DNA of 64,000 nucleotides from Obrimoposthia wandeli (Eukaryota). Shown here piece after piece: positions 1 to 64,000 of this stretch. Position 1 is the first letter of the stretch. Each line of letters opens with the position of its first letter. The stretch is from contig CDROCS010001934.1 in the NCBI GenBank assembly GCA_977020255.1, positions 186,001 through 250,000 on the forward strand, read 5' to 3'. Under the pieces are notes generated by a model. That model ran no database searches. It had not been told where the DNA came from and worked only from the letters and a program-made list of their open reading frames with translations. The position numbers were made by a program, and so were the translations under genes.

Positions 1-593
1 TAGCTGACAATTCGGTTCGTTCATTGTCCGTAGTTGACAATTAGGAGTAAGTTTTCATTGTCATCCTTGACAATTAGGTTTTTAGGAGACCCATTGTTCA
101 CAGTGGACAATTCGGGGTCAAACACACAGCAGATAGAGTTAAGGAATCAAGAAACTTTATCTAGATATAAGAAGTAGGAGCGAAGAAATTTAAGAGTTGC
201 GTTATAGATTAACCAACCTAAGTAAGAAGAATAAACCTAAAAGCTTAATCACCTGAACGTAAAATCGATACGTGGTTCATCCCCACTTCTTGTAGAGACT
301 TACAGAAGTCCTAGGAATTTTATCATACTTTTTAGAAATACGTACATAAACGTATTGTTGTGTTAGTTACGTGAATTACAAATAAACAATTTCCTACATT
401 AGAACAAGTTGTTTTTTGCACCCTTCAGAATAAGAGACATCAAATCAAATACCTTCAGATAGTACAAGAGATTAGGCAACCATAACACTAAGTAGGCCAC
501 GACCAACTTTAAGACCTGCTTCTAATCGAACTCACGTTGGGGCCCTCCGCACATAAGAGGATCTGTACCAAGTTTCGTATAGAAACCCCAACA
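1..593 (+). mobile_element. LTR-like dispersed repeat, copy 1 (left-truncated; ends ...GAAACCCCAACA)
   Basis: The 3' ~300 bp (GAACTCACGTTGGGG.CCCTCC...TAGAAACCCCAACA, TTTCCTACA, CATCCCCACTT) is the reverse complement of segments starting at 40258, 41000 and 59920. It has an AATAAA signal, a CA end and ~30-35 bp TGACAATT subrepeats at 5-115. Confidence 0.65.
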
Positions 594-3500
594 CTAATAT
601 TTTAATTCATATTTTGAAAAATCAGCAAGGTGAGCTGATTCAACTTGTATATAGATCCAATCAAAATGTCTTACATACTATACTTCAACGAGGATATAAA
701 TATACTCTTCCTGTAAACACTGTATTTGAAAACAGATTATTATAAAAATGTTTGAAATTAAATTTCCTCCTCAAATATAAAAAAACAAGTGTAAAGCGAT
801 TTCATTAAGTTCCATATTAGTAATGTTATAATGCAGTTAAAATTAATTAATATATGAAATCAAGGTTTTTTGTCGCATGGACTATATTTAGAAATTGCTT
901 ATTTAACAGTAATTGATACAGATAAGCAAGCTTGAATTAAAAAGTGATTTTACGGTAATAAATCTTTAATATAACAGTATTGTTTATAATATTTTTCGAT
1001 TTTCACTATTATAATAAATTGAAACTGAATGTTATTGAGTAGATGTTAATGTGATAAACCAAGTTATGGACTCAATCATGAGAACTTAATTCCTTTGTCC
1101 AACAAAAAACACACTGGAACAAACGTCGTAAATACTCATCTGAACCTTAGTATTAGCCAAGCAGGTATTTTCATAGTATGAATTTACCCAGTTAAATATT
1201 AATTTCAATCCTGAGGCCCATGTGAATCCAAGATACACCGTTTTTCACTGGGTCGTAAATGAAAGAGAACAGATTAACATGTAATAAATTGTTTGAAATA
1301 CGACTTCCTTGAAATACGTCAATACTCGTGAATTTTTTAAAATTCAAATGAATTTGATTATATGGGATTCTATTTTTGATGTAACCAAAGGTAACAAATA
1401 TAAAATTCTCTCACACGATTTTAGGAAATTTACATCCGTTCCTTTCTTACAAAGAATTTTACTTTGGGTAAATTACTACTGCAACAAGCTTTAACCAGAA
1501 GAGTTTCAACATTATGAATCTTGGCCTAATATCTTCGTCAAATTTATTTACTTCACCTTAACTATTGATAATTTCCGGATGGAAATTATTCTTTAAATCG
1601 ACAAGGAAACTATTTTGGATTAAATCATTAAATTTATGTCTTTGAAGTTAAGAAGCCACTCGAAAATCAACATACTTTAAATGCTTGGACCACCACTTTT
1701 TTGAAATCATATTTAAAGGTCATATTCGCATTGAACTAAATTTATCAATATCATTCATTTATTATTAATATGTATGAATATATTTGTATTTATATTTCCG
1801 GGTGTGTTGTCTAGCATAACACGGGTGGTTTGACCAGCTTTAAAGTTAAACGATTACACCAACTAAAAATACGATTGCAAATGTATATACGGCTCTGAGC
1901 TATACCATATATTGAAAACAACTGTGAGGATATATTTGATTACAGTAATTTTCTGTGTTTGTATCGTGAAAATTTTATTCCATGTTGCTGATGAATAACT
2001 AAAATTAAAATACCATTTTAGTGCATTCGCCATATTGATAACATAATAGAATAATCTACGGTGACCTAGAATATTGAGTTAGTTGAATACAAATCATCTG
2101 TTTAAAATTTATGCTATTGATAGATTTTTCGATATAGTACATTATGCTATTGTATAATTCTAAATATAAGCTGTTTTTCTAATGAGGCTGAATCTTTGTG
2201 AAAAAATTACAGAAATTATATCTAAATCAAAGGTAAAAAACAAACTTTTTGTACATTTCGGAAAGCAAAGGCCGATTTAGATTGAAACCTAACAAATACC
2301 CTAAGAAAATTAGATTAAATTAACCCAAGAATAATGCAATTTTGAAAATAAATCTGAAATGAAATTAAACTTCATTTACGTAAAAATAAACTTACATCTA
2401 ATAGATTCCTGGACTAAACGACAAATATTCCGTTTTCAAAAAGAAGAAAAATCGTTTTTAAGTTTTGATAAAACAAATGAATTTCTGGACAAAAAACATT
2501 AGAATGATTATCATTCAAATTACAAATATGGTCATGTGATTTTTTTAAAAAATTAAAAAAACAATTTTTTTGGTGAATATAAAAAGTATAATGAGAAAAA
2601 TTATTAAAATATATCATAATAAAAAATGTTGATAAATCGAGAAATATTTATTTAATGAAATACATTTCTTAAAATCTAATTATATTACATTCATAAATTG
2701 GAAAGATTTTTATAACTAATGTCTAATTAACGTATAAATTTAATATATTTTCTGGTAAATATTAAATATTAAATAATAAATATTTCATTTTATTTATATT
2801 AAAAAAATTAAATCACTAAGGAATACTGTCGAATACTGCCCCTTTTGGTGGAAAATTTTGATTTTGGTTACTTTTTTTAACCACAAGCACTGATTAGCCC
2901 GAGTAGCTGAAGTAGATAAAACAAAATAAGAAAAAGACAAAGACCTTGATCTATTAAATATCATGTTATTAAAATATAAATAATAATGTGAATTAATTAA
3001 AAAATCACATTAAAATCGAATTAAAACAGTAACATCTGATAATTAAAATTTATATTATATTTTAAGATTATCCAGTTAATCCATATAGTTGTTTAATATA
3101 CATTGTAGCAAATAAAAAGTGTGGAAATAGGCAATTGTCTAATTTATTAAATATTTATAATTAAAACATGAAAACAATTAAAAGAAAATATAGATGAATA
3201 TTAGAGTAACAACCACGGCAAATATTCAGATATTATTCTAAATGAATTTATGTATATGAAACTTCTTGTAACACTTATTTTAATCATTTTGGTTATGTTG
3301 ATAAAAAGCATACGAGCAAAATAATCTCAAAGTCCATTAATAGCTCTTAATTTCAAGCGAACTTACTGCAGATGAATGTGTTAAGTAACTTGAATAATTT
3401 TTCTGGAGAAATTTATTAATAAACTTCAATAATTGTTTAATTATTAAAGTTGAATATTTATCCATGAAACATTTATAAGAAACTAAAAAAAAATTTCAAA

Positions 3501-4369
3501 AAAAGCTGTTAGTAAAATTGTTAAATAAATTGTAAATAAATTTATAGCTTCTGTTGACTGTTTCGACTGGTCACGCTGGGTGCAGCTAACATGGTTGGGT
3601 GTTACTTAATTTGGTTAAGTGATCAATCCACTGTACTTTGGTCATAGATCGATCTGAGAGAGAATCAGCATCTAATATGTGATCGACCCTTCTCTGACAT
3701 ATCTTTAGAATTAGATCTGATTTTGCGAGAATATTTACTGCGATGTTAGAGATAGCTGTTACTTCGATGAACAGCCAAAAAGACAAAACCGTTTTTCCAA
3801 CGGAAGCTAAAATTCATCTATCTCAAAGATTGTGTGCATTTCTTAATAATTACTAAATTTAATTAAATCTCAAATCATATAATAATAATTGGTGATTCTT
3901 TAATATTTTATTCATCATAATCATAACAGCTAAATTCATCAACTTTAATTCTTTTTCGCAAACTGTACTATTTTCATTCATAATTGGTTATTACATAGTC
4001 TACACAACATTGAACACATACGTGTATGCAACAAAAAAGCGCTTAACAGTGTACAAAGACATATCGGTCTCCCATTGGCACTTTTAAATTTTTTTCCGAT
4101 TTATCAGCAATTTATTAGCAACATACGCCACCTCATGATCAGACCTAATCATAAACCAAAACAACAAACACCAAGACAGATTTCAACAAACTCTCCCGTT
4201 TTAAACTTAGCAACAAACAATAACCCCTAGATTGGGGGCTCTCCTTTAACACTTTAAAACCGTAAGAAAAAAGTTCATATACTATGTCAACTAACACAAA
4301 CAAGATATTGTTATTGTTATATTTTTAAATGGATTATTATTTCCAACTAATTCATTAGCAACAATTTCG

Positions 4370-4600
4370 TCTTCAGTAATAACAGCAATAGTGGTCAGAA
4401 AAATTATATTTTCAGCAAAAACAATAAAAATAATGATCAGTAAAAATTCTGATTCAATCAATCAATGCAATAACAATGGTCAGCAATAATTTCTGTTTTC
4501 TGTAATAATAGCAATAATTATAGTCAGCAATAATTTCTGATTTCTTTAATAACAGTAATACATATGGTCAGCAATAATTCTTATTTTTTGTTGCAATTTA
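4370..4600. repeat. Degenerate ~45-50 bp tandem array (GGTCAGCAATAATTTCTG core)
   Basis: The core motif recurs about 4-5 times. It lies just beyond the probable BEL/Pao 3' LTR start at 4946 on the - strand (purine tract followed by TGTTGGG). Confidence 0.6.
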
Positions 4601-4929
4601 AAAATTGGTCTTAGAAATTATATCAAATCTCTCTATGCCAAACAATTTTATATTAATATTTCTGTCACAAATGACATTATACAAATTTGCAGACACACAC
4701 ACGTAAATCGGCATCATTACACATATAGAGGCAGTAAAATAACAGGTGTGTGTATGTGGTGCATTTAAAATTGGACAGGTAGAAAAATCGATAGAAGATG
4801 CAATAATTCCTTCTGTATTATCTCCTACTTCACGTGAAATTTTCCCACCACGAAACAGAAGATAAAAACTGGCCATCGATATCTTAAAAATATCACTGTT
4901 TGACTGTGGGCACTTCGATAAATTTATTT

Positions 4930-5932
4930 AAATTTAATTCCCAACATTATTACCATCTTCTTCCCTTCAACAACCACTGTGGCAAAATTGGTTTCGCTAA
5001 AAGATAACTTGATAATTCTTCCTAATGTCCATTTTTCAGTCCATTCTTTTTATAGAGTTATTACTATACCATTAAATTTCAATGGCTTCTTATCTTCTAA
5101 CTAATTTTGTCTCACTGCCCACATATACATTATTTCTTCATTCAATGGTTCTATATTTAATATAACAACTACTGAAACAACCTCCGTCTCTGGTATTTTC
5201 TTTCTACCACTATGCTCACAACTTGCTATTCCATTAGTTAATAAAATGTTTGAGTGTCAGGGCTTCTAATTCCTATTCATCAATACTCTTGTAGTAAAAT
5301 GGGCCAGCATTTATTATTTGATTCACTTCAATCAATATGGCCCTGCATAATCTTACTGAATGCGCACAAATGCTTGTGGAAGTTCCTCAATTTGGAGCTT
5401 TGTTAATGGTGCCATTTATTCTTCTATAGATTTGCTTTATATTTTTTATAATGTACACAATATCTTTCTTATTAACTGCCTCACATTTTAGATTCAACAC
5501 ATTTTTGAAGCTTGCTTAATACATATTGAATAGCTGTAAAATGTCAATATTTTTGATAGTCTTATACAATCAATTTACTCAATCACGTTTTCATGATAAT
5601 ACTATGGGAAACTTAGTGTATTGAGATTAAAGCCCGGCTTGGATTATTCGTGTATTTGTCATCAATAACATTTAATCATCTAAAATGGTTCATGCTTCGT
5701 ATTTTACTTATGCTTTATACCGCTTCATTTTTTTGAATATTTTTAATTTCCTCAGCAAAATATTTTAATTTGTCTTCTTTAGTTATATGTTTATTTCCAA
5801 TTAAATATCATCCGACCTTAACTCTCCAGGCTTTCACTATTTAAGATTGAAACGAGTTATTCAGATTTTAATCTGTTTTAACATTTGCAACTCCAATAAC
5901 GTTTTAATCTCAAAACAAATTAAGTTAACACT
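4930..5932 (-). pseudogene. BEL/Pao LTR retrotransposon pol remnant (integrase and C-terminal part)
   Basis: Manual - strand translation gives MAPLTKLQIEELPQAFVRIQxDYAGP...KCW, KFPIVL and WTLGRIIKL, which are BEL/Pao integrase-region motifs. Many stops and frameshifts. Confidence 0.75.
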
Positions 5933-6179
5933 TGTAGACAAATCGTAAATCCAAGATGGCTTGGAGAAAGATATATTTAAATTCTGCCGTTTCACGGATT
6001 ATAGAATATTAAAACAAGACTAAACAAGAAACAACGATTTTATTCTCGACGTTGTCTTCCCAATTAGCACCGTTTGTCAATCTTTTCAAATAACTACACG
6101 CTGGTTTCAATCATACACCTTTGGGAAAGTGTCCAATCATCTGACCGCCATGAGAAAACCTTTGCCTTCGCGTTAAATT

Positions 6180-7287
6180 GTCATTCCCTTTAGCCAGTAT
6201 ATTGTCGCGCTTCCATACTATCACATTTTGGTTTTAATGAATTCGCCTTGGGTCAACATGGATTTGTAGACAAGCCTTCCTTAAATCCACAATGCTCAAG
6301 TTGTCTCCCAATCTTCTCCATTCTCTCAGCTTTTCTCCACATACTTCACTTTGAGCTGTATGGCTTGAAACATAATCGTTAGCTCTCGGTAATCAATCAC
6401 AGGACGAACCTTTCCTTTGTTTTGCTGTAGAACGGCCATGAGAGGTATTACACCAGTGTGCTCACCATCATACTTTCTTAGCCAACCTTGTTCTATCCAT
6501 TCTTCAATCTCTTCTTCAAATTGATTTAGTACCTCACCTTTTACCCGATATTGACTCACCTGGTTATGTAGAGCTGGCTTCATGATTCCTTTTTTCCATT
6601 CCAATCTCGCGATCCATCTTCCATTCTCGAACTTTGCATGGAAATCCTTATCCACGACATCCACGACTTCTCCCTGAATGACATTCTTCATTCCTCCTTC
6701 ATGTACACAAGTTTCATCCTTTGACTTGAATATACTATTCACTGTATAACCACACCCAACTTTTTCTTCCATCGCACAATCAACTGTTGGTTGTAAAGAG
6801 AACCGTTTGCCCGGAAGCACATTCACATGAAAATCGACTCCAACCGGATTCGATGAATCTGATACCGCACAGACCTCATTGAATTGGCCAAACATAACAT
6901 TCTTTCCATCACCACTTACCCAAATTCCACCAAGTATATTGACAGCATCCATTCCCAACAACATGTCATAGCCAGGTACTATACAAGAAAATAGATGCAC
7001 TTTAGTTGAATTTTACGTCCATTGACATTAACTTCACATTTCATGCACTTCCTCGAATTTACACTTTGTCTGTTCATTAATATTATGTTATGATCAAAAT
7101 TTGTGATTAATCCTTTGATTGTCAACGCATCTGAAAGAATAGATCTCGAACATCCCGTATCAACCATTGCTTTCAAAGCTTTAGTTCCAACATGGATGAT
7201 AACAGTTGGAATATACGCCGCATCATTGGGAGAGCCGCTGGCGCATATGGACTCCCTTAGTGGTTTTTTGATTCTCGTTTGGGACAT
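6180..7287 (-). pseudogene. pol: pol fragment: aspartic protease plus truncated reverse transcriptase
   Basis: ORF 6979-7287 contains AMVDTGCSRS. ORF 6326-7000 contains LLGMDA and GVIPLMAVLQQNKGKVRPVIDYREL. The RT continues after a frameshift to LQIHVD and is then lost. Confidence 0.85.
7211..7269 (-). promoter_or_regulatory. -1 programmed ribosomal frameshift signal (A AAA AAC, 6-nt spacer, H-type pseudoknot)
   Basis: The heptamer (7263-7269) is correctly phased in the gag frame (TCA AAA AAC CAC TAA), and a -1 shift enters the protease frame (KKPLRES). Stem 1 is GGGAG/CTCCC and stem 2 is ATATGCGCC/GGCGTATAT. Confidence 0.75.
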
Positions 7288-7940
7288 AATGGCGCCAAGT
7301 GACCAACTATATTACAGATGTAGCATCTGCGTTTTTCTTTCACATGCCAGTTTCTATAAACATGGCCTTCATCTCCACATCGGAAGCATTTGATTCCTGA
7401 ACTAATTATTCTTTTTATATGATGAGCTGCGACAGCTCCAACTTGGAAGATACCTTCAATTCCAATTTGTTTTGTCATCCTAGTCCGGGCTTCAGCTACA
7501 ACTTGCTCTAAGGAACAGTTTCCACACTTCATCGAAATTTCCAGAGCTTCTGAAGTGTCTGAAGGCAGGCCAGCGACTATCGCCAATTTTACAATGTTAT
7601 CTCCCATACCAATCTTTGATGCCAAACTTTTCAATTCCGACGCAAACCGATCGACTGATTCTCCGAGTTGCCACTTTCTTTGACTGAATCGCTTAAACGC
7701 CTCGAGCTGACCCATCCCACAGGTATCTCTTTATCGCTTCATAATTGATTATGCGTTTTTCTTTTCGTCTACTTCTAAATTCAAAAACATCATTAAGGCT
7801 TCACCTTTCTTTCTCAACGGAATAATTGAACTTAATTTTTTCTCCAGTCCAAGCAGATCGGCCTTCATTTTGATCTCACTAATCCACTCATCCACATTCG
7901 ACGTCCCATCGAAAATGCCGGTGCTCTTCAATTTCTTCAT
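7257..7940 (-). pseudogene. gag: gag (disrupted near 7716-7749), two zinc knuckles
   Basis: ORFs 7749-7940 and 7257-7715; CFRCGDEGH and CYICNIVGHLAPLC. Confidence 0.85.
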
Positions 7941-8052
7941 AGCCGAAATAGCTTTTAGACAAATCGTAAATCCAAGATGGCTTGGAGAAAGATATATTTA
8001 AATTCTGCCGTTTCACGGATTATAGAATATTAAAACAAGACTTCAAACAACA

Positions 8053-8730
8053 ACACTTATTTCAGATATTAAAACTACATCTTCTTTGATTTCATTGTAG
8101 GCATCTGATTTACTAAACCAATTATTTATAGGCCAATTTTTTGATATTTTAACTAAATATTCATGCCCCTTCCATCATTGTTTACTCTCAGCGATTTCTA
8201 CTGCCAACATTCTTCGTAATAGCACATTTTCTTTCACCTCCTGAATGATCGTCACTCGATTTGCTACAAATGGCAAATAATATCTTTTTGGTTATATGAT
8301 CCACAGCAGCACATCTCACTAGCTGACCAGAAAGTTATCTGTTTAATGTATTTACTCATGTGTTTATGAGCACCTGGACTAAATATAAACCTCCACAAGC
8401 TGTCATCAATTCTAATTTTGGAAAACCGATGAAATGTTATGAAATTACACTGTCCTTTTCTACTAACAACAATTCATCAATTTCGTCTAGGTAAATACTT
8501 CTGACATAGCTGTCATATGACGGATCCACAAACACTTCCTACAAATTCTCACATTGTGTAATCCAAGACCGAATTTGTCTCTCCAATAGATAATAACTTC
8601 CTTAATCATTATATCTAACCAAATCCTTTGCATCATAACTTTAAGATGAATTATAAATGTACTTACAAATACCAATGGATCTAAAATAGTGTATAATATA
8701 TTAAAAATTGTAGTCATATTCTGACATTTT
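8053..8730 (-). pseudogene. BEL/Pao pol remnant (RT-RNaseH/peptidase A17 region), upstream half of the element interrupted by the Gypsy insertion
   Basis: Translations include ILDPLVFVSTFIIHLKVMMQRIW (like FDPLG..SP...K..Q.LW), PFVANRVTIIQE and WKGHEYLVKISKNWP. Confidence 0.8.
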
Positions 8731-9148
8731 CTTATGACATCTTGTATACATAAATCCTAAAAACATGAATTTATATCTTCATTTAAATCTTTGATTTTTC
8801 AGTCTTCATTTATCTAAATGTTTTTTCAAATCAATAGTACTTAGAATTTCAATTTTTAGATGTCTTTACAAACGTGATAATGACTATAAGTTAAAAATTC
8901 TATCAATAAGAAGTATTTTATAAAGTATTCGACCCTTTTTCTATTAAAGATAATTTATAAATAATCCAAATAGCTTTGTTCAGAGCTACTTAGAATCTGT
9001 TCATATAAAGTGTGATAGATTGTATAATAATGAGTTGCGAGTTAGTTATTTTTCTTATTTGACAATGACACTTTTAAACAATAAGTTAAAAATGAGAATC
9101 TTTATTAAGAAATATAAATACTAGATTTTTGATTGAATCTTTTGCATA

Positions 9149-10761
9149 CAGTTGTGATCAAAAAGTAAGTGTCCACTTCGAATTTTTATTGCAATTCTTG
9201 ATTTTTCTAAAATATCATATATATAATGAATCTGAGTTAGTATATTTAGAAACTAATTATAAAATATATAATATAAAACAATAATATAACTATATTTTTT
9301 TCGTAATCTGGAGAAACATATTATTTAGAATATAATAAGTAATGCACTACTATAAAAATTAGTGTCCAAATAAAGAGTAAGTTATAAAACAACGTTTAAA
9401 CATTTATTAGCTAATTACAACAAAGGTTCTATGAAAGTTTCAATATTTAATGTTATTTGCTATTAATATTTACTATTATTGCTTTTTTTAAATTTAATTA
9501 TAGTCTGAAGTCGTCTTAGGATAGAATTGTAAAGATTACTTATTATTGCATCAGGTATTTCATCAAATACCTTCTTTACTAAATCAAATAATACTGTTTT
9601 TCTTCGAAAAATTTGATTTTTCATGTTTCTTTTCATGATTCCCCAGATATTTTCAGTGATATTTATGTCTAAGGAATATGGAGGCCAATCGCGAACAAAA
9701 GGTATTTCGTTCCTTTCGTGATAATTAATAGTTGATCTGGACCTATGAGCTGGCGCACCATCCTATATTAATATTGAGTTGGTATTTTTAATAAATTGAC
9801 AACGCCTCTTCAAGTATTCCTTGTTAGTTGCCAGAATTAACATCACAGAGACACAAAATTATTAAACGTTTACCGTATCCGGTGATAGAACCCCATACAC
9901 AAATAGAATATCCACCAAATTTCACTGTATATTTCGATTTAAACCTCGAATTGGGAGGTCTTCGAACTATACGAGAAGATTTATATGTTTGAAAGCAAGC
10001 CTCATCAGAGAAGACATAGTTTTTCTAATCTGAAATGGACATGTCAAGTGTGCGCTTTACACCAAAGGAAGTGTCGTCAAAAGTTTGTTTTCTGTTAGGG
10101 TTTTTTAGCTGATTTTCTGGAAAATAAATTACTGTGGCGTAAATTTCGTCTCACAGTAATTAATGATACTTTGTCATGCAAATTTGTCTCTACAGTGAGC
10201 TCTTTAGCTGTTAGGAAAAGATCAGTGGCAGACTTTCAGCACAATAAACAACTTTGTTTCTTCGATATACTTCGCGGTATACCAGGTTTTGATTTATTTT
10301 TTAAAGAATTAGTCTCTATATACCTTTTATATATTTTTGACACAGTAGAATGCCCACCAAGATTGCAATCTTCCGATAGGACACACTGTTGTTTATTTGC
10401 CTTATTATCTCCATTATAATGACTTCTTTATTTTAACCATATCTGACAAAATATTATAAATTTATATATATATAGGCTTACGCTAAACTAAATAAATTAT
10501 AATTACTTAATCATTACATGATAAATATGGACACTTACTTTTGATAACTTTCGTTTTGATTTGATAATAAAACTTCTATTAAACCACAACACTGTATTAA
10601 ATTACTTATAATTTTATATTTTTAAAAATCCGGCCATATATTTATAATATTAAAACAAAAGAAAGAATTGAAATTTGCATAAACAAATTTAGGTAAATAT
10701 ATTTTATAATTTATTACAAAGTGGACACTTACTTTTGATTACATATATATATATATCACTG
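9149..10761 (-). mobile_element. Tc1-like (DD34E) DNA transposon, decayed, IR/DR-type ends
   Basis: TA + CAGTTGTGATCAAAAAGTAAGTGTCCACTT on the left, with its inverse at 10719-10743, and inner repeats near 9360 and 10526. The - strand gives VFSDEACFQT, (Q)DGAPAHR and WPPYSLDINITENIW. Confidence 0.8.
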
Positions 10762-11260
10762 TTTAAGATATTATTTTTTAACAAGTTTTAATTTCTTTTT
10801 GAGTAATTTTAAAAAACTCGTATATATTCTGTGTATTTAAAAAAGCAGTTTCATTTGTAATGATCAAGCTTGATGACAAAAATGCAGTTAAAGATTGAGA
10901 AAAATAAAATTGCCTGATAGAGGTTCTGATGAAGTAAAAGCAGTGAAATATTTGGTGAAGTTAATAATATATATTTACAGTATATTTAATTTATATTAAA
11001 TTTGTTTCTACAAAACATTCGTAACTAGTCTCCGCTACAATTAAATTTCACTAAATCAGCTATACCATATCTTAGCAAAATTGAACTTTGAATGCAAACT
11101 TGATATTGATATTTATCATATCTTTTGAGTACTTCCAAAATTGCATGAATGATTTAAAATATTTGTGTTGGGATTGAAAATGAATTAACAAAATTCAAAT
11201 CAATTCATTTAAATTGACATATAGTTCTGAAGTGCCCACAATCAGGGAGGAAAACAATTT

Positions 11261-11316
11261 CAACCTCCGACGGGGGAAAACCCCGTTCGCCTTGCCAGGC
11301 TCGTCAGGGGGTGGCT
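11261..11316 (-). ncRNA. Hammerhead ribozyme, type I, probably degenerate (GAA instead of GAAA)
   Basis: The - strand reads CCACCCC CTGACGA GCCT GGCA AGGC GAA CGGGG TTTT CCCCC GTC GGAGGTT. Core CUGANGA, a perfect stem II, stem III and a GUC triplet are present. One core A is missing and stem I is imperfect. Confidence 0.7.
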
Positions 11317-12074
11317 CTAAAATGTCAGAGATAAATCTGACAAGATAAAGTGATTTTGACCACCAAGATTCTGTCTTCCCAGCAATATCAACATATGCAA
11401 GATCGGTCTTCCACCTCTCCGGCCAACGACTCATACGGCAGCACTGACCAGCTGACACTGTTCTGGTGGTGCTACTGTCGCAGCGTCGATCCATCGTCTT
11501 CTCTCTCAACCGATTCTCTCCCTTTTCTGTCGAGTTGTTTTTGGAGATTGCAGTTTGATCCAATCTCCCTTTCTCAGGCTGACGACTAACAACTGTGACA
11601 GGGGTGGTAACAGCAACGGCAGCTACTGCACACCCAATCTCTCTCGCGTGTCCCTACTGTCGTCTGTCATTTGTGGTTAGTGACGGTGACTGCATTAGAT
11701 AGCTGCACACTGATCGGTCATATGTGTGCGCCTATCTCTCAATTTTGGGGATAAAGTCGAATCAAACTGACCTATTTTCCCTTTCTGGTTACCTTTGTGT
11801 CTATTCCCTCTACCAAGCCGCCAACTGTGTTCCCCATGTACAGTCTACAAGTCGACAATTCCCATCTGCCCATTCTATATAGTTTACCTAACGCGTATTC
11901 ACTTTCCGTGGCACCCAAACTCTCACTATCTTACCATCTGCAGAAATACTCGCTCAAACACACAGTTTCGCACATGCACACACCGCAGCCTCTTTTCTTT
12001 CGTCTCTGTACTCTCTTTTTCCAGCCATTTCCATCGACACTGTATCGGTGTGTGTGCATGTTGATCGACTGATA

Positions 12075-13004
12075 CACCCAATCAAAGTCGATATTGCCGA
12101 TAGCAATATGATTAGTGCCGTTGACTTGTAAGTTTGCACTTTTTATGTGTTTTTTTAATAATTTTAGAATTAATTTGGATTATTATACATGAATAAGACA
12201 AGCAAAGGTGATTATTTTATTAAAATTATATTAAAATGAACTCAGGTACCAAAAATGTCAACTTTGTCCAAACATTGAATTGTATGGTTATATCTGAGAA
12301 ATTGAGCCATATCTATCAGTGTCGTTTACGGATTTTGATCCCGCCTCTCCAATAACAAATTTACCGCCATTTTTGGATTTTTTGATTTTTATACTCCTTT
12401 GGAGCCCTTGCTGATATTATTAGTTTGATTATATAGTTTGCAAACAATTCCCCTGACTGTGCGCTCCTTTATAAAAAGAAGATTCCAATCTCATGCTGCA
12501 ATCAAGGCCTCTTTGAGCTCATAATATTCTTAATTATAAAGAAAACTACATTTTCCTATGATTTTCTCCGAAAAACGACTAACATCGGAGTTACGGTCAG
12601 TTATAATGTTTTTTTAAATATAATATTATAAAACATAATCTCCAAATCTTCATAAAACATTTAATAGTTCTTAAACTTCCACCCTTTCATCGTTAGAGGT
12701 ATATTTTCTTTGTATTTTAATAAAAAAAAAAGCGGCACTAATGACTTTTTACGGCACTATTCAATTTGTTAACACACCCTATAATAAAAAATCACAAACA
12801 CATTTTTTCCCTGCCCTGTAGGTGTGTGACTGCATGCATTTTATAGTAGGTAATTATTCAGTTTTTACGGCAACATTCATTTTGGATAGATGCTGTTTTT
12901 TATCGGTCAGTTTTACTATTTATTATTACTAATCTCATCTTATACTATAGGATCACATGCCGACTCTTTATGACGGCACTAATCAGTTGGACTTTGATTG
13001 GGTG
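12075..13004. mobile_element. Non-autonomous TIR element (CACCCAATCAAAGTC...TGATTAGTGCCGT ends)
   Basis: Inverted repeat pair at 12075-12120 and 12973-13004, TA on the left flank, and extra internal (A/G)CGGCA(C)TA motifs around 12731, 12750 and 12867. No clear ORF. Confidence 0.5.
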
Positions 13005-15906
13005 GTAGACTGTGGCGGTACAAACGGGACGCAAGAATTATCTAAAACACAAAGTACTATCTAACGAAAATTTGTCTAATTTTGCAAGTATAATAAAAAT
13101 TTCGACAGTTTTCTGACTTTACAATTTGATTTGAATTTAAAGAGATTTATTCGGAAGATACTTGGACAAATATACCAGATATTATTTGTTACTCGACTGA
13201 AAACAATTTTTGATTACCGTACTTAACATTTGGAAGATATTATTTGGTGGTATTCCACATTCTACATTTAAGATTTGAATCGAAGAAATTATAAAAATAG
13301 TCAGCATTAATTAGAAATAATACTTGAAAAAAATTACACAATAAAAAACACAAATACCAAACCTGAAAATTAAAAACAAATTTTCAATATCCAATATTTA
13401 CTTTTTAAAGTTTTTCAATAATATATGTTAATAAATATTAATTATTTTATACACACCATTTTATTCTATCAATAACTGTTTGCAGCGATTACATTAAAAA
13501 AAACGATCTACTCTTTCCACTTACATCACTTGAGTTCATAAAATGGTATTAATGTTCTAATTGATTCGCCTCGACAGTCTTTAAAACAAAATATCATTTA
13601 AAATATGTCTGCAATTTTGAAAAAAACAAGTTTTTAAACAACCAAACAACTCAAGAGAAGAACTTTTGAAAGATATTTGGAAAGAGTGAATATTAACTTT
13701 AAATAATTATGTAATCAATATTTACAAGTCAAATCCGCACGACTATGTTGTTTTGTAGTACAGGATAAATTGAATATTTCAATTAAATTAGATCTTTAGT
13801 TTAAAAACTAATATTTGATTAAGAACAATTATAATGCATATATATTACTATATTTATAATATATTACCAAATATTATTAATTTAAAATAATCGTTAAATT
13901 ATGTTTGTGTGCAATTACACCATAAATGACTAATAATAAAATACTGATTAAATACAACACGCATATCTGTGGTAGCATTACATGACTTTTATTTTATTCA
14001 CATATCGTTATATACACCTATTGTTCATTAGTCAATTAAATTAGTAAAGTTAATAAATTAATACCTGCAGTTGATATGTGAAGTGAATCACAGATCCTGT
14101 CACTGATTCGGTATAACTGCGTTTCTGACCAAGATGTATTAGTAAATATCAGTCAGGTTGCTAACTGTTTTACAAGTGCAAATTGAATTAATTAGTTTTA
14201 TACTCGTGGAGTGCATTTGCACACCATTATTTTTCCATCATATTTCGTAATTAAAATATCTCGAAGAGTTCAACTAAGTGTATATACTAATTACAAAAGA
14301 AACAATATTCAATTATCCAATAAGTATCACTCGGCAACAACGACACAAAGGAGCTTGTATGCACATTCTTGCCCTAGATACACATTTCATCCTATGAAAC
14401 AAAAGTGTACTTGATGATTTACTAATTTATTACTTATTTTAGTGCTGTTTTTCACTGTCGCCAAAAAATTCCTTTGGTTTACTTTATATTATGGAAAATT
14501 GTAGCTAATCTATGGAAGAGCAAGGAATGATACATTTACACGAAAAGTTACAGGTACGCATTATGATGAACAACCAGAAGTAATCATAACAAAGTGTCAG
14601 TACCCCGCAATGAGGACATTCAAACCATGAACGAAATCAATGAGGATGATAGTATATACATTAGGGTGAAGACTTTATTACGTTTTTCTTAAATTTAAAG
14701 ATTGTACCATGTATATAATATGAGAATTTTTTTGTAGATTCCAAATATATATATTCTATAATATAACTCGTAAAATATGTAGGCCCTAACTTCATTGAAA
14801 GTTTTAATAATATATACCATTAAATTATAAATAAAACAATATAAAAATAAAATTAATAATACGTTACATTAAATTTATAAATTGTTTTATTTTCAAATGT
14901 TTTATCTGATCGGCTGTAGGGCAAAATTCGGATATCGTTGCTAAGGCATATTATACATATGTATTGCTTTTCCACCTTGACACAGTGACTGATGAATTTG
15001 CAAAGATAAACAGCAGCTTGAATATGTAAAATTTGATTGAGTTTTCAATTAAAATGAAAATAAAGTTAAATCTTTTATCCAATACTGCATACCTAGGCAG
15101 GGGATTTATGTCATATAAAAACCACAGAATATCTTGGAAGTTACTAATTTAAACGTTATTTTTATTAAAAAAACGCTTGTTTATCCCAGGTTTTAAAACG
15201 AATTCAGAAAACCTTTATTATTTTTCAACTTTTATAACACGAATGTGACGGAGTGATATCACAACCCACATCAGAAGCTTTAGCTCACATTTCTTCACGA
15301 AGTTTAATTGATACATCACCTTTGACGCTGGCTTAAAATAATTAAATTTGCTGTATTTTAACGCTTATTTGAGTAAAATATGTCTAATCATATATGATTT
15401 CGTCAGGACAGGTCTCATACTAAATCAATTGATAGAGATTTTTGGTTTATTCCACTGTCTTCTACTTATTTGTTATTTATTGTGTAAATTATAACGTAAC
15501 TGTTTATTTCTGAATTTATGTTTCTATGTCCTACCCTTTAACGTGACTGTCGGTTATTTTAATTGAAATAATTATAAAAATAGTTATAGGCCAAACTTTA
15601 TTTTTTAAGCTACTTCAAAGACTATTTATACTTAAATTTTTTCTAATAAAAAGTGGTCCTTTATCAAATTACGGCCTAATATTTCATGAAAAAAGATTGA
15701 AAGCCTTAAATATGTATTTCGTAAATTTGTAAATTAAAAAAAGTTCTTAAAATATATTTTAAACGAAGTTTAATAATGGTGTAAGAAAAACCTTTTGGTT
15801 GAGTCATCTTTAAAAAGAAATGGATTTTCTAGTGATGCAGACAATAGTAAAACGATGATGTTCAACTAACTTTATTTTATGGACTGCTTATCATTCTTAT
15901 CATTCT

Positions 15907-16117
15907 AAACATTTTTAGTTTCGTACTAAATATGTCCATGCCTCAGTCGATAAATAATAAGATCCAAAATTGTAATTATCATTTAAGAAATCTATCAAAA
16001 TCTGTCAATATCTATCGAGAGAAGAGCCGATTATCATTACTCACTCAGTTATTAGTTCAATTTTACACTGCTCACTGCTCTACAACTTGCCAACTAAAGA
16101 TTTGAATTAGGTCCTAA
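15907..16117 (+). repeat. ~210 bp direct repeat, copy 1
   Basis: Near-identical to 17954-18162, with only a handful of differences. Confidence 0.9.
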
Positions 16118-17441
16118 AGGTTTCAAGAATGATAAGATCTGTTTATTTTTGACGCATACCTTTACACATTTACCAAATAAAGTAATTGTTTCATCTTCTG
16201 AATTTTTACAAAATTGCATTAATTCTTAAACAAATTGAAAGTCATATTTAATAAGTCCAAATTTCCTACTTTTCTCAACAAAATAATTAAATTTATTAAA
16301 ATTTTAAAAATAAATTTTTCTATAAATATTTTAAAAACAGATCAATAATATGTTATTTTAAATTAAATAATTTTATATTGTTTTAAATGGTTTGTAATTT
16401 ATAATATATATGTTATACTAAAATTGAAGCTTGTTTAACTTTATCATATACTGTAAATAATAATTTGATAAAAGTAATCCATGTGACAAATATGAACCCC
16501 TGATAAATCAGAAAAATTTGAAAGATAAAAGTTAAATACTAAAGTTGTCATTAAATATTAAGCAATTTTCATCAAAAAATCATATATTTTTAAGGAAAAA
16601 TTTTGATAATTAAAAATTCCTCACACGATTGAAATTCTTTTATAAAATAAACTGTTCGTTTATTAAATATTTGGAGAGTGGAAATATTATACAACTTTTC
16701 AAGGTATATGTGTTGGGTTATTAAATTGGAATCGTTATACCTTTGGACACACAAATTGATCAAATATTAATCTGAATTTACAAAAAAATTACCTAAAAAT
16801 ATTTAATCATGTAGCCAACGACCACAAAAATGCATAGGACAAGAAAAATAGTTTCGGACAAATACAAGTTTAAATGTAGTAATTTGATGAAAATCAGAGA
16901 TTTATATATTTAGTTGATATTTTAGAATCCCGATTAATTGTATTAAAGATATACTTTTAAATCATTACTTTAATGCCGTTATCATGTAATTTTTATTTTA
17001 CATCAATGTTTTTATGAATGTATTATTTTTTGAAATAAATCTTATGCTCTGTGGTTTGCTATTCTAAAAATTATCCTATTTTTTGTCATAAAATTTAAAG
17101 CAATGATGTTTTATACAACAACTAATTTTCAATATCTAGTCATCGTTGTTAAAAAGTTAAATAATAAAAATTACTTTACATAATGTAAGCATTTTATTAT
17201 AATAGCATTTTTAATAATGGCTGATTTCTAGATTTTTAATTTTTTTTTTCATAAATTTGAAGTTGATGGCATTTATTTATCTGTTGAACAGTGTTGTGTT
17301 TAAGTGTGCCAATATAATAATCTCACTAACCGATACATTTTAAATATTTTGAACTGATTAAAAGTGACTTTTCAATATATTTAATAGACCAACAATTCTT
17401 TACACTTGTTTACGAAGTTATTTAGCTGAAATATTTCTAAA

Positions 17442-17628
17442 ATGTCTTTTAATGTACGAGAATGTATTGTTATGAAGAGGTCCGATTTCGAAGGTTATGG
17501 ATTCAACTTGCATTCCGAAAATGGGAAATTGATCCAGTATATTGGTCATGTGGAGCCTGAATCACCTGCATACACTTCAGGTTTGCTAAAAAATGATGTA
17601 GTAATCGAGGTTAATGGAGCCAATATAA
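17442..17628 (+). CDS. NHERF: NHERF/EBP50/Sip1-like PDZ scaffold, exon 1
   Basis: GYGFNLHSE...YIGHVEPESPAYTSGLLKNDVVIEVNGANI is a NHERF-type PDZ domain. GTGAGA donor at 17629 and a 53-nt intron. Confidence 0.85.
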
Positions 17629-17681
17629 GTGAGACTTTTTTGTATTTAAAGTACTCATTTTAATTCATTTTAATTGATTAG

Positions 17682-17914
17682 TCGAAGAACAGCACCAAGA
17701 AGTTGTGAATCGTATCAAAGCAGATTCCAGTCAGGTCTGCCTGCTGGTGATTGACAATGACGGCTTCGAGTACTGTAGCAGAGAAAATATCCGAATCACT
17801 CGTGACATGATCAATTCACGCGATTCAGAGAACTACTATGAAAGTAAATCAATTAGTGAATGGGTAGATAATATTTTTGCTGTAGAAAATGTGGACACTT
17901 CAATGGGGGTAACG
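17682..17914 (+). CDS. NHERF: NHERF-like, exon 2 (end of PDZ)
   Basis: After the TAG acceptor the frame continues (I)EEQHQEVVNRIKADSSQVCLLVID. It ends at a phase-0 GTGAGT donor at 17915. Confidence 0.85.
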
Positions 17915-17953
17915 GTGAGTCACATTTTTCGTTCTACCCATTTTACTAATTGA

Positions 17954-18162
17954 AAACATTTTTAGTTTTGTACTAAATATGTCCATGCCTCAGCCGATAA
18001 ATAATAAGATCCAAATTGTAATTATCATTTAAGAAATCTATCAAAATCTGTCAATATCTATCGAGAGAAGTGCCGATTATCGTTACTCACTCAGTTATTA
18101 GTTCAATTTTACACTGCCCCTGCTCTACAACTTGCCAACTAAACATTTGAATTAGGTCCTAA
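17954..18162 (+). repeat. ~210 bp direct repeat, copy 2
   Basis: Near-identical to 15907-16117. Confidence 0.9.
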
Positions 18163-18939
18163 TTATTCCCAACTAAGCTGCGAGGTTTTTATTTCAATTA
18201 CGAAAAGATGTAGCCTCACACCATATCTTATAGAATTGCACCAACTACCGATAAAAAGCTAGAATCGAATTTAAAATGCTCCCTATTATTATGTTATTAA
18301 GAAGTAAAGAGTCCCAGAAGCTAATTGTAAAAGCCTCAATCAAAAGACGAGACCGAATCTTTGATTCTTTTTAATGTCAACATTAATTGTATAAAAATTG
18401 TATATGTATCTATTATATATCCAGAATTTAAACGCGTGTAAGTCAATTCGAAGACTTTCCTATATAAAACATACTACGAAGAGTTTTTGTAGCTTTATAA
18501 TGAAAATTGAAGGACTACTTTAAGGACTACAATTGATCATTTGAAGTGGCAACTGATTATAAAATCTTGCATTATATATTTGAAATATTTGATATTCTGA
18601 ATCTATTAATGCTTTTAAAATTTTCCCCTTCATCATTCCTTCAGATACTGATACTTTTAGGCTACTTGATATTTATATTGACGACAACTTTGTATTTATA
18701 TATTATCCTTAGTTTAAATGATTAAATTCCAGACATTGTTTAAATCTATAAAACATAAACTGATACTAAAACTGAAATGCTCATTTATAACACACGTAGA
18801 AAGTCATTGATTGTATTGCTTCATTCTATTTGATACTCATGTGTCTGGTGTTTAGAATGCAGAAAAATCTTGTATAAATTACTGTTTAATAAGAAATGTT
18901 TAACTTTAAATTATAAATGTTAAAAAATAAGAAATATAT

Positions 18940-18980
18940 CCAAAACATGTTTCGGGTTTGAAAATCCATCATCAGTACTG
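18940..18980 (-). ncRNA. Minimal, degenerate hammerhead motif of the Penelope-like type
   Basis: The - strand reads CAGTA CTGATGA T GGATTT TC AAACCC GAAA CATGT T, with a palindromic ACATGT stem III. Stem I does not pair well. Confidence 0.45.
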
Positions 18981-19129
18981 ACGTAAAAGGAACATGTATG
19001 CAGACAAATGGAGGACTGTTTTCTTTTATACGTAAAGTTTCATTCTGCTGTGACTCGTGAATCATATTTAAAGCGATTTCAAAGTAAGTTTATGCCTAAA
19101 TTCATTGTTAAACCAAAAATGGAAACATG

Positions 19130-19310
19130 TACTAGACACGAGATGGAGTAACAGCTCCCTATTCAACAGTTGTATGCAATTTTAGATGAGCATTTTTCTG
19201 GTAGCTGGTTTAGAAGGAGAGATCAATTAGGTCCCCAGACATGATACCATGGATTTTTTCCTCTATGGGGTCACATCCAGGATACCGTTTATAAAGAGCC
19301 AATTTGCTCA
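19130..19310 (+). pseudogene. Tc1/mariner-superfamily transposase fragment (maT/rosa-like)
   Basis: RSPDMIP-DFF-LWGHIQDTVYKEP resembles the RSPDLTPLDFFLWG.LK..VY motif. Confidence 0.6.
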
Positions 19311-21184
19311 CTAATGTTTGCACTAATGTTTTTGTTAATATTTATTCCCTGTTACAGTTGTATTACTATACAAGAGTTACCCTGCATTTATCATGTATTC
19401 AACTCCAGATAATTTTGTTGGCAAGTAAGTTTAATCAATGTACCAACAAAATTTGGCCTCCATTTAACACAAACTCTGAATTAACGTTTCTGCACATGTA
19501 ACCTTGATAGCCGACTCGATATTATTTCTGATACCTGTTTAACAACGCTGATGTAAATTGGTTCGCGAAGGCAGCTTATATTGTGTATAGCACTTGTAGC
19601 TGAGATTAAGCAAATTTGGTACCACTAGTGAGAACTCTCGACAGTTTGTTATGTGGGCCATTTCCATTTACTGTCATTCACTGCAAGAATTGTTGTTTAA
19701 TAAGCCATTTAATCTACCCAAGACCTAAATTGTTTCTTCTGTATTCAAGTGACATCAAAATATTTACTAAAAATTTGAAACGATTTTATTCGACAAAAAA
19801 AGGGTTATGATCTTCAGAAAAACACTGACATTATTTAGTAACTCTATGAATTTTTTAATCGTTCTAATACGTGACTGGGTAATTCAGCAAAAGACAATTT
19901 ATAAAAATATAGGTTGAAAAAATATTAAAGCATCTAGCTCTGAAATTGAAATGTTTTATATGTAAAGTGTGTTTACGATCTTCCCATAAATTCGAACCCC
20001 ACTTCTGACACCAATTGTTAGATTTGTATTGAGGGAAGATTGTTATGTTGACAGCGAATTTGTCGGGATGGTGTGGGGAAGAGTAGAATTGATTAGTCAA
20101 GATAGCTTTGAATGTTTTTTGATTTTATTTTTAGTCAATTTTTATGAATCCAGGATGCATCTTTTGGTAGCTAAGCTTCTAATTGCATTAACAAACAATA
20201 ATTAAATTATAATCAATCATTTGATAATTTAACATTAAGCATCAAAACACGTACAATAAATATTACACACTGCATTAAAAAAAATGAAAGGGTGCAACAA
20301 AGGAACAAAGCGGTCTCAACAATATATATTATTGTGGATGAATTCGTAGAATTTCGAATAGTTGTTATTTATTAACAGGAGAGATTTTAGATTATTGGCT
20401 ATCGTCACAGTAAAGTGTGTTTACGATCTTCCCATGAATTTTAATAGAAATCGTTTCAATAAATATTTATTATGAGTTTACTGTCTTTGTAACGATTGAA
20501 GTAAAGTATGAAAAACTTGATTGTAATGTAAAATAGATCGCATTAGTTGTTTCTTACGCACTAATATTTGATTGTGATTGGACTCTAGAAAGAAAGATTT
20601 TTATTAACTTGATGTCTTTGCAGATGATCCTTACACATCACAACTTAAGGGGAGCCAAGAAGTCGGCTTATCGGTCGTATCTGTCAACGAATAATTTACA
20701 TCGAAAAGATATGAAGCCATGAAAACTAACAATTGTTTAACAATTATTGGCAGATGCTTATGCAAAACGTTGGAACTTTTACCAATAAAGGCTTGCAAAG
20801 GACGCAGTGAATCCTAATTTAGCGCTTTAGCATCGTTCCATGTGAATGGCTCTGTTATATCTAGAGTTTTATATACCGTACATAGTTGTGTCACAATTTT
20901 ATTGGTTTTTCACCTCTACTTAAACGCGTGGACGGCTTCAAAACCAAGAATTTTTAAAAACACAGCGTGACCTATCTTCAGCAATCGATTTACGGAATTA
21001 CGTGAATATTCTCATTAGCTGAACCTAGATCTTAAGGATTTTGTAAAACCAGAATTGGGGTTGACCTATACGCATGGGTATATATAAAACAAGTATTTTT
21101 AGGCTGATGGATAGGGATCAACTGCAATTATATGCGGTAGTTTGTATCGGTCCAAGTGCCCTTATTAGTGAAATCTAGTTGCGT

Positions 21185-21717
21185 AACACTCTGTATCCCA
21201 AAACACTGACAGCATGGTTTCTTTTCTATGAATTGTCCCCGATCTCATTTTTTGAGGCCTTCTCATTCGCAAATTTTCATTCTGGTAAATACATACTAAG
21301 AGTGGTTTCATCAGTTGTTACAATGTTACTAAATTTTCCTTAAATTGTTCAGAAATTTCTGGAGGTCTTTCTGTTTTTTATCATCAAAGACAAAAGTCTG
21401 GCCATGTTTAAAATACTTAACCCAAATTTTTTTAGTAGCACATGATGGAGAATCATCCTCTTAGGTATCTTGAAACATTTATTTGTTCCAGTTGCATTTA
21501 AATCTTGTAAAACGAAGAACTTGATAACACTTCTGTATTCGACTTGATTTATCATTACTTAGGAGAAATTTGAAAATGTGCGAATAACAAATTAAAAAAA
21601 GAAGTAATTAAAACAAAATAAAAATATGTTTTACCTATATATAGTGATGAAGTTATATAAGAAATTTATGGTTTCTATTTGTTATATTTCTATGTTAGGT
21701 TAGGTACTTATTGAACA
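21185..21717 (-). mobile_element. Internally deleted and truncated copy of the mariner at 36966-38143
   Basis: INQVEYRSVIKFFVLQDLNAT, TDETTLSMY and GTIHRKETMLSVFWDT match the other copy. A TIR-like sequence lies at 21687-21717. Confidence 0.75.
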
Positions 21718-23482
21718 TTCCATGTATGTTGCTAATGATGTCAAACGCATTTCTTTTGTTATCCATCTATTGATTAGTTATGTCATTATGAAATTATTCA
21801 ATTAAATATTTCTAGCAGCCAGCATGGTCGTTGTTTTCTTAGTCTTTTTGCTCAAGCCAGGTCATAGGAGAACAAAATGACACATTTGAAAAGTTTACCT
21901 GCAGTTCAAAAAACTGGATCAATATCTTTTGCATACCATTTAAAAAAGACATTCATAAAAATGTTAAAGAATTTTTCCTTAATCGTTTTCTAAATTTAAT
22001 TGTGCTAACTTTGAGATTTATAATACGATCGAAAATGTTCAACATAGACTTTAGCGGTTTCAATGCAGTACAATCTAAAATGTTCAGGATTAATTTAAAA
22101 GTTCACATGTTAAACATATCAAAACGGTGGAAAATCCTTGAATTAATAAGACGATTTTAAAATAGCTGAAACAATTTCAGGATTTTAAATCACTTTTCTG
22201 AATATTTCCGTAATTTAATCGTGTATCACTACATATATTTGCTTTATCTACTACAATTCTCAATTTGTTTCGAATCACTCTTTGAATGCTCACTTTGCAC
22301 ATTCCACAGATTTCTTTTGCTATTCGGTGTTAAGTCGGCGTTGACAAAATGATAAACACAGTATAAAAGTAATAGGTATTTAAATAATTTCCATTGTTTA
22401 TTTAAAAGACATTCATGAACAACCCGTTAAACTAAATACTTTTATTTAGATATAGATTCACCTTTTATGTCACTCGCTACCTCCAAAACGTTGTTATTAC
22501 AATATCGGCGGAGGTGATAAAATTTAGGGTGATTCTAAAAATAGCCAATTAGCAATTTAGATAGTTAAAATAATTTCAAATTTATACGAAGAAAATTTAC
22601 TTCCATTTAGTTGCTCTACCGGAACTTTGTTAATGTCTGTTGTGCAAAAATATGATTTCGTGGAGCAAAAAAATAATAGAAAAAAACTTATAAAAAATTC
22701 CATTCCAATGGCCTGATTTCCTTTTGTATTTAAAAAAAAACTATTTTTAACACCTTTTAACAAATTTAAAAAAATTTAATATGAGTGTCTAGCCATCTTT
22801 GTTAAGCAGGACTGGTGATGTGGGATGGATTTAAAAAAAAACGTTATTTTAAATCTTGGTATAAAACTAAAGTTAAAAATGTGTGATAATTATTGCGTAA
22901 TGCGGTGTTAATGTTTTGTGGGCGATTTTGAAATGTATCTTTGAGTGATTTCATGAATATTTTCCAGCGAAACAAGACAGGTGGCTGCTGGTTACATTAA
23001 GCCAAAATAGTGAACTTTACCATCTGGCGTCGTAATTTGAACTGAATTATGTATTGAATATTTCTGGTGGAAAATATTTTTACCAGTAGGCATTGGAGAA
23101 AAGACCTAAAACTATAAATATATAACTTCATTACATATCTATTAGGTTATAGTCATAATGTAGCAGACATTATAGGTAAATATAGGAAATGATTTTAGCA
23201 AGTCACGGTCCATTTAACCGCTTTGTTCGAACTTAATTTTGCTTGAAATGGTGCAAAATTAGTCATGTAAACTACTAAAAAATAACATTTTATACATGGG
23301 AAAGAAATTTCAATAAAGTCACTTTCCAAAACGTGAATTTACAAGAAAAAGTAAAGCTGTAGAAGATGCACGAGAAGAGTAAAGTGTTGGTTCTAAAACA
23401 ATAGCACACAAAGAACTAACTCCCCCTATCGCAGTTTTAATCTTTCAAAGGTTCTTGTTTATATTAGGAGGCTAGTAAAAGT

Positions 23483-23730
23483 CTATATTGATATATAACT
23501 ATATTCATTATCATCAAAATCCCTACTATCTTCTTCTTCTACTTTACTGAGTGTTGCAACTTTAGGCTTCAAGTCTCCATTAAACATTTGATTCATATAA
23601 AGTTCTTCAATCCTCAGACACAAAGTTTTGATGCAACAAATAGGTTAAAGTATTTTTCAGTATACTGTGCCATCAAGGTAGGGCTCAGGTTATTATGGAG
23701 AGATTGCAATTTTTCTTTAGAAGTAGTCAT
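23483..23730 (-). pseudogene. Small ORF (~82 aa, acidic C-terminus) with one frameshift, inside the cassette
   Basis: MTTSKEKLQSLHNNLSPTLMAQYTEKYFNLFVASKLCV / IEELYMNQMFNGDLKPKVATLSKVEEEDSRDFDDNEYSYISI*. The stop falls inside the inner inverted repeat. Confidence 0.45.
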
Positions 23731-23939
23731 TTGAAATAAGGATAAATTGGTTGAAAGGTGTATATATTTATAAAGAATTTGTTGAAATTATCCAATGAGT
23801 AGCTAGTAGGAAGTCAAGACATGGTTATGATACATACAATGGATTAAAAATAAATATCAATAAAAATATATACATACTATCGTTTAAAAAGGATATATAC
23901 AATATTCTGTTTATTACAATATAAAAAAGAAAGATATTA

Positions 23940-24140
23940 GTCAATACTTTCAATAGGTTACCCCATATTTTATACACCTATCTTAGACTATAGTGTCTTT
24001 ATGCGATGGATTTGATTTTCTCAATCCAAATCCTTTTATCGTCATAACACCTTAACGCAACTAAAACACTATCAACAGTTCTATAATGAAGTATATTATC
24101 AACGAGCATTTTCAAATCATATAATAATAACAATTCAACT
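23940..24140 (-). pseudogene. Decayed ORF between the TBP-like gene and the small acidic ORF
   Basis: ELLLLYDLKMLVDNILHYRTVDSVLVALRCYDDKRIWIEKIKSIA*RHYSLR*VYKIWGNLLKVL is coding-like but contains stops. Confidence 0.35.
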
Positions 24141-24156
24141 AAATAAAATGTATTTT

Positions 24157-24645
24157 TTATATCAAAAGTAAAATATCAGTTATTATCCAAGTCACATCAA
24201 AGTTATAATCCAAATCCTTGAGACCGAGTATGATCACTTTCCCGCTTGCAAATATGTTGACACATATAGGATTTTGTTTTGAAAACCTCAAAGCAGGAGA
24301 GAACTGAGGTTCGAACATGCATGCGGCTCTACACTTTTGAGACAACTTGTATAGGTTCACCTCTTACCTAAATCGACAGTAACCGTTATTGATTGAATAC
24401 GTCCAATCTTTATTCTAAATGGATACTTGAGCATAGTAGTAGTAATAGGTTTCTTGCAACACATTATCCTGCATGCTCCTAATAATAATAATAATAAACT
24501 AACATAAAAACATACCTGAGCGGAAGATTATAAAGGTATTATCCTTACACCTGTGCACGTACTGACAGGGTTTCCCGGCTTTGAAGGGTAAGTGACTGAT
24601 GTATTCTTTAACTTTACCTTTATAATTAATATTTGCAAGATTCAT
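24157..24645 (-). pseudogene. Divergent TATA-binding-protein-fold gene (two TBP repeats), one intron, one frameshift
   Basis: Exon 1 24645-24516 (MNLANINYKG...TFIIFRSG), GT-AG intron 24515-24479, exon 2 ACRIM...IQSITVTVDLGK-(frameshift near 24362)-VNLYKLS...MFEPQFSPALRF...CVNIFASGKVIILGLK. This parallels the TBP repeats IF.SGK and IQN...D...YEPELFPGL...IF.SGKV..TGAK. Confidence 0.7.
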
Positions 24646-24768
24646 GATTGAATTAATGGAAATAATCCCCCTATATATATAATATTCATGAGCTAAACAT
24701 TAAACAATCAGAATCGAGTATGATGATATATAAGCTACCACTTGTCGTATAGAATTCATTATTTTGAT

Positions 24769-25422
24769 ATGAGCTATAAACAAACTCTCAAGTTTGAGAA
24801 GCCAACATCAAGGCTTGCGGATACAGATGAGGATACAGATGATGATATAGTTTTCATATCAAAACCTAAGAAGCAAACTATGTCAAGCAGCAACAAACAA
24901 TCCAAGACTATCAAGATCGAGAAGCAAGCAACAAATGAGGATCTCTTTATTGATGATATAGTTTCTGCACCCACACACAAGAAACCAATCACTACAAGCA
25001 ACAACAACAATAGTCCAACAGCAGTTGTAATATTAGAGTCTAATGATTTGAAGTTCACCAAGCCGGTTATGTTTTTTAAATGGCAAATGAATTTCTTGAA
25101 GACTCCAATCTCATTTGGATTCATGTTTCCGGTGGCGCTGAATAAGTCAAAATATGATTTCAAGATGCATAGAATCAATCTGTCAGATATTGATGATCTC
25201 AACAAAACTTTCGCGTCGATGCATCTCAACATCATAGTTGGCAATCATATAATCATTCAAGCTGATCATAATCTCTTCAAGCGTGATCATGACTTTAATG
25301 CTGACAAGATGGGAACTGGACTCAAATGGATGATTGTCATTGCGATACACGGCTACAAAATCAACTGTGCAGGTCTTCAGAAACCCATCTGGAAAATTAC
25401 TGATGGACAAGTTCGCTTATGA
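24769..25422 (+). CDS. Intact 217-aa orphan ORF (acidic/low-complexity N-terminus, beta-rich C-terminal domain)
   Basis: Longest uninterrupted non-transposon ORF in the window, ATG at 24769, upstream TATATAA at ~24727, intronless. No family recognised with confidence. Confidence 0.7.
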   Translation: MSYKQTLKFEKPTSRLADTDEDTDDDIVFISKPKKQTMSSSNKQSKTIKIEKQATNEDLFIDDIVSAPTHKKPITTSNNNNSPTAVVILESNDLKFTKPVMFFKWQMNFLKTPISFGFMFPVALNKSKYDFKMHRINLSDIDDLNKTFASMHLNIIVGNHIIIQADHNLFKRDHDFNADKMGTGLKWMIVIAIHGYKINCAGLQKPIWKITDGQVRL

Positions 25423-25890
25423 TTGTGCTAATATATATTATATCAATGCGACTTTGCTTATAAACAATTTCTTTCTTCATCATATAATCATGTATAAACA
25501 TAGACGTTTTTACTAGCTTCTAATATAAACAATAACCGTTCAAGATTAAAACTGCGATAGCTGTCCGGTTATGCGGGCAGTCTAACTCCTGGAATGGGGT
25601 CGCAGTTCTAAGTAAATTAAATAGTTGTAAATAAAAACTTGGGACGGTCAATTGTGTTTAATTTCCAAATTTAATTTTTAAATTTTAATTTCAAAATTGT
25701 TAATATTTTAAATTTTCAAAATGTATCTACTGTAATAAATTTAAAATCTACGCATAATTTTATGCACATACAAATTGCCTACGTTAATTTGAATCTATAC
25801 GGTAATTTGAACTATATACATAATGTCTACGGAAATTTAACCTACATAATTGTAAATAACACATAAGACCAATCTGGTGGATTGAATACG

Positions 25891-26066
25891 TAAAGTGTCG
25901 GTTCAAAAACAATACCACACAAAGAACTACTCCCTCCCCCGAACAAGGAACTAAGAACAAAGTACATATGTATTACTAAGCGCATTCCAGATATTCTTTG
26001 TTCTTCGTTCCTTGTTCGGGGGGTGGGTAGTTCTTTGTGTGCTATTGTTTTAGAACCGACATTTTA
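25891..26066. repeat. Fold-back palindrome (~71 bp arms, ~33 nt loop), MITE-like or terminal hairpin
   Basis: Arms 25891-25962 and 25996-26066 are near-perfect reverse complements. Confidence 0.85.
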
Positions 26067-26458
26067 CACTTCTTGCACGAGTTAAACTAATAAAAGAGAA
26101 GGAGGTGAGAAAAGATCGTATTGAAAATAACTAGAGAAGGAAAAGAAAAATATTATCCGGCTTAAATAAGTAAATTACAATTGACATGTTATTTTTGTTA
26201 GCTGACTTTTTATTAGCATATTTGTATACTGTTAAAATATTCTTTTTTTTTTGAGTTAATTTTTTGGGTCAGTGAAATTTATATGTAATTTATAAATGTC
26301 ACGGAAAGGTCAGGGAAATTGAATGTCAGTGATTGCTTTTAACCATACATGTATATAATTAAACTTAAGACCTTATAACCCTGCATGGAAGAATTTCTTT
26401 TAAACATTTTATAACAAAATAAATTCTGTTTGATTTTTATTTTTTCTTCATATTTTGG

Positions 26459-27060
26459 AATTCCTGATCTAATCTATTCGCTTTTTGAATTCGTTAAAAA
26501 TTCGTGTTGTAGTTTAAATATTTATGCAATTATTAGACAAATCAAACCATATTTGAATTAGATATTCTAAAAATAGATTGTGCAATAAATCACAGATTTA
26601 TCTCAAGTTTAAATGGTCATTCGTCTTCGCAATTTTTATATGGCTCCAATTTGCTGACTCTGAGAAAGTCTGCTTAACGAATTTAACTTGATAATATATA
26701 CTTTAGTCTGATTATATGGCATTGTGGCCAATCTTAGTTGGTTTAATTTACAAAAATAAATAGAATATTATTAAGTTAAATGTTTTGACATTAAATTTAA
26801 CATCTTCTAAATTGTGCGCATATTTTTGTTTAAATTCCTGATCTAATCTATTCGATTTTTGAATTCGTTAAACTATTCGATTTTTGAATTCGTTAAAAAT
26901 TCGTGTTGTAGTTTAAATATTTATGGAATTATTAGACAATTCAAACCATATTTGAATTAGATATTCTAAAAATAGATTGTGCAATGAATCACAATGAATA
27001 TTATTAAGTTAAATGTTTTGACATAAAATTTAAAATCTTCCAAATGTTGCGCATATTTTT
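26459..27060 (+). repeat. Local tandem duplication with an internal deletion and a short triplication
   Basis: 26459-26593 matches 26833-26993, and 26763-26827 matches 26996-27060. Confidence 0.85.
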
Positions 27061-30000
27061 ATATAAATTAAATGCAATTACAAAAAGGAGGTTAAATTAA
27101 AATAGGAAATTATTTCCAAATCTAGTTTATAATTTAAAAAAAGTAATAATCCAATGCGTCTAAATTCATTTTGAAGATGATTTATTGAAAATAAAAACAA
27201 GATCGAATAACATTGACATTAAATTATGATTTGACATGGCTGTCCAAAAGTCTGTAAACTATGAATATCGTATACTATCTGATGTATACAATGATCCATA
27301 GAATTTGTAAAGGAGTTAGATAAAATCTTAGAAATCAGAGGACAATTTTTTAAATCAAAATCCACTATATTTAAATTTATATAATATATGCCGAAACAGT
27401 TTTGAGAAGTGTGATGGGACTAATGTAAGTTATTATATTTCATATCATATTTTTTACCTTATAAAAATTAAGATTTTTAAAATATTTAATATGACTTTAA
27501 ATATCTAACAATTGTTTTTAATTATTTTTTCTGATTAATTAATTAAATCTAACTAAAAAATGAAAATGCTTTTATATTTGAAAAGATTTTATATGATTTG
27601 TTATGTATAATTGTAACTAATCTCAATTTGTCTAACTAATCTATAAACAATTTGTGGAAATGAAATTTGACTTTCGGTTTATTTGCAATATTTAAATGAA
27701 GTTAAAGTCGTTTGTTGTCTAACTCATATTGTCAATACAAAATCCATATCAAATTGTCTAGGCAAAAACCTTTTAAAACATTAAAAACTTTGCTTAATTT
27801 TATGATAGTAACTTAAAAGATGGTTTGAAAAGTTGACTTATATTTATAAGTTTGAAAAATATTTTGTATAACATTAATTACGTATCTGAACAGTTTGTAA
27901 GCTTGTAAATATAAAAAGTGGTATGCAAATTTATATAAATACCATATGCATTATTTTTACTGCTATCCCAAATTCCAAATGTAAAACTCATAATGATATG
28001 CTGTAAACATTAGTATGTACCTTAATTTTAGACATTCTGTTCTAGATTTGTGTTGATTTCTTATGAAATTAAAGGATTGTATATAAACTAATATATATAA
28101 ACTAAGTTTTCTAAATATATTTTATTGTTATAGTTTTGTTTGAGTCAGTTCCTTATGTTTCCTTTTATACTTAATATTTAAGATATTTGATTGTGTATTA
28201 TAGAATGTCACTTTCATACTGTGAATTGATCAATCTGTTTGGTTAATATAAGTAATTTACACATAATTGTCAAATTAGGTAAAATGATCATCGAGAAAAT
28301 ATAAAGGTATATCTCTATATTAACAATTAAATTTAAAATAAAAGCAATACTAACAAGGAAATAACAAATATAATATGACATACAACACTGTTAATATTAA
28401 TAATCGAATAGTAAATTTATGCGAAATGAATTCATGGTGACAAAACGCGATAGGCTAACAACAGAAATAGCAGAGTCGATAGAAAAAAAGGAAAGAGAGT
28501 AAAATTGAAAACAGAAAGATTGAAAAATGTCAAAGTAAAGTTAGAGTCTGAGTCCGAGTGTCGTGGACGGAATAACAACTTGTGTGGTCATGATGCCAGA
28601 TCTCTGTACTCCATTTGATCTTCTACCACACAGTCTTCAGCTAGCGGAGAACCATGTACAAAAGAACATTTTCTAAATAAACTGACGCCATTAACAAATT
28701 ATTGAATTTTTAATCCTGTAGAATCTTGAGATTCCAAAAATATTCCAAATTGATACATGACATAACTGACATAATATAGTGGATTTCAATTCCGCTGTTT
28801 AGGGGAATAAGTACGTCATTTCGTGGAAAGCGTGATCTGTCTGTAACATTATTAATAAGTCACAGAATCGATTGAAGTTACAACTGCTAAAACTGGGCCA
28901 ACCAAAGCTATTCAATATATTATCACAACTCAGAAAAGACTTAAGCTGTCAAATGAACGATACTTATCTGTATGTAAAACGTAAGCAATTAAACAATTTC
29001 ATCTTCTTGTCTACTCAAAATAAATGTATACATTAGACTATGGTTGTGCAGGCGTTATCCATTATTTAGATTACAAGAAAATATAACTAACAAATAAAAC
29101 TCCAGTAAAATTTAATTATCGTCAGATAACTTATGAACATTTTTATTGCAATGCTTCGAATACCTTATGTGAATGAGTTGCTCGTCTCGGCGAAAGGGTA
29201 TACTGAATGTTTTGTGAAACTTATTCTCTTGGGATGGTGTTTTCACAGATCTATCTATATCACTATTCAGTTTCAAGTATAATCAATAAACGAATTCAAC
29301 TCGATTTGATTTAATTATTATTTTTATCATAATAATGTAGATAACTCATTTAGAATTTTCATAAAATTATCCAGAAGGAAAAAGATTTAAAGTTTATCAA
29401 ATTGCACATTTAAGTTGTTTTTTTATTTGTAAACCAACGTTATAAGATTAAGATAATATGCATTTTTGAAGTTGAAATTAGGAGATCAATATGAACAGCA
29501 GGTAAACTTTTAAAATGTGTAATTTTGTACTCTTATTACCTGGCGTGAGCAAAAAAAACTAACAAAGAACTCCATCAAAGTACCTGCTTGCTTCCTACTT
29601 AGCCGCTATGAATTAAATGAATGTTTGCATATAGATAATGTTAAAATATTATACTCTCCCAAGGCTCCTTTGTGCGAACTCAAAGTAAGTCATTCTTTAA
29701 ATAGAAGAAACGCTAGAAAACCGTTGAAAAAATTACATTTATTTTTATCCAAAATATATAAATTCTAAATAATTTTGAGTAAAATCATTTCAAAATATAT
29801 AATTTAATTTGTAAGTTATTAAAATTTTATATCTAAAGAGAGATCAAATAATCTTATTATATAATTTTCATTAGAATCTATATATAAGTTAAAATACTTA
29901 GTTTTAAATTTGCTATGTGACTAAAATTAGAAAATGTCTATGTCTATATCAAAAACGACCAAATCTCATCAAAATAAATAATTTGAAAATCTTCATATAA

Positions 30001-32289
30001 TATTCTTTAAACTTTTCCTATTTCCTATTTCAATTTGCTCATTTTATTAACAGTTAGGTACTGTAGTTAATTAATTTAGATTATATATTTTTTATTTGAA
30101 TTTTTTCTGAACGAAATGTATAAATAAAATTATTAACTTTACAGTATAAATTTAAAAAAAAATCTTTTGAAAATGAAAATAATATATTTTAGTTGTTGAA
30201 ATCATTTATTTATAGTGCATCTAGGCCAAATTTTAACAATATTTATTCATAAAAAAAATCTTATATTTTTTATACGTGATAAAAAGAATTCTTGCTGGTA
30301 TCTGATATTTTTCTTAACTTTGAAATATAATTATATATTCTTCAGTAGATTTAAGAATTAATTTACTTAAAATTTTTATTCTTTTGTAATATTTTCGATA
30401 AAATAAAGATAATATATTTACGTTTGTTCTAGCGTTTCTTCTGTCTAAATACAGACTTATTTTGAGCTCACACAAAATGCCATATTCCAAAAATCATTCA
30501 ATTTTAAGCGACTAAGTTGGAATCCTTCCCTTGTAAGCTTAAAGAGAATCGTAGTTGAATGTTGGCCATTAAACCACAATTGTATGAAAGAGTTGATCTG
30601 TTTCCTGTTCCTATAAAAAACTTTTCTCATGATGATGATGATTTTAAAGAAGATGAAAGCAATTTGAAAAAGACAAACCAACATCAATCACGTAAAATTG
30701 TAAAAACTCTCAATTTATTAAAACATGATGCATATCCAGCTGGTTCCATGTTAAAGGAATTTGGAGTACTCGATCCAATTACAAGATACTTCATCTAATA
30801 CAGTTAATATGTGAAATTTTTCAAAAAATATCAGAATCACAAAATTATTTTTTATTGTAACTTATCATGTTTAAAATAAACATATAAAAAATATTGATGG
30901 CTTTTAACAATAAAAGAGGTAAAGAAATTTTGACTAAATTAATTCAATTTTTGAGTTGATTCAGTATAATGACCCTGATGGTGACTTGAAAGTCATAGTA
31001 ATGGTCACTGAATTGCGGAAAGGTTTGAGTAAAATAACAGATTAATATATCACTTGTCCAATATCAAAATGTTATTTTATTGCTTCTATAAGGCTAATTT
31101 TCAAAAATATTTGAAAGTTAAAATTTTTGTGAAATAACATCCTGATTTAGTCTGACTGAAGAACAGTAGTAACACAATCAGATAATTATTCAAAGCATAT
31201 TCGCATAATGACATGAGAATCGACAGAAATATGAGTCCACTATTTATGGAAAAATTATCATATCAAATTTAAAATGGCTCAGTAGCCAACTAAAATTTGT
31301 TCTAAAAATAGAAACGCTCAAGAATATGCTAATAAAATATGCTATTCAGAGATATTGATTCCGTACAATTATTGTAGTACATACATTCTACTCAAATAAT
31401 ACGTTATGCTATAAACCACATTTTATTTGTCGGTCTACTGATGAATAGATTATTAATTTGTGTATTTAGAAATTATTGATTGATGAATCGAAAATTTCAA
31501 TTAACATTTACTTGAAATTTTAAAAAATCTATAAATAACGATTATTATATGTGAAAATTCATATGCTTTAGTATTAAGTACTATAACAACTATTGTTTAG
31601 TTTAAATATTATTTAGTATAGTAAGTAATAAAATAACTTCTTATTTGTACTATGCTAGTGTTTCGTTATCAAAATGTCAATTCCCTACCTCGTAGTGTAT
31701 AAAAATTGTCTAGTTTACTTTACTACATCAAATTGGAAAAGATCGGTTCAAATATTCTCATTGATGCTGTAAAGTTTCAAGTGCGCTAATTGACATTTAG
31801 AGCAAGCTAAATGATAATATCTAATTAAATAGTTTTGCTTAATAGTTAACATAGAATTAGATATAGATTGGATTATTGAATTGATGTATTTTTATTGTGT
31901 AAAATTTAGAAATAAATGTCAGACTTATAATGCTTCATGATATTCTTATGTACATAATAAAGATACTTAATAACCTTTATTACAATGATATAAATTTATT
32001 CACTTCGGTAAACCTTTCAGTTTACTCTTCGTAACTATAGAAGTTATGGCTTGTTCAATAAAATTTTATATACACTACAGACAGAAATTTATATTAAAAG
32101 CCACTTTCAAGTAAGATAATTCAGTAATGTAATGGTGTTTACAAATTCCCGTTAATTATTCTTTAAACATCTCTTAGATATCGTATGAATCTTTCTAATT
32201 CAAAATAAACCACGCAAATTGAGTTCGTTGTATAGAGTAGCTTTCTCTAATTCACATTCAATACTCATACTGGATTCGTGTAGAGCTCA

Positions 32290-32560
32290 TAAAACAGAAT
32301 GTATTAAAAAGGAAATATCAAACTGATCCAGATTAGTAATTAAGAAGTTGCAACCATTAGATGTATCCGTAAATAAGTCTTTTAAATCAATATCAAAACA
32401 AAAATAGGGCAAAATGGATGATGAATAATCGTTGAGAATATTGAAAGACAGACAAAATCGAAAGTGAAATATGCAGGTGGATAAATGAGAGTTGGTCATT
32501 TGTACCGGAGTCAGAATGGATTTAAAAATATATCTATTGAAAATATAGAAGATAACGAAA
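32290..32560 (+). pseudogene. pogo/Tigger-type DDE transposase fragment
   Basis: KLQPLDVSVNKSFK is a hallmark pogo motif. Confidence 0.7.
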
Positions 32561-32710
32561 TTAAAGAAATCATCCAACAGAATTAATTTTATGCTACTAA
32601 AATATAATACAATATAATGCAGAAATATAATAGAAAGGTTAACTAAATAACTAATTTTAATTTAGGCCAGAGATTGTTGACAAAACCTTTGTGAAATTGA
32701 TTGTGCACAG

Positions 32711-32947
32711 GCGGACGAGCCAATGGCGGCATATGCAGCACCGAGTTATAACGAGCACCGAGTTACAACGAGTTATAACGATCGCGACAACAACTCTGTC
32801 CATTCTGGTGGGGGAAAGCTGAATCTAGCCGACTTGAGTGCCGAAGAGATCAGATCGAGGACTGCTGAATCCGCTGCCAAGAAGAAGGCAAACCGCAAAA
32901 ATCAAATTCCATTCAAGGATCGCGCCCAGCTTTTCCAGCAGCTGTAA
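32711..32947 (+). CDS. NHERF: NHERF-like, terminal exon with EBP50-type ERM-binding C-terminus
   Basis: CAG acceptor, phase 0 (compatible with exon 2), GC-rich. The tail LNLADLSAEEIRSR...KKK...FKDRAQLFQQL* resembles the NHERF1/Sip1 C-terminus. Three exons give a 218-aa protein; additional internal exons are possible. Confidence 0.75.
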   Translation, partial: ADEPMAAYAAPSYNEHRVTTSYNDRDNNSVHSGGGKLNLADLSAEEIRSRTAESAAKKKANRKNQIPFKDRAQLFQQL

Positions 32948-33961
32948 TTGTGTTTTCTTCCGAGCTCAAACTTTGTTGACAGATGAACCACTGAAAAAAA
33001 CCCACGTGCAGCAATTAGACTTATTTTCAAAATTAAATACGAAATTTTCAAATATGTTCCATTAAAATATAAAACAGTTATAAATTTGTAAACAACTGTT
33101 CACTATTAGTACAACAATTTTCTATCGTTAAAAGTACACATTTTGTTAAATTAATGATGACAACTTATCAATTGTTAAATACGGAGACTTGCTGTTTCTA
33201 TGACCTTTCTTAATATCACTCAACTGCAACTGTGCCTTAGATTCTTTTAAACAAAATATGTGTAATTCTGCACATGGAAGTGAGACTGTCCAATGGGATT
33301 TTTTCATCTATATCTGCATAACCCATCCACAATCCACCAATAATATCTGCTGCTTGCATATCATTAATGATAACAACAAATTAGTGATATTTTTGAGGCC
33401 TTTGCACTTTATAAACTACTTTTGCTAACTCTAATATATCAGCTCGTTATTTTGTTTATTTTTATCATTAATTCATAATTATCGTTGTCAAATACTTATC
33501 AATTATTTTTGTACTTTCGTTAACATTTAATATAAATTCAAATAATGTCGAAGAATCAAAGTTCAAGTCGAAAAATAAATGATAGAAATACTTTGAATAA
33601 ACTTAAATGTATTTTTTAAACATCTTCAAAATGGACGAAATCCAAATGCTAAAAATTTAGTGACCACAAAACGTTCTTGTCCAAGAAAGAATATTAACAA
33701 CTTAATGGTGATAATTAATTACTGATTAAGAAAATTTCTCTAATCACCAATTGATTTAAATGGGCCAATGAGAGGCCCACATGCTCTTTAGTTGCTTTGT
33801 TAATGTTTATTTCACTATAGGAATGTTTGTCTGAGTATACGAATGTCTAGCTAAAACATATATAATAGCCAGGCATACTGAGATTGTGTTAAGTATTGCT
33901 GATAGTGAATACAATAAATAACAATGGTTGTCATCCGAGTAATGATAGCTGTCATCGAAGC

Positions 33962-34312
33962 CGATATTATCATAAAGATGTAAAATTAAGTTCTAAAGCT
34001 CATTAGGCTATGTTAGTTGGAGTAGATGTATTAGCAGATGTGACAGTGGACAGATATATTGAATTGAAAAACTAATTCCAGAATATTGAAGCAAAGTTAG
34101 ACCAAAATGATGCTATGATGAATGTGGATAATGTTGGTCAAAGTCCGAAGTTATTATTGAGACAAGTTACAACTGTCAAATATATTGAGTAAGTTGCAAC
34201 AATATCTATCAAGGCGGATAATGGTATTGGTGACCTTATTTCTGGCAATATAGAGAGTGTGGGAAAAGATGGCTTTGCTTTGGATAATATTAAACCATGG
34301 ACAATAAAGTGT
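33962..34312 (+). pseudogene. HSPD1: HSP60/Cpn60 chaperonin pseudogene (N-terminal part, internally deleted, intronless)
   Basis: One frame reads KDVKLSSKAH*AMLVGVDVLAD-VTVDRYIELKN*FQNIEAKLDQNDA...QVTTVKYIE*VATISIKADNGIGDLISGNIESVGKDG. This parallels KDVKFG...MLQGVDLLAD / [25 protein letters not shown] / VTT.EEIAQVATISANGD.EIG..IS....VG..G. Confidence 0.75.
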
Positions 34313-35249
34313 AAAAATATTCTTTAAATAAATAGTTTAATTAAAAGAATGTCTTAATTGACTGTTTACAACTTACTTTATAGAAAGCAGATAATAGTAT
34401 TATTTCAAATTTATTTTAAAATAAAAATACTTCAATTTTTCTGGTTCATTTTATTGATGTTTGTTTTAAGCACCACAAAATCATTTTGAATTCAAAAATT
34501 TGTGTAACATTTAGGCTAAAGTCGCACGTACTCAGAACTTTATTTAAGTTTATCTATGAAACAGCTGTTCAATTCAGTTACTTTCGAATATTTTAGTAAC
34601 CTACACGTTTATAAATTATATTCTTTCAGAATATAAACTACTGAGTATTTGTAAGTAAACTATTATTCAAAATATTTAATATTAAAATTTTACTTATTAA
34701 TTTACTTTGTTTATATTAATTATTATTATTAATTAAATAAAAAATATATCTACAGATTTTTTTCCTCATGAATAAACTTTAAATTGTCATTTGATAAATT
34801 AAAGTAATAAAAAATACCATATTTTTGAAGTACTTCGCATGTTTGTATATTATTTCTTTTAAATGTCATAATTAAACATAATTAGCTCCATAACAAAATA
34901 TTACAATATATTTCATTGAATAATAATTATAAATTAACGAACTTAGAATAAATGATCACTTTTAAAACTTTTGAAATTATTAAAATTATGCTTTTATTTT
35001 ATAAGTTTTAAATTATTTTGTTATTTTTAATTATTATTTCTATATAATTCTTATTTAATAATCAGGTTTTACATTTTTATTTAAAAAATCCAAAAAAAGA
35101 ACAGCTGTAATCGCCTTTTTTTTGTAAATTACGTTTTATTTAATGTTTACGTGGGCAAAGTCCGACTTATGCCAACATTTAATGTATTGAATTGAGATAT
35201 CAAAATATTTATGAATAAATGAGATAACTTTGTCAACAATAAGTGATGA

Positions 35250-36060
35250 ATTAAGAAATAAAATAGTTTCAAAATCTTGAACTTCTTTTCACAATTTATC
35301 ACAATCATCAAAATAATTAAATTCCAATTGAGATTTAATAATTTCCCATATGTTTTCTATTGGATTGAGATATAGAGAATTACCTGGCTAACAAAGAACT
35401 TTCAAATTTTTATTCAGCAACATATTCTAAGTAACATGTGCTTTTAGGGGTGCTGGCATTTTAAGTTAAAAATAAATTCACTATTTGGAAAAACTAAAAA
35501 TTTATCAATCACTTCAATATCTTCTAATATTTCTTGACATTCTAGGACATTTATAGTTCTATAAATCAATTTTATAATTCTTATTGCACTAAAATCCATT
35601 CACCCCACAGATATATATTATGGGCATATTGAAAAATAATATTCCGATTTTCACCTGTGAATTGCGAGTATTCTGGATGTCTTGAAGTATTGAAAAAAAC
35701 CTTTACCACTTTATAACATTGAATACCAATATAAAATGTTTAAATTAAAAAATTTCTTGCGTAAATCTTCTTATTCTGTTTTATAGTAATATATGATTTG
35801 TTAACATATTTATCAAAATTCTCTTAACAGTTCCGGCTTATAAAGTTTCTTTAATATGTTTATTGTAAATACTACAAATTTTTGTTGCATGAAGCAATAT
35901 ATTTTTCAAAGAAGTTCTTAGAATACTCCTTTCCTCTCGTAAACATGTTGCGCTTGGCCTACCACTTCGATGTGTATCATTAAAAACTTCAGTCATTTAT
36001 CTGATTCCAAATGAGATCATACATTTTCAGAATTATAATGACATGTTTTTGTGAAATAGA
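35250..36060 (-). pseudogene. Decayed Tc1-like transposase
   Basis: The - strand gives RSGRP, a QDNAP-like stretch and PGNSLYLNPIENIWEI. Confidence 0.6.
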
Positions 36061-36559
36061 CCAACCGAGTGAGTTTATATTATCGAAAAGTCAAGTCCAG
36101 TCCAAGTTAAATCCAATTTATTCAAATAAGGCTACGTAGTAGCATACATCATAATATCAATAAATCAAACACATAAATAATCAACATTTGTAATACATTT
36201 TTATCACCACTACATTATTACATTATACATGATACATTATTGTCACCACTATTATCTTCATGCACTATTACTACACTATTACACCACACATGTCTAAGCC
36301 GATTATATCCTAAAATAACAACAAAAAACCTATTAGTGCAACTTATTCATTTCTTTAACTTTCACGACATTTTATGATATATATATATATATATCTTAGA
36401 TACATTAAACAAAAGTAATTCAAAACACACTATAACTGTGTGTGACAAGAACTTTGTCAGAAACGTTTTTTATTGTTGGACCCTATATATACAGTCAAAT
36501 GAAGGCATACATTCATTATAAGTTACTTCTCTCCATATTTTATGCTTCTCCAAAGGTAA

Positions 36560-36940
36560 AGGACGATTTTAATTAAAAAAAAATGTCAACCTTGCAGATT
36601 TGTAAATTGAACTGCTTTATTGATGATTTCTTCAACAAACATAAAGAAAAATTCTAATGGCGTTGTTAGGTTGACTCCACGATTGATTCTAGGAATAATA
36701 TGCATGGTATTTATATTGTGTTGTCTTCCCCGATACCGCCATGACCACAGAACAAGGAGAAAGACTTCGTACTTTATTTCCACTACTGTCATCGTCGCCA
36801 TCTGGAATTTTCTGCATTTGGTCGTCTTCTAATCATTCATTGTTTGACTCATTTCCTTTATATTTTACTATTATTTCCTTTTCATCATATTCACTGGCAT
36901 TATTTGCAAATATTAATTTGTCAAATGGTTTGCATTAGTG
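36560..36940 (-). pseudogene. piggyBac-like transposase N-terminal remnant
   Basis: An acidic N-terminus is followed by TTPLEFFFMFVEEIINKAVQFTNLQG (like TP...F.LF...I..IV..TN). Confidence 0.6.
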
Positions 36941-36965
36941 TCAATAAAAGTCTATTTACGTGGTA

Positions 36966-38143
36966 CATTCAATAAGTCCCTAGCCTACCATAGAAAAATG
37001 ATAGATACAATCCTTAATTTTTTCATATAACTACATAATTATATATAGGTAAAAGCTATATACTTTATTTGAATGTGTTACTTTTGTTTATATTTTTAGT
37101 GGCACATTTTCAAATTTATTATAAATCAAGTGAAATACCGGAGTGTTATCAAGTTTTTTGTTTTGCAAGGACTAAACGCAACTGAAATAAATAAAATGCT
37201 TGAAAACGTAGGTCAAGTATTTGAAAAATGGTCGCACTCCTGTGTTTTATGATGAAAGAACGGGAAGACCTCAAGAGATTCCAGATCAAGTTAAGGAAAA
37301 ATTAATTATAATCGTGAATGATGAACGTAGAATCTCTTTTAAAATGCTTTCCATTCGTCTTAATATCATTGTGGGAAGCCTTCACACAATGGTGAAATAT
37401 ATGGGTATTCAAAAACTGAGTTCAAGATTTTTGCCCAGGTTTTTCACTGGTGAAATGAGGAATCGTCGATTGGAGTGCTGTGATGAAAATTTGCAACTTT
37501 ATAAACAGTGGGGTGACCGTTTCCTAAGTAACATTGTAACAACTGATGAAAAAACTCTTTCTATGTACTTGCTCGAATGTCATCATGAATCCACGGAATG
37601 AAAGTTTCCAAATGAGAAGCCCTTAAACAAAATGAGATCGGGAACAATCCATGGAAAAGAAACAATGCTGACAGTGTTTTGGGATACAAAGGGTGTTATA
37701 AAACTTAATTTCACTGAGAAAGGCACTATCAATGCAGCATACTACAGTAATCTTGTAACAACTACTAGACAGAACACACGCAAAGCACAAAACACACCTT
37801 CATGGCTATTGCAGGATAATGCTCCAGTGCACACTACAAACCTCACAGACCCTATAGCTCAGACGTTGCACCTAGTGACTTCTACATGTTTCGGTATCTT
37901 AAGAAGCATATGAGAGTAGACAGCAGAGATGATTTGATCAACAATGTTCGAGATTTTTTCAATAAATGTGAGCCTGGTTTCTTTGAAAAGGCTTTTCGGG
38001 AGCTAATCATCCGCTGGAAAAAAATGTGTTGACAAAAATGGATCATATGACAATAAAAAGACTATATAGTTACATGTTATTGAAAAATAAAAATATATTT
38101 GGTTACTTTCTTTTTTCTATGGTAGGCTGGGACTTATTGAATG
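36966..38143 (+). mobile_element. Near-full-length mariner (DD34D-like) with ~30 bp TIRs and a disrupted transposase
   Basis: TA + CATTCAATAAGTCCC(T)AGCCTACCATAGAAAAA, with its inverse at ~38113-38143. Motifs YRSVIKFF, IVTTDEKT, MLTVFWD and LLQDNAPVHT. Frameshifts and stops present. Confidence 0.9.
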
Positions 38144-39844
38144 TGTGTGGTTTATTATTAATTTATTATTTTTCTTAAGCATACATATTTTCTATCAACA
38201 TTTTAATATTATTTACTTTAATATTATCGCTTAAAATGTTGATGTCTAGAAAGGGATGAAATGAAGTTATGAAATATTTAATACATTTATTATATTTACA
38301 GTCTTTTCCAAAGACAAATTAAAATTAAAAAAATAAAATATTAACCCATAAAATTACATTGGAGAGGTTTTTTAACTTTATTCTGGTGAAATTCAGTTTA
38401 TAAATGTATTTAAATAGACTATATTATAGTTGCAAAGTTGCAGTAAGTCTATAAGAAACCCGACCTATTTGTGGTCGTAAAATGGATGTTCAACAATCGT
38501 AGTTGGTTCTTTGTAACTTAAGGAACTCTGTAAGTTGCCAAAAATATTTCATTGAGGATAGAAGGCGTTACTTTCCGTTTTGAAATGAAAATCAGGAAAA
38601 GCCCTTCCTAAAGACCTACCCACACTTAATATCCAAAAACTCACGTTTTAAAAGCCTACTTACTAGGTGTAAAAACTCTAACCCAACCAATATTGTTATA
38701 GTGCTTTGTACAAATTATTTTTCTTAATACTTCAAAGTATTATAAATTTATTTTGATTTCTAATAGTGAATCTATAGACACATAAAGATTTTTTTGCAAA
38801 TAATTTTCAGTTAATGTTTTGTTGGAAACCTTCTTTTGAAGTTATTAAATTAACCTGAAGTTTTATTATTTGCTCTAACCGCTTCTTTTATTACACAGTT
38901 TCTTTTTGTGCTTTATTTAATTTTAGCGAGTGTATGTAACTCTCATAATTCTACATTATATTTATATAAGTGTGTACGTAAATATTTGTTTGTACTTTGA
39001 TTGAATGAAACGCATATGGACGAACCGAGTAGTTAAGCATATGACTGTTGAATTATTATTTTACAAATATTATCAATAAGTATAAGTTCTAAATTTTATA
39101 TATTAAAACACAATTATTATTTCACCTTCTCAAACGTTTCAAATGATTTTTAATTGACTTATATAATTTTCAAAATGTTTGTATTGCTTAAATGAAAATT
39201 GTCCAACCCACGGATTAAGACAGCTAGAAATCATCAACAGTAAACCTCTATTTTTTAATATTTTTATTATAGGAATAAATTGAATTATGTTAAATAATTT
39301 TAATAATTTCTATAAGTTTAAATCCTTTCGTTATCGAGTATCACATACTATACCATATAATTAATACACTATGGTTATATAACTTTTAAAAATGTGAAGA
39401 AATTTTAGGCAGATGTAAAGGTCTATTAATATTTATTCAAATAATAATCAACAATAACGATCCATAATATGTTTAAGTTTAAAATTTATTGCATAAATTT
39501 TCCACTAATGTTTCTATTTATAGCAATTGTGTGTTGTCTGCAACAGGAGCGAGGGAGAGAAACATCAGGGAAACTGTTGTACCGCGATCCACTGAAGAGA
39601 TAAGAGATAACTGGTTAGCAAAGAAAATGTCCAGGACAGGGATAATTTCTGCTTATAAGGATAAAATTAACAATACCCTCAACAATCGAGAGTGCATGAG
39701 CAGGGAGAATGAGTGAGTGAGTATGGCTGTGAGTTTGAGTTAAAATAAAAGGAGTGAGCAATGAGACGAGTGGGTGTAAAGTTTGCTATGAGTGTGTGTG
39801 TTGCGATTTCAGTCTGCATGCGTGTGATTCAATTTGCACATTAA

Positions 39845-39947
39845 TACCATGTGTCGACGACTTTCGCCGGCACATGGTAGATAGGAAAATCAATTCTTTT
39901 ATCTCTGACTTCGCGGGCATTTTGCCCACCGCGTAGCCAGAGATAAA
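39845..39947 (+). other. Two strong stem-loops immediately upstream of the hammerhead
   Basis: TACCATGTGTCG/CGGCACATGGTA (39845-39879), and TTTATCTCTG/CAGAGATAAA (39898-39947) enclosing GGGCA/TGCCC. Confidence 0.75.
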
Positions 39948-39950
39948 CTG

Positions 39951-40004
39951 CAGTCCCCCTGATGAGCCCGATAGGGCGAAACCGGTTAAACCGGTCGGGG
40001 ACTG
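39951..40004 (+). ncRNA. Type I hammerhead ribozyme with intact consensus
   Basis: CAGTCCCC CTGATGA GCCC GATA GGGC GAAA CCGGT TAA ACCGG TC GGGGACTG: 8-bp stem I, 4-bp stem II, 6-bp stem III, full CUGAUGA/GAAA core. Cleavage is predicted after C39996. Confidence 0.95.
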
Positions 40005-40257
40005 ATAAGGATTATTAAAAATGCCAAAGTGCATTCGTCAATTAATTTTTAATAAAGATTTACTTAATACTTATTTTCACAAAATTTCTTAATAAAATTA
40101 AAACATTTCAAAATCATTCCCAACACAGATACTATGGTTTTATAAATAATCTTATTGTTTTAATGTATTTTACTTTTTTTATCGTTTTCTTTTGTTTCGT
40201 GCCATTTCAAAATTTTGAATGAATATTGACTTTTTTCAATAGTAAGTTTAGTACATA

Positions 40258-40999
40258 TGTTGGGGTTTCTAATTGAAACTCTTAGATCCTCGTTTGGAGG
40301 CCTCCAACGTGAGTTCTGTAGGTTTAGGGCTTAGAAATGTTTGTGGCCTACCTATTTTTATCTTACTTAATTCGAGTCTCAAATCTGAAGGTTTTCGTTT
40401 TATGTTTTGTAGTTGGTGTGATGTGTAGTGAGTTGTGTGCAATATAACTGGGAAGGCCATAAAACTAATGTAGTGGGATGTAGGTCTGGAATAATGAGGA
40501 TTTTATTTTACAGAAAATCTGGTTTGAAACCTATACCAAATGGATGGCAAAGAGCCTGAGCCAAATGACGATGACGATGTTCCCCAGGTAATATTGGGAC
40601 ACAACAATCCTCTAATATCCCAGTGCTTGAAACACTGTCAAGTGGTTGTCCCTCGGGCGACCTACATGTTAGAGGTGCCTACGTCTATGTGGGTGGTGAT
40701 TAATAAATCAATTAGTCGGTATTTAAGAAAACAATTTATTTATAAAAATCAACTAAAATGGTTTCACTACTTTACACAAGTAGGAACGTTCTTAACTAAC
40801 TACATCACTTACAACATTCAAACTGGAGATGACACTACACAGTAACAATTTTATGCATTACGTCTTCACAATTCGATTAAAAACTTTTAAACAATTAATT
40901 CACAAAATCGATTATAACTTTTACATAATTAATTTCACAAAACGATTATAAACCTTTACACAATTAATTCACAAAATCGATTATAAATTTGTGCACAAT
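40258..40999 (-). mobile_element. LTR-like repeat, copy A, with ~33 bp tandem array (40865-40999)
   Basis: Starts TGTTGGGGTTTCTA and is homologous to the copies at 1-593, 41000 and 59920. The ACAATTAATTCACAAAATCGATTATAA unit occurs about 4 times. Confidence 0.7.
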
Positions 41000-43605
41000 T
41001 GTTGGGGTTTCTATATGAAATGCTTTCGATTCAGATATATTCTCGGATGGAGGCCCCCAACGTGAGTTCTATAGAAGTAGGGCTTGCAGTTGTTTGTGGC
41101 TTACTTAGAATGTGCTTATCTGTCTCAATGTATAATCTAAAGGTTTGTTTTTATTTGTTTTTGTAGAGATGTGTGAAAAGCTGTGTATACGGCACTGAAA
41201 AAATTCCCCTAGTGTGGTGTAATGTATGGAGTATCTGGTATCTGCTTGAACTCAAATATTTGTTCAAACAACGTTGTTTAAATTGTAGGAAAACTTTATT
41301 ATTGAAAACATACTAATTTACGTTTCTAAAAATAACAACAACTAATCCTAACTTCGCTTCTCTAAACCTCACACAAATGGAGATGTCTTACGTATCGATT
41401 TTATAAATTCTTTTGTGAAACGTTTACTTCTTCTTATGATTTTATCGTACAAAATGTGGAGCGATTTTAAGGACAACTTCTTTTAACTTTATCGTAAAAA
41501 TATGGACGATTTTAATTCAAAGCTTTACTTTCTTTTTACGATTTTATCGTACAAAATTTGGGCGATTTTAAAGTCAACTTCTTTTGATTTTATGAATAAA
41601 ATATTGGCCATTCAATTGAAACTTTAATATGAGACACTTTTGATTTAATTTTATCAATCTTCAAATTTATCAATACTGCTGAACTCAACACGTTTTCAAA
41701 ACACTACACTCGGCACTGCGCACTTCTCACCAGTAATTTTCACTCGAACTTGGCTGCTCGGTTTCTGGGGTCTCAGATCAGTGTTTTCAAGAGATATTGC
41801 TCGGACTCCGGTTCTCTGATCCGTTCCGGTTTGTTTGCTGATCGTAGCGGTTCGAGAGATGAACTGTGTCGTGTCGCCTTTCTCATTTCTCCGATTTTCT
41901 GAGCAAAGTTAGCTGTATTGCAATTTTCTCCAATTTTTGGTTACTTTTCACTCATCGATGACTCATATCCTTTGTTCTCCTAAAGTACACATGACTCATC
42001 ACCTGACCTCATGAGGTAACATGAGGTCAAGGTCATGTTAATGTCAAATTTCTTCGAGTACACCTGATTTTTAAAGGTCATTTGAGGTCATTTTAAGGAC
42101 AGATTTCTCTCAAGTACATCTCATTTTTCAAGGTCAAGGTCATGTGATGTAGGTCAAATTTCTCTCGAGTATACCTGTTTTACAAGGTAATTTCAAGATC
42201 ATGAGTTATATACTTTATTTTATTATACTCATCACTTGAGCTCAAGGTTATTATAAGTTCATGAGCTCATATGCTTACTATGAGCTCAAGGTTATGATGT
42301 TCTTTTACTCATCTCATGAGCCCAAGGTTATTATTATATGATCATGATACCATGTGCCCACCATGAGCCCACCATGAGCCCAAGGTTATCATAAGGTTAG
42401 CAGGCTATCAAGGTTCATAGGTGCTCACTATGAAAGACAGATATCCAATCACATCATCTAAAAGAATTATTGATCGAATATAGATTGACGATTATTCAAA
42501 TAATGTTTGAAAAACACAATAGAAGGACAACAATCAATAGATATTAACAACATATATATTGAAAATAAATTAATAAAAACTTACCTGAGATACTGTAGCA
42601 GAATATAAATATAAATAAATAAAAAAAATCCATCCAGCGGCAGAGTGATGCGATTCCTGCATCAACTGATGGCATTAACCGCACACATACTCCAATTCAA
42701 GACAGATTTTATCTGCCTTGTATTGGAGTGTTAAGTAGGGAAGATAAAATCACACACTCACACAGATGTGATAAAAATGTCACATGACTATGTGAGTGTG
42801 TGATTTACAAATAATTGCACTTGTTTGCAACATTTGTACACGTGATGTGCTTTGTCCTTTGTGAATTATTTCCTTTCACATGTTGAGGACATTTCATGGT
42901 TACTCACATGGTTACTCACTCTTGATGGATTTTCTTTGAGGTGCTTATTTGAGCTGCTTCTTTTAAGGAAGTTATTTGAGTTGCATCTTTTTAGGAAGTT
43001 TTTTGAGTTGCTTCTTTTAAGGAAGTTATTTGAGTTGCTTCTTTTAAGGAAGTTATTTGAGTTGTTTCTTTTAAGAAAGTTATTTGAGTTGCATCTTTTT
43101 AGGAAGTTTATTGAGTTGCTTCTTTTAAGGAAGTTATTTGAGTTGTTTCTTTTAAGGAAGTTATTTGAGTTTCATCTTTTAAGGAAGTTAATTGAGTTGT
43201 TTCTTTTAAGGAAGTTATTTGAGTTGCATCTTTTAAGGAAGTTATTTGAGTTGCTTCCTTTAAGGTACTTCTTTTTGCTGATTCTTCAATTTGCTACTTT
43301 GAGCTGATTATTTATTATGGTTATTCGAATAGGGTTCTCTCAAAGGGTCTAAAACCTTCCAGAGTGAACACTCAAGGGTCCAAACCTTCAAAAATTTTAT
43401 TTTTCTACTTTTCAAAGTTACATATAATAGCATTGATCTGACTTTGATTAGATCTTCGAGGGTGCACCTTCAAGGGTCAAAAACCTTCAAAAAATTTATA
43501 ATTTATGTCATGTCTTTGTTCAAGGAGTCATCGATGAGTCACCTAAAAAGTAGAACAAATACATTTTGTCCTCAGCAGGGGGGTTTTTGTGCCAGAAGTG
43601 CCGCA
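41000..43605 (-). mobile_element. LTR-like repeat, copy B, possibly one ~2.6 kb LTR with several internal tandem arrays
   Basis: Spans TGTTGGGG (41000) to GTGCCAGAAGTGCCGCA (43605). The latter is the inverse of the TGTGGCACTTCTGGCACAAA starts at 57747 and 62456, and all three follow purine-rich tracts. That the span is a single element is inferred. Confidence 0.45.
42945..43265. repeat. 27-bp minisatellite, about 12 copies (TTATTTGAGTTGCTTCTTTTAAGGAAG)
   Basis: Directly visible. It explains the LFELLLLRK repeat ORF at 42852-43307. Confidence 0.95.
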
Positions 43606-44129
43606 TCTACCTTATTTACTGATCGTAGTGGTTCGAGAGATGAACTGTCCAGTGTCGCTTTTCTCGATTCTCCAATTTTCTGAGCAAAGTTAGCAAAGTT
43701 AGCCTCTGAAGATGGGAATTTTTAATATAAATAATTATTTTATTTATCCTATTTTCAATTTTCAATTTTCCTTAATCTAATACATATTTTATATTGAACA
43801 ATCAAATCAACCTCAAAATATTTTGTAATTATGCAGTAAAATTTATTAGAAACTAAAAATGTAATAGTATGAAAAACATATTTAATCTGTAATTGTATAC
43901 ATAATCTATAAAATTGGAATTATATATGATACTAAATTGTATAATTTTGACGGATACTCAAACAATGTAAATAGTAAATTTTAGGAAGATACATTATATA
44001 CAAAATTTGTAAAATAAGAAAATAAGAAATAATGATAGTATATATAATAAATATCGAGAAATAGCTTTGAATTTATGAATTTTACTAATTAATTTTTTTT
44101 TGGTTTTTGATAAATAAATAGCAATTTAG

Positions 44130-44780
44130 AAGTGACAAAAACATTTTTAAAGATGGATTATCACATTGGATAATCATTTGATTGACAAATAAAGAACGTA
44201 ATATTTTTGATTGCAAAAGAGATGAGACAACCCATTTTTCTATTGTAATGTGGTTGGACAATCCTATAGTTCAATCAATTTCCTCAAATATGTCAGTTGA
44301 TCCTGTGACAACTGACAAACGATTTGACACACAAAAAGTCTAAATTATATGTCCATTACCCTTCTATTGTCAAAGAATACAATGCCTCCATGTTCATGAA
44401 CACATAAAGGCACAACAACAATGTTTATGTGGTCTTAAATCTATGTACTGTCAATGTTTGGATTCATTACAAACGTGTTGCAATTGCACTTTAAATACAA
44501 AAATCGAAGCAGATCGAAGCACATTAAATCAAGGCTTTCTGCGTGAAGCTGCCGGTGATAACACAGGTACTGAACTGACATAATACCATCAAGACGCCGA
44601 TTTTTTCAAAACATTCCTCAAGATATGGTGCGATATGATAATATGGGTAATTTACCAGAAATGGTAGAAACTATCAAAGGCAAAAGTCAAGAGTATGTAA
44701 TTCTCTGACAAATCAAATGTATAAAATGTACATATTTTGCCGTCCTGAGAGAAACTGCTTAAAAATTATCATACCACATT
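44130..44780 (+). pseudogene. piggyBac-like transposase C-terminal remnant
   Basis: WLDNPIV..ISS, IVKEYNASM, TVNVWIHYK and VRYDNMGNLPE, plus a decayed Cys-rich tail. Confidence 0.7.
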
Positions 44781-45379
44781 CATCACGTCAATATACAGTA
44801 TTGTAATATACTTATTTGAATGGTATAATGAAATATTAGAAGAACAATTTAATAAAATTTTACATTTATATTAGTTCTGTATATGATTTATGTTCAAAAT
44901 TTGTAGCAAAACTAATTATTAATGCAATTGCCTAGTTTGATGTTTTACGCCCATCGATTATTGTAGTAACACATACACATATATTTTTGGCATTATTACC
45001 TTTATACAAGATGAAATAACACATTTATGCTTGATTTGCTTTAGAGCCTCTCCATATTTACTTAATTATTTTTATTTATATTCATGAGCTTTCAATCATT
45101 TAAAATAAAGAATCACAATGAGTTCGATTATCCTTTAAATAAAATTAGCATTATGAATAAGATGCTTATGTATTGTGACATCAATAGGATTACAATGGAA
45201 GGTAGAATGCAAATTTTGTTACATGATTTGATTTCGAAAGGCTATGTTAGATTTTTACATTTTAAAGTTTATATTGACAGTTTCAATCAAGTGTAGCCCA
45301 CTTAACAACTTTAAAATAACCGTTCTTTTCTCGTGTGAGATATGTTCAAGAGTCACTTGGTTGACAATGTTAAACTGAA

Positions 45380-45720
45380 ACTGAGGCAGCTGACGACAGA
45401 AATGATTATCATACCGTGTGGCATCACCTAAATTGTTAGGTTTTTCAATATTTGCCTAACAAGATGAAATTGAAAGGAGTGGATGTTGTCCGATACCATG
45501 ACCATAACAGAAAAAGGCAAAATACTCACAGTTTCCATAATTGATGCGTTTAGGTGAATTTCGGAAGCATAAGAGAAACTTTCTTCCATAGAATCCAATT
45601 TGTGTAAGAAAAACTGTATCAGCAATGCAATGGATGGCACAGGTGACGATCTGATCTGTGAATATGATAGCGACAAGACAGCCAATGATGCTTTGACGGT
45701 TGAGCATCTGCCCACGACTA
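45380..45720 (+). pseudogene. pogo-like transposase C-terminal remnant
   Basis: IIPCGIT and KNCISNAMDGTGDDLICE (like FKKC.ISNALDG.EDD). Confidence 0.65.
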
Positions 45721-46217
45721 TGCAACTTGATTGGGCTAATCATTTCTATGATTTTAGGAAATGAAAACTATGTATAATGTGTTTTATGTATATTGTTGTT
45801 TTGATTTTTATATGGACTTACGTTTAAGACCCCAATCTTAAAAAATCAAAAAATTTATTCATAAAGAAAAAACAGATTAATTTGTAATTTCTTTTACTAG
45901 TGTTATTTAAAATTATAAATTTAAAATTTATTAAAAAAACGAATGAATCAAGGGATAAAATATTTTAAAATTGTTATTTATGTAGATTAAAAATATATAA
46001 ATTTCTGAAGAAGTAATTAAGAAACGTGTGTTTTAATTCAATATTGACTTTACAATGAAGCTGGGCGCTATTTAAATATAATAAATTTTATTTTAATGAA
46101 ATTATTTTCTGTTTGATCTTCTGCAGCAATTATAAACAAATTAGATCAGAACGATTCAGAGAAAAAGAGAAGCAACAAATAAATTTTCAATTTCAGAATA
46201 ATTTTGATAAGCAAATT

Positions 46218-46398
46218 ATGAGTCAGATATTACATATTATTTTATTTTTGGTATTTTCCTCCCCGTATGTCTTAACAGCTGATGATGTAATACGGGAAAG
46301 CTTTAAGCCATTCTCTGTCTTGACAAATCAATTTCTCTCTACAGTGCAGCCTAAAAACAACTTGAAGTTTGTCATAGCGGAAATTGTGAAAATTTTCA
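46218..46398 (+). CDS. PROM: Prominin-like protein, exon 1 (signal peptide and FL..VQP motif)
   Basis: MSQILHIILFLVFSSPYVLTA...NQFLSTVQPKN; GTGAGT donor at 46399, phase 1. Confidence 0.7.
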
Positions 46399-46628
46399 GT
46401 GAGTTTACCTCTTTATTGCCATTTCCTTTCATCGTATTTAAAATTCAGACTATGTTTTCATCAAAATAGCATAAATCCAATCTTAAACTTTGGATTTGTA
46501 GTGTAAATTTCAAAAAGAATGAAAAGGAACCCAAAAATTATTCATAAAGCAACTTTTTAGCTGGGATGTAAGATCCCAATTAAACTGAAATTCGGCAAGC
46601 AAGTTGCAATCGAGGCCTAGTCTGCAAT

Positions 46629-46893
46629 TCCAAAGTTTTACTCACATGTCTTAATTACTTACGGATATATTTATACACCAAGCAATTAAGATATGTGGCT
46701 GATATTTTCGAAACACTGGCCAGACTTCGGTCGCAACTTGATTGTGGAATTTGGCCATTAAGCGTTTAAGGGTTGCGCGAGCTGGAAATTGGAATTTCGA
46801 TATTTATCGCAGAAATGTGTAAATCTGGTCATTCTCACTTGGTGTAGAAATATATCCGGTAGTAGTAGATGGGTGTGGTTAAAACTTTGGAAA
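46629..46893. repeat. Imperfect inverted repeat (~55 bp arms), MITE-like
   Basis: TTCCAAAGTTTT...GGATATATTT.TACACCAAG at 46629-46683 and its inverse at 46838-46893. Confidence 0.6.
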
Positions 46894-49445
46894 CAGGGAG
46901 CAGTATGTATGTGAATATCATGGATGCCTAACTTCAGTTTTAACGACATCTTGTATCACAGTTACATAGATATTTATGCATTCTGTCAAAGTTTCAAAAT
47001 AAACACACGAAGAGCACCGTTTATTCTAATCTCCAATGGAAAGAGCTACATTGGTGATGCTTTGTGATGCTTGAATTCAATTCTCTCATTGATCGGCAGT
47101 CAATGGACATTTAAAAATGTTAACTTTAAATGCACTATTCTTTAATTTGAATATAATTCTGACGGGTTAGTTAAAATTTTTGTTTCAAGCGATTTAATTG
47201 GTTAAATGGAATATTAAACATTTATGAATTTTGAAAATCAAATCTTGAGGCAATAATTAGATGCGTAAATCTGTTTGATATGACTGTTGCATATTCTTAT
47301 TAGTTTATATATTTGATAATTCATCGGAATGTTTTCATCAAGACCGCAGCCAATTTATAGTGTAATTTATTTACCTCATTTTTTCGTTTTTAACATTTGA
47401 AGATGAATCATTTGATCAATTCTATAATTATTACAAAAAATATCCGGTTTATAAACATATTAGTAATGCTTTTTGGCAGTTCTAAATTCACAATAAAACT
47501 TCATTTGTGCCTGATTGGGTCGGTCAAAAGGTTTTGAGAAAAATAATATTTACTTGAATATAATATAACTTCCAGCCATGACAAATAATTTCCAGATTAA
47601 TCCACTTTGTTTTTTAAATCCCCATAATATTTGTTCACTTCCTTCAAAATTCTGTCGTTATTCATTGCTTTACATGTGTTACAAACAAAGTCTATGGGTT
47701 TGACCTATATTTTGTTGTTTTTATCTGGTGCCAACATTAAAAAAATCCCAAAATTTCAAAAATTTCCCCATTTTCTTCAAATTGTTTGAGTGGTTTTGAG
47801 TTTTTTCACGAAGCACTGGTCAACAATCTTTGATCTAAATAAATAGTATTTATTTAGTGAACTTTCTTTTTCATTTTCTGCAAAATATTTGTAATTTATG
47901 CGAAATTTTGGAAAGTTTGACTTATTTAGCAGTTATGTTACAATATATCAGAGATGAAAGTTTAAAATATTTCTTCGCATTAAATATATTTAATACAGCA
48001 CCAAATATTTATTTATTCAAAATGATTATTATTCAAATGTACTTTACACCTCTTGAACTTTGAGTAATTGGCAGTAAATTTTTTTAAATGAACTTATTAT
48101 ATCAACAATGACAGTCTATCATATCACGTCTTTCTTTGTTTTTCTAGGCTTGAGTTGCCAGTCTATCAATATATTTATTTCTTCCTAAACTAATTGAAAT
48201 TGGAGTTTCAAATTTTATCATTTTATGCATATTTGAAGGTGATGTTTTGAATCTTTAAAACTATTTCATACTCAATTTGAGTTATATTTCATCTTATTTT
48301 TAATAAAAAGTCATTCATTCCAATGCAGGTGGTATCGGATTTCAATTCGGTTTCGCAAAACCTAGGTGGCGTAGGTTGAACTATCGATTCTCATCCAATT
48401 TAAGATCATTGACTATTTTGTTGGACTATGATTTAGAAACGTGATACACTCAGTTGTTATTAGTCAGGTGGCCTTTTCTCTTTGATACTGCACCCACACT
48501 GTGAAATCGTAATAAGTAAAAATATAACAACGGAAAATTTTCGAGAATTTTCTTGCTTAAAGTTGGCACGTTTTCAATATATTGTTCATTGTTCAAGATT
48601 CGTCATTGTTAAATTTTAATAATGCACAAACCAATATTTTTAATTGTTTCTTTCATGCATATTTCATGCATATTTTATGTTTATAAAATGTAAAATAATT
48701 TATCGCAAACAACTCGCAGATTGGCCTAAAAATGTAAAATATTTTAACGTGATTGCATAATCTTTTTATTTTTGAAATGCTGCGCAAAGCTATCGGCATT
48801 AGATTTAGATGGCGTATTTTTGATTTTTTATCCAATTGGAATTTCTGTGGTTGTTTTATTTAGAATCAAAGAAGATACATTCATTTTAGTTGAAGCTGTG
48901 GAATATCTTCTCATTTTCTATTGTATAAATGAAAGAAATATATAGGTTCATGCATTGAAATTAGTTCATTTGGTAGAATATCGTGATTTACGGTATCAAA
49001 GGCTGCAGATAAATGTAGCATAAGGGAAACACATATTTTTCATTCATACCACTACTCAATGTTCCATTATTGATTCTAAGTAGAGAAATTTCAATAGAAA
49101 TAATTTTTTAATCCTGTTGAAAAACATGTGTGGGTGTGTGCAATGTTTAAATCAATATTTCAGTTAATAACTTTATGATTAAATAAAAGTGAGACGCTTT
49201 AAATATTGCATTTAATAATTTCTTTTATAAATTTTCACAATGAGTTTATGGAAAAATTTACATATTTACAAAATTCCAATCGATTTAAGAGTAATTTAAG
49301 AGTAAATTTAATAAATTTAGAAACAAACAATATTTTATATTTAAGTTCATTTTCTCTGTTTTCAGGTTAGTTCATAATTTTTTGTATCGATTAATTAAAA
49401 GAAATATTTTGGATTATCTCATTATTATTATTATTATTATTTTAG

Positions 49446-49486
49446 ATGGATCATCACATTCTGAACCGAGCGAAACTTTTAAACAA
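49446..49486 (+). CDS. PROM: Prominin-like, exon 2 (41 nt)
   Basis: TTTTAG acceptor and GTAAGT donor. The phases join exon 1 to exon 3 in frame (IFNGSSHSEPSETFKQ). Confidence 0.6.
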
Positions 49487-52400
49487 GTAAGTTGTATATT
49501 GCTGATGATGAAAAGGTTTTGTTTCTGCAAATGTAATTTAATTTTGTTTACAAAAAATATTTGGAGTTTCTCAGAGTTCGATTTTTGGTTCAATCTTGTT
49601 TTCGATTTCTATTTTTGTCAATCGTAACGATTATTTAAAAATACAAATCTCATTTCCACTGTTATGTTGATGATACACAATTTTATGTCATAGTTATTAT
49701 AATCACAATTTCTTGAAATATATTTTTGATTAAATAGCTAAATGAATGAAATCAAGGCAATAAATGGGAAGTTATCAAAGGTGGAAACCAAAGCTTTTAT
49801 AATATTTTGAATTTTACTTATTTATCTTGAAACATTTTTGGTTGGCAAAATTTTAGCTTTCCTTATCGATTATTTTAAGATATATGCTGATTTATTAGTT
49901 TGTTTAAGTTAAAATTGTAACACATCAAACTTTATTGGATAATGGATATTATTAAAATCTTTTTATTTTTCAATAAGTAATTTTTAATAATTATTTCGTC
50001 CTTGGTTTTTATTGAGGGTTAATACAATTTTCCAATTTTCCAAAATATCAAAGTTAGCTCATTAAGTAGTTTTTTTTCATTTTAATATTGTTTTCAAATA
50101 CATAGTACGCATCATTTAAGCAATAGTTTTATGTATAAATTTAACGATTGGATTTATTTACATGTCTGATAAGGTTTTGGGTAGCTAATAATTTAACGTT
50201 GTTCTTGAAAATTATTTTTTGAGAATATTTTTAAAATTATAAAGAACATTTAAGATTTTATTTCGAAAACTTCGCTGGTTAGAGTAACTTACACCGTATT
50301 GAACAAAAGAGTATCAGAAATGTCGGTGAAAATTTTATTTATTAAAAATGCAAAATAGAGAACTGTCAAATTAATAATAAGAACATTGAACATCCATATC
50401 AAAAAGATTTTACTAATAATAAATGATATGCTTTTTTAAATTCGTTTCTGTATAATTTATTCCAGTTTATCAATTAAATCGCATGCAAAAAAATGCAAGC
50501 CCGTCAAAATTTAAAGAAAACTGCTAATACATTGACTTTGACCTATTGACAGAATTGAGTTCAGATACTACTTATTATCAAAAAATTGCACTCTCTCAGA
50601 AAAGCCTAAATATTTATATGATATTTTCAAACCCAGTGCAGTGAGTATGTATATGCATCTTAAAAGCAACAATGATGACTGCAGATTGGTCAATAAATTA
50701 TCAAATAACAAACAGAGTGAATATAACTCTAACAATGTTGAAAAATAAAAGAAACAACTGAATGCTTTATTACTCAGAAAATACTACAAAAAAAAAACAC
50801 AGAAATTTACGACCTTTTTTTTAAGTGATTTTGCAATTCATTTAAGAAACGTCTGTTGCAATTTGAATATTGTGATTTATCGAATTTCGTAGTATGTTTA
50901 ATAAAGTAAAATGAATAGTATCTTCAGCATAATATTTAAAAAGTTTTTTTAGCAATTTAGAATTATAGAATAAGCTGTGAATGGTTTTGTGTTTGTTTTG
51001 TATTTTTACTATGTTTAAAAAATTATTTATATCCTGAAAATAACACAAAATGTCAAATGGGTCTTTACAAAAAAGAATTAAAACAATTCCACGATGCATT
51101 TGCATTCAAAATACATTACAACAAAGGCATATGTGAAACTATTGTCAAAATGCCACCCTTTTAGCTGGATCAGCCAGCATGGGAAATTGATTTGTTTTGT
51201 CACACATTTGCAAAGGACGTCAAGGACGAAAGAAGGAACAAACTGTTGATTTTCGAAAAAAATTGTAATATAAACATTTCGGATGGAAATGAATTTAACA
51301 ATTACCAATGATACTTTTAATAGACGATCAAAAAGATAAAAGAAAATAATTTTATTTATGTTTAGATCACACAATTACCGTCGTACTGAGAAATAAGTTA
51401 TTGCCTCCTACACATTATGTTTTCTTCAGAGTTATGGTCACATTCTCAGCAAGTAGCTCTATTTTCGTTTCTTTATCTTGTCTGTTTTATTGTAGGGGTT
51501 TATTTAAACCATAAATTTTGGATATTTTGTGTAAATTACCTAAAAATATTTCAGAACAACACACATAGAGTTTATTTTAATATATAGATAAGTAACTCAT
51601 TACCAATAGCGTTGTGCACCATACACGTAGAGATCCAAAAGCATATTTATCGCATTATCAAAGTACAGGTAATTATCGATTATTGCAGAACTTATCAACT
51701 GGTTGATCAACCATGCATTTCTGAATTTCTTAAATAAATCAGTATATGTTGATCAATGATTCTTGTGAAGTTTGGTCCGTTCTGAAATAATCAACTCCAT
51801 TCAAATAAACGTCTACTTATCTCTGTTTGACTTCATAATTTTTATTTTGTTCAATAATTTTGTCGCAATTTGATTGGTTAAATCATTTAAAACTTTTTGT
51901 AAATACAAAAAATATATTTTAACAAAAAACAACTTTGATAAAATAAGATTACGTACTTATTTCATCAAAAGGCTGGTATAAATTGTACCTATCGCCTTAT
52001 TTCCATCATAGTTACTAGAGTTGTATTTAGGATTTGCTCAATAATTTCCTCATTATCTATAACAATCTTGTAAAAGTATCTAGAAAATCAAAATTAAAAA
52101 GTAAAAAGAGACTGAATTATTTCTTTTAATGAAAATGTTATTACAATTTGGCATTTTGTCATAGTGAAGTTGTCACATAGCACTACACGCTAACTAATTA
52201 TGATTGCAATGACCTTAGCATATAATAAATTATGATTAGTGCTTTTACAATCGAAATGTCCAAAATTGCAGTAAATAGTAATTTGATATTTTGATGAACT
52301 CTGATAGAACACGAAAATTAGTTTTTTTGTAGGTCAAAATGGGGTTAAATGTAACTAGACAGAAAATTTTATAATCATTTGAACTAAAGCGGGCCAAGCG

Positions 52401-54434
52401 CAAGGGTTTAAAGGGATATTATGCATCTCAGAACTCGGTCGTGGCGTTCAATCTGACACTGGCAGTACTGGGAAATGGGAGAAAATGGGAAAATAAATAT
52501 TTTGTTAAAAAGTTTAAAAAAGAGTAGGTAAAAAAGTAAATAAAATAAGATTAAATCTTTGAAGACTAAGTCTGACTTTTAATCTCAATTACATTTTAAA
52601 ATGACTTTTAATTTAAAATATACTTTTAGTAAATTTATTTTAACGGTTAATAACAAATTCAATTAAAAGTGTATAAAAGGGAAAAGCGGGTAAGATACCC
52701 ATTAACTAGCGCATCAAAAATAAGTAAATAAGACACAAATGATTACATATTAATTAAAAAGTCAGCCTCCATTCAAAGAATCAAATAGCGCTATACACAA
52801 CAATCCGTTGCAATATGAATTCACTTTATAAACATCTCAACTTATCAAAAAACATAAATCATTATCTCATATAATACGATAGTGAAACACTTTAAAAATC
52901 TTATAATAAATCATGCTGTAGCAATTGAAATGTGTCTCTCTAAAATTGCGGTAGAGAGTAATTCGATATTTGGAAAAACTCAAATAGAACAATAAAGATT
53001 TATTGTGGTTCAAATTTAGGCTGTATTTTCAAATAATACAATAAAGAAACGAGTCATGAATTTTTGATTCTTTAGACGTAGTTCCAAATTTATCTACACG
53101 CCATTTTCAATCGTTTTACTGTACTGACTTTGTTGAGACAGCTTAAGATGGAGCCATGGGACAAAATTAACCAGCCTTGCACTCATCAAGATATGTCGAA
53201 ACGCACAAAATATTGGGTAGTCAAAAATATCTGTTTGAGTTATTCATCGGAAAACAGAAAATGTTTGCAAGTATACAATTTCTAATAAAAAACGTATTAG
53301 GTTTTTATATAAAATATAAGGGGCCATGATTATAAAACTATTTAATTAATATTAATTAATTTAACAATGAAATAATTACATCTGGGTAACTCTGATAATT
53401 ACAATTAGTTAAAATACCTGTAAAAGTGAGAAATTATGTACTGAACTTGCAAAAAATAATTTTCTTTAAATGTTTTTAAACAGTTGAATTTTTAAAAAAT
53501 TATTTATAAATGTAAATTATATATTTTTTTCATATATGTAACATTAATAATTTTGATGCTTTTGAACTATTTCGAAATTGAAAATTAACATTTATGTCAT
53601 CTATTTATTTAACGACTATTACAACTTTTTAAAGTGTTTATTGTTAAAATTATTCAAATAGAACATTATTTTTATCCTCTTTAAAATTTTAATTTTAAAT
53701 AATTTAAATAAGCATATAATTTGAAATGTTACAAACTTAAGACAAGATTTTGATCATTGTTTAAAACTTATTTTCCAAACCAAACAAGGCATTCGGTACT
53801 CAATTATTGTCTAATCCTGTACATAACAGATTTCATTCCTATATTTTTGCTGTCTCATTCATTTTACTAAGATTCCCTCTTTTTAGTCAGCGACTTTCAA
53901 GGCTCTTAATTAGGAATGTTTATGAATTATTAATTTTTACATACAAGTTACGTGATTAGCTGACTTTAATGAGATATAGGGCTTTATCTCACACAGCAAA
54001 CATAACAAAAATCCTTGTCACAAAAGTTTGGGAGACGAGTGATTGAAAAAGGAATTAACTTGTTTTAGCCAATCAGATCAAGAGATTTTAATCTTCGCTA
54101 TTTCTGGTTATGGGGAGATTTGAAAGGACAAGTCTGTAAACATAAAATCTATGAGCTAAAAACTGTTATTCAAATATAATTACACACCATAAATTACCCT
54201 CTTATATTCTCTCGAAGGTTTTTCATCCTGTTATTGTTCTAAAGTTAATTTTTGCAAAATATCCATACTCTAAAATAAACTTTTATATTTCAATATTTAT
54301 TCTATATTATAACTATGTTTTTAAAAAAATATTTTATTATCGTTATTTTCACTTTTAGAATTAGTTCAGATCTTTAGTTGTCACCCGTTCCATACGGGAA
54401 TAAGTTCATTTATTATATTCGATTGCCATTACAG

Positions 54435-54634
54435 ATTGCTCCGGAGTACCTGGGTTATCTGATTCTAGCTGCGATTGGGGTTGTATTCATCCTCTTCTTC
54501 ACCCTCGTGGCGAGTATCTGCTTCTGCAAGTGTAGCTGCTGTAAGTCAAGGAATCCGCCTCCATTGAACAAGAACAAGAAGACCAAGCGCCACGTCCTCA
54601 ACTGCTTCGTGTTTATCTTCACCTCCTTCATGAT
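54435..54634 (+). CDS. PROM: Prominin-like, exon 3 (TM1, Cys-rich loop, TM2)
   Basis: EYLGYLILAAIGVVFILFFTLVASICFCKCSCC...HVLNCFVFIFTSFM parallels prominin YE.G...C..LG.LF...MPL.G.FFC.CRCC. TACAG acceptor and GTAAGA donor. Confidence 0.75.
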
Positions 54635-55224
54635 GTAAGAGTCCGGCTCTTCAACTAGGAATAATAAAGGCTTAGTATAACTAATATTTCCAAGTAATTT
54701 GAGGCACATCATTGAAATAGAGTAACTATCGATCGTAATTGGTCATACGAATTGTTCTCTGTTATGTGCTAACTATCTTTCTTTCAGGAATTAATCATTT
54801 GATGGGGATTGCGTAAGGTACACAATAATGCCCTTTAACTTCTCTTCAAACCTTACCGACCTCATTGGCAGCTTTTTCATCTATTTTCTTCTTCTAAAGT
54901 TTCACAACATTGATTGGCTATAATCGCATTTTTACTTTGACTTAAATGTTTCCTTGTTTGATAACAAGATTTACTCTGTAGTATCAACGATATAACTTCA
55001 TTTTTAACGTCTTTCATTTAATGAATGATGGATAAATAATATATTTCTAAATCTATAATTTTAATGATTTTAATGTGAAATGATTTAATTAACTGTGTTG
55101 TTAGGACCAGTCATAGTTTTTTGTAAATTTCACTCAAGTCTGTGATTTTTGATAGAGAAGATTCCTCTATCAGCAGTAGAATTACCGTCACATGATAGTT
55201 GTGACAGCCATAATTATCATGCAG

Positions 55225-55384
55225 AGTTGGTGGCATTGTCGGAATTGTTGGTTGCTCCATCGTTCTACAGACACTGAAGCCTGTCAACGCGACCTCCACG
55301 CAGGATTCCACCCCCAGGAACGTGTACACTAATATCAACACTGCATTCGACAGTCTCGGTCAATATTCCACCGCACTCATCAAT
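55225..55384 (+). CDS. PROM: Prominin-like, exon 4 (end of TM2 and start of the extracellular loop)
   Basis: In phase with exon 3: (I)VGGIVGIVGCSIVLQTLKPVNATS...NTAFDSLGQYSTALIN. TGCAG acceptor and GTAGGC donor. Confidence 0.7.
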
Positions 55385-56203
55385 GTAGGCAGGATCATTT
55401 TCTAGATTTTTTTCCAAAATAATCAATTTTAAATAAATGTAAATATTTCCAAGATATTATTTTTTATCATTCATAACTGGTAAATACTTGGTCAAAGTGA
55501 GATATTTTGAGCTAAACTATCAAATTAAGTTTGTTTAAATATTTTTAAATAGTTAAAATTTCAATTTAAAGTAAATATAAAATAAATATGCCATAAAATT
55601 ATGCAGGAAGTTATAAATAAAACTTAAAATAATAATTTTAATATTTTTGAAATATTTTACTAGCCAAAATTATTTTTTGTAACATTTATTTATTAGACAA
55701 ATATTTTAACTTTAAAAATAGGTCTTTTTATGTTCAAATACAATTTTTTTAACCTATTTAAAATCACAATTTTAAATAACTTTATATTAAAGAAATTATT
55801 AAGTAGTTAACTGTTTATGTACGATCACATTCCAATATTATTACTCTTTATATTCTTAATAAAGTAGATTTACCATCCAAAAATAAATCCAATGAAATGA
55901 AATGTCAAATTTTATAAAAGAGTGAGTTATCCGCCAACAACCAACTTTTCTAGGCTTACAAATATTCAGCTGCAGAAAGAAAGAAGATTAAAATACGAAT
56001 CGCGAGTGAAGTCATAGAACATACTTGTACCCTGTGGGATTGCTTTAGACTACGTGGAGTTTCAGAACTGTGGATACAATACCTGTTCGAGTAAATGGCC
56101 TGACTGCTGACAAATTATAGACGATTGAAAAAAGGGAGCATGTATTGTAAAAATAAACGATACAATATAATATTTACCTTTCCAATACTCTGAAGATACT
56201 CAG

Positions 56204-56309
56204 AAAATGCTGTCACAATCTGGGAAACCACAAAGCAGTGTCGCACAAATAATCTCCCCTGGAGATTCATCGGTCCTACATGAAGTAGAAGACACCTTAG
56301 AGAATTTAA
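56204..56309 (+). CDS. Probable further exon of the prominin-like gene
   Basis: CAG acceptor, open phase-0 frame KMLSQSGKPQ...SVLHEVEDTLENL, GTACTT donor. Confidence 0.45.
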
Positions 56310-57249
56310 GTACTTGTATGTGTTTACTATGAATATAGTTTTCTTATATTATCAAAATAGAAATTGAGTTGTAATGGTGAAGATTTGATTAGGATAAATA
56401 CATCTTCTACTTGCTTTAAAATCATAAGCAATACTTCGAATTAATATTTAAAATATTAAATAGAAACTATGGTTAATAGTAAACTACAATTTCACCAAAT
56501 GTGCATCAGTCTGTATTTTCCGAAATTTTCGACCAGAAATTTTAAAAAGTTGAATAATAATCTAATTGTATATACAAGTACATCTCGTTTTACGACGAGG
56601 ATGCGTTCCCTGAAACGTAACGTAATACTAAACGACGTTAAACAAGGATTTTTTAAAATATGTACTTCTTTATTGAAAATATAAAAATAAACTAATTTCA
56701 TTAGATAAGAAAAGATAGGGGAAAAAATTATTTGAAATTATGCTTCTGATGAACAAGAGCTGGATGGTATTGAAACCTGAAATTTGATTTTTAAAATTTA
56801 TGCAGAAGTACTTAACATTATTTACTTACGTCATTTTCAACGGACCTTTTTTCTATTCCCGTTTCTTTGCTGTAAAATTAAAAAAAAGTACTAAGAGTTA
56901 TCGGATTAGATTTCTTTCTGAAATAATTTTAAATCAAATAAATTGTAGTCTACTTTGATAGAAGAGAAAAAAATAATATAAATTCGTTTTATTTTAAATA
57001 ATGAATGCAGCAGGGATGCCAGACTTGCAAAAACAAAAGAATTCAAATAAATCAATTTAAAGATTTTTTCAAAATAATGTTTTATTGAGATAATTTATTA
57101 CAAATACAATTTCAAATCAAAAATTTGACCAAAACGAAAATATAAAAATAATTATATATTTTTAAAATCAAAACAGATAATTCAATTATTTAATTTGGGA
57201 TCAACACTAATTACACCAATTTTATCTTCAATTAATAATATTTGGTAAA

Positions 57250-57660
57250 AACTTTATTATTTGCAAAAATCAAACAGTGTTTTCAAATGACTCTAAATCG
57301 AGATGATGTTGTACGAGGTTCACCAAATCATAATTTGATTTTCTTACAAAATTACTGTCGAATTTGCTACAGCTATATTTATTTAGAAAACCTTACTCCT
57401 AATGTCACTATTATAAATCTTTTAAGCATACGTTTGCTTTATTTCGAAGAATAAGTCAAGTCGTATAAATATTTTGTTGATGATATCTGGTCAAATAAAT
57501 CATACTTTTATAAACAGCTTACATTAAAATCTGTCGTTTACTATTGAGAAGGAAAAGCATGTAAATTGCCTTTTCTGGATATGAGAGCTGAAAGAATAGA
57601 CTCAGTATTTAATATGCCAACCTACTACAAAAATAATGTCTCTGGTTTGAATTTAACTCC
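57250..57660 (+). pseudogene. Penelope-like element reverse transcriptase remnant
   Basis: In order: DDVVRGSP (like DGVAMGSP), YKYFVDDI (like Y.RYVDDI), FTIEKE-LPFLD and YYK..SG. This is the characteristic PLE RT thumb region. Confidence 0.7.
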
Positions 57661-57746
57661 ACACAGCTTTAATGACAACTCACAGAGTTTGGTGTTTATC
57701 ATTTAAATTTGCAAACTTTAGCCAAACTTCAATGAAAGTAGAGGGG

Positions 57747-58250
57747 TGTGGCACTTCTGGCACAAATACATTTGGACACCCCCTTAAAATGAGTGGGATG
57801 GGATATGAATCATTGTCTTTGTGTTTGGAGAACAAAGACCATAACTCATCGATGACTCATGTTCTCTGTTTTTTAGTACTATATTTTAAAACTTACATAT
57901 CTTTGGATCTAAATGTTGTATTGATATACAGTCTTCACTATAGAATAGTCCATAGAGTTTCGAATGTGGTTCTTTGAGCAGGGTTCTTCAAAAGTGCTTC
58001 CTCGAAATTGATTCTTCTAAGGTGGTTTTCGAAGATATTTTTCGAAGGGGCTTCTCCAAAAGTGGTTCTTCAAGGATTGAACCTTCAAGGGTTAAAAAAT
58101 GCAATTTTTATTTTTCTACTTTTTAAAGGCAATCTTAATGCACTGAATTTTAAGTTTATCAAACCTCCGAAAATCGATCTAACACTTTGAAAATTTTATT
58201 TTTCCAATATTTTTAATAAAACGATTTAAAATATATTTGTTTAAAATTTC
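57747..58250 (+). mobile_element. LTR-like start (TGTGGCACTTCTGGCACAAA) after a purine tract
   Basis: AAAGTAGAGGGG|TGTGG. It shares ACTCATCGATGACTCA and AACCTTCAA...TTTTATTTTTCTACTTTT blocks with 41950-41985 and 43380-43520. Confidence 0.55.
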
Positions 58251-59683
58251 AAAATCAAAATTGGCGCCAAATTTAATTTAAAAAATGTTTGGTAATTTAT
58301 TTTTTACGTGAATTTTTAGTAGCAGTGATTGATGTAAAATTCATATAAAATACTAATAATAGCAAGAGTTTCTTGAAAGATAATTTTGTTTTAGCAGTAA
58401 AATAATATAATTATTATCCTTACACACATACTTTTTTAACATTCTTGTTTGAAGAACATTTCTTATTGCCCACTATACACATGCGTATAAACTTTATGAA
58501 AAAGAAACAAATATACCGAAACCGGTTCAAATTATGTTACAACCATAAAAAAGCGAACACTGATTTTTATCAATATTTCGGTCATAAAAAATATGAAAAA
58601 ATTTCTTACAAAACTTTGTATACATTTTGAAGATAATAATTGCCTTTCAAGTAGTTTGCCCGTCGTGTTTTGATGTTCTCGGGCTAAGTAGATTTTTATT
58701 TATTATTATTGAATTTATAAGTTTATAAAGGTCAAAGTATAAGGATTATTATTTATCATGCGTATTTTTATTTAAATAATATTATAGGACTAGCAGATTC
58801 ACTATTGAAACAATTGAAAAAAAGTTTGTGAATCACTTATCACTAATGTAGGTCCCGAGTAGGTCAAAATATGCAATTCCGGTCTACTTCGAATTAAATT
58901 TGTTGCCATGGGTTTCCAAATTTTTAAATCTACTTATGTTTTCATGAATTTATTATGATTTAAAGATATTTATTGCTCGTAGGTTACATGTAAGTTGTAA
59001 TGTGGTATAAAATAAAAATTTAACTATAAAACAAAGACATTTATGCACACAACTTGCATGTACGTTGTATGCATTCTAAAATATATATATTTTATCTTTA
59101 TAACTTCACATGATATGTATGTTGCCGGCGCCATATGCATCTATAACATCATGTATTAACTTGTTGTCAGATCAAATATTTATTTATCATCAAGTTTAAC
59201 CACCAAATCATTTTTGAAATTGCACGAATATGATGACTGAGTTATAAATTAATACATATATTGGAAAACAAAAACTGGGAAATGTGATTGCATAAATATG
59301 TGCTTATGTTTCCACAGGAAAGAGTTCTAAAAGTTATTTGAAAATTTGAGAAGAAAGTAAAGTAAGATGTAAGAGATGCTTGATAGAGTTTGATGGACAA
59401 AGAATGAAGAAGATCATCTTTTTACAATAGGATCCTAAGCTAAGTTTAAGAAAAAGTAATAACAGCAAAAGGAATTACTAATAAAATTTTATTATATAAT
59501 ATGTTTTTGATTAATTTACGTTTTACATTGTAGTTATTTTAAAATATTCTACGTTGCAGTTATTTAAAAATATTCTTATTTGCGATGATATTATTCTACG
59601 TTGTAGAATTTTTAATACCTATACTGAAACATCATTCTTCCCATCCCATATATGTTTTAGAGGGCTAGGATAATAATTAGGTC

Positions 59684-59763
59684 TAAGGTTAGATGATTAG
59701 GTTAGGGTTAGAGATAGGGTTAGGCTGGAGGTTAGATATTTAGAGCTAGAGTTAGGGTAAGGG
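59684..59763 (+). repeat. Degenerate interstitial TTAGGG-like tract
   Basis: TTAGG/TTAGGG/TTAGAG units over about 80 bp. Confidence 0.55.
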
Positions 59764-59919
59764 TGTATATTTTTAATATATTAATGATTTTGTAATCGGA
59801 TGACTCACATTGAAAAATTAACACTTTTGCAAAGGTGTTACAAATATATGCTTAACCTTTGGTTACAGAAGCCATTTAGAGATGAGTCAAGTTGTGTTTT
59901 AAATGTTTTATCAAATATG

Positions 59920-60660
59920 TGTTGTGGTTTCTATTTGAAAATCTTAAATAGATCCTCGTATGGAGGCCCCTAACGTGAGTTCTATAGCAATAGGGCTTGC
60001 AGTTGTTCGTGGCCTATTTAGATGTCCTTACTTGTCTCAATTTCTAATCTGAAGGTTCTGTTTTATTATGTGTGTTGTGGAGATGTGTGAAGAGTTGTGT
60101 ACACGGGGACTGGAAAATTTCCCTTAGTGTGGTGTTATGTATGGAGATTATGTTGGTTCTGACCTAATTGCAAGGGTTTCTTCAAGACAACACTATTTAA
60201 TGTAGGAAATCTTTATTTTATCAAATTTAATCTAACTAGGTTCCTAAAAATGGTAACGATTAGTCCTATCCAATTCACTAAACTTTACACAAATGGGGAT
60301 GTCCTGCCGTACCAATTTTGATCGTACCTCATAGTGTTACAAGCTTCTCAATCAAAATCGATGTATGCTTTATTTTATAAAATAAATGTAGGCTTTATTT
60401 GATCAATCTTTACTTTAATAAAAAATCTTTACTTTATAAAAATCAATCAATGTAGGCTTTATTCTATCAAGCTCTATTTTATCAAATTCAATTTAGGCTT
60501 TTTTAAGCTTTATTTTATCAAAATCAATCTAGGCTTTATTTTGTCAATCTTTACTTTATCAAAATCAAATCAATTTAGGCTTTATTTTATCAAATTCAAT
60601 TTAGTCTTTATTTTATCAATCTTTACTTATCAAAATCAAATCAATGTAGGCATTAATCGA
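59920..60660 (-). mobile_element. LTR-like repeat, copy C, with an AT-rich tandem array (60340-60640)
   Basis: TGTTGTGGTTTCTA...GGAGGCCCCTAACGTGAGTTCTATAG is homologous to copies A and B. CTTTATTTTATCAAAATCAA units are repeated. Confidence 0.7.
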
Positions 60661-61499
60661 TTAATCTTTCACCCTTCTCACCTTCCTCTAGTCAGTTATG
60701 TATTCTCGTCCGTCGGTCCTTTTTGGTAGGTTTCTCGCGATTTTCCTTTCCTCGCGTTTTCTGAAATTTGAGAGGGTTCGGTTGATTTTATACTGATTGT
60801 AGAATGTATTTACTTTTTTCTTTACGACTTGTGGTGACTTCTCTTGAGATTGATCGATTCTGGAACAATCGAACTTCGTGAATATAGCTTTTCTGGTTAA
60901 TAACTATTTTCTGGACAATCAATTTCCTGTAACGATCAGCTTCTCAATCAACTCAATTTTCTCGAATTTAATTTTTCTGGAAATTCACTGGAATAATCTA
61001 AAAATAAATGTCTTTTTATATTAGGATTTTTTACCCTTTTTCTTTCCGGACGCTAATTGATTTTTTGTTTCGTCTTCTTCCTTAATGGCTGCGACTCCGT
61101 GAGGCCTTTCGCGACTAGTCTAGACTGCTCTCCTTCAATTAAATAGTAAATTAAGATCACTTAGTTAAGTTATTCTTACCTCCGGCTGATCAATTCCCAC
61201 GAGTCAATTACTGCAGTTGGTTTCTTCTCGCGTCTAATTTATTATTATTGTTTTCTTGACTAAAACGTCTAATTGATTATTTTTCTTTTCTTGACTAATG
61301 TAATTCTTTTTTGGGCACTTTTAATAGTTTTAAAATCTAATATATACTACACATCATACACTTGACCTCTTCAAGGTCCTAAAATACTTTTTTATTTTAT
61401 TATATTTAATTTCAATTCTATTTCAATTTCATTTTTTTTAAACCTTGTTTTCAAGGTTTTATTTTCTTATATAAATAAATTATTATTTTTAAAAATTAT

Positions 61500-62030
61500 T
61501 AAAATCCTAATCCTTACAGATGGTTGATGTGAGAAAAACAACTGATGTAGAATGATCTCTGGTATTGATTGAATAATTAAATCATCAAAAGGACTATTTT
61601 AAATATTCTTATTAACAAGAGAATGGAAATTTAAATAATCTTACAGTAGTAATTAAGGATACTCCATATCATTATTACCGTTTGGTTCATTTTTGATGAC
61701 TTCCTTACTTACTCAATCTTTAAAAACGAAATAAATCTATAATGTTCTCTAAATGATTTGAGTTAAATTAGGATTTATTATTTCGGATAAATATCGAAGA
61801 AACTGAAAATAAGGTGGTATAAGAAGGGAAATTAGGACCATATACCTGTAATTTCTATTGTGAAAGCAAGAACTTATTCGATATATGTTTGAAAATCAGG
61901 AAAATTTGGTGAATTATACTCGGTTAGTTTGCTATGTTAATGCATAGAACGTTTTAGAAGGCAAATTAAGGCGAACAATCAATTCTACGGTATTTGAATA
62001 GGACATTTTTTGATTACTACTTAAATCTAT
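61500..62030 (+). pseudogene. Possible Penelope-like GIY-YIG/linker remnant
   Basis: Weak traces: LPY, a Cys cluster (YTCNFYCE...C) and NLVNY...C...LRR..NSTVFE. Heavily decayed. Confidence 0.3.
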
Positions 62031-62455
62031 CTGATTAAAAAAGAAAATATTGGAAAATAAACTGAAATTTGAAAGATTGAAAAAAAGTTGATAAGCGTGT
62101 GAATTTTATAGTGAGAATGAAAATAGTTTAACCTAACACAAATTGAGGTATATCTATCAGGTTTGATTATTCATTCGTCCGTATGTCGTTTCACAGTCGT
62201 TTCAAATTCGTTTCACATTCGTGAATGTTTGATTAATAAATATTTCTTTGTACTCAATAACTTGCAAAATAAGCCTAACTTTCAGAGAAATTTCCAATTT
62301 CTTTCTGTTTACTCATTTCGTCTATTCCAGTTTAACATTTATTTAAAAACTTATTTTAGCTATTACTTTAGAAAAAAACACTTAATCCAAGAAATATTTA
62401 TTTAACAATTTCGATACAACTGCTTCAAAGATTCAGCTGAGTCTCAGTAGGTAGA

Positions 62456-62800
62456 TGTGGCACTTCTGGCACAAAGCCCCCGGGGCTTATGAGGACAAGC
62501 TAAGGTCTTGACCTCGTGAGATCATGTGAGGTCAAGGTCACATAAGGTCACCGATTTCGAACTATCTCGGTAATTTCTCAATACAATGTCGATCTTGGGT
62601 TGATGTATTACCAACGCCCAGCAGGCGGGTTTGTTTCTCTATCCGTACTTGTTCTTCTTCTTTCTGAACTTCAATAAACTGAAACCAGTTTGGATTTGGC
62701 TTGCTGTGTTCTGAATTCAATGCTTTGCGTTATCCTTTGAGATGATTGTTTTTTGATGACCCTATATATTTTCATATTGTGTCCACATTTCTACATAAAA
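62456..62800 (+). mobile_element. LTR-like start (TGTGGCACTTCTGGCACAAA), copy 3
   Basis: GGTAGA|TGTGGCAC...CCCCC.G...TGAGGACAA matches the inverse of 43565-43611. It has AGGTCA-rich motifs as at 42000-42160 and an AATAAA. Confidence 0.55.
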
Positions 62801-63600
62801 TCTCGCTTTTACCGCCACCCAGAACCTGGATCTTCTAGTTCATTGAAAGCAGTCATTCAAACTTCATTAATATTACCTATAAAGATTTATTAATCCAAAA
62901 CTTTACACTTTTCGTCAAAGGGATTGACAGAACTAATAAAATGCGCAATAAAAATGGGGAAAATCCGGATTTAATGAAACGGAAATAGGCGAAACGGTAC
63001 CGATTATGAGTTTTCATGCCTGCAATTTGCTTAAATAATGTTTAATTGACATGGCGTATTATTTTATTTTCTATTTAATAATAATAGCCATAAAAGACTG
63101 CGTTCATCCGTAGTTTAATAAATATCACCATTTCATATATTTTAAAAATTACATCATTTTTTTTTGTAAAATAATATGTTTCACCGAGTTCTATCATGTT
63201 GCCAGAAAGGGTACATATTCTTTTGTTAACAAATATAAATGAATTATTGAAGTTAATTTAATAATCTGTGTCATTTGATCATTTATTTTACAATAATAAT
63301 AGAGATATCATGTTTATAGATAAAAATATCTCGAAAAAAAACCACACAACATAAAACAAAACAGTGTCACATCATTGTAACTATTAATTTTAAATTAAAA
63401 TATATGGATGATTCTAATTATATCTCAACTTTAACAATGGTGATTCTTAAACTAAATGGAATATATTTTTATTGATGTGACTTTTTATAACTGTTATGAT
63501 TATATTTGAAGAATTTGGTATACATTCTAAATGTTAACAAATTTGAAGACATAACAAACAATGAATTATTCTAATGTTAAATTAAAACCATTCATTGCAG

Positions 63601-63667
63601 AATATTTGGTCCAAAGGAGTTCCAGTTATCAACAACGCCATTGCCAGTGTCCCAGAGATTATATTTG
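63601..63667 (+). CDS. Candidate internal exon (possibly of the prominin-like gene)
   Basis: TTGCAG acceptor, GTGAGT donor, GC-richer, two open frames. The assignment is uncertain. Confidence 0.4.
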
Positions 63668-64000
63668 GTGAGTAATACACTGTAAAACGTTAAAGAGATT
63701 TAGCATGTTTCCTATTCTCCATTATTCGTTGTAATATTTTGTTAATAGTGTAGCACCTTTTCCATATTGACGACGCAGGGTTTAAAAAGCAAATTTACTT
63801 AATTATTTTGAAATATTTGATTGGCCAATTTGGACCGAGTTTTGTAAGTGCTTCGTTTACTCTCAGCAATATTGTGCGTGTGTTTGGCTGTAGAATTGGG
63901 TTGGTTTTGATGAATAGAGAAGTTAGGTACGTATTGAAAATTGGATTACAATTTCGGTGATAATTAAAAATAGAGTGATGGAAATGCAAATTAGTGCTCA

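Follow-up and report, generated by a model that had tools for sequence, protein, structure and literature searches.

The window, that is, the whole 64,000-nt stretch of Obrimoposthia wandeli DNA that was analysed, carries a TBP-like gene on the minus strand consisting of exon 1 (24516..24645; 130 nt, or 43 codons plus 1 nt) and exon 2 (24157..24478), which are separated by a 37-nt phase-1 GT-AG intron (24479..24515, also minus; GTATGT..ATTAG) splitting the Gly codon of the F-x-S-G turn in the N-lobe. The gene is preceded by a likely host-type promoter (24671..24710, minus) with a (TA)n TATA box and a CCAAT-like site, the latter being ATTGG in most sister copies and altered in the window copy, and by a divergent 217-aa ORF (24769..25422, plus). 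Both genes are contained in a 2,701-bp element (23373-26073) that starts with AG, ends with CT and is flanked by a 6-bp target-site duplication, TGCACG (23367..23372 on the left and 26074..26079 on the right, without strand). Its terminal inverted repeats, given on the plus strand, are unequal: the right one (25482..26073, ending in CT) comprises ~590 bp and includes a palindrome (25890-26067), the left one (23373..23504, starting with AG) has ~460 bp of its inner part deleted, and the inverted matches between them pair 23373-23426 with 26020-26073 and 23426-23504 with 25482-25560. On the minus strand there remain the 3′ end of a pPolB gene (23978..24060), which has a premature stop and a 91% match to the pPolB end of sister copies, and the 5′ end of an IAP gene (BIR plus RING; 24059..24109), truncated by an internal deletion whose junction at 24059-24060, with a 2-nt microhomology, brings the beginning of IAP together with the end of pPolB.

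Searching the 1.35-Gb genome for further copies of the element gave 3,601 first-look candidates, 40 of which were scored, the best being 83-89% alike over 2 kb. Sister copies have terminal inverted repeats of ~580-590 bp with AG..CT ends, and all five copies for which both ends were displayed have a 6-bp target-site duplication. The gene order of the full element, estimated at ~15 kb, was read from twenty sisters extended inward: terminal repeat, 217-aa ORF, TBP, IAP, ATPase, PZ-like, integrase with chromodomain, minor capsid, PW-like, major capsid, protease, pPolB, terminal repeat. Pfam recognises BIR, RING, the rve integrase (PF00665) and pPolB (PF03175); the A32 packaging ATPase has a weak PF04665 match (E 0.0011) plus a Walker A motif, and capsid, PZ, PW and protease, for which there is no Pfam match, are named from gene order and sequence motifs. 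The 2.7-kb element is an internally deleted Maverick/Polinton remnant, of whose pPolB and integrase genes only the pPolB 3′ end is left in the window; what the original prediction called a “cassette” is actually the deleted remnant of a high-copy Maverick.

The Maverick load of the genome appears very large (30,180 first-look ATPase candidates, which are not copy numbers) and comprises several families, whose ATPases are 66-100% identical and whose gene orders around TBP differ; matches of the host TBP point to an animal host, probably a flatworm, and Maverick expansions have been reported in Dugesia (bioRxiv 10.64898/2025.12.11.693146, available part). By eye, a ubiquitin-like stretch ending in RGG is found upstream of pPolB in the family of the window (loci L043:7971-8396, L036 and L045), followed by Cys/His zinc-finger-like motifs without a Pfam match, and in some copies a very long TCT/GAA repeat has expanded in the ORF before this stretch. 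Other cargo of TBP-bearing Mavericks (among them L104:225-719 and L130:7145-9487) includes a ubiquitin-conjugating enzyme, KilA-N, a parvovirus-type phospholipase A2 domain and exonuclease-like genes. Elsewhere in the window there are exons of a host PDZ-domain gene (17430-17950 and 32681-32944; PF00595), in an intron of which the Maverick remnant may reside; remnants of Mariner/Tc1 transposases (37212-38029, 21186-21726 and 9466-9762; PF01359), with an inverted partial copy; a deleted Gypsy-like retroelement (5931-8042), in which 91-nt direct repeats flank what look, by eye, like gag zinc knuckles, a protease and the beginning of an RT; and a tandem array of ~12 copies of a 27-nt unit (42945-43265).

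The TBP gene, its intron and the state of the window copy

The predicted layout, a ~150-aa protein encoded by two exons around a 37-nt intron at 24515-24479 and devoid of an N-terminal extension, is borne out. Exon 2 measures 322 nt in 2 of 25 full-length copies, the window copy and one other, and 323 nt in 19; the single frame change near 24362, which had also been predicted, is therefore a lesion of the window copy, although, as only contigs were compared, it may alternatively be an assembly error. Where nearly all sisters have EPELF in the C-lobe loop, the window copy has EPQFS. Further, the word ATAAAC that precedes the IAP gene (24155..24160, minus) and overlaps the TBP stop is intact in 22 of the 24 copies covering the site and is damaged in the window. 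Frameshift, altered loop and damaged word together indicate, at the sequence level, that the window copy is dead, and would be so even apart from the frameshift; the value of the locus itself is limited accordingly. Full-length open exons together with ATG, GT and AG are retained in 6 of the 25 copies that cover the whole gene, and pN/pS within the family is 0.65-0.78, as expected of copies that decay after insertion.

The original prediction had placed an intron in a cargo gene, and the sister copies support it: of 30 copies, 26 have the donor GT and 27 the acceptor AG, and the intron is 34-46 nt long (20 nt in one copy), in most cases a length not divisible by three. The indel density is 0.039 per base in the intron versus 0.005 and 0.002 in the exons, a difference which is inflated because the intron is a TTA run prone to slippage. 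From the conserved borders and position we infer that the intron is spliced. Its length is normal in this genome, as the introns of the host TBP measure 47 and 48 nt. Automatic splice models at other positions were dropped as artefacts of broken copies.

An intron at the same phase-1 position, in the Gly codon of F-x-[ST]-G, is present in other sublineages of the genome and in one metagenome contig, with differing donors (GTATGT, GTTAGT, GTAAAT, GTAATT, GTATAA); the nearest intron-bearing protein from another sublineage is 56% identical to the family of the window. The same genome has an intronless TBP family as well, and the metagenome relatives are nearly all intronless, while a junction probe, which cannot prove absence, found no intronless copy of the family of the window. 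In the tree, the five intron-bearing rows fall, with four intronless rows, into one weakly supported group (84/92) that needs three changes; a single gain followed by losses is possible. The common position would imply that these elements have a past in the nucleus and have made use of the spliceosome, in a group whose vertebrate members are described as intronless.

Fold, relatives and neighbour of the Maverick TBP

The last 66 residues of the window gene match PF00352 above the curated cut-off (E 3.1e-06, 27.4 bits), and among the matches listed all 35 PDB sequences similar to its C-lobe are TBPs; the two N-terminal pieces, of 43 and 37 aa, gave no TBP match in the profile search when taken alone. 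Of the TBP signatures predicted for both halves, that of the C-lobe is thus established by PF00352, and that of the N-lobe only via the protein of an intronless sister, which scores 63.8 bits against PF00352. A structural comparison had also been proposed, and it finds the TBP fold for this sister: the AF2 model (pLDDT 94) has ten strands, and Foldseek against the PDB gives E 2.5e-09, TM 0.7-0.77 and 44 matches at E<=0.001, every one of those listed being a TBP. In the model, helices are confined to the C-lobe; residues 1-75 contain none beyond a 3-residue turn, and H1 and H2 of the canonical N-lobe are missing. The family protein is accordingly modelled as a two-lobed TBP saddle whose N-lobe is without both helices, and the two halves do not appear to be equivalent.

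Residues were counted in 61 dereplicated proteins in which the motif could be anchored. The DNA-kinking phenylalanines are kept, with the L5.1 Phe present in both lobes (58 of 58 in the C-lobe, 56 of 56 in the N-lobe). The equivalent of F288 in the C-lobe is kept in 56/59. The equivalents of the TFIIB contacts E284 and E286, positions taken from the available part of PMC7221094, are kept in 53 and 56 of 59. Both flanks of the N-lobe Phe are shorter by 10-13 residues, and the spacing from L5.1 to the C-lobe is mostly 27-31 residues versus 41 in canonical TBP. By eye, the first residue of the N-lobe Phe pair and both Thr contacts look lost, which could result in weak DNA binding.

A PF00352 search of the genome returned 19,768 first-look candidates (not copy numbers), 150 of which were scored, besides a handful of host TBP genes; at 18 of 20 sampled ATPase loci a TBP gene lies within 6 kb. 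With the intronless sister, 43 database proteins were found, mostly of 145-155 aa, and a profile search gave 63 clusters at E<=1e-30. Of 98 metagenome loci with a TBP of the family 80 were kept, many beside Maverick genes, and a search of IMG/VR with the TBP alignment gave a single weak locus devoid of Maverick genes. Between related metagenome elements, dN/dS falls within 0.12-0.45 for all but one of 16 pairs, the remaining pair being saturated. By these measures the Maverick-borne TBP family is widespread and under purifying selection. A maximum likelihood tree of 92 rows places the Maverick TBPs outside the eukaryotic TBPs, as a clade of their own on a long branch (100/100). The prediction that the protein is neither the host TBP nor TRF agrees with this best tree; however, AU tests do not reject grouping with the host TBP (p 0.15-0.22), and long branches meet there. 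Two canonical host TBP genes lie back to back in this genome (C238:871798-874002); C968 has a TRF-like gene, while C60 and C1092 carry a divergent paralogue devoid of introns.

The domain encoded by the neighbouring 217-aa ORF is conserved beside TBP in many elements. For its C-terminal part a T7 gp2.5-like ssDNA-binding OB fold is predicted: the model (pLDDT 94) matches T7 gp2.5 over 104 aligned residues (Z 7.2, rmsd 3.0), and the other best structural matches are the Enc34 SSB, ASFV CP312R and DUF2815, all at Z 6.7-7.2, below the caution line of 8 of the tool. Resemblance to uncharacterised giant-virus proteins was found as well. The ORF is likely to encode an SSB; a TFIIB- or TFIIA-like partner of TBP was considered and rejected, as the best structural matches are SSBs of the gp2.5 type. 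In five metagenome elements (L088, L092, L093, L094, L106) the SSB-like gene seems, by eye, to have a GT..AG intron of its own (40-50 nt), a hint that only the early genes have introns.

The word (T)ATAAAC and its possible reader

An unbiased count upstream of the structural-block genes (ATPase, PZ, integrase, capsid, PW, protease and exonuclease-like genes; 75 dereplicated windows, metagenome loci alone) gave ATAAAC as the top hexamer. It is present in sense orientation in 66 of the 75 upstream windows, versus 2 in antisense and 11 in gene bodies, and before TBP, SSB or pPolB in 5 of 58 windows of the metagenome loci; as the elements are related, these counts are not independent. When own-genome loci are included, 23 of 24 ATPase windows have the word (2.1 in shuffles), mostly 31-49 nt from the ATG, as do 19 of 20 further own-genome ATPase loci. 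TBP genes are preceded by ATAAAC in 4 of 50 cases and by TATAWA in 29 (12.9 expected). A CCAAT box as a family-wide early element was discarded (14/50 versus 12.5 expected). Some ATAAAC sites lie within coding sequence (read as YKQ or INN). In four elements (L088, L095, L104, L125) a short overlapping ORF directly follows ATAAAC upstream of the integrase ATG; it starts with Met-Gly, ends with Cys-Cys and, judged by eye, possibly encodes a myristoylated virion peptide. A Maverick without TBP was sought as a control and none was found, neither capsid nor ATPase loci being confirmed in IMG/VR; dependence of the word on the TBP of the element is accordingly putative. One TBP-less copy in the genome was rejected for this purpose as rearranged, since 7 of its 11 sisters have TBP within 1.5 kb.

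The reading we favour, with a probability of slightly under 60%, is that this mini-TBP would act as an early switch on (T)ATAAAC upstream of the genes for packaging, integrase and capsid, where it would recruit host TFIIB and Pol II. Host polymerase II would use an ordinary TATA promoter to transcribe the TBP gene, with splicing of its transcript; the conserved C-lobe would then grip the TATA half of the word while the kept glutamates bind host TFIIB, and the helix-less N-lobe would escape the host regulators Mot1/BTAF1, TAF1 and TFIIA and tolerate the C at position 7 of the word. In TBP-DNA complexes the 5′ TATA half belongs to the C-lobe and the 3′ half to the N-lobe; a C-lobe that is conserved and a word altered at its 3′ end are consistent with this division. 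That the protein serves promoters of the element itself, as originally proposed, seems likely, the probable target being TATAAAC of the full elements rather than the TATA boxes of the fragment. Forty further ORFs from 8 elements gave no match to the TFIIB family. According to the available part of Ravarani 2020 (PMC7221094), the C-lobe glutamates contact TFIIB and the N-lobe surface contacts Mot1/BTAF1, TFIIA and Brf1, but most viral TBPs lose the glutamates and work with a TFIIB of their own, which counts against recruitment of host TFIIB.

The word might instead be an ordinary weak TATA box for host TBP, with the mini-TBP a decoy that holds TFIIB or occupies host TATA boxes and so damps host transcription. 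TATAAAC is nearly canonical, and we take the C(-25) TATA variant of PDB entry 1qn3 to be TATAAACG. Wild-type TBP was crystallised on that variant according to the title of the entry, and a site of this kind is therefore within reach of host TBP; moreover, the TFIIB loop is the best-kept surface of the mini-TBP, and the IAP gene is a further host-modulating gene of the element. Despite these points we consider this main rival the less likely reading, since the word precedes the structural block but hardly ever the TBP and SSB genes, which have TATAWA, a split that fits a dedicated reader.

Much less probable is that TBP is unrelated cargo and the word is read by a host factor of the Forkhead type, the consensus of which ATAAACA fits, or is a variant poly(A) signal, for which the many sites right after the stop of the previous gene might speak. 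Orientation is too strict for either (66 sense, 2 antisense), the distance to the next ATG is fixed, and sites occur up to 100 nt within the upstream coding region; GTAAAC, moreover, is found in only 2 of 75 windows, and AATAAA is not enriched (16 sense, 14 antisense, 19 gene-body). Still a little less credible is a non-transcriptional job of the mini-TBP, such as bending AT-rich termini for replication or packaging together with the neighbouring SSB; the adjacency of TBP to the SSB-like gene in many elements and three ATAAAC sites in and next to the right terminal repeat agree with it, but it accounts neither for the conserved TFIIB-contact glutamates nor for a word that tracks gene starts.

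Whether the early switch belongs to a broad animal Maverick lineage with an early-late programme, in which mini-TBP and SSB are host-spliced, the late block is intronless, and a TBP of 145 residues keeps the host-TFIIB contact, dispenses with the host-regulated N-lobe surface and reads a private TATAAAC, is a more tentative matter, for which the chances appear somewhat less than even. If true, the mini-TBP would be among the smallest working TBPs and would offer a handle for inducing capsid genes of Mavericks, whose virions have not been seen. A dedicated TBP and a shared late-type word make Maverick gene control accessible to reporter and binding assays and argue for a virus-like timed cycle in these elements, and in the mini-TBP nature has run an experiment on the surfaces that a TBP can do without.

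Comparison with known systems

The terminal inverted repeats with AG..CT ends, 6-bp duplications, pPolB and integrase, along with the putative ATPase, capsid and protease genes, are those of Maverick/Polinton elements as described in the available parts of PMC8097293 (Barreat and Katzourakis 2021) and PMC8502044; IAP cargo is already known. Intact vertebrate Mavericks are intronless and have eight core genes, with TATA boxes and transcription factors unmentioned in the available text (PMC8097293); gene control of Mavericks/Polintons is called unknown and no virion observed in the accessible part of a recent preprint (bioRxiv 10.64898/2026.06.19.733378). Also known are viral TBPs and, as a label only, a TBP-like gene in a related MELD element (available part of Starrett 2021, PMC8502044, legend to Fig. 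5), the supplement of which gave no match for TBP. No description of this TBP family or promoter word was found in the literature covered, which extends to neither subscription journals, Repbase notes nor bioRxiv supplements. New here, as far as sequence comparison and models can tell, appear to be the one intron position common to several divergent sublineages alongside intronless sisters, and the predicted T7 gp2.5-like SSB fold of the ORF neighbouring TBP.

With cellular TBP and its paralogues (PF00352) the Maverick TBP shares the ten-stranded two-lobed saddle, the L5.1 Phe of both lobes and the EPELF loop of the C-lobe; it differs in its size of ~145-150 aa, 24-26% identity, an N-lobe without H1/H2 and the lack of an N-terminal tail, and the host has canonical TBPs of its own elsewhere in the genome. 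Like TBPs of large dsDNA viruses (PMC7221094, available part, in whose main text “Polinton” is absent), it is a virus-type TBP fold that has lost the regulatory signature of the N-lobe. Those viral TBPs, however, keep the TFIIB glutamate in ~40% of cases versus about 90% in Maverick TBPs, and mostly come with a viral TFIIB, none of which was detected among 40 further ORFs of the Maverick elements; the Maverick TBP, moreover, is far smaller and encoded in an integrating element of 15 kb. A functional parallel may be found in the vTBPs of herpesviruses, e.g. ORF24 of KSHV, which, according to the available parts of PMC12529657 and PMC7498053, direct the late genes, for which they use a variant of the TATA word and the Pol II of the host.

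What the first reader, a model, noticed from the sequence alone, without database searches (positions are those of the whole stretch)
39951..40004. Perfect type I hammerhead ribozyme in intergenic DNA
All core nucleotides and all three helices are intact and GC-rich against an AT-rich background, which implies recent insertion or selection. Stem I can possibly extend (GATAA/TTATT) across an internal loop that could dock with the GAUA loop II, as in fast natural HHRs. Known: type I HHRs mark Penelope-like elements and non-autonomous retrozymes that produce circular RNAs in animals. No adjacent RT ORF or tandem partner is visible.
Basis: partly seen in the sequence, partly recalled or inferred. 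Interest (0 to 1): 0.78.

Follow-up and report, generated by a model that had tools for sequence, protein, structure and literature searches.

The report
Intact hammerhead ribozyme in decayed repeat
The 54 bases are a genuine, fully intact self-cleaving hammerhead RNA motif; it is the one surviving ribozyme among four old copies of a roughly 250-base interspersed repeat in this window, a known kind of genomic passenger with an unusual helix layout for an animal genome.

Summary
Window 39951-40004 (+) has every conserved hammerhead core base. Helix I is 8 bp, helix II is 4 bp with loop GAUA, and helix III is 6 bp with loop UAA. The topology is type I and the predicted cut follows C39996. Rfam Hammerhead_1 scores it 32.8 bits, against a gathering score of 34. 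The default scan therefore misses it, mainly because helix III is long. The hammerhead fold is the minimum-energy fold in every context tried.

It is not an orphan. Three more diverged copies of the same ~250-nt unit lie in the window: B at 11.3 kb (-), C at 4.8 kb (+) and D at 3.7 kb (+). B's ribozyme is decayed, D's is heavily decayed, and C lacks the module. Helices II and III of A and B differ by paired changes, so the ribozyme was once under selection in this family.

No RT or GIY-YIG ORF, tandem partner or flanking repeat is present. The helix layout fits neither animal retrozyme hammerheads nor Penelope minimal hammerheads. It resembles bacterial or phage type I motifs.

Best reading: a solo copy of a hammerhead-bearing non-autonomous retroelement module. 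Membership of Penelope-like elements or retrozymes is unproven.

The parts
39951..40004 (+). Copy A: intact type I hammerhead ribozyme. Helix I is 39951-39958 / 39997-40004, core 39959-39965, helix II 39966-39977, GAA 39978-39980, helix III 39981-39995. The predicted cut follows C39996.
39898..39947 (+). Hairpin module just 5' of the ribozyme (19-nt arms, 89% complementary).
39845..39879 (+). Second strong hairpin further 5' (16-nt arms). No counterpart was found in the other copies.
39874..40131 (+). Approximate extent of repeat unit A: hairpin module, hammerhead, a box related to the TGAYTGTGGGCAYTTC box of B, C and D, an AT-rich stretch, and the 3' landmark TCCCAACA at 40118-40125.
39520..40005 (+). 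GC-richer, G-skewed block (35-58% GC) that ends exactly with the ribozyme. The part before 39874 does not align with the other copies. It may be a variable 5' part of the element or unrelated host sequence.
11160..11347 (-). Copy B of the unit, with a decayed hammerhead-like module at 11261-11315. The core departs once from the hammerhead consensus (a length change) and helix I has mispairs. Rfam does not detect it and it does not fold as a hammerhead. Helices II and III differ from A by paired changes.
4791..4947 (+). Copy C of the unit. The hairpin module, downstream box and TCCCAACA landmark are present. The hammerhead module is absent (one gap of about 50 nt relative to A).
3690..3875 (+). 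Copy D of the unit. It aligns with A over 39898-40047 and with B over 11347-11203. The hammerhead module is heavily decayed by many substitutions.

Best explanation
The 54 nt are a genuine type I hammerhead ribozyme. It is the only intact one among at least four diverged copies of a ~250-nt interspersed repeat unit in this window. The unit is most likely the ribozyme-bearing terminal module of a non-autonomous retroelement, of the class that includes Penelope pLTR fragments and solo retrozyme monomers. Here it sits as a single dispersed copy in gene-poor, AT-rich DNA of an animal genome.

Mechanism, inferred from established hammerhead chemistry: if the + strand is transcribed, the helix II and III hairpins form first and helix I closes last. 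The RNA then cuts itself between C39996 and G39997. The upstream piece ends in a 2',3'-cyclic phosphate. The downstream piece begins with a 5'-OH at G39997.

With six pairs in helix III it should act as a monomer, unlike the dimer-dependent minimal motifs of animal Penelope elements. As a lone copy it can only sever a read-through transcript. It cannot release a unit-length or circular RNA.

Shown here: the motif, its fold, the repeat family and the state of each copy. Inferred: catalysis, transcription, the retroelement nature and the partner enzyme.
For: - Motif and fold.
- More than chance.
- Repeat family: single-sequence nhmmer queries with each of the four units hit only the other units in the whole window. 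The modules are in the same order and orientation. Three of the four TCCCAACA sites in the window lie about 30-120 nt downstream of the hammerhead module or its place in A, B and C, on the matching strand.
- Past selection on the ribozyme: one pair of helix II, and most of helix III, differ between A and B yet still pair.
- Upstream sequences next to the units do not align. That pattern fits 5'-variable or truncated copies sharing a 3' module, as described for Penelope-type elements and their non-autonomous derivatives (PMC8557442).
- Most Penelope-associated hammerheads occur as single, widespread motifs (PMC4209133). Solo retrozyme monomers are scattered evenly along chromosomes (bioRxiv 10.64898/2026.07.22.740005).
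- The flanks are AT-rich, like Penelope target sites (PMC11167929).
Against: - No RT, GIY-YIG, pLTR-type repeat or tandem partner was found in 64 kb.
- The helix layout fits neither the canonical animal type I motif (helix I 6 bp with loop 1, helix III 1-2 bp) nor the Penelope minimal motif (helix II 7-8 bp, no helix III) (PMC4209133, PMC7229834). Here helix I is 8 uninterrupted pairs, loop 2 has 4 nt and helix III has 6 pairs.
- No conserved stem-loop forms around the AC-rich 3' landmark.
- The family rests on short, 66-81% identical blocks in four copies only.
- No relative of the unit was found outside the window.
- Transcription and cleavage are untested.
Confidence: 0.58

Rival explanations
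1. Exapted host ribozyme. Copy A was retained by selection at this locus after the repeat family died. It cuts a host transcript in cis, for example an upstream exon or intron of the same-strand prominin-like gene whose exon lies at 54378-54638, or an unannotated non-coding RNA.
For: A is flawless (49 of 54 positions constrained, none broken). Sibling copies that share 66-81% identity in neighbouring blocks have lost the ribozyme. The GC-richer block upstream holds a short ATG-started ORF and splice-donor-like GTGAGT repeats. Solitary conserved intronic hammerheads are known in amniotes (own knowledge; Rfam families HH9 and HH10).
Against: No host transcript is known to cover the site. The nearest recognisable exons are 7 kb upstream and 14 kb downstream. 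Divergence between copies may reflect old subfamilies and not the age of insertion A. No orthologous locus could be fetched.
Confidence: 0.15
2. A hammerhead-bearing short interspersed element of another kind. It would not be Penelope-dependent: for example a SINE-like unit in the manner of Schistosoma Sm-alpha, or a satellite-derived unit carried by a different retrotransposition machinery or by DNA-level duplication.
For: The unit size of about 250 nt and its dispersed single copies. No Penelope protein remnant was found anywhere in the window. The hammerhead layout is unlike Penelope motifs (PMC4209133).
Against: No Pol III B-box-like site lies near any copy; the pattern scan gave 6 hits against 8.8 expected, none at the units (the box pattern is from my own knowledge). 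No poly(A) or simple-repeat tail is evident at the 3' landmark. Three of the four copies lie within 8 kb of each other, which could also mean local duplication.
Confidence: 0.2
3. A chance match, an assembly contaminant, or DNA acquired from a phage or bacterium.
For: A relaxed descriptor gives 0.1 chance hits per 64 kb, and 3 of 7814 simulated windows reach 18 helix pairs. The motif shares a 28-nt identical run with a type I hammerhead on a phage-like metagenome contig (L001). It has the same stem II as one on an IMG/VR contig (L002).
Against: A related decayed copy and two further unit copies lie in the same window, embedded in host-like AT-rich DNA. No phage or bacterial protein signal was found in the blocks. 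The exact 24-mer is absent from 185,579 prokaryotic species genomes and from IMG/VR. Most of the shared run is invariant core plus a G-C stem, which can recur by convergence.
Confidence: 0.03

Closest known systems
Non-LTR retrozymes of animals (type I hammerhead repeats giving small circRNAs; PMC7229834; solo monomers in bioRxiv 10.64898/2026.07.22.740005)
   Same: Type I hammerhead. A non-coding unit of a few hundred nt (about 250 here; 170-400 described). Low-GC surroundings and an intergenic, dispersed location. Helix II of 4 bp. Solo monomers are a described category.
   Different: No tandem array or second ribozyme in 64 kb. Helix III is 6 bp instead of 1-2 bp. Helix I is 8 uninterrupted pairs with no loop 1. 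Loop 2 has 4 nt. No circular RNA can arise from a single site.
Hammerheads of Penelope-like elements (pLTR / 3'-terminal motifs; PMC4209133, PMC8557442, PMC11167929)
   Same: Type I topology. Most copies are single and widespread, thought to be truncated elements. Copies share a 3' module while their upstream parts differ. Insertion sites are AT-rich. An AC-rich landmark lies about 100-130 nt past the cut site, roughly where the Anolis element starts reverse transcription.
   Different: No RT/GIY-YIG ORF and no pLTR repeats. Animal Penelope motifs are minimal (helix II 7-8 bp, helix I 4-5 bp, helix III absent or tiny) and work as dimers. This one has a long helix III and should work alone. No stem-loop forms at the AC-rich landmark.
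Type I hammerheads with a large helix III, of bacteria, phages and fungal/protist Penelope elements (PMC4209133); examples met here are L001 and L002
   Same: A long, stable helix III. A short G-C helix II. No recognisable loop-loop contact. The stem II sequence is identical, and L001 shares a 28-nt identical run.
   Different: Those sit between ORFs on compact phage-like contigs, or in telomere-associated elements of fungi and protists. This one sits in an interspersed repeat of an animal genome. The likeness is probably convergent.
Schistosoma Sm-alpha SINE-like hammerhead repeat (own knowledge; it underlies the Rfam Hammerhead_1 consensus)
   Same: A short non-coding interspersed unit carrying a type I hammerhead. 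It matches the full length of the Rfam model built largely on such motifs.
   Different: No Pol III box was found. Loop 2 is shorter by two bases and helix III is longer by seven, which is why the score falls below the gathering score.

Membership tests
Hammerhead ribozyme (motif) | Conserved core: C3 U4 G5 A6 N7 G8 A9, G12 A13 A14, the A15.1-U16.1 pair, and H17 before the cut | tested here: met
   All are present; the cut-site triplet is GUC.
Hammerhead ribozyme (motif) | Three helices around the core, with helix I open (type I) | tested here: met
   8, 4 and 6 pairs. The minimum-energy fold equals the hammerhead fold, with pair probabilities 0.8-1.0.
Hammerhead ribozyme (motif) | Rfam RF00163 gathering score (34 bits) | tested here: not met
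   32.8 bits, E 1.5e-6 in the local scan. It is missed by the gathering scan. The shortfall comes from an 11-nt insert against 4 nt in helix III, and a shorter loop 2.
Hammerhead ribozyme (motif) | Loop 1 / loop 2 tertiary contact of fast natural motifs | tested here: inconclusive
Helix I has no internal loop within 8 pairs. Three-dimensional docking is not testable here.
Hammerhead ribozyme (motif) | Self-cleavage | not testable with these tools
   No expression or biochemical data are available.
Non-LTR retrozyme | Tandem repeats of 150-450 bp, each with a hammerhead | tested here: not met
   Only one hammerhead core in 64 kb, and no tandem array at the site. A hinted 350-nt periodicity was not significant.
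Non-LTR retrozyme | Canonical animal type I layout (helix I about 6 bp plus loop 1, helix II 4 bp, helix III 1-2 bp) | tested here: not met
   Helix II fits; helices I and III do not (against PMC4209133 and PMC7229834).
Non-LTR retrozyme | Expressed as circular RNA of unit length | not testable with these tools
   No RNA data. A single cut site cannot give a circle.
Penelope-like element | ORF with RT and GIY-YIG endonuclease | tested here: not met
   Pfam scans covered ORFs of 45 aa or more within 6-7 kb of A, most ORFs of 48 aa or more at 8.1-15.5 kb around B, and nearly all ORFs of 62 aa or more in the rest of the window. No RVT or GIY-YIG match.
Penelope-like element | pLTRs (direct or inverted partial copies flanking the unit) | tested here: not met
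   No repeat of the 39.5-40.1 kb block within the window other than the diverged units B, C and D.
Penelope-like element | 5'-truncated or non-autonomous copies that share the 3' end carrying the hammerhead | tested here: inconclusive
   Four copies share a ~250-nt module. Their upstream parts do not align. Four copies are too few to define the ends.
Sm-alpha-like SINE | Internal Pol III promoter boxes | tested here: not met
   No B-box-like site at any copy. The pattern is from my own knowledge, and the A box was not scanned.
Exapted solitary hammerhead (HH9/HH10 type) | Conservation at the orthologous locus across species | not testable with these tools
   No related genome could be reached.

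The most novel reading that the evidence does not exclude
An animal genome keeps a monomer-competent hammerhead of the bacterial/phage layout (long helix III, no loop-loop contact). It survives at one locus under host selection, after its carrier repeat family decayed, and acts as a cis-cleaving switch on a host transcript, possibly that of the neighbouring prominin-like gene.
Probability: 0.12. Interest if true: 0.65.

Novelty: new variant of a known kind. Interest (0 to 1): 0.4.

Why it matters
Hammerheads in animal genomes are usually catalogued with descriptors or Rfam cut-offs tuned to short-helix-III motifs. This one is missed by the Rfam gathering score. If its family is abundant, a whole class of monomer-active hammerhead repeats may be under-counted in invertebrate genomes.

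The four copies also give a small natural series: intact, lightly decayed, heavily decayed and deleted. The paired changes among them document past selection on the ribozyme. Otherwise the finding fits the known picture of hammerheads riding on non-autonomous retroelements.

Tried and rejected
1. Rfam gathering scan of the window: nothing. The motif appears only with the E-value threshold.
2. Relatives elsewhere:
   - The exact 24-mer (core plus stem II) gave 0 hits in IMG/VR and 0 in the prokaryotic species genomes.
   - It gave one phage-like metagenome contig, L001. A looser pattern gave one IMG/VR contig, L002. I read both as convergent phage hammerheads.
   - The sequence was not found in papers or their supplements.
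3. Paralogous copies via spurious ORFs: the reverse-strand 82-aa ORF over the ribozyme has no exact record and no homologue.
4. Host identification:
   - Word searches with a 224-aa ORF and the PDZ exon gave nothing.
   - Exact look-ups of three ORFs gave nothing.
   - The host is therefore only inferred to be an animal, from prominin, NHERF-like PDZ, mariner and Pao-type hits.
5. A 350-nt periodicity hinted by a short direct repeat was not significant.
6. Long-range homology of the GC-richer upstream blocks of A and B: none.
7. A stem-loop at the AC-rich 3' landmark, by analogy with the Anolis Penelope element: not supported.
8. Phage origin of the blocks: no PHROGs hit.
9. A covariance model of the family was not built. 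MAFFT misaligned the 3' halves, and I build no consensus of the element.
Exons of the NHERF-like and prominin-like genes were searched one by one by reference, and the joined step was left out.

Full report
**Observation**

The sequence at 39951-40004 (+) reads as a complete type I hammerhead.
- An 8-bp helix I is open at its outer end.
- The CUGAUGA core box follows.
- Helix II has four G-C pairs capped by GAUA.
- After the GAA box, helix III has six pairs (it starts with the A15.1-U16.1 pair) capped by UAA.
- The GUC triplet ends at C39996.

Rfam's Hammerhead_1 model matches over its full length at 32.8 bits (E 1.5e-6 for the 351-nt scan). The gathering score is 34, so the standard whole-window scan reports nothing. 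The alignment shows why: helix III holds 11 inserted bases where the model expects 4, and loop 2 is two bases short.

The thermodynamic fold of the 76-nt stretch is the hammerhead fold (-30.3 kcal/mol, z -4.3). All three helices keep pair probabilities of 0.8-1.0 when 91, 136 or 221 nt of native context are folded, and in a 501-nt fold.

**Chance**

The core boxes with their closing pairs are expected 0.01 times per window. My relaxed type I descriptor gives 0.10 hits per simulated 64-kb window, so loose hammerhead look-alikes are not rare. Only 3 of 7814 simulated windows reached 18 helix pairs, and those were lopsided. The stronger argument is that the motif has relatives in the same window.

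**A repeat family**

A sensitive self-comparison found a hammerhead-like stretch on the minus strand at 11261-11315 (copy B). An 18-base pattern taken from the shared core and stem II matches only A and B, with none expected.
- B is not detected by Rfam even at E 10, and it does not fold as a hammerhead.
- B's core departs once from the consensus (a length change) and helix I has mispairs.
- One pair of helix II, and most of helix III, differ between A and B while still pairing in each. This is the signature of past selection for the structure.

The hairpin just upstream of A (39898-39947) recurs at 4818-4866 (copy C). C in turn shares with B a box of about 16 nt downstream of where the ribozyme would be (z 5.5), but it has no ribozyme module.

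A fourth copy, D (about 3690-3875), aligns with B over 145 nt and with A over 150 nt including the whole ribozyme region, which in D is heavily decayed.

Single-sequence nhmmer queries with each unit against the whole window return only the other units at E below 5. The four-way alignment shows the same module order in all copies. Three of the four TCCCAACA sites in the window lie about 30-120 nt downstream of the hammerhead module (or its place) in A, B and C, on the matching strand. The upstream hairpin keeps its pairing in A, C and D, with two compensatory pairs.

The unit is about 240-260 nt (A: roughly 39874-40131). Identity between copies in the shared blocks is 66-81%. Sequences further upstream do not align.

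**Surroundings**

The window is 29% GC, has no tRNA or Rfam gene and has few ORFs. Pfam recognises:
- a PDZ exon of NHERF type at 17442-17663 (+);
- a TBP-like fragment at 24157-24360 (-);
- a prominin-like exon at 54378-54638 (+);
- a mariner transposase remnant at 37632-37913 (+);
- a zinc-knuckle gag ORF at 7257-7715 (-), with a faint Pao-peptidase hit nearby.

The host is therefore an animal; I could not name it. Copy A lies 7 kb past the last recognisable upstream exon and 14 kb before the prominin-like exon.

No RT or GIY-YIG match was found. The scans covered ORFs of 45 aa or more within about 6-7 kb of A, most ORFs of 48 aa or more around B, and nearly all ORFs of 62 aa or more elsewhere in the window. 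No PHROGs match was found either.

A sits at the 3' edge of a GC-richer, G-skewed block (39520-40005, 43% GC before the ribozyme). GC drops to 20% right after the ribozyme. B sits the same way at the end of a 47% GC block.

The cut site and the type are right. The proposed outer stem (GAUAA with UUAUU) forms only if the 5' arm of the upstream hairpin is removed. With native context its probability is zero, because those bases belong to a much stronger hairpin that is transcribed first. Helix I runs eight pairs without an internal loop. The canonical loop 1 / loop 2 contact of animal type I motifs is therefore not evident.

**Comparison with known systems**

Cervera and de la Pena (PMC4209133) describe two layouts.
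- Canonical animal type I motifs have helix I of 6 bp and helix II of 4 bp, which touch through their loops, and a helix III of 1-2 bp.
- Penelope motifs of animals are minimal, with helix II of 7-8 bp, helix I of 4-5 bp and no helix III. They work weakly and as dimers.

The same paper notes that fungal and protist Penelope elements carry type I variants 'similar to bacterial motifs', with a large helix III and no recognisable tertiary contacts. Copy A fits that last layout.

The only outside matches I found are type I hammerheads between ORFs on a phage-like metagenome contig (L001: 28 identical bases in a run; Rfam 26.2 bits) and on an IMG/VR contig (L002: same stem II, similar stem I, 5-bp helix III). 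Most of the shared run is invariant core plus G-C pairs, and the 24-mer is absent from 185,579 prokaryotic genomes. I therefore read this as convergence, not transfer.

Animal retrozymes are tandem arrays of 150-450 bp units (PMC7229834). Solo monomers exist and are spread evenly along chromosomes, and retrozymes appear to derive from Penelope pLTRs (bioRxiv 10.64898/2026.07.22.740005). Penelope copies are typically 5'-truncated, carry the hammerhead near the 3' end, and insert into AT-rich DNA (PMC8557442, PMC11167929).

The family here has the dispersed, 3'-module-sharing, AT-flanked pattern. It shows none of the defining protein or repeat features within 64 kb.

**Explanation**

The best reading (about 0.6) is a solo copy of a hammerhead-bearing non-autonomous retroelement module. 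When transcribed on the + strand it would cut itself after C39996 as a monomer and sever the transcript. It could not yield unit-length or circular RNA.

Why is A flawless when its siblings are decayed? Either A is a young copy from a lineage in which the ribozyme was kept by selection for the element's own cycle, or the host keeps it (about 0.15). The window cannot separate these. A different carrier type, SINE-like or other, has about 0.2. Chance or contamination is nearly excluded.

**Rule-related remarks**

I built no consensus of the family and give only counts for the decayed copies. One possible slip: notebook entry 2 spells out how the core of copy B departs from the consensus. It stands undeleted.

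No contig looked human. The large representative protein search was not used.

Noticed in passing
window 5931-8717: Remnant of an LTR-type retrotransposon on the minus strand. It has an open 152-aa gag-like ORF with a zinc knuckle (7257-7715) and a faint Pao-peptidase hit (8487-8717). The pol-like region is broken by several stops and frame changes (not counted exactly). It is bracketed by 91-nt direct repeats that are 99% identical (5931-6021 and 7952-8042). It lies between unit copies C and B.
   Followed up: partly
window 36586-37913 (+) and 21186-21908: A mariner-type transposase remnant (Transposase_1, E 1.3e-10 at 37632-37913). A second copy in inverted orientation lies about 15 kb away (inverted repeats of 74-89%).
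   Followed up: partly
window 17442-17663 (+), 32723-32947 (+): A PDZ exon of NHERF type (GYGFNLH motif). The possible C-terminal exon of the same gene is assigned from memory of the family only. A ~230-nt stretch next to the PDZ exon is duplicated 2046 nt away (15892-16117 and 17939-18162, 90-98%).
   Followed up: partly
window 24157-24360 (-): An isolated TBP-like fragment (Pfam TBP, E 3e-6), next to a 226-aa ORF with no family match (24742-25422). It could be a pseudogene piece or a TBP-related factor exon.
   Followed up: no
window 54378-54638 (+): A prominin-like exon (Pfam Prominin positions 90-154, E 1.3e-6, below the gathering score). Earlier exons of this gene would lie between it and the hammerhead, on the same strand.
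   Followed up: no
window 40244-40356, 40986-41109, 59906-60022: Another short interspersed repeat, with three copies at 70-88% identity. It starts 240 nt downstream of the hammerhead and is unrelated to the hammerhead unit.
   Followed up: no
window 42945-43265; 4444-4591; 40865-41000: Tandem arrays: 27-nt period with 12 copies, 44-nt period with 3 copies (just upstream of unit copy C), and 35-nt period with 4 copies.
   Followed up: no
L001 623-671 (-); L002 4519-4566 (+): Type I hammerheads with a long helix III, sitting between ORFs on a phage-like metagenome contig and on an IMG/VR contig. Both have the same GCCC/GGGC stem II as the window motif. L001 also has the same GAUA loop.
   Followed up: partly
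window 39563-39576 vs 39951-39964: A 14-nt stretch 374 nt upstream is 86% complementary to helix I 5' strand plus the first core bases, so it could be a competing pairing. It does not displace the hammerhead in the 501-nt fold.
   Followed up: partly
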